Shown here: positions 1 through 46,260 of the stretch, piece by piece | Numbering within the stretch: position 1 is the first letter of the stretch | How the letters are laid out: each line of letters begins with the position of its first letter | From: Candidatus Eiseniibacteriota bacterium | GTDB taxonomy: Bacteria; ARS69 | Reading direction: 5' to 3' | Length of the DNA: 46,260 bases | Assembly: GCA_052390515.1 (NCBI GenBank) | Contig: JBQTGV010000093.1 | Location: forward strand, 1-46,260 | Notes under the pieces: model-generated | Database searches by the model: none | Seen by the model: the letters and a program-made list of their open reading frames with translations, nothing else | Told to the model about the DNA's origin: nothing | Made by a program: the position numbers and the translations under genes

Positions 1-1359
1 CTCTCCGCTGCGACCACCTCCTGCAACCCCGGCTCGGTACCGGTGCGGTGGCAGCTCGAGACCGTGAACGGTCCGCTCATCGAAGAGCACCCGTTCATCG
101 GGCTCGCCCTGTACCGGCTCGACGTGAACGGCCGGCTCGAGATGATCGGGAAGAACTGGATCAAGCACGGCTTCTTCGCCACCAATGCCAACGACTGCCT
201 CTACGGATGCACGGCCGCCCCGAACTCGTTGGGCGTCGGTTGCGCGGACACGTACGCGGTCGGCCACAACGGCGCGACGCTCTACCTCGGGCCCCGCGAA
301 GAAGTGAACCCTCACACGGGCGACTGGACCGCGTGCGGCTCGTACTTCGACGGCACGCCCGTGGACTGCAAGCGGAACTTCATGGGCGTCCCCAGCGAGG
401 TCGACCACCGGCTCGAGGCCTGGGACGAGGATCTCGGTCTGTCCGGCGCGCGCTATTTCTACGAGGGCGTCTACTACGTCCAGGGCGACGAGAACATCGA
501 CAACAACATCGGCTGGAAGGAATGCACCGTGACCTGGGCCAACCTCTGGGTCTTCAGCGACATCAACTCGACCCCCGGTTGGGCACAGAAGGACACGGAC
601 GGTGCGCTCATCGCGACGTGGGGCGATCAGCAAGCGGCCGTGCCCGCGGCCGCCGACGACGGCACACTGTGGTTCGCGGTCAAGGTCGATTCGCTCGGCG
701 GAGGCGAATGGCACTACGAGTACGCCGTCTACAACTACACCTCGAATCGGGGGCTCTTCTCCTTCGCGGTTCCCACGGGGACGGCGAACGTCACGAACGT
801 CGGCTTCCACGACGTCGACCACGACTCCTCGACCGACTGGACCCCGGTGATCGGTCCGGGCCTCGTCACCTGGAGCACGGACGACTGGGCGACGGACCCC
901 GCGGCGCCGGCCCTCGGCTACCAGTCGCTCTTCAACTTCCGCTTCGACGCCGACGCGCCGCCGGTCGTGTCGGACGTGCTCGGCGGGCTCTTCCTTCCCG
1001 GAATCGGCACGAACGTGTCCGCCTCGCTTCTCGCACCCGCGGCCGCATCGACCGCGGTGCTCCCGGAAGCGGCCGGAAGGAGCTCGTTCGGTCTGCTCGG
1101 CGTCGAGCCGAATCCCGCGCGCGGGGGCGCCAGGGTTTCCTTTTCGCTGGATCGGGACCGGGACGTCCGCCTCTCCGTCGTGGACGTGTCCGGCCGCACG
1201 CTCCGCGTCCTCCGCGAGGGAGCGGTGCCGGCGGGCCAAGCCTCGGCGGTGTGGGACGGGCTCGACGCCAATGGCGCGCGTGCGGCGGCCGGGGTCTACT
1301 TCTTCCGGCTCGAGTCCGACGGCGCGAGCCGGACCCGCAAGGTGACCCTGCTCCGCTGA
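1..1359 (+). CDS. Secreted-type protein with C-terminal FlgD-Ig/T9SS-CTD-like domain (5' truncated by window edge)
   Basis: Frame is open from base 1 (LSAATTSCNPGSVPVRW...). C-terminus 'VEPNPARG...VRLSVVDVSGRTLRVL...WDGLDANG..AAAGVYFFRL......RKVTLLR' is a typical FlgD-Ig/CTD. Cys-rich N-terminal region of unknown function. Confidence 0.75.
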   Translation, partial: LSAATTSCNPGSVPVRWQLETVNGPLIEEHPFIGLALYRLDVNGRLEMIGKNWIKHGFFATNANDCLYGCTAAPNSLGVGCADTYAVGHNGATLYLGPREEVNPHTGDWTACGSYFDGTPVDCKRNFMGVPSEVDHRLEAWDEDLGLSGARYFYEGVYYVQGDENIDNNIGWKECTVTWANLWVFSDINSTPGWAQKDTDGALIATWGDQQAAVPAAADDGTLWFAVKVDSLGGGEWHYEYAVYNYTSNRGLFSFAVPTGTANVTNVGFHDVDHDSSTDWTPVIGPGLVTWSTDDWATDPAAPALGYQSLFNFRFDADAPPVVSDVLGGLFLPGIGTNVSASLLAPAAASTAVLPEAAGRSSFGLLGVEPNPARGGARVSFSLDRDRDVRLSVVDVSGRTLRVLREGAVPAGQASAVWDGLDANGARAAAGVYFFRLESDGASRTRKVTLLR

Positions 1360-1389
1360 GCGGTCTTCTGCTACTGTGGGCGGCCACTC

Positions 1390-2637
1390 ATGGTCGTCGC
1401 CCCTTTCTTCGCCCTGCTCCTTGCCGCGTCCGCCACGGCGCCGGCGCATCCGCTCGCCGCGGTGCCGAAGGACCGCTCCACCGGCGAGCGTGCCCTGCGC
1501 GTCCCGGTGGCGATCGCGGAGCTGCCCTTCGCGTTGCTCGGTGACGGGCTCGAGCACACGATGTCGTTCGTCGAGCACAGGAACCTGATCGGCAAGGCGA
1601 GCCGCATCCCACCGTGGCTCGCCGAGCGCCACCTGATCGTCACCGGCGGAAGCGAGGGGGAGGGCGCCGGATTCGGGCTCGGCGTCGGCGCCTTCGCCGG
1701 CATCGGACAGGGGCAGATCGCCGGGATCACGCAGTGGACCGTGCGCGAGTACCAGACGCACAGCCTGCTCCTCCAGCAGGCGCTGGGTGAACGGACCGCG
1801 CTGCACGCCTGGGGGCGCTACCGGGTGCGCGCGCGCGACAACTTCTCCGGGGTCGGGCAGGGCACCAGCCCGGACGACCGCACGCAGTACCGCCAGGACG
1901 ACGTCGGGGGCGGGGCCGGTATCACCTTTCGACCGGCGTCGGTGCAGATCGCCGTGGACGGTGCCTGGAGCGACTTCCGCGAGCTCGAAGCACCCAGCGG
2001 CGGCGAGCATCCCGATACGATCGAAGAGTTCCCGGATCTTCCCGGAATCGGCGGGGCGAAGCTCGTTGCGGGGTCGGTGGCGCTCAGCTTCCCGGCGGTT
2101 CCGTACCGCGGCGGTCCCGCGCCGGAGAGCGCGGTCGTCGCCGGCGTGCAGGTCGCCCGGGACGCCGACGGATCCGCGTTCGGCTTCTCACGCTTCACGC
2201 TGTCGCTCTACCAGGCCGTGCCGGTATTCTGGGGCGATCGGGTGCTGGCCGCGCGCGTCCGAGGCTCCATCACGCAGCCGCACGCCGGCCGGGAGATCCC
2301 GTTCTGGCTCCTGGAGGAGCTCGGCGGGTCGAGCGGGCTGCGCGCGTACGATCCGCTCCGCTTCCGCGACAGGGACTCCGCGCTGCTGAACGTGGAGTAT
2401 CGCTTCCCGATCTGGGACATCGGCCTGCCGAGCGGCACGGCGATGGATGCGGTCTTCTTCTTCGACGCCGGCCTCGTCTCGCCCGCCATCCAGGACGACC
2501 TGGTGATGGACGACTTCAAGTCGGACGTCGGCTTCGGTCTCCGCGTCCGGAACCGCTGGGCGACGCTCTTGCGGATCGACGCCGCCTTCGCCGCGGACGA
2601 GACGCGCATCGAGTACCGGACCGGACGGGACTTCTGA
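1390..2637 (+). CDS. Omp85 (BamA/TamA-family) outer-membrane beta-barrel protein without obvious POTRA domains
   Basis: Signal peptide; 'LGGSSGLRAY..RFRD....LLNVEYRFPI', 'FFDAG', 'SDVGFGLR', terminal Phe; 415 aa. Confidence 0.8.
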   Translation: MVVAPFFALLLAASATAPAHPLAAVPKDRSTGERALRVPVAIAELPFALLGDGLEHTMSFVEHRNLIGKASRIPPWLAERHLIVTGGSEGEGAGFGLGVGAFAGIGQGQIAGITQWTVREYQTHSLLLQQALGERTALHAWGRYRVRARDNFSGVGQGTSPDDRTQYRQDDVGGGAGITFRPASVQIAVDGAWSDFRELEAPSGGEHPDTIEEFPDLPGIGGAKLVAGSVALSFPAVPYRGGPAPESAVVAGVQVARDADGSAFGFSRFTLSLYQAVPVFWGDRVLAARVRGSITQPHAGREIPFWLLEELGGSSGLRAYDPLRFRDRDSALLNVEYRFPIWDIGLPSGTAMDAVFFFDAGLVSPAIQDDLVMDDFKSDVGFGLRVRNRWATLLRIDAAFAADETRIEYRTGRDF

Positions 2638-4403
2638 TGCGGCGGATGCGGCGCCCCTTCGCCCGGATCCCGGTGCCGGCCGCGGGAGCTGCCGGCGGCT
2701 TCGCCCGGACCCTGCCGCTGCTGCTGGTCCTGGCCGCCGGCGGCTGCGGCACGTCCAAGGAGCTGCTCCTCGCCGGGCCACTGGCGGAGCTGCCCGACCG
2801 GGAGCCGGTGCCCGAGCCGAAGGCCGCGGCGCCGAACCAGTACTACGACTTCGCCGACAACTCGATCTTCCGCCAGATCCACTCCTGGTTCGATCTGCCG
2901 CGCCACGCGCGCTCGGTCTCCGGCGCGCCGAAGCAGGCGGCGAACGTGGACGCGTTCGACGAGGTGCCCAACTCCAGCTGGTTCACGAACCGCGGCGAAC
3001 GCCTCTCCCTGGAGGAAGCGCTGCGCGGCCCGGATCAGGGCGACGGCCCGGACCGGAGCGCCCCATGGAGGGTGCGCGGCGTCAAGACGCAGGGAGTCAC
3101 GCCGGGATTCCGCATCAAGGACGCTCGCGGCGACACGTATCTCCTGAAGTTCGACCCGCTGACCAATCCGGAGATGGCCTCGGGCGCCGAGATCATCTGC
3201 ACGAAGCTCGCGTGGGCGGCGGGATACAACACCGCGGAGAACTATCTCGTGTTCTTCGGCGCGGAGCAGCTCTCCCTCGAAGGCGACGTCACCCTCGTCG
3301 ACGAGTTCGGCCAGGAACGCACGCTCACCCGCGCGGACGTCGACGAGATCCTGGAGCGCGTGCCGCGCGCTCCGGACGGCTCGATCCGTGCGGTGGCGAG
3401 CAAGTTCCTCCCGGGCAAGCCGATGGGACCGTACTCGTACCTCGGCACCCGCGGCGACGACCCCAACGACCGCTTCCGCCACGAGCATCGCCGCGAGCTG
3501 CGCGGTCTCTACGTGTTCGCCGCGTGGGTCAATCACAACGACGTGCGCCGCATCAACTCGCTGGACATGTACGCGCCGGACGGCTACCTGCTCCACTACC
3601 TCATCGACTTCGGCGCGACGCTCGGCAGCGCCTCGGTCTGGGCGAACCTGCCGAGCGAGGGCTTCGAGTACCAGGCGGACTTCGCCGAGGCCGGAAAATC
3701 CCTGGTGACGCTGGGTCTTCGCCGCCGGCCCTGGCAGGGACACGTGCTGCGGGCCGACCCCGCCATCGGCTGGTTCGGCGTGGAGGGCTTCGATCCGGCG
3801 CGGTGGAAGCCGAATTACCCGAACCTCGCGTTCCAGCGTCTCACCGACCGCGACGGTTTCTGGGGAGCGAAGCAGGTGATGTCGCTCGACGACGAGAAGA
3901 TCCGCGGGATCGTGGCGCAAGCGAAGTACAGCGATCCGGAGGTGGAGCAGTTCCTGGCGGACACGCTGATTCGTCGCCGCGACCTCATCGGCCGCCACTG
4001 GTACGGCCGGGTCAACCCTCTGGACGGGTTCCGGATCGAAGCGAACGAGGACGGCGGACAGCGCGTCACGTGCATCGATCGGGCCGTCGAGGCGGGCTTC
4101 GAGCCGGCCGCAGGCTCCTCGTACCGGGCGGCGCTCTTCCACAACGACTTCGGCGGGCGGGACGAAGAGGTGCTCGGCGAGCGCCAGTCGGGGGAGCCGG
4201 AGGTGGTGCTCTCGCGGGAGGACCTCGCGCGCGTCGGCTCCTTCTGCGAAGAGCGGGACCTCGGCGAGGCCGAGGCGCGCCTCTTCTATGTGAAGATCCG
4301 GACGGCCCGCCCTTCGGGTGCCGAGCCGGGCGGATGGGTCAAGGCACACCTCCTCTGGACCGGCTCGGGCTTCGAGGCCGCAGGGATCGAGCGGCAGGAC
4401 TGA
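2637..4403 (+). CDS. Lipoprotein with atypical kinase-like motifs (HipA/PI3-4K/CotH-like fold)
   Basis: Lipobox LAAGGC; 'GVKTQGVTPGF', 'YLLKFDP', 'GAEII', 'NHNDVRRINS', 'YLIDFG'. Start overlaps the Omp85 stop (TGATG). Confidence 0.65.
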   Translation: MRRMRRPFARIPVPAAGAAGGFARTLPLLLVLAAGGCGTSKELLLAGPLAELPDREPVPEPKAAAPNQYYDFADNSIFRQIHSWFDLPRHARSVSGAPKQAANVDAFDEVPNSSWFTNRGERLSLEEALRGPDQGDGPDRSAPWRVRGVKTQGVTPGFRIKDARGDTYLLKFDPLTNPEMASGAEIICTKLAWAAGYNTAENYLVFFGAEQLSLEGDVTLVDEFGQERTLTRADVDEILERVPRAPDGSIRAVASKFLPGKPMGPYSYLGTRGDDPNDRFRHEHRRELRGLYVFAAWVNHNDVRRINSLDMYAPDGYLLHYLIDFGATLGSASVWANLPSEGFEYQADFAEAGKSLVTLGLRRRPWQGHVLRADPAIGWFGVEGFDPARWKPNYPNLAFQRLTDRDGFWGAKQVMSLDDEKIRGIVAQAKYSDPEVEQFLADTLIRRRDLIGRHWYGRVNPLDGFRIEANEDGGQRVTCIDRAVEAGFEPAAGSSYRAALFHNDFGGRDEEVLGERQSGEPEVVLSREDLARVGSFCEERDLGEAEARLFYVKIRTARPSGAEPGGWVKAHLLWTGSGFEAAGIERQD

Positions 4404-4445
4404 GGCACGCCCAGGGCGGCCGACGGCGCCTGTCGGGACGCGACA

Positions 4446-5786
4446 CTACGCCCCGGCGAGCTTCGCGTTCTCCCGCCCGATGGCCACGGCGACAGCCAGC
4501 CACGCCGCCACCAGCACGAGGTTCACGACCGCGAAGTGCGTCGTCTCGAACGACAGCACCGTGGTTCCGACGAGGACCAGCCCCGCGGAGAGAAGGTCTC
4601 CCGCGCGGACGAAGAACGTATCGATGGCCTGCTTCGCCTTGTACTTCTGCTCCCGCGTGGTCGGGAGGAAGAGCACGTTGCGCACCGTGTTCTGCAGCGA
4701 GTAGTCGGTGGCGTTCTCCGCGGTCTTGGCCCAGCGCACCACGGTGAGCACGGGATAGAAGGCGAGCAGGCAGTATCCCCCCAGCGCGATCACCGGCAGG
4801 AAGAGGAGCGCGCGCCGGACGCCGAGGTACTTGAGGATCCTGGATACCAGGAAGAGCTGCGTCAGCACGCCGACGACGTTCACCCAGAAGAAGAAGCCGG
4901 CGTAGAACTTCCCGATCGTGTCGCCGAGATCGAGGCCGCCGCTCGTGCCGGCCTCCACGCTCCGCGCAGCGGCCTCCCGGACGACGCGGCCCAGGATGTA
5001 CTCGCCGGTGGTGTTGACCCAGTTCAGGAAGAGCATCAGGAACGCGATCAGCAGCAGATAGCGGTTGCGCAGCACGAGCTGGAAGGCGCCGCCGGGCGGG
5101 ATCGGCTCGTCCGCCGTGCGCGCGCCCGTCTCGGCCACGGCCCTCGGGCGGTTGCGCTCCCTGGCCTCGATGACGTTGGTGATGGCGAGCGTCGCGGCCA
5201 GGAGCACCGCCGCCACGACCAGCATCTGCTCCACGCCGAGCGGCTCCACGAGGCGCTCGGCGATCCAGCTCCCCGCCACGGCGCCGAACGACGCGCCGAA
5301 CGCCACGAGAGCGAAGAGGCGCTTGCCCTGCTCCGGCGTGTACACGTCGTTGGCGAAGGACCAGAACTGCGCGATGACCATCAGATTGAAGATGCCGACC
5401 CACAAGAAGAACGCGACGCCGAGGTACGGCATGTCGGCCTTCGCCAGCAGGTAGAAGCCGGCGAGGCACGCGGCGAAGAAGAGCGTGACGATGTTGATGA
5501 GGCGCCGCCGCGGCACCCTCGACGCGAGCGCGGCGTAGGCCGGCACGACCCCGAGCAGCAGCAGCGCCTGGCCCGCGGCGGCGTAGCTCTTCACCTCCGC
5601 GCCGCCCCCGGCCAGGATCAGCGCTTCCCGCACGGGCTTCACGATGTAGTACGTGGTGAGGAGCAGGAACACGTTGAGCGCGAGGAGGAGCGCGGTGCCC
5701 GACTCCCCGGGCCGCACCTCCGTGAAGAGGCCGAGCACGCGCTCGAGCAAACCCTTCCTCGCGGCGACCGCGGGGTTTCCCGTCAT
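4446..5786 (-). CDS. Npt1/Npt2 (TLC, ATP/ADP translocase-like) MFS nucleotide transporter
   Basis: About 12 hydrophobic segments; 'YYIVKPVREAL', 'FWSFANDVY..EQGKRLF', 'KYKAKQAIDTFFVRAGD'. ATG 5786 is preceded by GGAGAG. Confidence 0.85.
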   Translation of the reverse strand: MTGNPAVAARKGLLERVLGLFTEVRPGESGTALLLALNVFLLLTTYYIVKPVREALILAGGGAEVKSYAAAGQALLLLGVVPAYAALASRVPRRRLINIVTLFFAACLAGFYLLAKADMPYLGVAFFLWVGIFNLMVIAQFWSFANDVYTPEQGKRLFALVAFGASFGAVAGSWIAERLVEPLGVEQMLVVAAVLLAATLAITNVIEARERNRPRAVAETGARTADEPIPPGGAFQLVLRNRYLLLIAFLMLFLNWVNTTGEYILGRVVREAAARSVEAGTSGGLDLGDTIGKFYAGFFFWVNVVGVLTQLFLVSRILKYLGVRRALLFLPVIALGGYCLLAFYPVLTVVRWAKTAENATDYSLQNTVRNVLFLPTTREQKYKAKQAIDTFFVRAGDLLSAGLVLVGTTVLSFETTHFAVVNLVLVAAWLAVAVAIGRENAKLAGA

Positions 5787-5819
5787 CGACTCTCCGTCGC
5801 CGCGTAGTATGCTGCGGCG

Positions 5820-7004
5820 ATGCATCCTTCTCGATTCCTGCCGTTCCGGTCAAGCCGGCTCTCGGCCGCGACGGTCACGCTCCTGCTGCTGGCCGCGCCC
5901 GCCGAAGCCTTTCGCTGGCCGTGGGAGACGGACCCCTGGCCGGACACCTCGCTCCGGCCGGTCGCGGCGCTGGACCATCCGGTGGTCGAGTCCGTCTTCC
6001 CGCCCGGCGCCGCCGCGTCGTATCGCTTCGCCGTGTTCGGCGACCAGCGTGCGCTGGCCGACGGTGAGTGGCAGCGGCTCGTGGAGAGGATCGCCGCGCT
6101 CCGGGATGACGAGCGCCCGGCCTTCGTCCTCGACACGGGCGACATCGTCGACGACGGATCCCACTCGGATCAGTTCTGGTGGCTGCGCGACATCCTCCAC
6201 CCCCTCCGCGACCTGCCCTATCTGGTAGGCGTCGGGAACCACGAGGTGGCCGATCACGGGGACCCGGCCGCGCGGGCGAACACCGCGGCCTTCCTGGCCT
6301 ACCTGGACCGGGATCTCTCGCCCGAGCGGCTCTGGTACCGCAAGGACATCGGCCCGGCCGCGTTCCTCTTCCTCGACACGAACGACTTCACGTATGGAGC
6401 GGACGGGGACCGGGACGAGTGTCCGCCGTCGGTGGAGCCGGCCACACGCGAGGGCCGGCAGGTCGCCTGGCTCCGGGAGCAGGCGGCCGATCTCGGCGCG
6501 AAGGACGCGCTGGTGATCGCCGTGATGCACCATCCGCTGGTGCAGTCCTCCGAGAAGCACCGCCCTTCCGCCCGCACGTTGTGGGCGTTCACCGACGGCG
6601 GGCAGACGCTCGTCGATCTGCTCGTGGACGCCGGAGTCGACGTCGTGCTCACCGGGCACACGCACACCTTCGAGCGCTTCCGTCTGGTGCGGGACGACGG
6701 CCGTTCCCTGCACCTCGTCAACATCTCGGGGCGCCCCCGCGACGCGTTCCTGTGGATCGGGGCCGGGGAGCGCCGCGCCCGGGACATCCGCGGCGAAGAG
6801 ACGGCGTTCCTCGAGGAGGCGGGCTGGACCGGGCTCGAGCGCTGGAAGATCACGCAGGAGGAACTGATGCGGAAGGAAGGCGAGGCCGACCAGTTCGCCC
6901 TCTTCTCCGTCGAGGAGGACGGCGGGCTCACCCTGGAGATGCGCTTCCTGGACGACGAGGAGCCCGACGGCATGAGGCACGGAGCACCGGTCCGGCTGCG
7001 GTAG
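5820..7004 (+). CDS. Secreted calcineurin-like metallophosphoesterase
   Basis: Signal peptide (..LLLLAAPAEA); motifs GDQR, GDIVDDG, GNHE, HHP, GHTH. Confidence 0.88.
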   Translation: MHPSRFLPFRSSRLSAATVTLLLLAAPAEAFRWPWETDPWPDTSLRPVAALDHPVVESVFPPGAAASYRFAVFGDQRALADGEWQRLVERIAALRDDERPAFVLDTGDIVDDGSHSDQFWWLRDILHPLRDLPYLVGVGNHEVADHGDPAARANTAAFLAYLDRDLSPERLWYRKDIGPAAFLFLDTNDFTYGADGDRDECPPSVEPATREGRQVAWLREQAADLGAKDALVIAVMHHPLVQSSEKHRPSARTLWAFTDGGQTLVDLLVDAGVDVVLTGHTHTFERFRLVRDDGRSLHLVNISGRPRDAFLWIGAGERRARDIRGEETAFLEEAGWTGLERWKITQEELMRKEGEADQFALFSVEEDGGLTLEMRFLDDEEPDGMRHGAPVRLR

Positions 7005-7025
7005 GGTCCCGCCTCGCGGAACGCT

Positions 7026-7093
7026 CGCCCCATCCGCGGGGCGCGGCGTCTGCGATGCAACGAACCAGCCCCGCCGACTCGTGCCGGCGGGGC
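7026..7093. terminator. Two GC hairpins between convergent genes, possible terminators
   Basis: CGCCCC/GGGGCG (7026-7043) and 9-bp stem GCCCCGCCG/CGGCGGGGC (7068-7093); U-tracts are weak. Confidence 0.4.
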
Positions 7094-7122
7094 CGTGAAT
7101 GCGTTCGGAAGTCCGGGCGAAG

Positions 7123-7914
7123 CTACTTGTAGCCGGCCTTCGTCTGGCCCCAGCTCCGCGTCTCGACCGACACGGGGTTCAGGCACTCGTACTCGATGTT
7201 CGTGAACGTCGCCGTCGACGACGCGTTGGGATTGCCGCCCTGCAGGAACGGCTGGTGGAAGCCGCCCACGGTCGCACTGTTCAGGATTCCCCACAGACCG
7301 TACGGAGGATCCTCCGCCGGGTTCCCCATGTCCAGGGCCAGGGCGCCGCTGGAGTACGTGTTGCTTCCGTACGTCACGACGTACTCGACCGTGCCCGGGC
7401 TCGACGAGCTCAGGCCGTTCGGGTGATAGATCATCTCCAGATGGATCGACGTGCCCTTCGCGTAAACGACACCGTGGTTCGCGGTGAACGAATAGAACGG
7501 CATCCGGCCGCCGAACACGGCGACCTCGCCGTCGGTCGTGCGGCAGTTGATCCGGCCGTCGCCCACGAACCACCACGGCGCGATGTTGATCCCCGCCTCA
7601 CCCTCGGTCGCCCCGGAGATGACCAGGTCGACGGCGAAGCGGAACTCGGAGCTGTTGGCGAACAGAAGGTTGGTCGCGCCGTCGTCCGAGAACTTCCAGA
7701 CGTGCAGGTTGGCGAACCCGCCGCAGCTCAGGTTGCTGTCGGTCGTCTGGACCATCATGGGGTAGTTGTTCACCGACGAGAAGCTCGACGTCGGGCAGTC
7801 GTTGAAAATGCGCGGGGTGATCGCGACGCTGTTGACGATCGGCGTCGCGGAGGCACCCACCGCGAACGCCATCGCTGCCGTCGCGAACGCGCACCTGGTC
7901 ACGATTCGCTTCAT
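7123..7914 (-). CDS. Secreted hypothetical protein (263 aa) with C-terminal SWGxxKxxY tail
   Basis: ATG 7914 with AAGGAG upstream; signal peptide MKRIVTRCAFATAAMAFAVGASA; beta-rich body; ends VSVETRSWGQTKAGYK. Confidence 0.8.
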   Translation of the reverse strand: MKRIVTRCAFATAAMAFAVGASATPIVNSVAITPRIFNDCPTSSFSSVNNYPMMVQTTDSNLSCGGFANLHVWKFSDDGATNLLFANSSEFRFAVDLVISGATEGEAGINIAPWWFVGDGRINCRTTDGEVAVFGGRMPFYSFTANHGVVYAKGTSIHLEMIYHPNGLSSSSPGTVEYVVTYGSNTYSSGALALDMGNPAEDPPYGLWGILNSATVGGFHQPFLQGGNPNASSTATFTNIEYECLNPVSVETRSWGQTKAGYK

Positions 7915-8033
7915 GGTTGCACTACTCCTTGGGCAAGATGTGATCGAATCGGTCTCCTCCATGAGGGACCGCGTCCTTACATGGTATTGCGTTCTCTCAC
8001 CTCCTCCCGTCCGCCCCGGCGCGGCCTTCCACT

Positions 8034-9635
8034 TCAGCGCACCAGGACGAGCTTCCGGGCGACGCTCCGGCCGCCCGCTTCGAGTCGATAGACATAGACG
8101 CCGCTGGCGAGCCCACTCGCCCGCCAGGTCGTCCTGTGCTCTCCCGCCGCCACCTCTCCGTCCACCAGGCGTCGGACGAGCCTTCCCTGCACGTCGTACA
8201 GGGAGAGCGTCGCTCGTCCGGCGGCCGGTACACGGAACGAGATCTCGGAGATGCCGCGCACCGGATTCGGCACCGGTTCGCCCAGCAAGAGCCCACCGAG
8301 CCCGCCGGAGACTGCCGGCGCCCCGGTCGCGGGACCGAAGCCAGCCACGGCCAGCCCGTGTTGCAGGTCCGCGTTCTGCATGAAGCGGCTCCAAATGGAC
8401 CCGGTCAGGTAATTCTCGATCATCAGTACGATAGGCCCCTGGTCGATGCCCAGGTAGTCCGTGTCGTACCACGCCGCTGACGGATTGAAGGCGTCCTTGT
8501 ACCCGTAGGCGCCCCACAGCAGCGGGTAGTTGTCGTACATGTTGTGCAGCACCGGGATCACGACCTCCGGCGCGAAGGGGATCGAGCTGGCCGGCGCCGT
8601 CGGGGTGAGCGTGCCGTTGTCGGTTTGCGCCGGGGGGGCGCCGTGCGCGGCGTACCCCAGGAAGGGATCGTCCGAGGCGGTCAGGCCCCACAGATCGGCC
8701 CCGTATCCCGTGAATCCGCCCGGATTGGCGATGCAGTACTCGCGCTGGGCCAACGTCGCGCGTCGCGAGTTCTCGAAGTACGTGATCCCCTTGCTGGTCA
8801 TGTACAGGTCCTGCACGAGGCGGAAGTCGATCCAGCAGTGCGAGTACTGGTGCCCGAAGAGCGGCGGGAAGATCAAGTAGGTGTACCCGTACTGCGTTGA
8901 CCAGTTGTAGCCGCTCGTCCAGGTGAACCACATGCTCGACGCGCCGAGCGGCGGATGAGTCGGAGACCCGAACGCGAGCAGGTACATGATCATCGCCTCG
9001 TTGTAGCCGACCCACGTGCCGAATCCGGAGAAGCCGGTCTCCGGCTTCCACCCCATGCGGATGCCCACGCCGGAAGCGCGGGCGAACTCCCAGTCGGTGC
9101 GCCGGTAGAGTGAATCGGCCAGCGCGCGGACCTCGACGTCCAGGGAGTCCGCGGTCGAGAAGTACTGCTTCGCGTCCAGGACGCCGGCGAGCAGCAGCGC
9201 GGTATCGATGGTCGAGAGTTCGCTCGTCCAGGTCCGCGTGGCCGTGCTCATGTCCAGGAAGTGGTAGAAGAACCCTTTGTGGCCGATCGTGCCGCTCGTC
9301 GCCGTCCCTTGAGGACCGTTCCAGAACGTGTCGAGCGTGGTCAGCACGCGGTCGCGGCCGGCCTCACGCGTGATCCAGCCGTGGTCGATCGCCACGCAGA
9401 TCGCGGAGAGCCCGAATCCCACCGCCGCGATGCTGCACGGCGATCCCGGCGTGCTGCGGTCCTTGACCAACCCGTTCGCAGGGTTCGCCTCGGTCCAGAA
9501 GTACTGGAAGCCCTTGTACTGCAGGCTGTCCAGCAAAGCCGCCGTCTCCAGCGCGCGCGCTTCGCCCGTGGTGGCCGAGAGCGCCACGGTCAGCGTCCCC
9601 GCGGCGATCCACCGCCGTCCCGTTCCGGATCTCAC
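8034..9635 (-). CDS. GH144-like ('glucoamylase family') putative endo-beta-1,2-glucanase with FlgD/CTD domain
   Basis: GTG 9635 overlaps upstream stop (GTGA); 'GFFYHFLD', 'YNEAMIMYLLA.GSPTHP', 'PLFGHQYSH.WIDFR', 'YFENSRRAT', 'WGLTASD', 'LGIDQGPI..MIEN'; CTD ends RKLVLVR. Confidence 0.85.
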   Translation of the reverse strand: MRSGTGRRWIAAGTLTVALSATTGEARALETAALLDSLQYKGFQYFWTEANPANGLVKDRSTPGSPCSIAAVGFGLSAICVAIDHGWITREAGRDRVLTTLDTFWNGPQGTATSGTIGHKGFFYHFLDMSTATRTWTSELSTIDTALLLAGVLDAKQYFSTADSLDVEVRALADSLYRRTDWEFARASGVGIRMGWKPETGFSGFGTWVGYNEAMIMYLLAFGSPTHPPLGASSMWFTWTSGYNWSTQYGYTYLIFPPLFGHQYSHCWIDFRLVQDLYMTSKGITYFENSRRATLAQREYCIANPGGFTGYGADLWGLTASDDPFLGYAAHGAPPAQTDNGTLTPTAPASSIPFAPEVVIPVLHNMYDNYPLLWGAYGYKDAFNPSAAWYDTDYLGIDQGPIVLMIENYLTGSIWSRFMQNADLQHGLAVAGFGPATGAPAVSGGLGGLLLGEPVPNPVRGISEISFRVPAAGRATLSLYDVQGRLVRRLVDGEVAAGEHRTTWRASGLASGVYVYRLEAGGRSVARKLVLVR

Positions 9636-10705
9636 TCCTCGTCTCCTTCCCGCCGCTCCCGCTCCGCGTCCCTCTCCAGCTCCAGGGCCAGCGTCAGCCG
9701 ATGCGTGCCGTCCAGGTGGTCGTGGTTCGCCCAGGCGTAGTCCACGCGGAACTCCCGCTCGCCGAGGCCTCCGCGAAGTCCGGTACCGAAGGTCCAGCCG
9801 AGCTCCGAATCCTGCTGGAAGAGAGTCTGGTAGCCGGCGCGGAGTGCCAGCGCCTCGTTCCATGTCCACTCCACGCCCGTGTTCAGCGTCTCCGAGTTGT
9901 CCGCGGGGTGCAACGCGTCGAGCAGCACCAGCAAGCGGCTACCCGGGCTCGTCTCGTACGGAGCCGCCAACCCCACGCGGAACCCGATGGGCACCGGGAA
10001 CCGGTCGGTGAACTGCTCCGCGGGGAGCGCGCTGTTGTCGCCGAACGCGTCCGGATCGGCGTCGAACAGGATGGCCAGGTCCCTGCCGGAAAACTCCGAC
10101 CGCGTCCCCATGTTGGAGATGCACGAACCGATCCGGATGCCGCCCACACCGAGCTGGTAGACCGTGCCCACGTTGAACACCACGGTGGTCTGCACCGAGT
10201 GCCAGATCCGCTCGCGTACGTAGTCCACCTGCACGCCCGCCGCGAACCGGCTGGTGATGTGGCGCCCGAACCCCAGCCCGACGGCGACGTCGCCGACGGT
10301 GTAGCGCTCGCCGGTGCCGAGGGGACTCTCCACCGTGCGCACGTCGATCTCGCCCGAGCTCAGCGAGGTCAGGCTGCCGAACAGCGTGCCCCAGTTCGAC
10401 AGCGGCACCGCGACCGCCGCGTAGTCGTAGGAGATGTCCACGAACCACACCGCGTGCGTGAACTGCGCGGACGCGGCATCGAGCGCGCCGAGCGCGCCGG
10501 GATTGAAGTACACCGACTCGATGCCTTCGTACAGGCCCACCGCGGCGTTGCCCAGCGCCGCGGTGCGCGCGCTCGGTTCGATCCCCAGGAACTGCGCGAT
10601 GGTCGTCCCCGCCTTGCTCTGCGCCGCAGCCGGCGGCACCGCCACGAGCTCCGGCAGAACGAGGGCCGTGAGCAGGAACAGGATGCGCGTCGTTCGTCGG
10701 TTCAT
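9632..10705 (-). CDS. PorV/PorQ-family outer-membrane beta-barrel protein
   Basis: Signal peptide then 'GTTIAQFLGIEPSARTAALGNA...SVYFNPGAL', 'LALRAGY', 'RVDYAW'. Confidence 0.8.
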   Translation of the reverse strand: MNRRTTRILFLLTALVLPELVAVPPAAAQSKAGTTIAQFLGIEPSARTAALGNAAVGLYEGIESVYFNPGALGALDAASAQFTHAVWFVDISYDYAAVAVPLSNWGTLFGSLTSLSSGEIDVRTVESPLGTGERYTVGDVAVGLGFGRHITSRFAAGVQVDYVRERIWHSVQTTVVFNVGTVYQLGVGGIRIGSCISNMGTRSEFSGRDLAILFDADPDAFGDNSALPAEQFTDRFPVPIGFRVGLAAPYETSPGSRLLVLLDALHPADNSETLNTGVEWTWNEALALRAGYQTLFQQDSELGWTFGTGLRGGLGEREFRVDYAWANHDHLDGTHRLTLALELERDAERERREGDEE

Positions 10706-13700
10706 TTGATCACCGCGAACTTCCCGGTGGACGAGCCCATCGCCGCCGCCTCCACGTGGTAGATGTACAGGCCCGGCGCGAGATCGAGGTTGTCTTTGGT
10801 GCGCAGGTTCCAGGCCACGTACCCCTCGTTCGAACCGTCGTGCCGCAGCGTCTGGACCAGGTCCCCGCGGACGGTGTACACGCGGATCGTGCAGAGGCTG
10901 GGCAGCCCGCGGAACTCGATGCGGCGTTCGCCCCGCCCGGAGATGGCGAAGCGCTCCGGCTCGAAGCTGGCCGATCCCACGTACGGGTTGGGCACGACGT
11001 AGGGCGTGAACTCCGCGCGGGCCCTCGCACCGTCGATGCTCTCGCCCCGACTGGTGAACGTGAAGACGTCCGCCGCCCCGAGCGGCCGGACCAGCCGAAG
11101 CTCGAACACGTCACCGGCCCCCGGTGGGCTCGCCGGCACCGCCGCGCCGGCGGGCAGCTGGAAGCGCCACGTGGCCACGGAGTCCAGTCCGGCGTAGGTC
11201 ACGATGTCCACCAGCTCGTTCGGACGGTTGAGCAACCCGTCGATCGGCGCCACGTCGCGGAAGCGGAACTCGAGCTCGACGTCGCCTGTGTCCGTCTCCG
11301 CGTAGATCTTGAACTTCGCGGCCCGCGCCGGACTGATGGGGAACATGTCGATGGAGGAGTCCGCGAACACGTCCGAGAACACGATCTTCGCGTCGTTGGG
11401 GAATCCGGTCCGGCGCAGGTTGATGGACATCGGGACCGGGGTGGGGTCGAGGAAACTCGCCGTGTAGCGCGCGTCCGTCGTGGACGCGGCGGTGAAGCCG
11501 GTGCGCGTCGTGTCCACCGACACGGTGGCCGGCGTGTACACCACGGGCAGCAGGCCGGAGCCCACCGGACCGATGCCCTTGCCGTCCAGATCGCGGCCGG
11601 TCTCGAAGAGCAGGCTGCCTTCCGTTTCGTCGGTGAGCGCGTACGTCTCGGCGCGGATGCTGTCGGGCTGCGAGGCGAACGTGATCTCCATCAGGTGTCC
11701 GTCGGGCACGAGGTCGGAGTTCACCACCTCGACGGCCACCGTGCCGGTGCCGTCCCCCGCCACCTTCGTTGCCTCGCCCACACCCGCCGGCACCCAGCCG
11801 GCCACCTTCGGATTGGGCCGCACCGCCACGACGTTGGGCGGCGCCACCAGTCCGCCCCGAGGTGTGCGCGAGACCGCAATCGCGTTCTCCGAAGGATAGA
11901 AGTCGAACCGATCCGAACCGTGGTCGTAGGAAGTGACCGCGTAGTAGTAGAGCTGCCCGTTGGTGACGCCGTAGTCGGTCCAGGTGTGCACGATCCCGCT
12001 GTCCGTTCCCAGGAAGTACGACACCCCCTCCACGCTCTGATCGGAGAACCCGCTCCGGCCGTTCTCCAGGTCGAACTGCGCGAGCGGGCGACCGTTTCCG
12101 ATCGGACCCGATCCCGTCCCGGTGTTGATCACCTGCGGATCGCGGAACTCCGGATCCGTCGAGCGATACACGCGGTAGCCCTCGAAGTCCTGTTCGCCGG
12201 TCACGGGGTCGGCGCCCTGCTCGGAGTGGTCCGTCCACGACAGCCGCACGTACCCGTCGCCGGACTCGGCGGTCACGGTGGGCAGCGGCGGCGGGACGGC
12301 GAAGCGATAGTTCGCGTCGTAGATCTGCTGCACGGTTCGAACCGTGCGCCGCAACTCGCTCAGGTCCGCGCCATAGGCCAGCGCCAAGCTGAACCGTTCG
12401 CGCGCCCCGGCCTTCAGCTTGAACGGACCCGACGCGAAGAGGAACCCGATGTTGTAGTTCGAGGCGAGCGGCTCCCCGAACCGCACGGACGAGTCCGGAT
12501 CCGTGAACTGGTCGTAGAGTCGTTCCGGCCAGTTGTTGTTGTTGGTGAAGAACACGATGTCGTCGACGGCCGACTCGCTGCTTCCGGATCCGGGGCGAAT
12601 GCGGTTGATCTTGAATCCGGTCAACCCGATCTGGTCGGACTCGTTCAGGTCGGTGCGGCCGAAGCTGGGCTCGCCGTCCGTGGGCATTCCGTCGCTCTCG
12701 CCCGTGTCCCCGCTGTCCAGAAGTCCGTCGGCACCCGTGTCGTGCTGCGTCGCCACCCAGTCCATGTCCTCGTCGCCCGTCCACCACGCCTCTGCCACGT
12801 AGGCCGGGCGCTCCACCAGCGGCCCGTACGCGGCCTCGAACCGCGTCAGGTCGTAGTTCGCGCTCACGTAGCTCTGGATCGAGGGCTGTCCGAGAATGAG
12901 CGTTCCCGGATCGGAGCCTCGGGTCTCGTTGGTGATTCCGTCCTCGTCGTTGTCCACCAGATCGAGCGCGTTCCCGGGAGTCTCCAGGTAGGCGTAGCCC
13001 AGGTACCCGGTGCGGCCGCAGTTGCTGGAGAGGTCCCGCCCGTGCCCTTTCAGGTCCCAGGTGTACACGAGGTTGATCACATCCTGGTCGAACCTCCGAT
13101 CGAAGAAGGCGTTGTCGTCGTCCGACTCGAAGATGCCGTCGCAGGAGAGCGCCGAGCCGCCGACGCCGGAGTCCATGTACAGCCCGAAGATGATGTTGTC
13201 GTCGTAGTCCGTGGTTCCCTCGTTCACGATGTCGTAGTGCCAGAAGATGACGTTGCGCGCCTGCGGGTTGGACCACTGGAACCCGCGCACCTCGATGCGC
13301 AGGCCGAGCCCCTTGCGGGAGGGATCGCGGCTGTCCGGCTGGAAGTCCCATGCGTCGTAGATGTCGTCGTCCAGGACCATGTACGACTCCTGGTCGGCCA
13401 CGATCTGCTTCCCGAAGTACCCGTTCCAGCTTCCCGGCCAGCCGGGATCGTCGGGATCGTCGAGGCGGTCCGGCCACGAATCCGGCCACGTGCGCGGATC
13501 GTTGCTCACGGCCGGAGATCGCGCCGGGTTCAGCACCGGGCTGGGCTCGAAGTAGCCCGGGCGCGGCTCGAAGCGCATGTCCTTCGCCGTGGTCGGGCTG
13601 GGCGCTTGCCGCTCGCGGAACCCCGTCTCCATGATGTGCGACTCGACGCCGTTGCGCTGCATGATCTTGGCGAGCACGAAAGGCGTGATCCCGTCGCTGT

Positions 13701-14001
13701 AGTTCATGCCGCTGCCCTTGGGCACCTCCACCGAGTGGAACACGGAAAGGTCGACGCCGCCGGGGTCGGAGGGATAGTCGCCCACCATTCCGTAGTTCCA
13801 GAAGATCGTGCGGATGTTGCTGGCGTCGTGGAAGCCGGAGCGCTCCGCGTCGATGCGCCCGCGCTGGTCCTCCGGCACCGGAGTGGGTACGTCACCGCGG
13901 GCGCCGCCGGTCCACCCGGCCAGCAGCGCGCCGACGAACGCGGCCGCGATCGCTCGGCCGCGCCTCGCGCTCTGCGCCTCGAATCGCCGGCGACCCCTCA
14001 C
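10702..14001 (-). CDS. Large secreted protein (1099 aa) with acidic DxxxDG-type repeats, FN3-like region and C-terminal CTD
   Basis: Signal peptide; 'DNDEDGITNE', 'DFEGYRVYRS', 'NGQLYYYAVTSYD'; C-terminus 'YVVPNPY...IRVYTVRGDLV...WNLRTKDN...PGLYIYHV...GKFAVIK'. Confidence 0.8.
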   Translation of the reverse strand: MRGRRRFEAQSARRGRAIAAAFVGALLAGWTGGARGDVPTPVPEDQRGRIDAERSGFHDASNIRTIFWNYGMVGDYPSDPGGVDLSVFHSVEVPKGSGMNYSDGITPFVLAKIMQRNGVESHIMETGFRERQAPSPTTAKDMRFEPRPGYFEPSPVLNPARSPAVSNDPRTWPDSWPDRLDDPDDPGWPGSWNGYFGKQIVADQESYMVLDDDIYDAWDFQPDSRDPSRKGLGLRIEVRGFQWSNPQARNVIFWHYDIVNEGTTDYDDNIIFGLYMDSGVGGSALSCDGIFESDDDNAFFDRRFDQDVINLVYTWDLKGHGRDLSSNCGRTGYLGYAYLETPGNALDLVDNDEDGITNETRGSDPGTLILGQPSIQSYVSANYDLTRFEAAYGPLVERPAYVAEAWWTGDEDMDWVATQHDTGADGLLDSGDTGESDGMPTDGEPSFGRTDLNESDQIGLTGFKINRIRPGSGSSESAVDDIVFFTNNNNWPERLYDQFTDPDSSVRFGEPLASNYNIGFLFASGPFKLKAGARERFSLALAYGADLSELRRTVRTVQQIYDANYRFAVPPPLPTVTAESGDGYVRLSWTDHSEQGADPVTGEQDFEGYRVYRSTDPEFRDPQVINTGTGSGPIGNGRPLAQFDLENGRSGFSDQSVEGVSYFLGTDSGIVHTWTDYGVTNGQLYYYAVTSYDHGSDRFDFYPSENAIAVSRTPRGGLVAPPNVVAVRPNPKVAGWVPAGVGEATKVAGDGTGTVAVEVVNSDLVPDGHLMEITFASQPDSIRAETYALTDETEGSLLFETGRDLDGKGIGPVGSGLLPVVYTPATVSVDTTRTGFTAASTTDARYTASFLDPTPVPMSINLRRTGFPNDAKIVFSDVFADSSIDMFPISPARAAKFKIYAETDTGDVELEFRFRDVAPIDGLLNRPNELVDIVTYAGLDSVATWRFQLPAGAAVPASPPGAGDVFELRLVRPLGAADVFTFTSRGESIDGARARAEFTPYVVPNPYVGSASFEPERFAISGRGERRIEFRGLPSLCTIRVYTVRGDLVQTLRHDGSNEGYVAWNLRTKDNLDLAPGLYIYHVEAAAMGSSTGKFAVIK

Positions 14002-14002
14002 G

Positions 14003-16675
14003 CTAGCTCTCCTCCTCGGGTTCGGGGGAAGATCCGAATCGGATCCCCAACTCGATCCGGCGCGGCGCGTAGAAGCGCGTCGGATCCGCGAGGGACACCT
14101 TGTCGGCCTCGGGGAACCTCGAGTAGTACGGACTCCCCGTGCTGGGGAACACGAAGCCGTTGAAGAACGTCTCGTCCAAGGCGTTCAGCGCGCGGCCGAA
14201 CACGCTCACGTCCGAGCCCATCCACGTTCCCAGCTCCCGCTCCGCCCGCACGTCGAGGACCACGCCCACCGGCTTGCGGTCCGAGTTGGCGTCCAGGCCG
14301 AAGCCGAAGCCCGACTCCAGCGTCGGCGTGTACGGCTGTCCGCTGGCCACGCGGAGGACCGCGCTCGCCGAGTACGGCCCCGGCTCCGCCAGCGAAACCG
14401 TGGCGTTGAAGGTGTGTCGCTGGTCCCAGTTGAAGGGCACGAGCCGGGGGCGAGGATCCTCGCCCGCGGATGCGCGCGTGGCCGTCTCGCGCGGATCGCT
14501 GGCGTTCCCCAGCGCCTGCTGCCATGTGTAGTCGACCGCGACCGACAGCGCCCCGAACCGACGGTGGTCGAGCGCCAGCGTGACGCCGAAGACGCTCCCG
14601 AAGTCGACGTTGGTGAGGCGGGCGTACTCCGCGCCGTTGTACGTGGTGATGAACTCGACGCCGAGCAGATCACGGATGTCCTTGTAGAACGTGGTCACGT
14701 CGACACCGAAGTCCTCGCTCAGCGCCTGCTTGTAGCCGATCTCGTACTGCGTGGTCCGCTCCGGCTCCACGTCCGGATTCCCCATGACGCCGTAGTCGAC
14801 CGTCCCCGCCTGCAGGTCGTTCAGCACGGAGTAGTCCGCGTTCGTGAACATCGCCCCGATGGATGGGTACTGCCGGAAGTGCCCGTACGCGACGTGGATG
14901 GCGGCCTCGTCCCCGATCGGATAGGCCAGCCCGAGGCGCGGCGAGACCGACACCTTCCTGGACGTCTTGACCTGGGCGGACGGGGTCACACCGGCGATCG
15001 CGTTGGCGGGGTTGGACAGGTCTCCGGGGATCCACGCGCGCGCATCGAAGTAGTCGAGTCGGAGCCCGCCCCGCAGCCGGAAGTCGCTCCACTCCAGCTG
15101 GTTCTGGGCGAACCCGGCGAGGACCACCGGGCGATACTCCCGCGGTCCGGGGAAGTCCGGCGGCTCGTCCACGTGCCGGACCAACGTGAGCACGCCGTCC
15201 TCCGTCGTCTGGGTGAGGTGGCCGGGTGTCCCGAACGCCACTCGAGGGAGGTGCAGCTCGACGCCGGTCTTCACCTGCTGCGTGGAGGTCAGCTGGCTGA
15301 CGAGATTCGCCTTCGTCCGGATGCCGCGTGTCCGCTGCTCGAAGCGCGAGAAGCTGACGCCCTGCACGTACGCGCCCAGCTCGTAGGTCGGATCACCCAC
15401 CGGCGGTCCGGCTGCGTCGTACCGCGAATCGAACAGATCCTCGTACTTGTAGTCGTGGTACACGAAGTAGTCGTGGCGGAAGCTGGCCTCCACGAACGAG
15501 TCCTCGCTGAGGGTCTGGGTCAGATCGAAGCCGTGAATCGCCGCGAACCCGTGCTGTTCGGTCAGGCCGTCCGGGTTGAGCCGGAAGGCGTAGTTGGCGC
15601 CTCTCCCATCGAACTTCTCCAGCAGGGCCTGGTAGCTGAGCTTGGTCCGGGGCAGCGAGCTGTTGGTGATCTTGATCGCGCCGGACCACTCCCGGAGGAA
15701 ACCGAGCGGGAGCTCCTCGCCGTCGCCGGTGCCCGCGAAGACCTTGTTCTCGAAATCGGAAACGTCGGTGGGAACGAAGGTCCGCGTGCCGTAGACGTAG
15801 TCGTCGAAGTGGTAGTAACGGATGCTGGCGAGGTACACGGTATCGGAGACGGGAGCCGGGCCGCTCGCCGCGAACTGGTAGTTCTGGATGTCCCCCAGGT
15901 GGAGATCCGTGTCGGTCAGGCGATCGTCGTTGTCGGGAAACACGAAGCTCCCGCCGAAGACCTCGCCGCCCCACTCGAACTCGGACGAACCGTCCTTGAG
16001 CACCACGTTCACCACGCCGCTCATCGCCTGGCCGTACTCGGCGTCGAACGTCCCGCTGATGACCTGCACTTCCTGCAGCAGCGAGCGGTCCAGCGTGAGG
16101 CTCGCGCTGTTGTCGTACGGGTTGTTGATGCTGATCCCGTCCACCTGGTACTGGACCTCTCCGATCCTCCCACCGCGGAAGTGACCTTCGACCACGCCTG
16201 CCTGGAGGTTGACGACGTCCTCCAGCTCCTGCACGGGGAGCTTCTCGATCTCCTCGCGGTCCAGGCGGGCCATGCTGCTGGTGAGGCTCAAGTCCACCGG
16301 CGGGCGCTCCGCGGTGATGATCAGCTCCTCCGCTTCGATCGGCGCCACCCCGATCTCCAGGTCCAGCCACGTCGTGTTGTCAGCGGAGACGCTGACACCT
16401 CGAACCGTGAGCGTCTCGTAGCCGACGCGGCGGACCGTCACGTCGTAGGTGCCGGGAGGGATGCGTAGCACCGTGTACCTGCCGTCCTGCGCGGTGTTCG
16501 CGCCGAAAGGCTGGCCGACCAGCACGACGGTCGCCGCGTGCACGGGCCGCTTCTCGTCGTCCTGCACACGGCCGGTGAGCTTTCCGGTCGTGCCCGCCGG
16601 GGCGGACCCGGGAAGGAGCCCGCCCGCGGCGATCGCCAGCACGATCCCGACGCGATGCAGCCCGCTACACGGCAT
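14003..16675 (-). CDS. TonB-dependent receptor with N-terminal carboxypeptidase-regulatory-like domain
   Basis: 'GTTGKLTGRV.D', plug 'HFRGGR..EVQYQVDG', 'GTFDAEYGQAMSGVVN', 'SPRLGLAYPI', 'GNPDVEPERT..YE.G', 'PRRIELGIRF'. Confidence 0.92.
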   Translation of the reverse strand: MPCSGLHRVGIVLAIAAGGLLPGSAPAGTTGKLTGRVQDDEKRPVHAATVVLVGQPFGANTAQDGRYTVLRIPPGTYDVTVRRVGYETLTVRGVSVSADNTTWLDLEIGVAPIEAEELIITAERPPVDLSLTSSMARLDREEIEKLPVQELEDVVNLQAGVVEGHFRGGRIGEVQYQVDGISINNPYDNSASLTLDRSLLQEVQVISGTFDAEYGQAMSGVVNVVLKDGSSEFEWGGEVFGGSFVFPDNDDRLTDTDLHLGDIQNYQFAASGPAPVSDTVYLASIRYYHFDDYVYGTRTFVPTDVSDFENKVFAGTGDGEELPLGFLREWSGAIKITNSSLPRTKLSYQALLEKFDGRGANYAFRLNPDGLTEQHGFAAIHGFDLTQTLSEDSFVEASFRHDYFVYHDYKYEDLFDSRYDAAGPPVGDPTYELGAYVQGVSFSRFEQRTRGIRTKANLVSQLTSTQQVKTGVELHLPRVAFGTPGHLTQTTEDGVLTLVRHVDEPPDFPGPREYRPVVLAGFAQNQLEWSDFRLRGGLRLDYFDARAWIPGDLSNPANAIAGVTPSAQVKTSRKVSVSPRLGLAYPIGDEAAIHVAYGHFRQYPSIGAMFTNADYSVLNDLQAGTVDYGVMGNPDVEPERTTQYEIGYKQALSEDFGVDVTTFYKDIRDLLGVEFITTYNGAEYARLTNVDFGSVFGVTLALDHRRFGALSVAVDYTWQQALGNASDPRETATRASAGEDPRPRLVPFNWDQRHTFNATVSLAEPGPYSASAVLRVASGQPYTPTLESGFGFGLDANSDRKPVGVVLDVRAERELGTWMGSDVSVFGRALNALDETFFNGFVFPSTGSPYYSRFPEADKVSLADPTRFYAPRRIELGIRFGSSPEPEEES

Positions 16676-16699
16676 CCAGCCCCTCTCCCTTCTCCCGAA

Positions 16700-18604
16700 T
16701 CACTTCACCAGCACCGTCTTCCCCGAGAGCGTGGCGCGGACCGTTCCCGTCTGCGGATCGGCGAGCCGCACGCGGTAGAGATACACGCCCGCGGCGCGGC
16801 CCCGCCCGTCGAAGAGAACCTGCCGCACCCCCGGCCCCTGCACACCCAGCGCGCGGCTGTCGACCAGCCGTCCGCCGACGTCGAAGAAGTCCAACAGCAC
16901 TTGGCTGGGTTCGGGCAGCGAGTACTCGACGCCGGGAAGCGTCGAAGGACTCGAGAACGGCCGGGCGAACGCGTACGCGCCGGCGGCGGCGTCGGCCGCG
17001 AACGGATCCACGCCGATGGCGGTGGTGGGCGCGAGATAGGCCCACACCGGGCAGCACTCACCCTCGTACTGGCGGAACCACCATGTGCGCGTGCCGTAGC
17101 TGTCCGTCGTGGGGATGAACGAGTCACCATCGAGGTGATTCACGCCCAGGAAGAGGGAGCCGTCGCCGAGACCCGACGGATAGCCGAACCCGGTGAGGTC
17201 CAGCGCCAGCTCGGCGGTGTATCCCTGGTCGGGAACCGTCCCCAGCGTGTCCACCGTCGTGCCGCTCTTGAGCGCCAGCGCCACGAGCGCGTCCCCCGAG
17301 ACGACGTAGGACGGCAGCTCGTCCTGCGCGTCCGCCGCCCCGGCTTGGCTAACCCGGAAGCTGAGTCGATGCGTCAGCAGCTGGTGATCGAGCGCACCGC
17401 GCACCACGCGATCGGTCAACGTGATGAGGAAGCCGTCCCAGCGGTCGAAGGACGGATGGAATTGCACGACCCGGTCGCTGACGTCGAACGCCATGTACAG
17501 CCAGTCGCCGATGAAAGTCATCTTCACGGTCGCGTCGGCGGGGTCGGCCACGAACGCGGTGGCCATGTTGAGCGGCGGCTGGAACTGGCCGGAGCGGAAG
17601 GGACCGTCGCCCGGGTACGAGGCGCGAAGCGCGGCGTCGTCCCAGCGGATGTCGAACGTGTAGACGTCGGGGTTGCTCCAGATGGCGTCGGCCAGGGAGC
17701 CGTTGATCGTCGGCGGTGGATCCGTGACCTCCGGAATGACGAGCTCGGCGCCCACGATCGGGACCATCCCGGAGTTCACCGTGACGTCGGGCCGCGCGTG
17801 GATCTTGACCTCGTGGTACCACCCGACGTTGCCCCAGGGCGACTGGAACCACACCCGGTCGGTGTGAAACTTGAGTCCGGCGCCGAAGGGCCAGAACCAG
17901 TCGCAGTCGTAGATCTGAATGTTCCATTCCACGATGTCCCCGCCGGGCTGGGTGACGTCGTAGCCCATGGGCGTCAGATTGAAACGCATCTCCACCGTGT
18001 AACCCTGGTCGATGACGGAGTCGTCGTTGGACAGACCCTGGACGACCGTCACCGCGTCCCAGTTCGCGATCTGCGTGGAGTCGCGAGGCGAGCCGGGGGG
18101 CGACGTCGCCCACTTGCCGATGAAGCTCGGCGCCTGGCCGGGCACCTGCGGATCCGGCGTGGTCTCGTACCACCAGGAGTAGAAGTACTCCGCGGGGGGT
18201 TTCGGGAACGTCGTGTCCGCGTGGTCCTTGATCGCCATGAGGAATCCGTCGAAGCGGTTGAACAGCTCCGAGCCTCCCACCGACGAGTCACGGACCGTTG
18301 CGCCGAGGTACAGCTGATTTCCGTGCACCAGGAACTTGAGCGTGGTGTCCGTGGAGTCGGTGCCGACGAACAGCCCTGCCTCGACCTTGTACCCGCTGCC
18401 GGGGATGCCGGCGTCGATCCCGTAGCGCACGTTCACCGACTCCGCCTTCGCCCAGGAGGATTCGTTGAGTACTCCGTCGAGCGTGATCGGCGCGGATGCG
18501 AAGCGTGCCCAGACGACGTCTTCGCGCGCCGGTGCGGCGAACGAGGGCCCCACCCCGGTGATGAGCGCGCCGAGCAGCAGCGCGCCGGCGACTGGCAGTC
18601 TCAT
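16700..18604 (-). CDS. Secreted protein with tandem CBM9/DOMON-like domains and FlgD/CTD
   Basis: ATG 18604 overlaps LacI stop (ATGA); signal peptide; repeated 'ITLDGVLNESSW' / 'TINGSLADAIW' and 'DQGYT.E'; CTD 'DVGGRLV...AAGVYLYRV...GKTVLVK'. Confidence 0.7.
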   Translation of the reverse strand: MRLPVAGALLLGALITGVGPSFAAPAREDVVWARFASAPITLDGVLNESSWAKAESVNVRYGIDAGIPGSGYKVEAGLFVGTDSTDTTLKFLVHGNQLYLGATVRDSSVGGSELFNRFDGFLMAIKDHADTTFPKPPAEYFYSWWYETTPDPQVPGQAPSFIGKWATSPPGSPRDSTQIANWDAVTVVQGLSNDDSVIDQGYTVEMRFNLTPMGYDVTQPGGDIVEWNIQIYDCDWFWPFGAGLKFHTDRVWFQSPWGNVGWYHEVKIHARPDVTVNSGMVPIVGAELVIPEVTDPPPTINGSLADAIWSNPDVYTFDIRWDDAALRASYPGDGPFRSGQFQPPLNMATAFVADPADATVKMTFIGDWLYMAFDVSDRVVQFHPSFDRWDGFLITLTDRVVRGALDHQLLTHRLSFRVSQAGAADAQDELPSYVVSGDALVALALKSGTTVDTLGTVPDQGYTAELALDLTGFGYPSGLGDGSLFLGVNHLDGDSFIPTTDSYGTRTWWFRQYEGECCPVWAYLAPTTAIGVDPFAADAAAGAYAFARPFSSPSTLPGVEYSLPEPSQVLLDFFDVGGRLVDSRALGVQGPGVRQVLFDGRGRAAGVYLYRVRLADPQTGTVRATLSGKTVLVK

Positions 18605-19617
18605 GGCAACGGCCCTCCCCTCGGCGCCACCCGGGCGCCGCAAGATTCCCGCACGACGAGCCGCGCGGGCAGGACTTCGCGGCCCGCCGGCATGCTCTTG
18701 CCGCGGGACACGAGCAACTGGACGGCACGAGCGCCCATCTGCTGGGCGTCGACGTGTACGCTGGTGAGTGGCGGGTTCATGTAGCGGGCGATGCGGATGT
18801 CGTCGAAACCTGCCAGGGCGACGTCGTCGGGCACCTTCACGCCGAGCCCGGGGAGCGCCCCCAGGAAGCCGATGGCCATGCAGTCGTTCGCGGCGAAGAC
18901 CGCGGTGGGCTGCGGCTTCACCGAGAGGATCGCCGGGGCGACGCGGTAGCCCGAGAACTCCGAGAAGTCGCCGGCGAACTCCAGGCGTCGCGTCGACTCG
19001 ATTCCGGCGTCCTCCAGTGCGCGGCGCCATCCCAGCAGCCGCTCCTCGGCGTCGACGTTGCCGATCGGCCCGCGCAGGATGGCGATGCGCCGGTGGCCAA
19101 GCCGGATCAGGTGCTCGACGACCGCATATGCGCCCTCGAAGTTCGCCACCGAGATCGCGCTGCATCCGTCGACGTCGAAGCGCGGGCTGAGCAGGACCAT
19201 GTCGAAGCCGCGGGCGATGCGCCGGATCGCGTCGGCGGAGCCGTGGTCCGGCGCCATCACGATCAGCCCGTCGATGCGGCCGCGCATCGAACGTGCGGCG
19301 GCCAGGACGGTGTCCGTGTCGGCGTGGGACGACGACAGCAGCGTCTTGAGTCCCTCGGCGCGCGCCGCGAGATCGATCCCGTGGATGACCTCGGAGAAGA
19401 ACTCGCCGTAGAGATCGGGGAGCAGGACGCCGACGGCGTGCGTGAGCTTCGTCGTCAGGGTGCGGGCGGCGATGTTCGGCCAGTACTCCAGCCGGTCGGC
19501 GGCGGCGAGCACCCTTCGTCGCGTGCGCTCGCTGACTCGCGGGCCGCCGTTCAGGGCGCGCGACACCGTGGCGGTGGAGACTCCCGCTTCGCTCGCCACG
19601 TCACGGATGGTCGCCAA
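18601..19617 (-). CDS. LacI-family transcriptional regulator
   Basis: 'TIRDVASEAGVSTATVSRALN' HTH; 'VPDDVALAGFDD', 'PPLTSV', 'LVVRESCG'; TTG start. Confidence 0.95.
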   Translation of the reverse strand: MATIRDVASEAGVSTATVSRALNGGPRVSERTRRRVLAAADRLEYWPNIAARTLTTKLTHAVGVLLPDLYGEFFSEVIHGIDLAARAEGLKTLLSSSHADTDTVLAAARSMRGRIDGLIVMAPDHGSADAIRRIARGFDMVLLSPRFDVDGCSAISVANFEGAYAVVEHLIRLGHRRIAILRGPIGNVDAEERLLGWRRALEDAGIESTRRLEFAGDFSEFSGYRVAPAILSVKPQPTAVFAANDCMAIGFLGALPGLGVKVPDDVALAGFDDIRIARYMNPPLTSVHVDAQQMGARAVQLLVSRGKSMPAGREVLPARLVVRESCGARVAPRGGPLP

Positions 19618-19697
19618 GGCAGTGCCCTCTCACGAGCCCGGGAAACCCCGCCTGCCGACACCCGCCGCGCGCAACCTCCCCGGGCCCTGGGCCCTGT

Positions 19698-19726
19698 GCA
19701 ACCGGTTGCGCTGCGTAAACGTTTAC
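19698..19726. promoter_or_regulatory. Tandem LacI-type operator palindromes
   Basis: Perfect 12-bp palindromes GCAACCGGTTGC (19698-19709) and GTAAACGTTTAC (19715-19726), both CG-centred, in the divergent lacI/GH94 intergenic region. Confidence 0.7.
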
Positions 19727-19922
19727 ACTGCTTTGGCACCCGACTTCAAGTGCGGCCCCCTTTTTTGACGCAGCCCGCCCCTGACCGCGTCGGCCTGCGC
19801 GGACCGTGCTGCCTCCGCCCAGCGGGCGCTCCGCCCGGGTAGTGGGTCAAATGACCCACTACCTCCGGCCGCGGCTCCTTGAGAGGCGCGACGCGCCGTG
19901 CTAGGTTGCCCCGGGCTATCGC

Positions 19923-22900
19923 ATGCACGACCCCGACGACGCCTCGAAGGCCCCTGTCCCGGAACCAATCCTCACCTCGGACTCCCCGGTCCGTGTCCTC
20001 TCGAACAGCGGCTACACCACGGTTCTCGGGCCAACCGGGACCGGATGGTCTGCCGCCGGTGGCAGGACGCTGACCCGATGGCGAGCCGACCCGGTGCAGG
20101 ATGCGGACGGGTTCTTCGTCTGGGTCCGAGACGTCGAGAGCGGGAATCTCGTCCGAGCGGGGACTTCGAGCGACGGCTGGGCGCCCGGACGGTGGGTGTC
20201 GACCTCGAACCTGGACGGGCTCGAGCTCCGCCTGGAGATCTGCGTCGCACCGGACTGGCCGGCCGAGATCCGCCGCCTCACGATGCGCAACGGCTCTCCG
20301 CGCTCCCGAACCGTCCAGGTCGCGGCGGTGGCCGAGGTGGTCCTCGACGACGCCTCGGCCTTCGCCGCTCATCCGGTGTTCTCCAAGCTGTTCCTGGAGA
20401 CGGAGCTCGTCCGGGAACGCCGGGCGATCCTCGTGCGGCGGCGGCCGAGAGCCGCCGGGGAGCCCCACCCCTGGCTCGTGCACGCCGTCCTCGGCGAGGG
20501 GAGCTTCGAGCACGAGACCGACCGGGCGAAGCTGTGGGCGCCGACGGGCAGGCGCATCGGCGCGCCGAGCGCCCGGACGGCCCGCGGCGCCCCTCGTTCG
20601 ATCGCTCGGGGAACGCCGCTCTCCGGCACATCGGGCGTCGTGGTCGACCCGGCGATCTGCCTGAGACGCACCGTCGTCGTCGAGACAGGGGCCGAATCCG
20701 CGGTGACCTTCCTCCTGGGGGTCGCGGCGGCGCGGGACGCGGCGCTCGACCTCGTCCAGGCCTTCGAGGCGGAAGGCGCGGTGGAGCGGGCGTTCCGGGA
20801 CGCCGAGTCCGCCGAGCAGACCTCGCTCGGGCGCGCCGGCCCCGGCGAGGCCGACGCCGGCGCGCTCGAGGTGCTCGCCCGCACGGAGCCGCCTGCCCCC
20901 ACGGCGACGCCGCGCCCGCACGTGTCGCGGGGCGAGCCGGAGCCGCCCGCGGAGGCCCTCGCGTTCTTCAACGGCTGCGGCGGCTTCAGCGCCTCCGGCG
21001 ACGAGTACGTCGTTCGCCCCGCATCGACCGAGGACGGCCTGCTCCTGCCGCCGCGATCCTGGACCAACGTCGTCGCCAACGAGGACTTCGGCTTCCTCGT
21101 CAGCGAGACCGGCGCGGGTTGCACGTGGAGCGGCAACAGCCGCGAGCACCGCATCACGCCGTGGTGCAACGACCCGCTGCTCGATCCGCACGTCGAGGCT
21201 CTCTATGTTCGCGACGAGGAGACCGGCGAGGCCTGGTCTCTCTTCCCGGGACCGCGTCCCTCCGGGGGACGCTACGAGGTCCGTCACGGGTTCGGCACCA
21301 CGCGCGCGCTCCACCGGCTCGGCGAGCTGGAGACCGAGACGACTCTCTTCGTGCCGGTCGACGCGCCGGTCAAGGTCTCCCTGGTCGAGCTGCACAACTC
21401 CGGGGAGCGGCCGCTCCGGCTCGCGCTCTTCGCCTACCATCAGCTCGTGCTCGCGGCGGTCCCGGAGCCGGGGCGCAAGACGATCGTGACCTCGCTCGAC
21501 GGGGAGTCCGGCGCGCTCTTCGCCGGGAACACCGTCGCCGGCGTCGACCGGGTGGCGTTCGCCGCGGTGGTTCCGGCGGAGCACGTGCGGCGCGTCACGT
21601 TCACCACCGAGCGCCGGTCGTTCCTCGGCTCGGGAGGCAGCCCGTCCGACCCCATCGCGCTGCGCGGCGAGGACGAGCTCGATGGTCGCAGCGGCGCCTG
21701 CCTCGATCCGTGCTTCGCCCTGCAGGCTGTCGTCGAGGTGCCGCCGCGGGGTACGACCACGGTCTCGTTCCTGCTCGGCGAAGCCGCGGGCGGCCCGCGA
21801 GGCGAAGCGTCCGGCGCGGAGAGAGCACGAGCGATGATCGCGCGGTTCGCCGAGCCCGGTGCGGCTCGGCGCGCGCTCGCGGAGACTCGCGCGGCCTGGG
21901 AGACGCGCGTCGGCGCGCTGCGCGTCCGCACCCCGATGCCTTCTCTCGACGTGATGGTGAACGGCTGGCTGCCTTACCAGACGCTGGCCTGCCGTCTCTG
22001 GGGGCGGACGGCCACGTACCAGTCCGGCGGAGCCTTCGGGTTCCGCGACCAACTGCAGGACGCCTGCGCGTTCGTGAGCACGTGGCCCGAGCTCACGCGC
22101 GCACAGCTCCTGCTGCACGCCGCGCACCAGTTCGTCGAGGGCGACGTGCTGCACTGGTGGCATCCGCCGGACGGGCGCGGCATCCGCACGCGCTTCGCCG
22201 ACGATCTGCTGTGGCTTCCGTGGGCCGCCGCCCTCTATGCCCGGGTCACCGGCGACGCCGCCGTTCTCGACGAACCCGCGCGTTTCCTGCGCGCCCGCGA
22301 GCTTCGCCCCGGCGAGGACGAGGCGTTCCTCCGACCCGAGGACAGCGGCACTTCGGCGAGCCTGTGGGAGCACTGCTGTCGCGCCGTCGACCGCAGCCTG
22401 GCGCGCGGCGTCCACGGCCTGCCGCTCTTCGGCACCGGCGACTGGAACGACGGCATGAACCGCGTCGGCCGTGAAGGCAAGGGCGAGAGCGTGTGGATGG
22501 GCTTCTTCCTCTTCGCCATCCTCGGCGACATGGCCGATCTCGCGGATCAGCGCGGCGACGCCGCTAGGGCGCGCGGCTGGCGTGAGCACCGCGAGACTCT
22601 TCGCGGAGCGCTGAACGCCGACGGCTGGGACGGCGATTGGTACCGCCGCGGCTGGTACGACGACGGCTCGCCGCTCGGGTCCCGGCAGAGCGATGAGTGC
22701 CGCATCGACGCGCTCGCGCAGGCCTGGGCGGTGCTGTCCGGGGCGGCGCCGGCGGAGCGCGCGGTCCGGGCGCTGGACGCGGTCGAGCGGCATCTCGTTT
22801 CCGAGAGCGACGGGCTGATCCGCCTGCTCACCCCGGCGTTCCGCAACACGCCGAAGGATCCCGGCTACATCAAGGGCTACGTGCCGGGAATCCGCGAGAA

Positions 22901-23438
22901 CGGTGGACAGTACACGCACGCCGCGCTGTGGGTCGTCGCCGCGATGGCCGAGCTGCGGCGACACGACCGCGTGGCGAAGCTGCTGGACATGATCGGCCCG
23001 GTGCACCGCAGTGCCACGCCCGAGCAGGTGGCGAGGTACCAGGTGGAGCCGTACGTCGTGACCGCGGACATCTACGGCGAGGCTCCGCACGTCGGCCGCG
23101 GCGGCTGGACCTGGTACACCGGCTCCGCCGGATGGATGCACCGCGTCGCCGTGGAGTGGCTGCTGGGAATGCGCCTCGACGGCGGCCGGGAGCTCGTGCT
23201 GGATCCCTGCGTACCCGACGAGTGGCCGGAGTTCGAGATCTCCTGGCGCGTCCCGGGCGGCGACACGCGCTACGAGATCCGCGTCGTCAATCCGTCGCGG
23301 AGGGCGCGTGCCGTGGTCTCGGCGACGCTGGACGGCGTGGCGCTCTCCGTGGACGGGCGCGCCGCGCGCATTCCGATCCGGCGCGACGGCCGAGTCCACC
23401 GCGTCGAGGCCGTGCTCGGCGACGGCGCCGCGGCGTGA
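19923..23438 (+). CDS. GH94 glycoside phosphorylase resembling the C-terminal part of cyclic beta-1,2-glucan synthase (Cgs/NdvB)
   Basis: 'VLSNSGY...LTRWRADP', 'FFNGCGGFS', 'NSREHRITPW.NDP', 'YQSGGAFGFRDQLQD', 'GTGDWNDGMN', 'GIRENGGQYTHAA', 'GRGGWTWYTGSAGW'; no TM or GT84 region. Confidence 0.9.
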   Translation: MHDPDDASKAPVPEPILTSDSPVRVLSNSGYTTVLGPTGTGWSAAGGRTLTRWRADPVQDADGFFVWVRDVESGNLVRAGTSSDGWAPGRWVSTSNLDGLELRLEICVAPDWPAEIRRLTMRNGSPRSRTVQVAAVAEVVLDDASAFAAHPVFSKLFLETELVRERRAILVRRRPRAAGEPHPWLVHAVLGEGSFEHETDRAKLWAPTGRRIGAPSARTARGAPRSIARGTPLSGTSGVVVDPAICLRRTVVVETGAESAVTFLLGVAAARDAALDLVQAFEAEGAVERAFRDAESAEQTSLGRAGPGEADAGALEVLARTEPPAPTATPRPHVSRGEPEPPAEALAFFNGCGGFSASGDEYVVRPASTEDGLLLPPRSWTNVVANEDFGFLVSETGAGCTWSGNSREHRITPWCNDPLLDPHVEALYVRDEETGEAWSLFPGPRPSGGRYEVRHGFGTTRALHRLGELETETTLFVPVDAPVKVSLVELHNSGERPLRLALFAYHQLVLAAVPEPGRKTIVTSLDGESGALFAGNTVAGVDRVAFAAVVPAEHVRRVTFTTERRSFLGSGGSPSDPIALRGEDELDGRSGACLDPCFALQAVVEVPPRGTTTVSFLLGEAAGGPRGEASGAERARAMIARFAEPGAARRALAETRAAWETRVGALRVRTPMPSLDVMVNGWLPYQTLACRLWGRTATYQSGGAFGFRDQLQDACAFVSTWPELTRAQLLLHAAHQFVEGDVLHWWHPPDGRGIRTRFADDLLWLPWAAALYARVTGDAAVLDEPARFLRARELRPGEDEAFLRPEDSGTSASLWEHCCRAVDRSLARGVHGLPLFGTGDWNDGMNRVGREGKGESVWMGFFLFAILGDMADLADQRGDAARARGWREHRETLRGALNADGWDGDWYRRGWYDDGSPLGSRQSDECRIDALAQAWAVLSGAAPAERAVRALDAVERHLVSESDGLIRLLTPAFRNTPKDPGYIKGYVPGIRENGGQYTHAALWVVAAMAELRRHDRVAKLLDMIGPVHRSATPEQVARYQVEPYVVTADIYGEAPHVGRGGWTWYTGSAGWMHRVAVEWLLGMRLDGGRELVLDPCVPDEWPEFEISWRVPGGDTRYEIRVVNPSRRARAVVSATLDGVALSVDGRAARIPIRRDGRVHRVEAVLGDGAAA

Positions 23439-24799
23439 GCGCTTCGCCGACGTTTCCCGAGGGCTTCCTGTGGGGCGCGGCGACTTCCGCGTATCAGATC
23501 GAGGGATCGCCTCTGGCCGACGGCGCCGGCCCGAGCAACTGGCACCGCTTCACCCACACGCCCGGGCGAACGCGCTCGGGCGAGACCGGCGACGTGGCCT
23601 GCGACCACTACCGCCGCTTCGCCGACGACGTGCGCCTCATGCAGGAGCTGGGGCTCCGCGCGTACCGCTTCAGCATCTCCTGGAGCCGGGTGATGCCGGA
23701 GGGACGCGGAGCGATCAACGCGAAGGGGCTCGCCTTCTACTCGCGGCTCGTCGACGAGCTGCTCTCCCGGGGCATCCGGCCCTGCGCGACGCTCTTCCAC
23801 TGGGACTGGCCCGCCGCGCTGGACGACGACGGCGGCTGGCTGAATCCGGAGAGCCCGAAGTGGTTCGCCGACTACGCGCGCGTCGTGTTCCGCGCGCTGG
23901 CCGACCGCGTACCGATGTGGATGACCATCAACGAGCCGTGGGTGGTCGTCGACGCGGGCTTCCTGCACGGCGTGCACGCGCCAGGCCGTCGGAGCGCGGC
24001 CGAGGCGAGGGTGGCCGCGCATCACCTGCTGCTCGCTCACGGCGAGGCGGTGCGCGCCTGCCGCGCCGAGTCGGACGGCGCCGTGGGGCTCGTCGTGAAC
24101 CTCGAGCCCAAGTACCCGGCCTCGGAGTCGGCGGAGGACGCCGCCGCGACGGCGCAGGCGGACGCGTACATGAACCGGCAGTTCCTCGATCCGGTCCTGC
24201 TCGGGAGGTACCCCGAGGAGCTCCGCGAGATCTGGGGCGATGCCTGGCGCGTCCCGCCGGCCGCCGACCTTCGCATGATCGCGGAGCCGATCGACTTCTT
24301 GGGGATCAACTACTACACGCGCGGGGTCGTCCGCCGGGACGACGCGACACCACTGCTGCGCGCGCGGTCGGTGCCGCCGCCCGCCGACCGCGTCATGGAG
24401 ACCGGGTGGGAGGTGCATCCGGAGAGCCTCACGCGGGTGCTCCGCTGGGTGAAGGAGCGGTACGGGAACGTCCCGCTCTACGTCACCGAGAACGGCGCGG
24501 CCTTCGCCGATCCGCCGGTGGCCGAGGGCGGGCGCGTGCCCGATCCGCGGCGCGTCGAGTACTTGCGCTCGCATCTCCGCGCGGCGGCTGCGGCCATCGA
24601 GGCCGGCGTCGATCTTCGCGGCTACTTCGTGTGGTCGTTGCTCGACAACTTCGAGTGGGCCGAGGGCTTCGCGATCCGCTTCGGCATCGTGCACGTCGAC
24701 TTCGCCACACAGCGGCGCACGCTCAAGGACAGCGCGCTGTTCTACCGGGACGTCGTCGCGACGAACGGGGCGGCGCTGACCGAGCGGGCGGCGCGATGA
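23435..24799 (+). CDS. GH1 beta-glucosidase
   Basis: GTG 23435 overlaps GH94 stop; 'FLWGAATSAYQIEG', 'YRFSISWSR', 'TINEP', 'YVTENG', 'WSLLDNFEW'. Confidence 0.95.
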   Translation: MSASPTFPEGFLWGAATSAYQIEGSPLADGAGPSNWHRFTHTPGRTRSGETGDVACDHYRRFADDVRLMQELGLRAYRFSISWSRVMPEGRGAINAKGLAFYSRLVDELLSRGIRPCATLFHWDWPAALDDDGGWLNPESPKWFADYARVVFRALADRVPMWMTINEPWVVVDAGFLHGVHAPGRRSAAEARVAAHHLLLAHGEAVRACRAESDGAVGLVVNLEPKYPASESAEDAAATAQADAYMNRQFLDPVLLGRYPEELREIWGDAWRVPPAADLRMIAEPIDFLGINYYTRGVVRRDDATPLLRARSVPPPADRVMETGWEVHPESLTRVLRWVKERYGNVPLYVTENGAAFADPPVAEGGRVPDPRRVEYLRSHLRAAAAAIEAGVDLRGYFVWSLLDNFEWAEGFAIRFGIVHVDFATQRRTLKDSALFYRDVVATNGAALTERAAR

Positions 24800-24836
24800 A
24801 CGTTACGCGAGGTAGGGTTTGCGGTGCGAGAGCCGC

Positions 24837-27800
24837 TCAGTGGGCGAAAACGACGACGGCAGGCAGGCCCCGCACGACGACATCGCCGCTCGCGGTGCGC
24901 TCGGCCGGCCTGCCGTTCACCGTCGCGCGACGGACTGCCGGGTCCAGCGGCAGGCTCAGCACGAGTCCGCCGGGCGGAACCGTGATCTCGCCGCTGATCT
25001 GCACCACGACCGCTTCGCTCTCATCCAGGCTCATCGTGAAGTCCAGCGCTCCCCAACGTGTGCGCAGTCCGGTGACGCGCACGCCGGGCGGGTCCAACCA
25101 CGACGACGGCACGCCCGCGCCCAGCACCAGCGCCTGATCGTCCTCGCGCTCGTACGCGAGCATGTCGAGCACCGAGCGCAGAAAGTCCGAGCCCACCCAG
25201 CCGTGCGGGAGATCGCCGAGGAATCGCGGGGAGCGCAGGTCGCGCCAAACGACCTCCGGCCACTGCCGCCACGGCGCCGGCCGCTGGTCGTCGAGGAAGA
25301 ACTCGAGCAGCTCGGCCGCCCGGTCACGCCAGCCGAGACGCACGAACGCGCCGACGTGGCGCAGCTCGTACGGCGTGTACGCCTCCCAGGGCTCGCCGGC
25401 GCGCCGTTCGCCGAAGTACTCCCAGTAGCGCTCGAACGTGCGGCGAAGGGCCTCCTCGGGGAGGACACGAGCAGCACCGGTGGGCGAGAGCGCGATCGTC
25501 GTCGACGTCGCGTCGAAGTCGCCGAGGTCCGCGCAGCCGGGGACGTAGTCGATGCCGTGCTTCGCCATCGCGGCGCGCACCGACGCGGCGAGGTCTGCGG
25601 CGAACTCGTCGCGGATGGCGGCCAGCCGATCGCGCTCGGCCTCGTTCCCGACCTCCCCGGCGAGGAAGACCGCGTCGTCGAAGCCGCGCAGCGCGAAGAA
25701 GTCGTCCCAGTACGAGTGCATCGGCTTCGCGCTGTACCCCTCGTGGCTGATGGACGGCGGCAGGATGCCGAAGAACTCCGCCTTCTCCGGAGCGCGGTAC
25801 TCGTCGGTGCGCCGCTCGCGGCGCAGCCGGTCCAGGTAGTCCGCCGCGGAGAGCACCCGCGGCCACATCGCGTCGAGGAGCGGCCGATCCCGCCCGTGCC
25901 TCCAGATCTCGGCCACGAGGAAGATGAACTCCCCGCTCGAGTCGTGCTCGGGCACCGGATCCGCGCCGCGCCGGTCCACCACGCACGGGATCTTGCCGTC
26001 TGCGTACTGGTGCGGCGCGTACCACTCGAGGAAATCCCGCGCCGGGTCCGCGTGCCCGAGACGCAGCAGGGCCGAGCAGGTGAGGGAACCGTCCCGGATC
26101 CAGGAGCGCGCGTAGGACCGCGTGCCCGGCTGGATCGCCGCGCCGGCCCGGTTCACCAGGATCCAGCCGAGCTGCGCGCGGATCGACTCGGCGATGCGTC
26201 CCGCGGCGGAGGGCAGCTCGATCCGCACGCGGTCCACTCGCGAGGACCATGCCGCGCGCGAGGCGGCGAGCTGCTCCTCGAACCAGCACGCCGCACCCTC
26301 TGGCGGGAGAGGCGGCTCCGCCGCCGCACCCGAGAGCGGCAACCGCACGACCACGTCCGCGCGGCCGCCCGCGGGCAGCTCGCGCGCGAAGGAGAACGCG
26401 CCGGACGCCGCGCCGAACGGATCCTCGACGGACGCCTCGCCCGGGAGAGCTCCGCGCTCCAGGTGCTCGGCCACGACGTCGCCGGCGGCGAAAGTCGACG
26501 CGCCCCACCGCGTCGGGGTGGTCAGGCTGACGAGCTTGCGCTCGCCGTTCACCGATACAACGCGTCCGTCGCGGGAGAGCTGCTCGATGCGCGCCGCCCC
26601 TCCCTGCAGGTTCAGCGCCTGCGACGGAGGGTTCACCTGGAACGGCCGCACCGCGAGATGCAGCGTGACGTTCGCGGCCTCCCGCCCGGTGTTGCGCAGC
26701 GTGTAGCGCACGGCGGCCTGTGACGCGCCCGGCTCGCCCGTGGCCACCGCGGTGATCACGAGATCGACGCCCCCGCCTCGCCACGTCACCGACGGAACGG
26801 GCAGCGCGCCGTCCAGCAGGGACTGCTCCACCGCGACGTCCGCCCAGGTCACGAGCGTCTCTCCCCTCTCCAGGAACGGCTCGACCGAGAACCCACTCGG
26901 TCCGCTCTCCAGCGCGCCGTCCTCGCCGAGCAGCGCTTCGTGCGTGTCGCGGTCGAGGCCCACGACTGTCCAGTACGGCTGTTCGCCTCGGATGCCGCGC
27001 GGGTAGAGGCCGCGCCGGGCGCCGCCGGCCACCTGCTCGAAGAACGCTTCCCGAGAGCTGGACCACGCGAGCGGCTTCACGGCGAAGGCGGCGAGCTCGG
27101 CGCCGCCGGCCCCCGCGGGCGAGACCACCCGCACCCGCACGTGCCGCGACTCCGACTCGGGCAGGAAGAGCCAGTCGCGTCCGCCGTTGGCGCCCGTGAC
27201 GCGGCTCAGCTCGTCCCACGCCTCGCCGTCCGCGGACCCTTCCACGACGTAGTCCGCTGCGTGCCGGCCTTCCACCCAGTCGAGCACGAGCGCGCCCCAC
27301 TCGCGGGCGGTGCCGAGGTCGGCCGCGAACAGGCGCTCGCCGGTCGACTCGCCGGTCCGCCAGGCGAACGACTCGCCCTCGGTCACCGGCGCGACCTCCG
27401 GCAACTCCACGAGCTCGAGCTCGTCCACCCAGATGGTGCCCTCGCCGCCCTGCCCGGCGGTGACGGCCAGCTCGATCGCCGCGATGCCGCTCGGCTCGCC
27501 GCCGCCGCGCGGCCCCCAGGCGAAGGTCACGTGGCGCTTCCTGATCGTGACGGTGTCCCATTCGCGAGGGAACGCGAAGTCGCGCTGCACCGACCACCAC
27601 ACGTTCTCACCGCTCGCGTCGACGAGCTTGAACTCCAGGTGGTTCGGCGCGCACTCCCCGCGGACGCGGAAGCGGAACGCCCAGTTCCGGGGGAGCGTGA
27701 CGGGAGCATCCCGCCGCGCGATCGCCCATCCGCCGCCGGCGAAGCGGAAGTCCAGACGCAGACACTGCCCGCGGGAGCCCGGCTCCGAGGAGAGCTTCAT

Positions 27801-28001
27801 CGCCACTCCGTCCGCCGGGTGCGCCGACCACTGCAGCGGCTGCTCGAAGCCGTCGACGAGCACGGAGCCGGCATCCGCCGCGGCGGGGGCCGCCGGCGCC
27901 GCCGTCGCTCCGAGAGACAGCGCGGCGAGGATCGCCGCCGCGGCCGCCGCCGGCTCGCGGCTCGCGCCATTCCTGGACCGCCCGCCGCCGATCGCCTTCA
28001 T
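24837..28001 (-). CDS. Exported discoidin (F5/8)/CBM-like domain protein with C-terminal six-hairpin glycosidase-like domain
   Basis: ATG 28001 overlaps permease stop; N-terminal hydrophobic stretch; 'DLG......LVLDW......YVVEGSADGEAW'; 'PGTRSYARSWIRDGS', 'EHDSSGEF', 'SISHEGY....HSYWDDFF'. Confidence 0.75.
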   Translation of the reverse strand: MKAIGGGRSRNGASREPAAAAAAILAALSLGATAAPAAPAAADAGSVLVDGFEQPLQWSAHPADGVAMKLSSEPGSRGQCLRLDFRFAGGGWAIARRDAPVTLPRNWAFRFRVRGECAPNHLEFKLVDASGENVWWSVQRDFAFPREWDTVTIRKRHVTFAWGPRGGGEPSGIAAIELAVTAGQGGEGTIWVDELELVELPEVAPVTEGESFAWRTGESTGERLFAADLGTAREWGALVLDWVEGRHAADYVVEGSADGEAWDELSRVTGANGGRDWLFLPESESRHVRVRVVSPAGAGGAELAAFAVKPLAWSSSREAFFEQVAGGARRGLYPRGIRGEQPYWTVVGLDRDTHEALLGEDGALESGPSGFSVEPFLERGETLVTWADVAVEQSLLDGALPVPSVTWRGGGVDLVITAVATGEPGASQAAVRYTLRNTGREAANVTLHLAVRPFQVNPPSQALNLQGGAARIEQLSRDGRVVSVNGERKLVSLTTPTRWGASTFAAGDVVAEHLERGALPGEASVEDPFGAASGAFSFARELPAGGRADVVVRLPLSGAAAEPPLPPEGAACWFEEQLAASRAAWSSRVDRVRIELPSAAGRIAESIRAQLGWILVNRAGAAIQPGTRSYARSWIRDGSLTCSALLRLGHADPARDFLEWYAPHQYADGKIPCVVDRRGADPVPEHDSSGEFIFLVAEIWRHGRDRPLLDAMWPRVLSAADYLDRLRRERRTDEYRAPEKAEFFGILPPSISHEGYSAKPMHSYWDDFFALRGFDDAVFLAGEVGNEAERDRLAAIRDEFAADLAASVRAAMAKHGIDYVPGCADLGDFDATSTTIALSPTGAARVLPEEALRRTFERYWEYFGERRAGEPWEAYTPYELRHVGAFVRLGWRDRAAELLEFFLDDQRPAPWRQWPEVVWRDLRSPRFLGDLPHGWVGSDFLRSVLDMLAYEREDDQALVLGAGVPSSWLDPPGVRVTGLRTRWGALDFTMSLDESEAVVVQISGEITVPPGGLVLSLPLDPAVRRATVNGRPAERTASGDVVVRGLPAVVVFAH

Positions 28002-28819
28002 CCCTTCACGCTCCCCGCCAGGATGCCGCGCACGTAGGCGCGCTGGAAGGCGAGGAAGACCAGCACCGGCGGCAGCACGGTCACCACCGCACCGGCCATC
28101 ATCAGCTCCGTGTCTTGGACGTGCTCCCCGGAGAGGCTCCCCAGCGCCACCGGCAGCGTGTGCTTCGCGCTGTCGGTCAGGATGATGAGCGGCCACAGGA
28201 AGTCGTTCCATGCCGCGAGGAACGTGTACGTGGCCAGCGTGAACAGGATGGGCCGGATCACCGGGACGACGACCTGCCAGAAGATCCGACCTTCGCCGGC
28301 ACCGTCGACGCGCGCCGCGTCCAGCAGGTCGTCGGTGATGCCGAGCGCGTACTGGCGCACCAGGAAGATGCCGAACACGCTGCCGAGATACGGCAGCACC
28401 ACGCCGGCGTAGGTGTTCACCAGGCCGAGCTCTCGCAGCAGCAGGAAGAGCGGCAGCATCCCCACCTGCGCCGGGATCACCAGCGCCGCGGTCAGCCCGG
28501 CGAAGACACGGTCGCGACCGCGGAAGCGCAGCTTCGCGAAGGCGTATCCGGCCAGGCCGCAGACGAGGACCGACCCGATCGTCGCGGCGACGGCCACGAG
28601 CGCGCTGTTGAGAAAGCTCCGCGTCAGATCGAGCCGGGTGAACAGCGCCACATAGTGCTCGAGCGTCGGCCGCGAGGGGAGGAGCGGCGGCGGGACCGTG
28701 TTGGCCTCCCCGGCCGGCATCATCGAGGCCGAGATCATCCAGCCGGTGGGCGCCAGGGTGAGGACCGCGCCCGCGGCGAGAACGAGGTGCAGCAACGAAG
28801 CCCGTGCGGAGAGCGTCAT
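27998..28819 (-). CDS. Carbohydrate ABC transporter permease (MalG-like)
   Basis: 'FLNSALVA', 'AGYAFAKLRFRGR', EAA-like 'DAARVDGA', 'AWNDFLWPL'. Confidence 0.93.
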   Translation of the reverse strand: MTLSARASLLHLVLAAGAVLTLAPTGWMISASMMPAGEANTVPPPLLPSRPTLEHYVALFTRLDLTRSFLNSALVAVAATIGSVLVCGLAGYAFAKLRFRGRDRVFAGLTAALVIPAQVGMLPLFLLLRELGLVNTYAGVVLPYLGSVFGIFLVRQYALGITDDLLDAARVDGAGEGRIFWQVVVPVIRPILFTLATYTFLAAWNDFLWPLIILTDSAKHTLPVALGSLSGEHVQDTELMMAGAVVTVLPPVLVFLAFQRAYVRGILAGSVKG

Positions 28820-29706
28820 GTCGAGCTCCGCCGCGCGCGCGCCAGCACCAGCGTTCCGGCGAGCGTGACGAGCAGCAGCAGCACCGCGATGGTCGCCGCG
28901 GTTCCCATACGCCACCAGCGGAACCCTTCCTCGTACATGAGCAGCATGATGGTGCGCGTGCTCCCCAGCGGGCCGCCCTGGGTCATCACGTACGGCTCGG
29001 CGAAGATCTGAAAGTAGCCGATCATCGTGGTCACGGCGACGAACACGAAGACCGGCGCGAGGCCGGGCAGGGTCACGTGTCGGAAGCGGCGGAGGCGCCC
29101 GGCCCCGTCGACCGCGGCCGCCTCGTACAGCTCGACCGGGATGGAGTGCAGTCCGGCGATGAAGATCAGCATGTTGTAGCCGAAGCTCTTCCACGCCGCG
29201 AGCAGGATGATCCCCGGCATCGACCAGCGCGGATCGCCGAGCCAGTCCACCGGGCCGAGGCCGGCGATTTCCAGCGCGTGATTCAGCAACCCGTAGCGCG
29301 GATGGTACAGGTACCGCCACACGATCGCGACGCCGACGAGCGTGGTCACCACCGGCGTGAAGTACACCGTGCGGAAGAGCCCGCGCCAGCGCACCGTGCG
29401 GTCGACGAGCAGCAGCGCCGTGGCCAGCGAGACAGCCACGGAGAGCGGCCCGCCCACCGTCACGAAGTAGAGCGTGTTGCGCAGCGCTCCCCAGAAGGAG
29501 GGATCCGAGACCGCCCGTGAGTAATTTGCCAACCCGACGAAGCGCGCGGTGGACGGGTCGCCGATCGCGTAGATGTCGAAGTCGGTGAGGGAGAGCAGCA
29601 CGCCGGCGACGACGGGAACGAGGAAGAAGAAGCCGATGAGCAGCAGGGCCGGCGCGAGAAAGATCCACGCCGCCCGCGCTTCCCGGCGCTCCGCCGATGC
29701 GCTCAT
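28816..29706 (-). CDS. Carbohydrate ABC transporter permease (MalF-like)
   Basis: 'FVGLANY', 'ALRNTLYF', 'ELYEAAAVDGA', 'YVMTQGGP'. Confidence 0.93.
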   Translation of the reverse strand: MSASAERREARAAWIFLAPALLLIGFFFLVPVVAGVLLSLTDFDIYAIGDPSTARFVGLANYSRAVSDPSFWGALRNTLYFVTVGGPLSVAVSLATALLLVDRTVRWRGLFRTVYFTPVVTTLVGVAIVWRYLYHPRYGLLNHALEIAGLGPVDWLGDPRWSMPGIILLAAWKSFGYNMLIFIAGLHSIPVELYEAAAVDGAGRLRRFRHVTLPGLAPVFVFVAVTTMIGYFQIFAEPYVMTQGGPLGSTRTIMLLMYEEGFRWWRMGTAATIAVLLLLVTLAGTLVLARARRSST

Positions 29707-31010
29707 CGGGCCTCCGCATCCGGCCCGGCGCCGCGACGCTGCAGCAGCCAGCGGCGCTTCGCCAGGATGCGCTCCGCGTCGCCGTCCAGGAGCGCGAGCG
29801 CCTGCTCCGTGGGGACTCCTCCGCGGACGGCCTGGTCCGAGCGCTCCAGCACCGCGGTGGCGATCTGCTCCCACTCCGGCACCTTGGGCATGGGCACGGT
29901 GCGCTCGAGCTGCACGCGGAAGGCCAGGGCCTGCTCGTCCCCGGCGAGCGCGGAGTCGGCCCAGGCGCTCTGTCGCGCGGGGAGATCGCCGCTCATCCGG
30001 TAGAAACGAACCTGCTGTTCGGGCCGCGACAGGAACTCCACCAGCCTCCAGGCGAGGTCGCCCTGGCGCGTTCCCCGGAACACCACCAGGCTCGAGCCCC
30101 CGGCCAGCGACACGCCAGGCGTGGACTCGTCCGGACCAGGGAGCGGAGCGGTCGCCCAGGCGGATTGCAGGTCCTCGGGCAGCCGGCGCCGGAACTCGCC
30201 GAGGTTCCACGGGCCGGTGACGTACATGGCGAAGGTGCCGCGCGCGAACTCCTGGTACAGGTTGGCGATGTCGTTGTTCCCGACCGCAGGAGCCAGCCCG
30301 TCACGGTAGAGGCCGAGATACCACTCGAACGCGCGGCGGAAGGGCGGCTCGCGGAAGGCGCCGCGCGTGCCGTCGGAATCGAGCAACGTCGACCCGGCCT
30401 GCAGGCCGAGGATCACGATCTGGGTCCACTCGTTGACCGGCAGGAAGACTCCGTACCGATCGAGACCTTCGTTCGCCTTCACCGCCTCCATCGCCCGCCT
30501 CCAGCCGTCCCAGGTGGATGGCGGAGCGGTCCACCCGGCGCGCGCCAGCAGGTCCTTGCGGTAGAAGAGCACGCGCGTGTCCACGTACCACGGCACGCCC
30601 CAGAGCGTGCCGTCGACGACGTTCGTGTCCCAGATGCCGGCGAAGTAGTCGGCCGCGTCCACCGTGGTGGAGCCGCGCACGCGCTCGTCCAGCGGCTCGA
30701 GCGCCTGAAGCGCCACGAACTCCGGCACCCACGTGTTGCCAAGCTGCGCGACGTCCGGAGTGCTGCGCCCCACGTACGCGGTGAGCAGCTTCTCGTGCGC
30801 CGCCGACCACGGGATCTGCTGCACTTCGACACGCACGCCGGGGTTCTCGGCCTCGAAATCTCGGGTGAGCTCCTGAACGAGTTCGCCCTCGCGGCCGAGA
30901 GCCCAGAGGCGCAGCGTGACCCTCGCCCTCTCTTCGCCTCCGGCGCACGCGGTGAACGCCGACACGACCACGAGCGCAAGGAGACCGAGAACCCGGCGGC
31001 AGGGACTCAC
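29703..31010 (-). CDS. Sugar ABC transporter substrate-binding lipoprotein
   Basis: GTG 31010 overlaps GH144 stop; lipobox FTAC; 'FEAENPGVRV', 'PDVAQLG', 'GVPWYVDTRVLFYRKDLL'. Confidence 0.9.
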   Translation of the reverse strand: MSPCRRVLGLLALVVVSAFTACAGGEERARVTLRLWALGREGELVQELTRDFEAENPGVRVEVQQIPWSAAHEKLLTAYVGRSTPDVAQLGNTWVPEFVALQALEPLDERVRGSTTVDAADYFAGIWDTNVVDGTLWGVPWYVDTRVLFYRKDLLARAGWTAPPSTWDGWRRAMEAVKANEGLDRYGVFLPVNEWTQIVILGLQAGSTLLDSDGTRGAFREPPFRRAFEWYLGLYRDGLAPAVGNNDIANLYQEFARGTFAMYVTGPWNLGEFRRRLPEDLQSAWATAPLPGPDESTPGVSLAGGSSLVVFRGTRQGDLAWRLVEFLSRPEQQVRFYRMSGDLPARQSAWADSALAGDEQALAFRVQLERTVPMPKVPEWEQIATAVLERSDQAVRGGVPTEQALALLDGDAERILAKRRWLLQRRGAGPDAEAR

Positions 31011-32524
31011 GGCTCCGCCGGAATCGAATCCAGCCAGCCGCCGCTGAATCCAGCCCGGCGCAGCCCGCGGACGAGGTGTGGATTGCCGCGCATGGTCCGC
31101 CAGATCAGTCCGCTCTCGTGGTTCTCGATCATCGCCAGGATGGGCCCTTGATCGATCCCCAGCCAATCCGTGTCGAACCAGCCCAGCTCGGGATCGACGT
31201 GCCCGTGCTGCACCGGGACGTCCAGCGTGAACGTCGGGTTCAGCGCGTCGAGGAAGCCGTAGGTGGAGAAGATGTTCTCGCCGTACGTCCGGACCATGAA
31301 CTCGAGCGCCGGCACGACCAGGTGCGGCACGAAGGCGATCGACGCGGCGCACGCCGACGGACAGATGGTGCCGTCGTCGTCTGCCTCCACGAGGGTCGTA
31401 CCGTCGTTCGCAACCACGTGGCAAGCGCCGCGTGCCCAGTACGTGTGGAACTCGCGCTGCCGGCCGGCGATCTCGAAGCGACCCTCCACCGGACCGTCGC
31501 AGGCGGTGAGCCCCCAGAGGAGCGGGCCGTAGCCGGCCCAGCCGCCCGGATTCGCCACGACGTAGGCATGCTGTGTGCGCGCCGCCCGCCGCGAGTTCTC
31601 GAAGTAGTCGATGCCCCGCGCCCGAGTGGAGTCGTCCTGGATCCCGCGGAAGTCGACCCACACGTGCGAGTACTGATGGCCGAACAGCGGCCCGAACACG
31701 AAGTGCTCTTCGCCGGGGGTGCCACCCCAGCGGTAAGTCGACGTCCACGCCGCCCAGGCCTCGGGCTCCACCGGATGCGTGGGCGAGCCGAGCGCGAGCA
31801 GGTAGAGGATCATCGCCTCGTTGTATCCGCGCCAGTCCCACGGCAGGAACCCCTCCTCGGGGGTCCACCCGTGCGAGATGGCCGGCGGACGCACCGTCGC
31901 CCAGCGCCAGTCGACGCGCGCGTAGAGCGAGTCGGCGAGCGCGCACACGCTCGCCTCCTCGGTATCGCCCCGATCGAAGTACGACGCGCAGAACTGCGCC
32001 CCGGCCACGAGCAGCGCGGTGTCCACGGTGGAGAGCTCGACGTCGCGGAAGCGCTTGCCGGTGTCCGCCTCCAGGAAGTGATAGAAGAAGCCGTGCCATC
32101 CGGTGGCGCCTTCCGTCGAGTCCTGCGGGGCGTCGAGCAGGAAGCGCAGGGTCGTGAGCACGCGGTCCCGTGCCTCCGCGCGCGTGACCCAGCCGCGCTC
32201 CGCCCCGATCGGGTAGGCTGTCAGGGCGAAGCCCGTCGCCGCCACGCTGGCGAACGAACGCGTGGGGAACCGATCCGGGGTCAGTCCGGTGCGCTCGTGA
32301 CTCAGGTCCCAGAAGTAGCGAAAGGTCCGCTCCGCGGTGGCGTCGAGCAGGCCGTTCTCGTCGAGCGCGGGAAGGGGAACCGGCTCCGCAGCGTGGGCTT
32401 CGGGCTCCGACTGCCGATGAAAGATGCATCCGGCCCAGGTCACGGCGAGCGCAGCGAGCGCCGTGAGCACCGCGCACGAAGCGCCGCCGGCGAGCCGCGA
32501 GCCCACGTCGCGCGTCTCCATCAT
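31007..32524 (-). CDS. GH144-like putative beta-1,2-glucanase, lipoprotein
   Basis: Lipobox-like TWAGC; 'GFFYHFL', 'ELSTVDTALL', 'YNEAMILYLLALGSPTHP', 'PLFGHQYSH', 'LGIDQGPILAMIEN'. Confidence 0.87.
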   Translation of the reverse strand: MMETRDVGSRLAGGASCAVLTALAALAVTWAGCIFHRQSEPEAHAAEPVPLPALDENGLLDATAERTFRYFWDLSHERTGLTPDRFPTRSFASVAATGFALTAYPIGAERGWVTRAEARDRVLTTLRFLLDAPQDSTEGATGWHGFFYHFLEADTGKRFRDVELSTVDTALLVAGAQFCASYFDRGDTEEASVCALADSLYARVDWRWATVRPPAISHGWTPEEGFLPWDWRGYNEAMILYLLALGSPTHPVEPEAWAAWTSTYRWGGTPGEEHFVFGPLFGHQYSHVWVDFRGIQDDSTRARGIDYFENSRRAARTQHAYVVANPGGWAGYGPLLWGLTACDGPVEGRFEIAGRQREFHTYWARGACHVVANDGTTLVEADDDGTICPSACAASIAFVPHLVVPALEFMVRTYGENIFSTYGFLDALNPTFTLDVPVQHGHVDPELGWFDTDWLGIDQGPILAMIENHESGLIWRTMRGNPHLVRGLRRAGFSGGWLDSIPAEP

Positions 32525-32571
32525 CGCGCCATCATATGCCCCGGAACATCCGGAGGGAACGGCTTCGTCGG

Positions 32572-33423
32572 ATGACCCCGCGCGCGCTCCACCGTCCTTC
32601 GATCCTGCTGCGGGTGCTGCTGTACCTCGCGGTGATCCTCGCGCTGTGGCGCGCTCTGCCGCGCGGCTCCGAGTCGCCGGGCGACGAGCTGCGTCTCACG
32701 GTCGCCGGCGCGGATCTCGCGCCGGAGCTCGTGCGGACGCTGGCGGAGCGCTACGCGGCCGACTACCCCGGTCTGGAGATCACGCGCGAGGGCGGCGGCA
32801 CGCGACACGCGCTCGAGCGGATGGTGAACGGGCGGGCCGACGTCGGCTTCACCTGCCGGCGCCCGAGCGGCGAGGAGCAGGAGCTGTTCCGGGAAGCGCT
32901 CGGCGACACGCTGCTGTCCTTCCCGGTCGCGGTGGGTGCGCTTCTCCTGCTCCGCGCCGAAGCGCTCCCGGCGATCGGCCCCGACGAGCTGCGCGCGTTC
33001 CTGCGCGGGGAAATGGCGCCGGTCGTTGCCGCGTTCGATCGACTCTACGCGGCGGATCCCAATCTCGGAACGTGGCAGGTGCTCTGCGACATGCTGGAGG
33101 TGCCCGCGACGGAGAGTCCCGGCGCGCGGGTCGTCTTCGTCGCCGACGACCCGGCGGTGTCGCGGGCGGTGAGCGCGGAGGCGCGCTCGGTCGGGATCGT
33201 CTCCTCGTTCGCCGGCGGAGCCCCATCCGGCTGGACCGCCGCGGAGATCGGCCAGGAGCAGCTCTTCGCCTGTTGCCTATCGGGCGCACGGCACCACGCG
33301 GCGATGTTCGTGACGCACGTCACCAGCCCCCGCGGTCAACGTCAGATCGAGGACGCCGGGTTCCGCCCCGCGCAGCCGATCCTCCGCGAGGTGTACTTGA
33401 CTCGGCGTCCCGTGGGGCAGTAG
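32572..33423 (+). CDS. Membrane-anchored PstS/PBP-like substrate-binding domain protein
   Basis: N-terminal TM; 'LTVAGAD.APEL...LAERY...YP......GGGT..AL......ADVGF..R'. Confidence 0.6.
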   Translation: MTPRALHRPSILLRVLLYLAVILALWRALPRGSESPGDELRLTVAGADLAPELVRTLAERYAADYPGLEITREGGGTRHALERMVNGRADVGFTCRRPSGEEQELFREALGDTLLSFPVAVGALLLLRAEALPAIGPDELRAFLRGEMAPVVAAFDRLYAADPNLGTWQVLCDMLEVPATESPGARVVFVADDPAVSRAVSAEARSVGIVSSFAGGAPSGWTAAEIGQEQLFACCLSGARHHAAMFVTHVTSPRGQRQIEDAGFRPAQPILREVYLTRRPVGQ

Positions 33424-33431
33424 CTAGGAAG

Positions 33432-35231
33432 GTGATCACGAAGCTCGCGCTCCTCGGCTTCCTGCTGGTCCTCGTTCCGCCGCTCGCCGCGGCACCGCGG
33501 AGCTACGGCCTCGACGAGGATCCGGTTCGCCTCGGTCAGAAGGCGCTCGACGAGGGGCAGCTCGACGAGGCACGCGCGCACTTCCAGAAGGCGGCGGACG
33601 AGGGATACAAGGTCGAGCGCGCCACCCGGGGCCTCGCCGAGGTGGCCGTCCGCGCGGGGTCGTGGGCGGAGGCGGAGTCGTTCTACCGCGCGTCCATCGC
33701 GGCGCGTCCGCTCGCCGAGGCGCGCGCCGGTCTCGGTCTGCTGCTCCTGCGGCTGGCGCGCCGCGACGAGGCCGAGGCGGAGCTGGACCGCGCGCTCGCG
33801 GAGAAGCCCGGGCTGTGGGAAGCCGAGTACGGTCGCGCGCTCCTCTTGCTGGAGCGGGGCCGGACGCAAGAGGCGCGTGAGCTGCTCGCCTCGGGGCGGG
33901 AGCGACGCGGCGCGGCCGAGGGCGAGGATCTCTATCGTCATGGCATGGCGCTCGTGCTCGCCGCCGAGGGCGACCTCGCCGGAGCGGAGACGGAAGCGCT
34001 CGGCGCGCTCTCCCTCGACCCCGCCGACGCGCGCTACGCCGTGCTCGTCGCCGATCTGAGCACGCAGCGGGGCGTGCCTGCTCTCGCCATCGACGCGTGG
34101 GAGCAAGCGCTGCACGCACCCGGTGTCGTCCACACCCCGCCGATGCTCGAGGAACTGGCAGCGCTCTACCGCAGGGTCGGCCGCTTCCAGGACGCGCGGG
34201 ACCGCCTGCTGCAGGCCGTCGAACTGGACTCGACCTACGCGCCGGCGCTGCGCGAGCTCGCCGATCTCTTCGCCGCCGCGAAGCAGCACGACCGCGCCGC
34301 GGGGACGTGGCTCCGCTACGTACAGCTCCGCCCCGACGACGTCGACGCGCAGCTCGGCCTCGCCGCGTCGTGCGCGGAGATCGGGAACCACACGCAGGCG
34401 CTGGCCGCGGCGCGTACCGCCATGGCCCTGGACAGCACGCGCGCCGACGTGCGCTTCGCCCTGTTCCGCGCGGGGATCCGCAGCCCGGACGCGGCGGCGA
34501 GGGAGGAGGCGGCCCGCCTCTACGTCGCGCTGCCACCGGATGCGGGCTTCGACGCGAAGGACCTGGTCGCGCTGGCAGCCTGGCAGCGGGAGGCGAAGCA
34601 GTGGGACACCGCCCGCGAGGCGCTGGCGCGCGCGCACGCCCTCACACCGGAAGAGCCGGACGTGCCTTTCGAGCTCGGCATGCTGGAGCTCGCCGCGGGT
34701 CGGCCGGACAGCGCCGCGGTGAGCTTCGAACGCGCCGTCGCCCTCCGCGGCGATGCGCCTCACTTCCTCGTGAACCTCGGGATAGCGCGGCTACGCGCCG
34801 GGCAGAACGCGCCGGCCGTGTCCGCGTTCCGCGCCGGGCTCGCGCTGAATCCGGAGCACGTCTACGGACGGCTGCTGCTCGCGCAGGCGCTCGCGGTCAG
34901 CGACTCGATCCAGGCCGCCGAGAGCGAGTATCGCAACGTGCTGGAGCGCGAGCCGCAGAACGCCGGCGCCCTGCGCGGCCTCGGCTTCTGCCAGATCCGG
35001 CAGGGGCGCTACGCCGACGCCGCCGACACGTACGCCGCCGCCACACGCGCCGAGCCGGGCAACGCGGAGGCGTGGGTGGGAAAGGGCAACGCGCTGCTCG
35101 GCCTGGGAGATCTGGCCGGCGCGGAACAGGCGTTCGAGCACGCGAGGAAGATCGAACCGGAGAACCGTTCGCTGCGGAAGGGGCTGGAGCTTCTGCAGCA
35201 GGCGAAGGAGAGCGGCGCCGGGAGCGGCTGA
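33432..35231 (+). CDS. Exported tetratricopeptide-repeat protein
   Basis: GTG 33432, signal peptide, many TPR-like repeats ('ALELDP/ALRP..A...LG'). Confidence 0.85.
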   Translation: MITKLALLGFLLVLVPPLAAAPRSYGLDEDPVRLGQKALDEGQLDEARAHFQKAADEGYKVERATRGLAEVAVRAGSWAEAESFYRASIAARPLAEARAGLGLLLLRLARRDEAEAELDRALAEKPGLWEAEYGRALLLLERGRTQEARELLASGRERRGAAEGEDLYRHGMALVLAAEGDLAGAETEALGALSLDPADARYAVLVADLSTQRGVPALAIDAWEQALHAPGVVHTPPMLEELAALYRRVGRFQDARDRLLQAVELDSTYAPALRELADLFAAAKQHDRAAGTWLRYVQLRPDDVDAQLGLAASCAEIGNHTQALAAARTAMALDSTRADVRFALFRAGIRSPDAAAREEAARLYVALPPDAGFDAKDLVALAAWQREAKQWDTAREALARAHALTPEEPDVPFELGMLELAAGRPDSAAVSFERAVALRGDAPHFLVNLGIARLRAGQNAPAVSAFRAGLALNPEHVYGRLLLAQALAVSDSIQAAESEYRNVLEREPQNAGALRGLGFCQIRQGRYADAADTYAAATRAEPGNAEAWVGKGNALLGLGDLAGAEQAFEHARKIEPENRSLRKGLELLQQAKESGAGSG

Positions 35232-35276
35232 CCTTCGCCGCGTCCGGACGAACCCGAACCGCACAGGAGAGCCGGA

Positions 35277-35999
35277 ATGGAACTGCTGAAGAGGTACTTC
35301 CTCGTCCCCGTCGTCATCGCGTCGGTGGTGGTGTCCTGGTTCCTGTGGGCGCGGTCGCCCGACTACATCCGGCAGGCCGGCCCTCTCCTCGTCCTCGGGC
35401 TCACCTGTCTGTTCCTCGTGCTGACGTTCTGCGTGGAGCGTCTCGTCGTGCTGGGGCGGGCGGGCGGGCGCGGCAGCGGCCCCTCGTTCGTCCGGAACCT
35501 CAAGGAGGCCCTGCGCGGCGGCGAGATCGCCGCGGCCATCGAGGCCTGCAAGCGTCAGGGCGGCTCCCTGGGCAACGTCGTCGGCGCCGGCCTGCAGCGG
35601 TACCACAAGCTCACCGGGCAGGGGCGCGGCAAGGACGAGGTGCTGGCCGAGACGCGACGCGCGCTCGTCGAGGCCAGCTCGTTCGAGACGCCGCACCTCG
35701 AGCGCAACCTGAGCGCCCTCTCCACGCTGGCCTCCAGCGCCACGCTGATCGGACTGCTGGGCACGACGATCGGCATGATCCGCTCCTTCCGCGCGATGTC
35801 CCGTGCCGGCGCCCCGGACGCCACGCAGCTCGCCCTCGGCATCTCCGAGGCGCTCGTGAACACGGCCCTCGGCCTCGTCACCGCCATCCTCGGCACCTGG
35901 CTCTTCAACTACTTCTCCACGCGCGTGGACCGATTCAACGGACGCATGGAAGAGACCGCGTACGAGGTGCTGCAGACGCTGGAAGACGAGAGCGCCTGA
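35277..35999 (+). CDS. exbB: MotA/TolQ/ExbB proton-channel protein
   Basis: 'LSTLASSATLIGLLGTTIGMIRSF', 'GISEALVNTALGL'. Confidence 0.9.
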   Translation: MELLKRYFLVPVVIASVVVSWFLWARSPDYIRQAGPLLVLGLTCLFLVLTFCVERLVVLGRAGGRGSGPSFVRNLKEALRGGEIAAAIEACKRQGGSLGNVVGAGLQRYHKLTGQGRGKDEVLAETRRALVEASSFETPHLERNLSALSTLASSATLIGLLGTTIGMIRSFRAMSRAGAPDATQLALGISEALVNTALGLVTAILGTWLFNYFSTRVDRFNGRMEETAYEVLQTLEDESA

Positions 36000-36002
36000 G
36001 TC

Positions 36003-36437
36003 GTGGCGACGAATCGCGGCGGCGTTCGCATCGACATGACCCCGATGGTGGACGTCGCTTTCCTGCTGCTGATCTTCTTCATGTCCACGACGCAGTTCCG
36101 CCCGCCGGAGCAGGCCGCGGTCGAGCTGCCGGAGTCGACCTCCGAGATCCACGTGCCGGAGACGAACACGATCCTCCTCACGGTCACCGAGGGCGGCCAG
36201 ATCTTCATCTCCAGCGAGCGGGTCGGCGACGCCGAGGAGGTCGCGCCGCACGAGGTGGTGAACGCCGTCGTGACCTGGCGCAGTCGGAATCCCGCGGCGG
36301 TCGTCGTCCTGAAAGGCGACAAGGACGCGTCGTTCGGCGTGGTGGCCGACGTGATGAACGCGCTGGTGGACGCGAAGGCGCCGCGCTTCAACCTGATGAC
36401 CGACCCGAAGCGAAGAGAGCCGGAGGAGCCGCGATAG
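36003..36437 (+). CDS. exbD: ExbD/TolR biopolymer transport protein
   Basis: 'IDMTPMVDVAFLLLIFFM', 'LKGDKDA.FG.V..VM'. Confidence 0.92.
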   Translation: MATNRGGVRIDMTPMVDVAFLLLIFFMSTTQFRPPEQAAVELPESTSEIHVPETNTILLTVTEGGQIFISSERVGDAEEVAPHEVVNAVVTWRSRNPAAVVVLKGDKDASFGVVADVMNALVDAKAPRFNLMTDPKRREPEEPR

Positions 36438-36922
36438 TGGCCGAGATCCAGGCACCTGTCGGCAAGCAGGCGAGGCCGGACGACGGCGCGTTCCGCCTCG
36501 CGCGGCCCCGGCCCCGTGTCGGCGTCCGCATCGACATGACCCCGATGGTGGATGTCGCCTTCCTGCTGCTCATCTTCTTCATGGTCACGACCGTGTTCCG
36601 CCGCCCGCTGGCGATGGAAGTGAACATGCCCGACCCCGAAGCGAAGATCGAGGTGCCGCAGTCCAACGTGATGACGCTGGTCATCGACCCGGACGAGTCG
36701 ATGCGCTGGTGGATCGGCACCGGATCGCCGCAGCCGATCACGGAACGCGAGCTGGAATCCACGTTCCGCGAGAACGCGCGGCACAACCCCGAGCTCGTCA
36801 TCCTGGTGAAGATCCACCGCAAGACGCGCTACGAGCGAATGGTGGAGATGCTGGACACGCTCGCCGACGCCGACGTGCAGCGCTTCAGCCTGATCCCGCT
36901 GGAGGAGGAGCCGCAGGGATGA
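36437..36922 (+). CDS. exbD: Second ExbD/TolR protein
   Basis: GTG 36437 overlaps previous TAG; 'IDMTPMVDVAFLLLIFFMVTT'. Confidence 0.9.
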   Translation: MAEIQAPVGKQARPDDGAFRLARPRPRVGVRIDMTPMVDVAFLLLIFFMVTTVFRRPLAMEVNMPDPEAKIEVPQSNVMTLVIDPDESMRWWIGTGSPQPITERELESTFRENARHNPELVILVKIHRKTRYERMVEMLDTLADADVQRFSLIPLEEEPQG

Positions 36923-37683
36923 GCGCCGCCAAGGACCCGCTGCACGTTCCCTGGGCCTTCTCGCTGGCGGATGCGCCGCGTCTCCCGCTGACCGGGGAGA
37001 AGCATCCACTGGACCGGGAGTTCGAGAGGCTGCTGGGCGGAGCGAACGCCCTCGTGCTTTTGCTCGGTCTGGCGGCGTTCGCCGCGTGGATCCTGGTGAG
37101 CCGCGCGCAGGAGCAGCCGCCGGACCTGCGCGAGATCAAGATCGTGCGCTACACCGAGCTCGGCGTGCCGCCCTCCATCTCACGGCCGGCGGCGCCGCAG
37201 ATCAACGTCGCGCGCGCGGTGGTGCCGCCGTCCATCGGGATTCCCGAGCCGGTTCCGGACGAGCAGGCGGTGGCGCCGACGATCGCCACGCAGGAGGAGA
37301 TCCAGGAGGCGCTCGAGCCGATCCCGCTCACGGACCTGGGCGGCGGTGCCGGAGATTCTCTGGTCATCGAAACCGATCTCGACGCGAGCCCTTCGCCCGA
37401 GGACTTCGTGCCGGTGGAGGTCGAGCCGGTCCGCGTGCGCATCGATCCGCCGGTCTATCCGGCCATGGCCGCCGAGGCCGGCATCGAGGGCACCGTGCTC
37501 GTCAACGTGCTCATCGGCAAGGACGGCAAGGTGAAGAGGGTGCTACTCGTAGACGGCAGTCCGCTGCTCGACGAGGCCGCCATCGCCTGCGCGAAGACGG
37601 CGGTGTTCCGGCCTGCGCTCATGCAGAACCAGCCGGTCGAGGTCTGGGTGCTGATGCCGATCACGTTCAAGCTGCGGGGTTGA
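36919..37683 (+). CDS. tonB: Energy transducer TonB
   Basis: Single TM, Pro-rich linker, C-terminal 'YPAMAAEAGIEGTVLV.VLIGKDG.V...LDEAA......FRPA....PV....PITFKL'. Confidence 0.9.
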   Translation: MSAAKDPLHVPWAFSLADAPRLPLTGEKHPLDREFERLLGGANALVLLLGLAAFAAWILVSRAQEQPPDLREIKIVRYTELGVPPSISRPAAPQINVARAVVPPSIGIPEPVPDEQAVAPTIATQEEIQEALEPIPLTDLGGGAGDSLVIETDLDASPSPEDFVPVEVEPVRVRIDPPVYPAMAAEAGIEGTVLVNVLIGKDGKVKRVLLVDGSPLLDEAAIACAKTAVFRPALMQNQPVEVWVLMPITFKLRG

Positions 37684-37803
37684 ACGCCTAGCTCGCGAAC
37701 TCGGCCCGCCCGTTCCGTGCCCGTGCGACAAAGTGCTGGAAGCGAGACGGGCCGAGGGCTACTCTGGATCGGCGCCGGTCCGGCGCCGCATCGCGAGGCC
37801 TTG

Positions 37804-39207
37804 GTGAAGTTCGACATCCGCTGGATCCGCGACGAGTTCCCCATCTGCCGGCAGAAGTTCCCGGTCCCCGGGCACGCCGCGCCCCAGCCCATCCGCTACT
37901 TCGACCACGGGGCCAGCACCCACCCGCCGCGGGTCGTGCTGGAGACCCACCGCGAGTTCCTGGAGAAGTACTACGCGAACATCCACCGCGGGCACCACAA
38001 CCTGAGCATGATCGCGAGCGACCTCTTCGACCGGACGGCGGAGACCGTGGCCGAGTTCCTGGGGGCGGACCTCTCCAAGCAGGCGGTGTACATCACCCAC
38101 AACACGACGGCGGCGCTGGACCTCGCCGCGTGGGCCATGTCCCACGTCGACGGGGTCGTGCTCACCAGCGTACTCGAGCACCACTCCAACGATCTGCCCT
38201 TCCGCGCTCGCGGGCGGACGGTGTGCGTGGGAATGACGCCGGACGGCGCGCTGGACATGGCGGATCTGGAGCGCAAGCTCGCCGCGAACCCGGTCAAGCT
38301 CGTCACCGTCACCGGCGCCTCCAACGTCACCGGCTGGATGCCGGACATACACCGCATCGCGCGGATGGCGCACGCGAAGGGCGCGAAGATCTGCGTGGAC
38401 GGCGCGCAGCTCCTCGCCCACCGCGCCACAAGTTTGAAGCCGTTCGGCGATCCAGAGCACATCGACTTCTTCGCCGCGGCCGGCCACAAGGCGTACGCGC
38501 CGTTCGGGTCGGCGTTCCTGGCGGCGCCGCGAGCGCTCATGGACTCCGTCCCGCCCTATCGCCCCGGCGGCGGCACCGTGCTCGCCGTCACCGAGGGCGA
38601 CGTGCTCTTCACCACGGGACCGGACCGGCATCTCGGCGGAACGCCGAACATCCCCGGTGCCATCGCCATGGCGAAGGCCATCCGCTTCCTCCAGGACATC
38701 GGGCTCGACGAGATCCGCTTGCACGAGATCGAGCTGACCCGCCAGCTCCTGGAGGGCCTTTGTTCGCTGGACGGCGTCACCGTGTACGGCCCCGCGGATC
38801 CCGAGGCGCGCCTCGGGGTCGTGTCCTTCAACGTCGACGGAGTGCACCACGATCTCGCGGCGGCCATCCTCAACAACGAAGCGGTCATCGCCACGCGCAA
38901 CGGCTGCTTCTGCGCGCACCCGTACCTGCATCACCTGCTCGGCGTGAAGGACGTGGAGGAACTGGTGGCCCGTCTCGCACGCGGCGAGGACACCGAGCTT
39001 CCGGGTGCCGTGCGCGCCAGCATCGGGCTCTTCAACACGCCCGACGAGGTGGACTGGCTGATCTCCTGGGTCGGGAAGCTCACCCGCCGGGAGTGGACGG
39101 GGCGCTACGACCTCGAGAAGCGCGACTATTGCAAGCCGGTGTTCTTCGAGTTCGACGGGAGGACCGGTCTCTCCGGGGCCTCGCAGCACGCCACCGCCCG
39201 GGTTTGA
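37804..39207 (+). CDS. Class V PLP aminotransferase, SufS/CsdB-like cysteine desulfurase or selenocysteine lyase
   Basis: 'YFDHGAST', 'EHHSN.LP', 'SNVTG', 'VDGAQ', 'GHKAY', 'RNGCFCAHP'. Start uncertain (37717-37804). Confidence 0.85.
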   Translation: MKFDIRWIRDEFPICRQKFPVPGHAAPQPIRYFDHGASTHPPRVVLETHREFLEKYYANIHRGHHNLSMIASDLFDRTAETVAEFLGADLSKQAVYITHNTTAALDLAAWAMSHVDGVVLTSVLEHHSNDLPFRARGRTVCVGMTPDGALDMADLERKLAANPVKLVTVTGASNVTGWMPDIHRIARMAHAKGAKICVDGAQLLAHRATSLKPFGDPEHIDFFAAAGHKAYAPFGSAFLAAPRALMDSVPPYRPGGGTVLAVTEGDVLFTTGPDRHLGGTPNIPGAIAMAKAIRFLQDIGLDEIRLHEIELTRQLLEGLCSLDGVTVYGPADPEARLGVVSFNVDGVHHDLAAAILNNEAVIATRNGCFCAHPYLHHLLGVKDVEELVARLARGEDTELPGAVRASIGLFNTPDEVDWLISWVGKLTRREWTGRYDLEKRDYCKPVFFEFDGRTGLSGASQHATARV

Positions 39208-39974
39208 TGGCCGAGTTCGACGCCATCGCGAAGTGGTACGACTTCGACTACGACGCCCGCATGCGCCGTGACGTTCCTTTCTGGGTCGCGTGCGCGCGGG
39301 AAGGGGGCGATCCGGTCCTCGAGCTCGGTGCGGGCACCGGCCGCATCACCGCGCATCTCGCCAGGGCCGGCTTCCACGTCACCGGAGTGGACCTCTCGGC
39401 GAAGATGCTGGAGCTCGCCGAGAGGCGGTTCGCGCGCATCGGGCCGCTCCGCGGGAGCGCCCGTTTCCTCCGCGGCGACATGGCCGCGCTGCGCGTCCGC
39501 GGGCGCTTCGGCACCGTGCTCGTCCCCTTCCACGCGTTCCATCACCTGCTGACGACCGACCGCCAGCTCGCCGCGCTCCGCGGAATCCGCCGCCGCCTCG
39601 CGCCGGGCGGCCTCGCGGTCTTCGGCCTCTTTCGCCCGGACATCCCCGAGTTTCTCTCGTACGACGGCAAGCTGGTCGTGGCCTACGAGCGCAAGCGCCC
39701 GAGCACCGGGACGCGCGTCGTCCAGCGGTTCCGCATGGCCGTCGACGTCGAGAAACAGATCGGAGCCATCGACTACTTCTGGGACGAGTACCGCGGCACG
39801 CGGCGGATCGGCCGCGACCACGCGCCCATGAAGTGGCGCTGGTTCCACCGGTACGAGTTCGAGCACCTGCTGGCGCGCGCCGGGCTGCGCCCGGTGCGCA
39901 TCGCCGGGGACTACGACGGCCGGCGTTTCGACGGGCGCTGCGAGGAGATGATCTTCTTCGCGGCGCGCGTGTGA
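39207..39974 (+). CDS. Class I SAM-dependent methyltransferase
   Basis: ATG overlaps previous TGA; 'VLELGAGTGR', 'GVDLSAKML', 'RGDM'. Confidence 0.9.
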   Translation: MAEFDAIAKWYDFDYDARMRRDVPFWVACAREGGDPVLELGAGTGRITAHLARAGFHVTGVDLSAKMLELAERRFARIGPLRGSARFLRGDMAALRVRGRFGTVLVPFHAFHHLLTTDRQLAALRGIRRRLAPGGLAVFGLFRPDIPEFLSYDGKLVVAYERKRPSTGTRVVQRFRMAVDVEKQIGAIDYFWDEYRGTRRIGRDHAPMKWRWFHRYEFEHLLARAGLRPVRIAGDYDGRRFDGRCEEMIFFAARV

Positions 39975-39986
39975 GCTTCGCCCCCT

Positions 39987-41465
39987 CTACAGGACGTGCA
40001 GCTCCAGGACGCGGCGGAAGTGATGCCCGGCGATCGCCAGGGAGACCATGCGGGACAGCAGCGTGGGGCGGAACGCGAGCGTCCACAGCAGCAGACGCCA
40101 GTAGTGCCAGCGCTCCTCGCCCAGGACGCCGAGCCGCCCCGCCGCCCTCGCGAACGCGAGGACCTGCTGCAGGTCGATCGGCGGTCGCACGGTGGGCGCG
40201 CGGTAGGCGCGCAGGAACGTGCGCAGCCGCCGGTAGTAGTGCTCCGGGGTGTAGATGTGATTCATCAGAGCCCGGTAGTCGTGGCGCAGCGTCTCCAGGC
40301 CCATCCGCGGCACGATGTTCGTCGTGCCGTCGACGTTGTCGCCGGTCGTCTCGCCGCGCAGCCGCCCCTCCGCCCGCATCCGCTCGTAGAGCCGCGTGCC
40401 CCGCGGCGCCTGCAGCATCCCGACCATTGCGGTGACGATGCCGCTGCGCTGGATGAAGTCGATCTGACGCCGAAAGGTGGACGGAGTGTCGCTGTCGAAG
40501 CCCACGATGAAGCCGGCGTAGACCTCGAGGCCGCTGCGCTGCATGCGGCGTACGTCGTCCACCAAGTCGCGCCCGAGGTTCTGCTTCTTGTTGCAGGCCG
40601 CCAGCGCTTCGTCGTCCGGCGTCTCGATGCCGATGAACACGGAGTCGAAACCGGCCTCGGTCAACATGCCCATGAGCTCACCATCGTCGGCCAGGTCCAT
40701 CGACACCTGGCTGGTGAAGGGCACGTGGCGTTTCTCGCGCCGCCAGTCGATGAGCGCCGGGAGAAGCGCGGTCTTCAGCAGGCGCCGGTTGCCGATGAAG
40801 TTGTCGTCCACGAAGAAGACCGTGCCGCGCCAGCCGAGCGCGTGCAGACGGTCCAGCTCGGCGACGACCTGCGCGGCGGTCTTCGCCCGAGGTCGATGGC
40901 CGAGGAGGGCGGTGACGTTGCAGAAGTCGCAGTCGTACGGACAGCCGCGGCAGAACTGGACGCTCATGGTGGCGTAGCGCTTCAGGTCCACCAGCTCCCA
41001 GAGCGGGATCGGGGACGCGTGCATGTCGGCGTACTCGCCGGCTCGATAGACGCGCCGGGCGTGCCCCGCGTGCAGATCCGCCAGGAACGGCGGCAGCGAG
41101 ATCTCGGCCTCTCCCAGCACGAGATGATCCACGTCGGCGAAGGCCTCGGGTTCCGCGGTGAAGAGCGGACCGCCGGCGACGACCCGGACGCCTGCGCGCC
41201 GGCAGCGGGCGATGACGTCGCGGGTCGAGCGGCGTTGCACGGCCATCGCGCCGACGAGGGCCAGGTCGGCCCAAGCGAGGTGCGCGTCGGTCAGCGGCTC
41301 GACGTTCAGGTCGACGAGGCGCTTGTTCCAGGACTCGGGCAGCATCGCGGCGACGGTCAGCAGGCCGAGCGGGGGGAGTGAGGCGCGGCGGCGGATGAAG
41401 CGCAGCGCGTGCTTGAAGCTCCAGAACGTGTCCGGAAACTCCGGGGACAGCAGAATGACGTTCAT
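39987..41465 (-). CDS. B12-binding radical SAM protein (DUF4070-type C-terminus)
   Basis: 'PPLGLLTVAAMLP', 'VVAGGP', CxxxCxxC 'RGCPYDCDFC', 'FFVDDNFIGN', 'FIVGFDSD'. Confidence 0.9.
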   Translation of the reverse strand: MNVILLSPEFPDTFWSFKHALRFIRRRASLPPLGLLTVAAMLPESWNKRLVDLNVEPLTDAHLAWADLALVGAMAVQRRSTRDVIARCRRAGVRVVAGGPLFTAEPEAFADVDHLVLGEAEISLPPFLADLHAGHARRVYRAGEYADMHASPIPLWELVDLKRYATMSVQFCRGCPYDCDFCNVTALLGHRPRAKTAAQVVAELDRLHALGWRGTVFFVDDNFIGNRRLLKTALLPALIDWRREKRHVPFTSQVSMDLADDGELMGMLTEAGFDSVFIGIETPDDEALAACNKKQNLGRDLVDDVRRMQRSGLEVYAGFIVGFDSDTPSTFRRQIDFIQRSGIVTAMVGMLQAPRGTRLYERMRAEGRLRGETTGDNVDGTTNIVPRMGLETLRHDYRALMNHIYTPEHYYRRLRTFLRAYRAPTVRPPIDLQQVLAFARAAGRLGVLGEERWHYWRLLLWTLAFRPTLLSRMVSLAIAGHHFRRVLELHVL

Positions 41466-41633
41466 GCCGTGTCGGCGGCGGGCATGCGGCCCTCGTTGCG
41501 AGGGTGATGCCGAAGGGGAAGGCTGCGGCACCCCCGATCCGGCGAAACTGTCCCCAGTATCGCCCCTTCCCGGGACGCGGGCCAGCGGCTTCCGTGCTGG
41601 AAGGAGCCCCTGCCGGCCGGCTATGCTCCTTCC

Positions 41634-41963
41634 ATGAGCACCGTCGCCCTGCCGGAAGTGCGCCTCGAGAGAGCGGCCGCGCCCGTGGTCGTGCACGCGC
41701 CGCTGTGGCAGGTCGTGCTGCTCGACGACGACGAGCACACGTACGACTACGTGATCGAGATGCTGCAGTCTGTTTTCGGGCACTCGCGCGAGACCGCGTA
41801 CCTGATGGCCTGCGAGGTGGACGCCGCCGGCCGCGTCATCGTGGACACGACGTCGCGGGAGCGCGCCGAGCTGAAGCGGGACCAGATCCACGCGTACGGC
41901 GCGGACTGGCGGATCACGCGTTGCGCGGGGTCGATGTCGGCGACGATCGAGCCGGTCGAGTGA
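41634..41963 (+). CDS. clpS: ATP-dependent Clp protease adaptor ClpS
   Basis: 'WQVVLLDDDEHTYDYVIEMLQSVFG', 'EVD..GR.IV', 'MSATIEP'. Confidence 0.88.
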   Translation: MSTVALPEVRLERAAAPVVVHAPLWQVVLLDDDEHTYDYVIEMLQSVFGHSRETAYLMACEVDAAGRVIVDTTSRERAELKRDQIHAYGADWRITRCAGSMSATIEPVE

Positions 41964-43047
41964 TCACCGCCATCACCGAGCGCAGGACGACCCAGGCCGG
42001 CAGGGCGAAGTCCACCGCGTAGCGCGTGATCGGCGCCATCTGCCGGTCGAGCCGCACCGAGAGAGTCAGCCCCAGGAAGAGGAGCCCCGGACCGGTCACC
42101 AGCTCCTTGCCCCCCGGAACGCGGGCGCGCACGACGAGCAGCAGCCCGACGAGCGCCGCGGCGTGCAGGATCGACGGCAGCGCCACCGACTCCAGGAAAA
42201 GCTCCGGGGCGAACGTCGCCGCGACGAGCAGGACGAAGGGCACCTCCGAGAACACCGCGCCGTGCGGGATGCGCCAGGCCGGCTCGTCCGCTCGCCCGAG
42301 GACCGCGCCGAAGCCGAGCGCGGCGAAGGGCGGCCACAGATCCAGGCGGAACGCCGCGGCGCCGGCGGCGACGAGCACGACCGGTACGACGACGCGGCGC
42401 GGGATCCGGGCGCGCCGTGACAACGAGAGCGCGACGACGGCGGCGGCCACGCCGAGCGCGCCCGATTCGCCCAGCTCCAGGATCGGGTCGCGCCAGAGCA
42501 CGCTCGGTCCGACCTGGTGCCAGAGGAGCGAGGGCGTGAAGGACCACACTGCGCCGACCAGACCCGACGCCACCAGGAAGAGGCTGCCCGCGTCGGCCGG
42601 AGCTCGACCGCGGATGTCGCGGAGCGCGAGCAGCGGGAACACGGCGAACACCGACGCGAGGGGCAGCGTGAAGCGGGCGAACGTGCGCTGCGGTTCGGCG
42701 CCGGGCAGGAACCGGGGCAGCAGGAGGGAGCCGAGCACGAGCGTCGCCCCGGCCAGCGCCAGCGGCGGGAGGGACCGCCGGAGCATCTCGCCGAGGGGAA
42801 GCCGGAGCATCCCCTGCCCGAGGCGATACCCGAGCACCCCCAGCAGCGCGGCGACGTGGATCATCACTCCCGGGAGGGTCTGCTGCGCGGCCGAGACGGG
42901 GACCGCGTCGAAGCCCGGCCGCCCGAGGAAGAGCCCCACGACCAGGGCGAGCACCACGGAGGGGAGACGGACCAGCCGGGCGAGCCCTCCACAGAGCACC
43001 GCCGCCAGCAGGACGAGGCCGTAGGCGAGAATCCCCGAAAGGACCAC
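41914..43047 (-). CDS. Polytopic membrane protein, possibly cation:proton antiporter-like
   Basis: Ten or more hydrophobic segments; N-terminal 'LARLVRLPSVV..LVVGLFLG' resembles CPA N-termini; otherwise divergent. Confidence 0.55.
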   Translation of the reverse strand: MVLSGILAYGLVLLAAVLCGGLARLVRLPSVVLALVVGLFLGRPGFDAVPVSAAQQTLPGVMIHVAALLGVLGYRLGQGMLRLPLGEMLRRSLPPLALAGATLVLGSLLLPRFLPGAEPQRTFARFTLPLASVFAVFPLLALRDIRGRAPADAGSLFLVASGLVGAVWSFTPSLLWHQVGPSVLWRDPILELGESGALGVAAAVVALSLSRRARIPRRVVVPVVLVAAGAAAFRLDLWPPFAALGFGAVLGRADEPAWRIPHGAVFSEVPFVLLVAATFAPELFLESVALPSILHAAALVGLLLVVRARVPGGKELVTGPGLLFLGLTLSVRLDRQMAPITRYAVDFALPAWVVLRSVMAVITRPARSSPTSTPRNA

Positions 43048-43160
43048 CGGGCGCTCAGGAGACCCGGCGGCCCGGGATCATGCCGAGGCCCCGGCGGCCG
43101 ACTTGAAGGGCACCCTCCGTACTTGCGAGAATGGTGCCTCTGCACCCAGGCTGCGAATCG

Positions 43161-44258
43161 ATGCGCACTGCCCCCCTCGCCTTCGCCCTGCTCACCGTGC
43201 CGTTCGCGGCGTCCGCGGTGACGTGGGTCGTCCCCGACTCGGTCCCGACCGTGGGCGGGGCGCTCGCGCTGGCCGGCTCCGGCGACTCCGTGGTCGTCGG
43301 ACCCGGAACCTACCCCGAGGTCGTCGACATGGTCGACGGCGTCGTGCTGCTCGCCGCGGATCCCGAGAATCGCCCCGTCCTCGACGGCGGAGGAGCCGGG
43401 ACGCCGCTGACCGCGCAGTTCTGCAGCACCGGAACCGTGGTGTCGGGCTTCGTCTTCGCCAACGGCGTATCCGTCGCGCTCGGCGGTGGAGTGTACTTGA
43501 ACCGGTCGGTGATGCAGATCCTCGACTGCCGTTTCGCGAACAACTCCGCCGCGCACGGCGGCGGGCTCGGCGCGGACGCTTCGGCTTTCGTGCTCGCCGG
43601 CTGCGAGTTCGAAGGGAACTCGGCCGCCCAGACGGGCGGCGCCGTCTCCGTCACCGGACTCGGATCTCCGTCCCTCACGGGCTGCACGTTCCGCGGCAAC
43701 AGTGCGCTCGTGGGCGGGGCCGTCGCGGTGCGCAACGGCTCCACACCGATCATCTCCGCGTCGCTGCTGGACGGGAACCAGGCCGATCAGGGCGGAGGCC
43801 TCTGGTACGACTTCTTCACGGGCGGATCGCTCTCCGGCTGCACGCTCGCGTTCAACGACGCGACGTCGGGCCTCGGGGCGGGAGCGTTCCTCAACTCGCT
43901 GGCGACGCCGGCGCTCTCGACCTGCATCTTCGCGTTCGGAGTCGGCGGCGCGGGGCTGCACACCGTCGCGGGCGCGGCCCCGACCTACAGCTGCAACGAC
44001 CTCTTCGGGAACGCCGGCGGCGACGCGCTCGGGGCGGGAGTCGACCTCGGCGGGAACGTGTTCGCCGACCCGCTGTTCTGCGGCGCGCAGACCGGTGTCT
44101 TCACGCTGCAGGATACGTCGCCCTGCCTCGCGGCGAACTCGGGCGGGTGCGGGCAGATCGGAGCGTTCGACGCCGGCGGATGTGGGGCGGTCGGCGCCGG
44201 TTCGGAGATGGCCGTGGCCAGCTGGGGAGCGGTGAAGAGCCGGTATCGCGGAAGATGA
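43161..44258 (+). CDS. Secreted right-handed parallel beta-helix protein with SWGxxKxxY tail
   Basis: Signal peptide; '[11 protein letters not shown]', repeated 'C.F..NSA..GG.'; 'DPLFC', 'SPCL'; ends [13 protein letters not shown]. Confidence 0.85.
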
Positions 44259-44262
44259 GGCG

Positions 44263-45021
44263 ATGAGCCTCGCCGGCCGCGCGGTCCTCGTCACCGGAGC
44301 CTCGCGCGGGATAGGCGCCGCCTGCGCGCGACTCTTTGCCGAGCGTGGTGCGCGGGTGGCGGTGCATTACCGGGCCGAGCGCGCCGCCGCGGAGCAGCTC
44401 GTCGCCACGCTGGCCGGCGGTCCGCACCTCGCCGTGCAGGCGGACCTGTCCGACGCGGACGCCGCGGAGCCGCTCATCGGTGACGTCGTGGCGAAGCTCG
44501 GCCGTCTCGACGTCGTCGTGAACAACGCAGGGATCTTCGAGGAGCACCGCATCCTGGACGCCCAGCCAGCGGCGTGGCGGGACGCCTGGGCGCGCACGCT
44601 GGCGACGAACCTGCTCGGTCCCGCGCACGTCACGTACTGGGCGGCGCGCCACATGGCGAAGCACGGCGGAGGGCGCATCGTGAACGTCTCCTCGCGGGGC
44701 GCCTTCCGCGGCGAGCCCGACGCCCCGGCCTACGGCGCGAGCAAGGCCGGCCTGAACGCGATGAGCCAGTCGCTGGCCAAGGCGCTGGCGCCGCATGGCG
44801 TGTACGTCTACGTCGTGGCGCCCGGCTGGGTGGACACGGACATGGCCGCCGCCACGCTCTCCGGCCCCGTCGGCGACGAGGTTCGGCGACAGAGCCCGCT
44901 CGGGCGGGTCGCGCGCGCCGACGAAGTGGCCCACACCGTCGTTTTTCTCGCGTCGGAAGGCGCCGAATTCCTGACGGGCGGTATCATCGACGTGAACGGC
45001 GCCTCCTACCTGAGGACCTAG
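44263..45021 (+). CDS. SDR-family oxidoreductase
   Basis: 'TGASRGIG', 'NNAG', 'YGASK', 'APGWVDT'. Confidence 0.95.
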
Positions 45022-45081
45022 AGGTCCCGATTCGAGGGAGTGGATGACGATGGCCGAGCGTCGTCACCGTAGGGGGGAACC

Positions 45082-45759
45082 GTGGACGTCGATCTCCAGG
45101 TGAAGCTCGCGGTCTACCGCGCCGCAGCCGAGAACGGCCGGCCACCCGCGCCGAGCCGGGTCGCGTGGGAGGTGGGCGTCGACCTCGACGAGCTTCGCCT
45201 CTCCTACGCGCGGCTCCGCGAGCGACGGCTCCTCGTGCTCGAGCCCGACGGCCTCTCCATCCACATGGCGCCGCCCTTCTCCGGCGTCCCCACGCAGCAT
45301 CTCGTGCGCGTGGACGGCGTGGACTATCACGCGAACTGCGCCTGGGACGCGCTGGGGATCCCCGCGGCGCTGCACCGCGCGGGCACCGTCGTCTCCCGCT
45401 GCGAGCAGTCCCGCGAACCGCTGCATCTCGAGATCGGACCCGACGGTCCCGAGCCGTCGACCTGGCTCTTCCACTGCGTCGTTCCCGCCGCGCGGTGGTG
45501 GGAGGACATCGTCTTCACCTGAGGCAACATGCTCTTCTTCCGGTCGGAAGAGCTCATCGACTCGTGGTGCGCGGCGGGGAGCCGGCCGCGTCGCCCCTCG
45601 GTCCGGATGGATCAGCTCTGGCGAATGGCCGTCACCTGGTACGGAACGCGGCTCACGCCGGAGTCCCGGCGGCCCGCCCCCGGCGAGATGCGTGGGATCT
45701 TCGCCGCCATCGGTCTCGAGGGCGAATTCTGGGATCCGGAGTCGGACGCCTTCCGCTGA
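45082..45759 (+). CDS. MerB-like (organomercurial lyase family) protein, 225 aa, probable selenoprotein (TGA 45520-45522 = Sec147)
   Basis: ORFs 45082-45522 and 45529-45759 are in the same frame, separated only by TGA-GGC-AAC. 'ANCAWDAL' matches MerB C96/D99, 'SRC' matches C117, and 'VFT*GNMLFFRSEE' matches the MerB 'SFCCHVHFFAS' region. Confidence 0.8.
45531..45553 (+). promoter_or_regulatory. Putative bacterial SECIS hairpin
   Basis: GCUC-UUC-UUCC-GGUC-GGAA-GAGC begins 9 nt after the UGA. The apical GGUC lies at +23..+26 counting U of UGA as +1, close to the GGUC position in the E. coli fdhF SECIS. Confidence 0.65.
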
Positions 45760-45776
45760 CGCCGGCCGGCGGCGCC

Positions 45777-46259
45777 TCAACGCCTCACGAGAGTGACCGT
45801 CCGCGCCTGCGTCTCGCCGCCTGCCTCGAGGCGGACGAAGTACGTCCCCGCGACCACGTTTCTTCCCGAGCCGTCGCGGCCGTCCCAGCGGAACCGGTGA
45901 TCTCCGGCGCCGAAGTCCGCGCGCGGACGGGCCAGCACCCGGCGCCCGGCGACGTCGAACACCGTCACCGCCACCGCGGCCGGAGCGCTCAGCGCGAACG
46001 GAACCTCCGTCCAGGCTCCGAACGGATTCGGCAGAGCCGCATCGAGGCGCAGGCGCGCCGGGCCATCGGCCACGTCAGGCGCCCCGGTCGGTCCGAAGCC
46101 GCGGATCACGAGCACGTCGCGGGGCGGAAGGCCGGTGAGGATTGACACCGACGTCAGCACCGAATCCGTGGCGACGTCCACGACGCGAATGCCCGGATCC
46201 TCCACGTTGAGGACGCCCGAGCTCGCGTTCGCCGGGAAATAGAGCAGTCCGGTGGTCGC
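45777..46259 (-). CDS. C-terminal part of a protein with FlgD-Ig/CTD domain (5' end outside window)
   Basis: Frame open to the window edge; 'PNPFG...VFDVAGRRV...WDGRDGSG..V.AGTYFVRL......RTVTLVR'; preceding 'IRVVDVATDSVL' is beta-propeller-like. Confidence 0.8.
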   Translation of the reverse strand, partial: ATTGLLYFPANASSGVLNVEDPGIRVVDVATDSVLTSVSILTGLPPRDVLVIRGFGPTGAPDVADGPARLRLDAALPNPFGAWTEVPFALSAPAAVAVTVFDVAGRRVLARPRADFGAGDHRFRWDGRDGSGRNVVAGTYFVRLEAGGETQARTVTLVRR

Positions 46260-46260
46260 G

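Follow-up and report, generated by a model that had tools for sequence, protein, structure and literature searches.

Four neighbouring genes, encoding an Omp85 barrel, a lipoprotein, an NTT/TLC-family carrier and a metallophosphoesterase, were analysed in the window, a term that refers here to the whole 46,260-nucleotide stretch of DNA from a Candidatus Eiseniibacteriota bacterium (Table 1). The sequence-only reading had placed four genes here, and all four ORFs were confirmed with a strong coding signature (GC3 of 0.91–0.96 in each). The TGATG coupling that it had described between the barrel and lipoprotein genes was read directly, with the barrel stop TGA at 2635–2637 and the lipoprotein start ATG at 2637–2639. 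The carrier gene had been said to converge on this pair within about 40 bp, and the facing stops (4401–4403 for the lipoprotein and 4446–4448, on the minus strand, for the carrier) indeed lie 42 bp apart; a consensus scan of this convergent spacer called no terminator. Taken as its longest ORF (start at 5825, 459 aa), the carrier gene would run across the phosphoesterase ATG at 5820. A start at the next Met, at 5786, is preceded by GGAG and agrees with the N-termini of the orthologues, which makes 5786 the likely start. With this start, the distance between the divergent carrier and phosphoesterase genes is exactly the 33 bp originally given, and the same divergent pair has spacers of 33–69 bp in three related genomes.

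Table 1. Genes and spacers of the locus, with positions in the window
Feature	Coordinates	Strand	Description
Omp85 barrel gene	1390..2637	+	415 aa, N-terminal hydrophobic signal-like segment
Lipoprotein gene	2637..4403	+	588 aa; large unannotated family; kinase-type catalytic motifs
Spacer, lipoprotein stop / carrier stop (convergent)	4404..4445		42 bp, read directly
NTT/TLC-family MFS carrier gene	4446..5786	-	~446 aa from likely start 5786
Spacer, carrier start / phosphoesterase start (divergent)	5787..5819		33 bp, read directly
Metallophosphoesterase gene	5820..7004	+	394 aa, exported, purple-acid-phosphatase-like, signal peptide ending AEA

The barrel matched the Pfam family Omp85 (PF01103) over residues 260–400 with an E value of 4.2e-9 and 36.8 bits (cut-off 24), and NCBIfam NF047779 with 58.6 bits, under its cut-off of 200. 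According to the available text of PMC4490367, Omp85 proteins carry the motif [VI]RG[YF] in the L6 loop and [FG]xDxG on the barrel wall. In an alignment of 27 orthologues, the L6-type LRG[YF] motif (LRAY in the window) has an invariant R318 and a G319 conserved in at least 90%, the FxDxG motif (FFDAG in the window) has an invariant F357 and G361, and the protein ends in a C-terminal Phe. The proposed Omp85 barrel was thus upheld by the family match and by both conserved motifs. The stretch ahead of the barrel region is only some 100 residues long and poorly conserved, and no POTRA family was found in the protein by Pfam. By its domain, its motifs and this absence of POTRA, the protein is assigned to the POTRA-less ("noNterm") subclass of Omp85.

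The lipoprotein had no Pfam or NCBIfam family above threshold, and belongs to a family of 4124 cluster representatives at E ≤ 1e-3 with relatives in at least 589 species genomes. Its lipobox reads LAAGGC, and Cys37 is conserved in at least 90% of the homologues; the signal peptide and lipobox Cys support its prediction as a bacterial lipoprotein, while the orthologue in genome G003 has a plain signal peptide in place of the lipobox. Across 129 sequences of the family, D302, N307 and H320 are invariant and K171 and D324 are conserved in at least 90%, which places kinase-type motifs (K, HxD...N and DFG-like) in the order found in kinases. Judged by this motif pattern, K171 would be the N-lobe Lys, D302...N307 the catalytic loop and D324 the DFG-like Asp.

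Profile comparisons with the family gave matches below threshold. The two commonest sub-threshold Pfam matches among 85 members were HipA_2 (33/85) and HipA_C (14/85), with best E values of 0.0011–0.0013 and 0.0043, respectively, all under the cut-offs. None of the kinase families matched the lipoprotein family at threshold, and PDB profile searches with it returned no relevant match. Alignment by hhalign to a thin HipA alignment was not significant (P 0.089 and 0.17, near the 0.42 of an unrelated control). The nearest named Atlas clusters were all kinases (Fam20C, PI3_PI4_kinase, HipA_2 and LepB_N), with scores of 0.77–0.86 that serve as leads only; the Fam20C leads (0.80–0.86) are clusters in which 11–22% of the members carry Fam20C. 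The invariant motifs and the recurrent sub-threshold HipA-family matches suggest a kinase fold. The earlier description of a kinase-like lipoprotein therefore stands in part: export, conserved catalytic-type motifs and sub-threshold HipA_2 and HipA_C matches speak for it, and the missing threshold match and the non-significant hhalign result speak against it.

The carrier matched the Pfam families TLC (PF03219; E 7e-13, 48.6 bits, cut-off 21) and MFS_1 (E 9.3e-12), and its score of 44 bits against TIGR00769, the NTP/NDP exchange transporter, is far below the cut-off of 387.2. A phmmer comparison with the solved ADP,ATP carrier 9j3n (E 1.6e-9) aligned FAN[DE]...KR and K.K.K..ID; the NTT hallmark motifs are retained, and a hydropathy scan gave 11 segments. 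Judged by its sequence, the protein is a distant member of the NTT/TLC family, which agrees with the ATP/ADP-translocase-like carrier first proposed. In the available text of PMC5381601, the characterised NTTs come from parasites and plastids, where they act as importers or exchangers, and all of them are in another clade than the carrier in the window. Since this genome contains ATP synthase and PurE, energy parasitism is unlikely.

The phosphoesterase matched Pfam Metallophos (PF00149) with an E value of 2.7e-15, and an N-terminal signal peptide ending in AEA supports the export that had been claimed for it. All five metallophosphoesterase motifs are conserved in alignment A7 (D75, G107-D108, G139-N140-H141, H237-H238 and G279-H280-x-H282), with D75, D108, N140, H141, H237/H238, H280 and H282 invariant. 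The A7 profile found mammalian purple acid phosphatase at an E value of 4e-33 and plant PAP at 2e-22. The Tyr ligand in the motif GDxxY makes PAPs purple. This Tyr is absent in the window (GDIVDD), and a Tyr occurs at that site only in the related loci L059 and L002; the enzyme was therefore classed as PAP-like and was not filed as a true PAP. Its MPE counterparts at related loci carry signal peptides or lipoboxes.

The linkage of the four families was then compared across genomes, and the co-occurrence check was passed, with the four families strongly linked elsewhere; fusions between them, which had also been suggested, were not found. Among 80 related loci from many phyla, the barrel gene immediately precedes the lipoprotein gene, with both on one strand, in 74; it is downstream in 1, and 2 loci have no upstream DNA. 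Among the 48 sources flanked on each side by at least 5 kb, a TLC-type gene is present in 27, an exported phosphoesterase (MPE or PAP2) in 25 and both in 20, the phosphoesterases being MPE at 13 loci and PAP2 at 13. Within 7 kb, a carrier is absent from about half of the related loci, and co-directional barrel-kinase-MPE-TLC operons occur at five loci (L001, L007, L010, L013 and L051). The record titles of the related loci name Latescibacterota, Krumholzibacteriia, Zixibacteria, Calditrichia, Acidobacteriota, Nitrospirota, Ignavibacteria and Gemmatimonadota. Related loci also have an NTT-HEAT gene followed by a cNMP-binding gene beside the module, a pair that lies on another contig in this genome.

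Twelve genomes of the window's own phylum were compared. The four genes lie side by side in G000, G003, G006 and G009, and G007 has the same set with a 2.4-kb gap, while in G011 the carrier-MPE pair and the barrel-lipoprotein pair are on different contigs. Searches of G001 (100% complete) and G004 (73% complete) turned up none of the four orthologues, and G004 gave only a weak partial barrel match and TLC-family matches of 23–26% identity. The four genes are thus present together or absent together in this phylum, save for G005, which has barrel, lipoprotein and carrier without the MPE. A second phylum was represented by 121 genomes, 35 with and 86 without the lipoprotein family. A high-scoring short carrier type was found in 22/35 of the former and 0/86 of the latter; in 18 of these 22 it directly follows the lipoprotein gene, and in two genomes the carrier is far from the lipoprotein gene. 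This restriction of the short carrier type to genomes with the lipoprotein family fits a supply of ATP and a scavenging of nucleotides alike.

With the carrier convergent and the phosphoesterase divergent, the four genes of the window are not one transcript, as would be expected if unrelated envelope genes had come to lie side by side in this genome. The linkage, however, recurs across phyla in varied orders and orientations. Because of this recurrence the arrangement was not attributed to chance, an explanation that is contradicted by the conservation and is extremely improbable.

The genes, export signals, conserved motifs and gene linkage reported here make up the observed part of a widespread, undescribed envelope module; the literature searched held no account of it, in line with the initial remark that no described system has this composition. 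For this module we infer a kinase fold and activity of the lipoprotein, its binding to the barrel, and the substrate and direction of the carrier. The whole reading, in which an exported kinase-fold enzyme works with the barrel, is fed nucleotide by the carrier and is reversed by the phosphatase, is put forward tentatively, at somewhat less than an even chance. The core would be the POTRA-less Omp85 barrel together with an exported, probably active enzyme of an atypical-kinase fold (HipA/PI3-4K/Fam20-like), presumably a lipoprotein in this genome, and the two most likely form an outer-membrane complex that faces the periplasm.

The barrel might instead translocate the lipoprotein to the cell surface to act on external targets, the carrier and phosphatase being loosely linked to this pair. 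The barrel-lipoprotein pair is far more constant (74/80) than the carrier (27/48) or the phosphoesterase (25/48), and the available text of PMC11358297 proposes a transport role for Leptospira noNterm Omp85 genes that are followed by lipoprotein genes. However, the short carrier type is found only in lipoprotein-family genomes, usually in an operon with the lipoprotein gene, and the four genes show joint presence or absence in the window's phylum (G005 without the MPE). If the barrel moved the lipoprotein to the surface, periplasmic ATP would not reach it, and a nucleotide supply for a surface kinase would be missing. Surface display of this kind is quite improbable.

The periplasm is usually regarded as free of ATP. 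In the periplasm-facing arrangement, the NTT/TLC-type inner-membrane carrier would most likely deliver the nucleotide co-substrate, passing ATP out and ADP back in; that an envelope kinase would receive ATP in this way is a well-motivated proposal drawn from the gene linkage and the motifs. The opposite flow was considered as well, with the lipoprotein catching external nucleotides through a kinase-like pocket, the phosphatase trimming them, the carrier importing nucleotides or phosphorylated products, and the barrel serving as passage or anchor. Among typical extracytoplasmic phosphomonoesterases are the purple-acid-type and PAP2 phosphatases, which have a role in scavenging, so both phosphatase types fit this function, as does the envelope location of all parts, and nucleotide import is described for characterised NTTs in the available text of PMC5381601. 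Yet the invariant catalytic-type Asp302 and Asn307 are not needed for binding alone, the lid-type motifs of Omp85 are kept in the barrel, which belongs to no known type of solute pore, and this genome has its own ATP and purine synthesis. Phosphate-uptake genes, moreover, were not among the recurrent neighbour clusters of the related loci, whereas signalling genes were. Scavenging is considered unlikely.

In the favoured phosphorylation reading, the purple-acid-phosphatase-like exported enzyme would take the phosphate off again, with a PAP2 phosphatase substituting in other lineages, and the target could be a protein, a lipid or a glycan. Lipid phosphates are common substrates of the PAP2 family, and the occurrence of PAP2 enzymes in the gene slot of the MPE at 13/48 full loci would suit a kinase for an outer-membrane lipid or glycan (e.g., lipid A or another envelope glycolipid) paired with PAP2 or MPE as the matching phosphatase, the outcome being envelope remodelling and not protein phosphorylation. 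PI3_PI4_kinase and LepB_N, as leads only, are among the nearest named Atlas clusters. On the other hand, a crude hydropathy scan gave most of the neighbouring PAP2 proteins one N-terminal hydrophobic segment, so that they look soluble and not integral, lipid A and LPS genes were not among the recurrent neighbours of the related loci, and the HipA-type sub-threshold matches point to protein kinases. A dedicated lipid or glycan kinase is, on this evidence, a distinctly unlikely reading.

Known outer-membrane processes take their energy from the inner membrane via trans-envelope machines. A module that joins an exported enzyme of kinase type to a barrel of its own, a transporter of the nucleotide-carrier type and an exported phosphatase suggests an alternative to this supply, and its conserved linkage across many bacterial phyla is a hint of nucleotide-driven phosphorylation beyond the cytoplasm. 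A more specific version, in which ATP export and ADP return (perhaps with phosphate) fuel a periplasmic kinase-phosphatase cycle that gates or powers a process at a private Omp85 barrel, is doubtful; if true, it would bring energy and signals to the outer membrane without a trans-envelope machine. The module would also give a testable function to noNterm Omp85 proteins and to the many uncharacterised NTT genes of free-living bacteria (available text of PMC5381601).

Among known systems, TpsB/TpsA two-partner secretion and Slam likewise have an outer-membrane barrel encoded beside an exported partner. They are defined by POTRA, TPS-domain and DUF560, none of which was found by Pfam in the barrel or the lipoprotein. 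The NTT/TLC nucleotide transporters have the Pfam TLC family and the hallmark motifs in common with the carrier, which is distant from them (far under the TIGR00769 cut-off) and belongs to a free-living host with its own ATP synthase. Free-living bacteria carry uncharacterised NTT and NTT-HEAT(-cNBD) genes (Major, Embley & Williams 2017, PMC5381601), and the passages of that paper that were searched showed no link of NTT genes to Omp85 barrels or exported kinase-like proteins. HipA and PI3-PI4-kinase-like atypical kinases have a similar motif order (N-lobe Lys, catalytic Asp...Asn loop and DFG-like Asp), but HipA acts as a toxin in the cytoplasm and is paired with an antitoxin, whereas members of the family in the window are exported proteins of about 580 aa whose N- and C-terminal regions are conserved. 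In the eukaryotic secretory pathway, Fam20C-type kinases receive ATP through an ER/Golgi ATP carrier, and a secreted purple acid phosphatase counteracts them. The logic of an extracytosolic kinase, an ATP-bringing membrane carrier and an exported PAP-type phosphatase is common to both systems, while that of the window would be set in a bacterial envelope with an Omp85 partner, and homology beyond the Atlas leads was not found. Omp85 proteins of the noNterm, or POTRA-less, kind were reportedly treated by Heinz and Lithgow in 2014 (PMC4104836). In Leptospira, such a POTRA-less barrel likewise has a lipoprotein gene immediately downstream, and the lipoproteins that the available text of PMC11358297 describes are adhesin-like (Big/integrin, DUF1566), whereas the lipoprotein in the window has a kinase-like motif set. 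Unlike the Leptospira pairs as described there, the pair in the window has a transporter of the nucleotide-carrier type and a phosphatase linked to it.

The four genes of the module are tightly packed in the window, which has a G+C content of about 70%, and all four ORFs carry a strong coding signature (GC3 0.91-0.96). Reading of the sequence confirmed the arrangement claimed in the sequence-only reading: the barrel and lipoprotein genes share a TGATG overlap, the lipoprotein and carrier genes converge with 42 bp between them (about 40 bp had been claimed), and the phosphoesterase gene diverges from the carrier gene across a 33-bp spacer. The spacer results from placing the carrier start at the second Met, which has a GGAG upstream and agrees with the N-termini of orthologues in related genomes; the longest frame would run into the start of the phosphoesterase gene. 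A promoter and terminator scan of 1200-7300 yielded nothing exceeding shuffled sequence. The FlgD-Ig/T9SS-tail gene upstream and the beta-glucan genes downstream were considered as module parts and left out, as neither is a conserved neighbour.

Positions of the module genes, of other features of the window, and of the related locus L086 on another contig of the same genome
Feature	Position	Strand	Remark
Gene 1, Omp85 barrel	1390-2637	+	ORF call
Gene 2, lipoprotein	2637-4403	+	ORF call
Gene 3, carrier	4446-5825 (longest frame); start at 5786 (second Met)	-	ORF call
Gene 4, phosphoesterase	5820-7004	+	ORF call
FlgD-Ig/T9SS-tail gene	1-1359		outside module
Beta-glucan-type utilisation neighbourhood	8034-9869, 14003-16675, 18601-19617, 19923-23438, 31007-32524		unrelated to module
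MerB (alkylmercury lyase) domain protein	45082-45522		adjoins short-chain dehydrogenase
L086: NTT-HEAT / tandem cNMP-binding / MscS-type channel	contig C213, 3615-10096		other contig than module

Outside the module, the window carries unrelated genes, for beta-glucan utilisation, a TonB-dependent receptor, ExbBD, a radical-SAM enzyme and MerB. In the beta-glucan-type neighbourhood, a LacI regulator, a GH94 phosphorylase and a TonB-dependent receptor that has a CarboxypepD_reg domain accompany two PF10091 'glucoamylase' proteins, one of which ends in a T9SS-type C-terminal sorting domain. FlgD_ig / Por_Secre_tail domains terminate the products of both 1-1359 and 8034-9869, which points to a type IX-like sorting signal for secretion in this lineage.

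The Pfam Omp85 match of the gene 1 product is confined to residues 260-400 (E 4.2e-9), and the Pfam scan found no POTRA family in this protein. The Arg of an L6-type LRG[YF], an FxDxG motif and the C-terminal Phe are kept in an alignment of 27 barrel orthologues, and the product is classed as a POTRA-less ('noNterm') Omp85 barrel.

The gene 2 product bears a lipobox (LAAGGC, Cys37) and has no family in Pfam or NCBIfam. A word-seeded search returned at least 1996 homologues, an exhaustive profile search of cluster representatives gave 4124 at E <= 1e-3, 3007 at E <= 1e-10 and 1528 at E <= 1e-30, and scanning a single genome of each species gave at least 589 relatives. The record titles of the relatives include Latescibacterota, Krumholzibacteriia, Zixibacteria, Calditrichia, Acidobacteriota, Nitrospirota, Ignavibacteria, Gemmatimonadota and others. 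None of the 120 homologues listed has a Pfam domain, the few named at source being hypothetical proteins, and none of 64 shorter relatives sought for their Pfam annotation has a family. Across 129 sequences of the family, D302, N307 and H320 never vary, and at least 90% retain each of K171, D173, E179, E185, D310 and D324. The motifs follow the order YLLKFDP ... WVNHNDVRRINSLD ... HYLIDFGATLGS, which matches a putative N-lobe Lys, catalytic Asp...Asn loop and DFG-like Asp.

In a member-by-member scan at a loose threshold, the commonest families among 29 members were HipA_C (6/29) and HipA_2 (5/29), and 85 further members gave HipA_C in 14 and HipA_2 in 33, followed by TrmI-like_N in 10. The HipA matches cover the start of the HipA profiles at residues 132-226 of the lipoprotein-family proteins, with best E-values of 0.0011-0.0043 that all fall short of the threshold. 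The named clusters nearest to a stored homologue in the Atlas, a protein-cluster resource, were Fam20C, HipA_2, LepB_N and PI3_PI4_kinase, at scores of 0.77-0.86 that, being below 0.9, are leads only. No kinase-family match in the lipoprotein family reached the threshold, and hhalign of the family against a thin six-sequence HipA alignment, which aligned the N-lobe only, was not significant (P 0.089 and 0.17; unrelated control 0.42). Searches of PDB sequences with the lipoprotein (phmmer) and its profiles (hmmsearch) gave chance-level rows or none, and a PF20613 search of five genomes gave no match at E <= 10. Judged from its sequence, the lipoprotein probably has a kinase-like fold, and that it is also catalytically active is somewhat less probable.

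The gene 3 product matches Pfam TLC, a nucleotide-carrier family, with 48.6 bits (cut-off 21), as well as MFS_1; against the curated NTP/NDP exchanger model it reaches 44 bits, far short of the 387 required. Its alignment with the solved ADP,ATP carrier 9j3n (E 1.6e-9) takes in FAN[DE]...KR and K.K.K..ID, which are invariant or nearly so in 20 module-neighbouring carriers. In a quick tree, the window-type carrier and a second short type were sister groups, apart from most HEAT-fused carriers. The gene 4 product is a metallophosphoesterase (MPE; Pfam E 2.7e-15) with a signal peptide, and all five metallophosphoesterase motifs are invariant in 18 relatives. Its family profile matches mammalian purple acid phosphatase (PAP; E 4e-33) and plant PAPs (E 2e-22); since the PAP tyrosine is absent from the window protein (GDIVDD), the enzyme is named PAP-like.

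The four-gene linkage is real and old. Among 12 sampled genomes of the window's phylum, all of one family, the lipoprotein family and an orthologous phosphoesterase are each present in nine. An orthologous carrier (>=70% identity) occurs in G000, G002, G003, G005, G006, G007, G009 and G011, and G008 has a fragment of it. The four genes are adjacent in G000, G003, G006 and G009, and also in G007 but with a 2.4-kb gap; order and orientation vary. G005 has barrel, lipoprotein and carrier genes with no phosphoesterase gene, and in G011 the divergent carrier-phosphoesterase pair lies on a separate contig from the barrel-lipoprotein pair. The carrier and phosphoesterase are present in G002 (82% complete, 650 contigs) with no lipoprotein match. 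None of the four genes was found in G001 (100% complete). Orthologues of all four are likewise missing from G004 (73% complete), where the only matches are a weak partial one to the barrel and TLC-family ones at 23-26% identity.

In the phylum of L038, a related locus, 121 genomes were sampled; the counts are descriptive and carry no statistical test, because related genomes are not independent. The lipoprotein family occurs in 35 of them, and any TLC-family match in 54, comprising 32 of the 35 genomes with the lipoprotein versus 22 of the 86 that lack it. A short carrier type with high scores (E about 2e-78 or lower, open frame below 650 aa) is present in 22 genomes, all of which also have the lipoprotein family. 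In 18 of these, this carrier gene directly follows the lipoprotein gene on the same strand; the two genes are 9 kb apart in G044, more than 1 Mb apart in G023 and G068, and on different contigs in G122. That the short carrier type is confined to genomes carrying the lipoprotein family and that the catalytic-type residues are strictly conserved argue against two other readings: that the module scavenges nucleotides or organophosphates, which is unlikely, and that barrel and lipoprotein form a surface-display pair to which the other neighbours are loosely linked only, which we consider quite improbable.

Nearby copies of the lipoprotein gene, 1-6 kb apart, were seen in three genomes of this second phylum, G126 (C1:926418-931095), G118 (C23:10440-17979) and G094 (C1:2525280-2529435), and second copies lie 9-65 kb away in G076, G101, G103 and G110. 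Lipoprotein-adjacent carrier matches fall into at least two pieces at G121:C1:1115332-1116637, G079:C1:6087623-6089571 and G092:C12:43887-46026, which could reflect frameshifts, decay or assembly errors.

Barrel linkage across phyla was determined by tblastn with the window proteins on the best 80 loci and then recounted. In 74 of the 80 loci, a barrel gene of the same strand ends within -200 to +600 bp of the point where the lipoprotein gene starts. The barrel is downstream of the lipoprotein gene in L069 (Pfam Omp85), less than 250 bp of DNA lies upstream of that gene in L009 and L041, and no barrel was seen in L017, L050 and L063, the last of which has a pseudouridine synthase upstream instead. 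For the neighbour counts, all ORFs of at least 90 aa from the 80 loci and the first 16 kb of the window were clustered; L018, L049 and L071 do not enter the counts because their lipoprotein ORF did not cluster.

Neighbours of the lipoprotein gene, counted over sources with a lipoprotein ORF and over those with at least 5 kb on both flanks
Neighbour	Sources with lipoprotein ORF	Full-flank sources
TLC-type gene	36/78	27/48
MPE	21/78	13/48
PAP2 phosphatase	16/78	13/48
Any phosphoesterase	34/78	25/48
Carrier and phosphoesterase together	24/78	20/48

The co-directional order barrel-lipoprotein-MPE-TLC is found in L001, L007, L010, L013 and L051, whose MPE partners bear a lipobox or signal peptide. 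Across all 81 sources, the other neighbours that recur are a long TLC-HEAT fusion, a small cNMP-binding protein (in 15 sources), PAS/GAF histidine kinases (in 13) and a single-domain response regulator (in 12). In the window's own genome, genes for a TLC-HEAT protein (NTT-HEAT, 1109 aa), for a 325-aa protein that has two cNMP-binding stretches and for an MscS-type channel follow one another on the minus strand at L086, away from the module. In those of the loci L016, L019, L020, L025, L039 and L014 that are Nitrospira-type, a protein of about 290 aa (cluster 15) with a signal- or lipoprotein-like N-terminus is encoded directly downstream of the lipoprotein gene, at about 8500-9700; the L016 copy, the sole one scanned, has no Pfam family.

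Co-occurrence and fusion of the four families had been proposed as a check on the module: the linkage recurs across phyla, but the fusion search found no protein joining the lipoprotein family to barrel, carrier or phosphatase. In G006 and G009, open frames spanning barrel and kinase exceed 1000 aa and were rejected as fusions because the barrel gene keeps its own stop. The search did return four public proteins of about 1150 aa (P0185-P0188), paralogues of the lipoprotein family in which a kinase-like half is followed by a C-terminal extension of 600 aa that belongs to no known family. Other residues take the place of the catalytic-type Asp/Asn loop and of the DFG-like Asp in P0185, and this protein looks like a pseudokinase.

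Every module partner except the carrier is predicted to be exported, with the barrel in the outer membrane, the phosphoesterase bearing a signal peptide or lipobox, and the lipoprotein carrying a lipobox in the window and a plain signal peptide in G003. The window's genome encodes ATP synthase subunits and PurE, and import of host ATP is therefore not a plausible role for the carrier. With a nucleotide-dependent active site that is intact, an exported enzyme would need a nucleotide supply, and the sole linked inner-membrane protein belongs to a family in which the characterised members swap ATP for ADP, which is why the carrier is read as feeding the kinase. Extracytoplasmic phosphorylation is the best available, unproven reading, and we infer each of its functional steps: the carrier would supply nucleotide to the lipoprotein as an envelope kinase, the kinase-like lipoprotein would act together with an Omp85 barrel of its own, and the modification would be undone by the PAP-like or PAP2 enzyme. 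A module built around a lipid or glycan kinase with a matching phosphatase seems rather improbable.

Parts of the module have precedents. A Leptospira study describes noNterm Omp85 genes followed by lipoprotein genes, with untested ideas of adhesin or transport roles (PMC11358297). For free-living bacteria, another paper describes NTT genes, and NTT-HEAT genes followed by a cNBD gene, as uncharacterised; a search of its passages met no mention of gene neighbourhood, with 'operon' occurring once, in the cNBD gene passage (PMC5381601). Literature searches on Omp85 with a kinase-like lipoprotein and periplasmic ATP found no description, though supplementary files may hold neighbourhood data, and a search covering secreted kinase, Fam20C, periplasm and HipA brought up no relevant work. 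The sequence-only reading had named no described system of such composition, and as far as the literature search shows, we could find none either. The eukaryotic secretory pathway combines a kinase, an ATP carrier and a secreted purple acid phosphatase, and in its logic this kinase system would be the nearest analogy to the module.

Follow-up and report, generated by a model that had tools for sequence, protein, structure and literature searches.

A MerB-fold protein family of soil phyla with a conserved in-frame UGA, very probably a selenocysteine codon at a catalytic cysteine position

To our knowledge, MerB is the only well-understood enzyme for the cleavage of the carbon–mercury bond. The accessible part of a preprint by Haft and Gwadz (bioRxiv 10.1101/2022.07.06.499078) gives its catalytic triad as C96, D99 and C159, and describes the MerB-like SaoL, or 'selenocysteine-assisted organometallic lyase', which is defined by the model NF040728. 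In the accessible text of two reviews (PMC9312934 and PMC13188914 (2026)), the SaoL family alone is listed under MerB. A MerB-like selenoprotein other than SaoL was not found in the accessible text of the literature searched, supplements and the journal version of the preprint aside. Here we describe a gene from a Candidatus Eiseniibacteriota bacterium in which, judging from comparative sequence data, an in-frame UGA at 45520–45522 very probably encodes selenocysteine (Sec).

The gene lies in a stretch of 46,260 nucleotides (GCA_052390515.1, JBQTGV010000093.1:1-46260), which was analysed as a whole and is referred to here as the window. An earlier note on this DNA had claimed two adjacent ORFs that share one frame and are split by a single TGA, with a 225-residue protein resulting from readthrough; the sequence, the ORF list and the translation bear this out. 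A 146-codon ORF runs from the GTG at 45082 and is stopped by the TGA, which is the single interruption of the gene, and the frame then stays open from 45523 to the terminator TGA at 45757–45759 (Table 1). The listed 76-residue ORF, 45529–45759, is nested in the open frame after the internal TGA. In the translation of the readthrough product, C86 and D89 (within NCAWD), C107 and the context WWEDIVFT-U-GNMLFFRSEE are found exactly as the note had given them. Most homologs match the window gene in length: 67 of 81 loci have 146 codons ahead of the TGA, and 59 of 81 have 78 codons behind it. The note had also predicted that gene callers would split the gene into a truncated MerB and a 76-residue piece, and the databases contain both products: the window's own gene call is held as a 146-residue protein (P0002), and orphan C-terminal pieces of 76–79 residues exist as separate entries.

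Table 1. The gene and its elements in window coordinates
Feature	Position	Strand	Basis or remark
Complete predicted selenoprotein gene, 225 codons plus terminator, one in-frame UGA	45082..45759	+	MerB-fold, lyase-like product
In-frame TAG closing the frame upstream of the GTG	45070-45072	+	Sequence
G-rich Shine-Dalgarno-like run	45072-45079	+	Read from sequence; presumed ribosome-binding role
GTG start codon	45082-45084	+	Position agrees with aligned homolog N-termini
Pfam MerB (alkylmercury lyase) domain, residues 66-188, across the UGA	45277..45645	+	97.8 bits, model 1-126
Cys86 codon TGC, equivalent to MerB Cys96	45337-45339	+	phmmer alignment
Asp89 codon GAC, equivalent to MerB Asp99	45346-45348	+	phmmer alignment
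Cys107 codon, aligned to the Cys of the MerB motif SSHC	45400-45402	+	Alignment; at least 90% conserved, 80 sequences
Internal UGA, predicted Sec147, counterpart of MerB Cys159	45520-45522	+	Alignment, conserved TGA column
Putative SECIS hairpin	45535..45552	+	Frozen synonymous sites, consensus fold, compensatory changes, loss in Cys-type relatives
Hairpin 5' arm, UUCUUCC	45535-45541	+	
Hairpin tetraloop, GGUC	45542-45545	+	
Hairpin 3' arm, GGAAGAG	45546-45552	+	
True terminator TGA	45757-45759	+	Homologs end at the equivalent place

The readthrough product matches the Pfam MerB family PF03243 with 97.8 bits (gathering score, 27 bits) and, unlike either of its two halves, covers the whole model, positions 1–126 of 126. 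The separate halves score 62.6 bits over model positions 1–80 and 16.9 bits over positions 87–126. When the protein is aligned to solved MerB with phmmer, C86 and D89 fall on Cys96 and Asp99, and the TGA falls on the first Cys of the C159–C160 pair, as expected from the earlier placement of the TGA at the second catalytic Cys. A check of the MerB triad thus finds the Cys and the Asp, with predicted Sec at the third position; the site would be chemically analogous to that of MerB, not identical to it.

We examined residue conservation in an alignment of 80 sequences (A3), consisting of 79 readthrough sequences and the Cys form from genome G030. Locus L055, which is identical to L054, and locus L086, which has a long C-terminus, were left out, and L085 is cut by a contig end. 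C86 is invariant, D89 is at least 90% conserved and the residue before the Sec position is Thr in 80 of 80 sequences. Fifteen residues after the UGA are invariant in the same 80 sequences (M150, F153, S155, E156, W162, W180, W186, Y187, L191, R197, I206, F207, G211, F216 and W217), and we conclude from this invariance that translation most likely continues beyond the UGA.

An AlphaFold2 model calculated from the 80 sequences forms one compact domain with a mean pLDDT of 96.3 and a pTM of 0.92, and the post-UGA segment is wholly integrated in this domain. A Foldseek search of the PDB returned MerB or MerB2 for all of the top 11 chains, with E values from 7e-11 to 1e-6, and the next match has an E value of 0.14. 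The MerB matches comprise about 195–200 aligned columns at about 20% identity, with TM scores of 0.56–0.70 normalised to the target. The model and the alignments show that the window protein has the fold of MerB and that all three positions that are catalytic in MerB are occupied, as a C-D-U triad with predicted Sec.

A protein search of a 5.8-billion-protein collection gave 3484 matches at E ≤ 0.001. Among the best 120 of these, 116 cover 63–65% of the query, i.e. they are calls that stop at the Sec column. At the DNA level, a scan of species-representative genomes yielded 478 confirmed relatives; the best 80 of the 478 were used and, together with a locus from the window's own family (G011), make up a set of 81 close loci. 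All 81 carry TGA at the Sec column, and none carries TAA or TAG. By record title, the carriers among the best 80 are Gemmatimonadota, Acidobacteriota (several classes), Verrucomicrobiota, Candidatus Eisenbacteria and Chloroflexota, followed by Anaeromyxobacteraceae, Planctomycetaceae and a few others. One locus, L050, is from a genome marked as unpublished, and none of the counts hinges on it. Scans that started from two divergent proteins (P0240 and P0235, 38–39% identical to the window protein) added 101 loci, mainly from Chloroflexota and Actinomycetota. Of these, 77 were parsed by motif pattern and the 24 others, with insertions or cut loci, enter no count; TGA is present in 76 of the 77 parsed loci and TGC, encoding Cys, in one (L163). 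The stop codon at the Sec column is therefore TGA in all 157 further relatives that have a stop there (81 close and 76 divergent).

When 1.84 billion cluster representatives were searched exhaustively with HMMER, 1681 matched at E ≤ 0.001, and the best 150 of these were classified. Within these 150, 74 end at residue 146, four are orphan C-terminal pieces matching residues 150–225, 54 span the Sec column and 18 are other fragments. The residues aligned at the column are Cys in 32 cases, W in three, S in three, A in two, and H, V, P and Y in one each. A frameshift or a poor alignment seems likely in several of the rows without Cys. One relative, from genome G030 and 31–34% identical, was read in DNA and has an uninterrupted frame with TGT (Cys) at the Sec column. 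The comparison that the earlier note had singled out, Cys or TGA in homologs, is thus answered by TGA in the close and nearly all parsed divergent loci and by Cys in 32 distant full-length relatives. Since full-length relatives carry Cys, which is the classical selenocysteine pattern, we regard the Sec column as genuine. In 12 of the 32 Cys-type relatives the second ligand motif is C-x-x-C rather than C-x-x-D.

To these comparisons we added a quick tree of 107 representatives, based on the N-terminal 146 columns. It is poorly resolved, with good support for 6 of 104 inner branches, and its 'Sec' labels denote calls ending at the Sec column, assigned without DNA; read in this way, it hints that the window protein belongs to a clade without Cys forms and that at least three Sec/Cys switches took place elsewhere. 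Sec and Cys forms appear to have been interconverted repeatedly in the superfamily, up to proteins in which both ligands are Sec. If true, this would offer a ready-made set of natural variants for finding out how Sec contributes to metal–carbon chemistry.

A bacterial SECIS hairpin lies shortly 3' of the UGA and exposes a G (and a U) in its apical loop; in known elements, SelB recognises a loop of the GGUC type some 20 nt downstream of the UGA. In the window gene, a 7-bp helix begins 12 nt past the UGA, leaving a gap of 19 nt between UGA and loop, and the hairpin is encoded by codons F152-F153-R154-S155-E156-E157. Bases +13 to +33 after the UGA are nearly invariant across phyla. Codons +5 to +8 (Phe-Phe-Arg-Ser) are TTC in 82 of 82 sequences, TTC in 81 of 82, CGG in 82 of 82 and TCG in 82 of 82, corresponding to an entropy of 0–0.10 bit, compared with 0.46–2.26 bits for each of the remaining conserved degenerate codons between −84 and +78. 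Other conserved Arg and Ser columns use four to six codons. The RNAalifold consensus pairs columns 16–22 with columns 27–33, which gives 7 bp and a GGUC tetraloop. The minimum-energy fold in the window is a shifted 8-bp register with a 7-nt loop; we rejected it because homologs conserve only the 7-bp/GGUC register. The putative SECIS lies within the conserved FFRSEE peptide, whose Phe and Glu codons are reverse complements, and protein motif and RNA signal would thus share the same bases.

Within the window's clade, no double compensatory change was seen, and variation is confined to A-to-G changes on the 3' arm that leave a G-U pair in place. Covariation is visible only after the divergent clades are added, as in an alignment of 150 sequences (A4) that comprises the window, the 76 divergent TGA rows, 71 of the 81 close loci and two second UGA sites of double-Sec proteins, with duplicates and L103–L107 left out. 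In this alignment 96.3% of the helix cells pair, compared with 47–68% when the partner is slid by one to three columns. Both-sided changes occur in four of the seven helix pairs, with 42 cells in total: U-A to C-G at pair 16–33 in 35 sequences and at pair 19–30 in two, C-G to U-A at pair 21–28 in four, at the cost of a Glu-to-Lys replacement, and C-G to A-U at pair 22–27 in one. The helix also outperforms all of 500 shuffles on four of five measures, but pair-count controls can be beaten by related sequences and by a structure that was derived from them. GGUC forms the loop in 134 of the 150 sequences, and 11 others have AGUC. Two Cys-type relatives (the G030 locus and L163) keep four of the seven pairs and have the loops CUUC and AGAC, and the loop starting with G is lost.

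The 61 nt after the UGA fold with −17.7 kcal/mol, which is nothing unusual (z = 0.75; 161 of 200 shuffles are equally or more stable), and stability is not used as an argument here. An Rfam scan of 45300–45800 with E values up to 10 gave no match to a SECIS family and one chance match to an IRES.

The window genome (4.27 Mb, 223 contigs, 95% complete) encodes the machinery for Sec insertion. All four of selA, selB, selC and selD, the presence of which had been proposed as a check, score above their curated cut-offs: SelA with 450.9 bits, SelB with 371.3 bits, SelD with 427 bits and tRNA-Sec (selC) with 71.8 bits, ARAGORN assigning the anticodon tca to the latter. We also searched for SelA and MerA in 50 carrier genomes, those of the first 50 loci among the 80 best. 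SelA is above cut-off in 46 of these 50 carrier genomes, and the four misses are assemblies of 2.4–3.5 Mb. In a sample of relatives of the window genome, SelA is present in 29 of 61 genomes, in 10 of the 11 from the window's own family and in all four that contain any relative of the gene. Because most genomes of the window's own family have SelA in any case, this co-occurrence is weak evidence within the lineage. Together, the conserved TGA, the Cys-type relatives, the candidate SECIS and the Sec machinery support the proposal of the earlier note that Sec replaces the catalytic Cys.

Several readings of the TGA that do without Sec were considered. Translation could stop at the TGA and reinitiate at the ATG three codons on, yielding the C-terminal 76 residues as a separate chain that assembles with the first. 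Gene callers produce exactly these two pieces, and among the 72 rows from the window's clade, 71 have this ATG (45529) and one has GTG. However, 41 of the 76 divergent rows have ATC, ATT or ATA at this codon, 31 of these 41 are without an in-frame start-like codon within 14 codons, and the six bases before the ATG are variable and do not resemble a Shine-Dalgarno sequence. Moreover, a stop that is merely a stop need not always be TGA and never TAA or TAG, splitting at a catalytic Cys kept by full-length relatives would remove a ligand, and the frozen synonymous sites that form a SelB-type hairpin would be left unexplained. We thus regard a split gene as very unlikely. It is extremely unlikely that the TGA is read as a standard amino acid, be it Trp or Gly, by an alternative code or by near-cognate readthrough. 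Three full-length database relatives do have W at the column, but these are protein records called on contigs of about 1 kb and would fit a TGA translated with a different code, and relatives carry Cys there, not Trp. TGA is also a working terminator in these organisms: it ends the window gene itself and 31 of the 80 complete homologs, of which 25 end in TAG and 24 in TAA, and the SelA, SelB and SelD frames in the window genome are free of internal stops. A pseudogene or an error of assembly or sequencing has nothing in its favour other than the bare presence of a stop codon, and its probability is negligible. TGA stands at this column in 157 other genes as well, which come from independent assemblies, the downstream residues are under strong purifying selection, and the full-length model is confident; conservation across many phyla together with this constraint at the protein level excludes the sequencing error or isolated nonsense mutation that the earlier note had named as a possible undoing of its claim. 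All three readings are rejected, the last having already been refuted by the comparative data.

The gene is not tied to a mer operon; it stands alone and does not look like a classical mercury-resistance gene. Its neighbours in the window encode a short-chain dehydrogenase (SDR), a beta-helix protein, ClpS, a B12-radical SAM enzyme and a FlgD_ig-domain protein. Clustering by blastp of 475 flanking ORFs from 82 loci (about 3 kb) did not reveal a conserved neighbourhood, the largest cluster being drawn from 5 of the 82 loci; the flanking ORFs are crude stop-to-stop calls, many of them probably spurious in GC-rich genomes. Pfam analysis of 144 of the 156 nearest flanking ORFs found scattered repeats (DoxX three, DUF899 three, GreA-like two, MacB/FtsX two and GNAT two). 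There is no recurring transporter set among the 144, the two MacB/FtsX-type permease ORFs belonging to loci L080 and L091. No mer genes were seen among the flanking ORFs of the window gene or the close loci. MerA is above cut-off neither in the window's own genome (0 of 1) nor in more than two of the 50 carrier genomes.

We propose the following mechanism. The SelA/SelB/SelD/tRNA-Sec system would decode the UGA at 45520–45522 as Sec, directed by the 7-bp hairpin with its GGUC loop inside the coding sequence. Sec147 would then substitute for MerB Cys159 and would be grouped with Cys86 and Asp89 in a MerB-type triad. A soft metal or metalloid would most likely be bound between the Cys86 thiolate and the Sec147 selenolate, and Asp89 would protonate the leaving carbon, such that the carbon–metal bond would be cleaved by protonolysis, as in MerB. 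The protein would work alone in the cytoplasm, its gene being part of neither a mer operon nor a SAO locus. Organomercurials are our default guess for the likeliest substrate; they may be the physiological one, which we put forward only tentatively. Speaking against a role in mercury chemistry are the rarity of MerA in carrier genomes, the lack of mer genes nearby and the tightness expected of an Hg–Se bond. Taken as a whole, the statement that the gene encodes a Sec-decoded 225-residue protein with MerB fold and lyase chemistry is, in our view, likely to be correct.

Alternatively, the protein could be a real selenoprotein but not a lyase, with a Cys–Sec site that binds, senses or hands over a soft metal or metalloid (Hg, Cu, Se, As and similar ligands) or that serves in thiol/selenol redox chemistry. 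Several observations are in line with this reading: MerA is absent from the window's own genome and from nearly all carriers, there is no conserved partner gene, and the scores against the curated MerB equivalog models NF009710 and NF033555 (47.3 and 40.7 bits) stay below the cut-offs of 193 and 200 bits. The N-terminal 60 residues weakly resemble winged-helix domains (Foldseek E about 0.3). According to the accessible part of the SaoL preprint, the MerB site also binds other metals, and a single substitution turns it into a copper binder (Haft and Gwadz, bioRxiv 10.1101/2022.07.06.499078). Nevertheless, the putative proton donor Asp89, which mere binding would not need, is found in at least 90% of the 80 sequences beside C86 and U147. 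Moreover, conservation extends to the entire core of MerB, with which the model can be superposed along about 195–200 columns. We therefore consider a purely metal-binding or redox-active protein unlikely and favour the lyase.

The family is large and widespread in soil phyla, and databases truncate its gene at a UGA that is almost certainly a Sec codon. In hundreds of species-level genomes, and among thousands of metagenomic proteins, the gene appears as a truncated 146-residue 'hypothetical' protein plus an orphan fragment, and no curated NCBIfam model tested reaches its cut-off on the window protein. Because the gene is annotated as truncated pieces, selenoprotein counts for Gemmatimonadota, Acidobacteriota, Verrucomicrobiota, Eisenbacteria and Chloroflexota are most likely too low. 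A natural selenolate version of a MerB-like enzyme in aerobic soil lineages raises the questions of what the substrate is and how a metal product, in the absence of a dedicated acceptor, is released from an Hg–Se bond, which would presumably hamper release more than in MerB.

A more far-reaching reading, which we consider speculative and rather unlikely, is that a large selenoenzyme family, undescribed in the literature searched, gives common soil phyla a mer-independent means of carbon–metal(loid) cleavage. The enzyme could then be a missing one for methylmercury demethylation in soils without mer operons, and if methylmercury is indeed demethylated, this would matter for the mercury cycle of soils that are poor in mer genes. 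It could instead be a lyase for organic compounds of tin, lead, arsenic, selenium or tellurium. In either case, the selenolate could have been chosen for its very high affinity at trace levels of substrate.

Among known systems, MerB and MerB2 (EC 4.99.1.2; PDB 1S6L, 3F0O, 3F0P, 3F2F and 5C17) share with the window protein the predicted fold, the Pfam family and the aligned catalytic positions. In contrast to MerB, however, the window protein has predicted Sec in place of Cys159, lacks the adjacent Cys160 (Gly148) and is only about 20% identical; in addition, its gene lies outside a mer operon, MerA was mostly not found in carriers, and the equivalog cut-offs are missed. Two further groups belong to the same superfamily. 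Double-Sec MerB-like paralogs in genome G017 also have a UGA at the C159-equivalent column and a 7-bp hairpin in equal register with a loop beginning with G, but they differ in having a second UGA at the C96-equivalent column and Glu in place of Asp89, and are 25–28% identical to the window protein. The Cys-type relatives (L023 in G030, L163 and 30 further representatives) have the same architecture, with 220–235 residues and 27–40% identity, but carry Cys at the Sec column, and the SECIS hairpin is absent in the two that were read in DNA.

SaoL is the closest precedent. The earlier note had pointed to it as a MerB-related selenoprotein; this precedent is correct and published, and the window gene differs from it in every SaoL-defining feature tested, as far as these are described in the accessible part of the preprint. 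According to that source, SaoL likewise combines a MerB fold with Sec at the Cys159 position, keeps the equivalents of C96 and D99, and has database calls that are cut at the UGA. Against the SaoL model NF040728, however, the window protein scores 36.2 bits (cut-off, 140 bits), with a match limited to residues 35–118. Its Sec motif is T-U, whereas that of SaoL is C-U, and about 78 residues follow the Sec, as opposed to about 50 in SaoL. SaoL is encoded in a nine-gene SAO locus together with an ABC transporter (SaoP/SaoB), the efflux pump SaoE and others, whereas the window family has no conserved neighbour; we judged the absence of a SAO locus from neighbour clustering and Pfam. The hosts differ as well: those of SaoL are strict anaerobes (Firmicutes, spirochaetes and deltaproteobacteria), whereas those of the window family are MAGs labelled Gemmatimonadota, Acidobacteriota, Verrucomicrobiota, Eisenbacteria and Chloroflexota, and the first three of these names have 0 occurrences in the accessible text of the preprint (bioRxiv 10.1101/2022.07.06.499078). 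Because the cut-offs of NF040728 and of the MerB models are missed, the motif is T-U with 78 residues after it and a SAO context is absent, we file the window protein as a putative selenoprotein branch of the MerB superfamily that is distinct from both MerB proper and SaoL.

In the window and in its homologs, the SECIS element (positions 45535–45552 in the window) is made up of the codons of a conserved peptide, FFRSEE. Because the Phe codon UUC and the Glu codon GAA are reverse complements of each other, one set of bases serves both the peptide motif and the two arms of the hairpin. Four divergent loci (L146, L159, L183 and L186) have UUU and AAA or AAG at these codons instead, a change that keeps the base pair and replaces Glu with Lys.

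Two Cys-type members, L163 (from a Chloroflexia MAG) and L023 (from genome G030), are near neighbours of Sec-type clades. L163 shares 52% identity with P0240, the divergent Sec-type protein used as scan query, and its hairpin has decayed to four of seven pairs. These observations suggest recent switching from Sec to Cys (or from Cys to Sec).

A few full-length database records exist among close relatives, but they are rare. In these the Sec column is occupied by Trp in P0004 and by Arg in P0029, and the sequence around it is locally scrambled in P0007 and P0008; the source contigs of all four measure ∼1–4.5 kb. They could stem from decoding of TGA by a different genetic code, from point mutations or from frameshifts.

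The record titles of five carrier bins (L037, L046, L057, L085 and L089) name Cryosericum, Clostridia, Alphaproteobacteria, Streptosporangiaceae or Patescibacteria. The contigs of these bins are short. Their labels may reflect mis-binning instead of the true hosts, and the phylum range of the carriers should therefore be treated with caution.

The pair of SDR and MerB-like genes is flanked by one gene for a right-handed beta-helix protein and another whose product ends in an FlgD Ig-like domain; neither shows conserved linkage to the selenoprotein gene. The longest ORF of the radical SAM gene reaches upstream to position 41891 and overlaps ClpS on the opposite strand, so its true start probably lies inside this ORF. 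The hydrophobic ORF matches no Pfam family at E ≤ 1e-5 and probably encodes a membrane protein.

Coordinates of further genes in the window and of the double-TGA paralogs
Feature	Location	Strand	Remarks
B12-binding radical SAM protein, C-terminal DUF4070 domain	window 39987–41459	−	Pfam 44.6, 70.2, 123.6 bits
ClpS	window 41634–41963	+	
Hydrophobic ORF	window 41914–43047	−	377 aa
Right-handed beta-helix protein	window 43131–44258	+	
Protein with terminal FlgD Ig-like domain	window 45777–46260	−	cut by window end
MerB-like paralog, double TGA	L024:277–900	−	genome G017
MerB-like paralog, double TGA	L025:1441–2010	+	genome G017

In both G017 paralogs, the two metal-ligand columns (equivalent to C96 and C159 of MerB) are TGA, and the position of Asp89 is occupied by Glu. 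The sequence 3′ of the first TGA is predicted to fold too. At the second TGA site, the hairpin has all seven base pairs (7/7), with apical loops GUUC and GUGG, and lies in the same register as the window SECIS.
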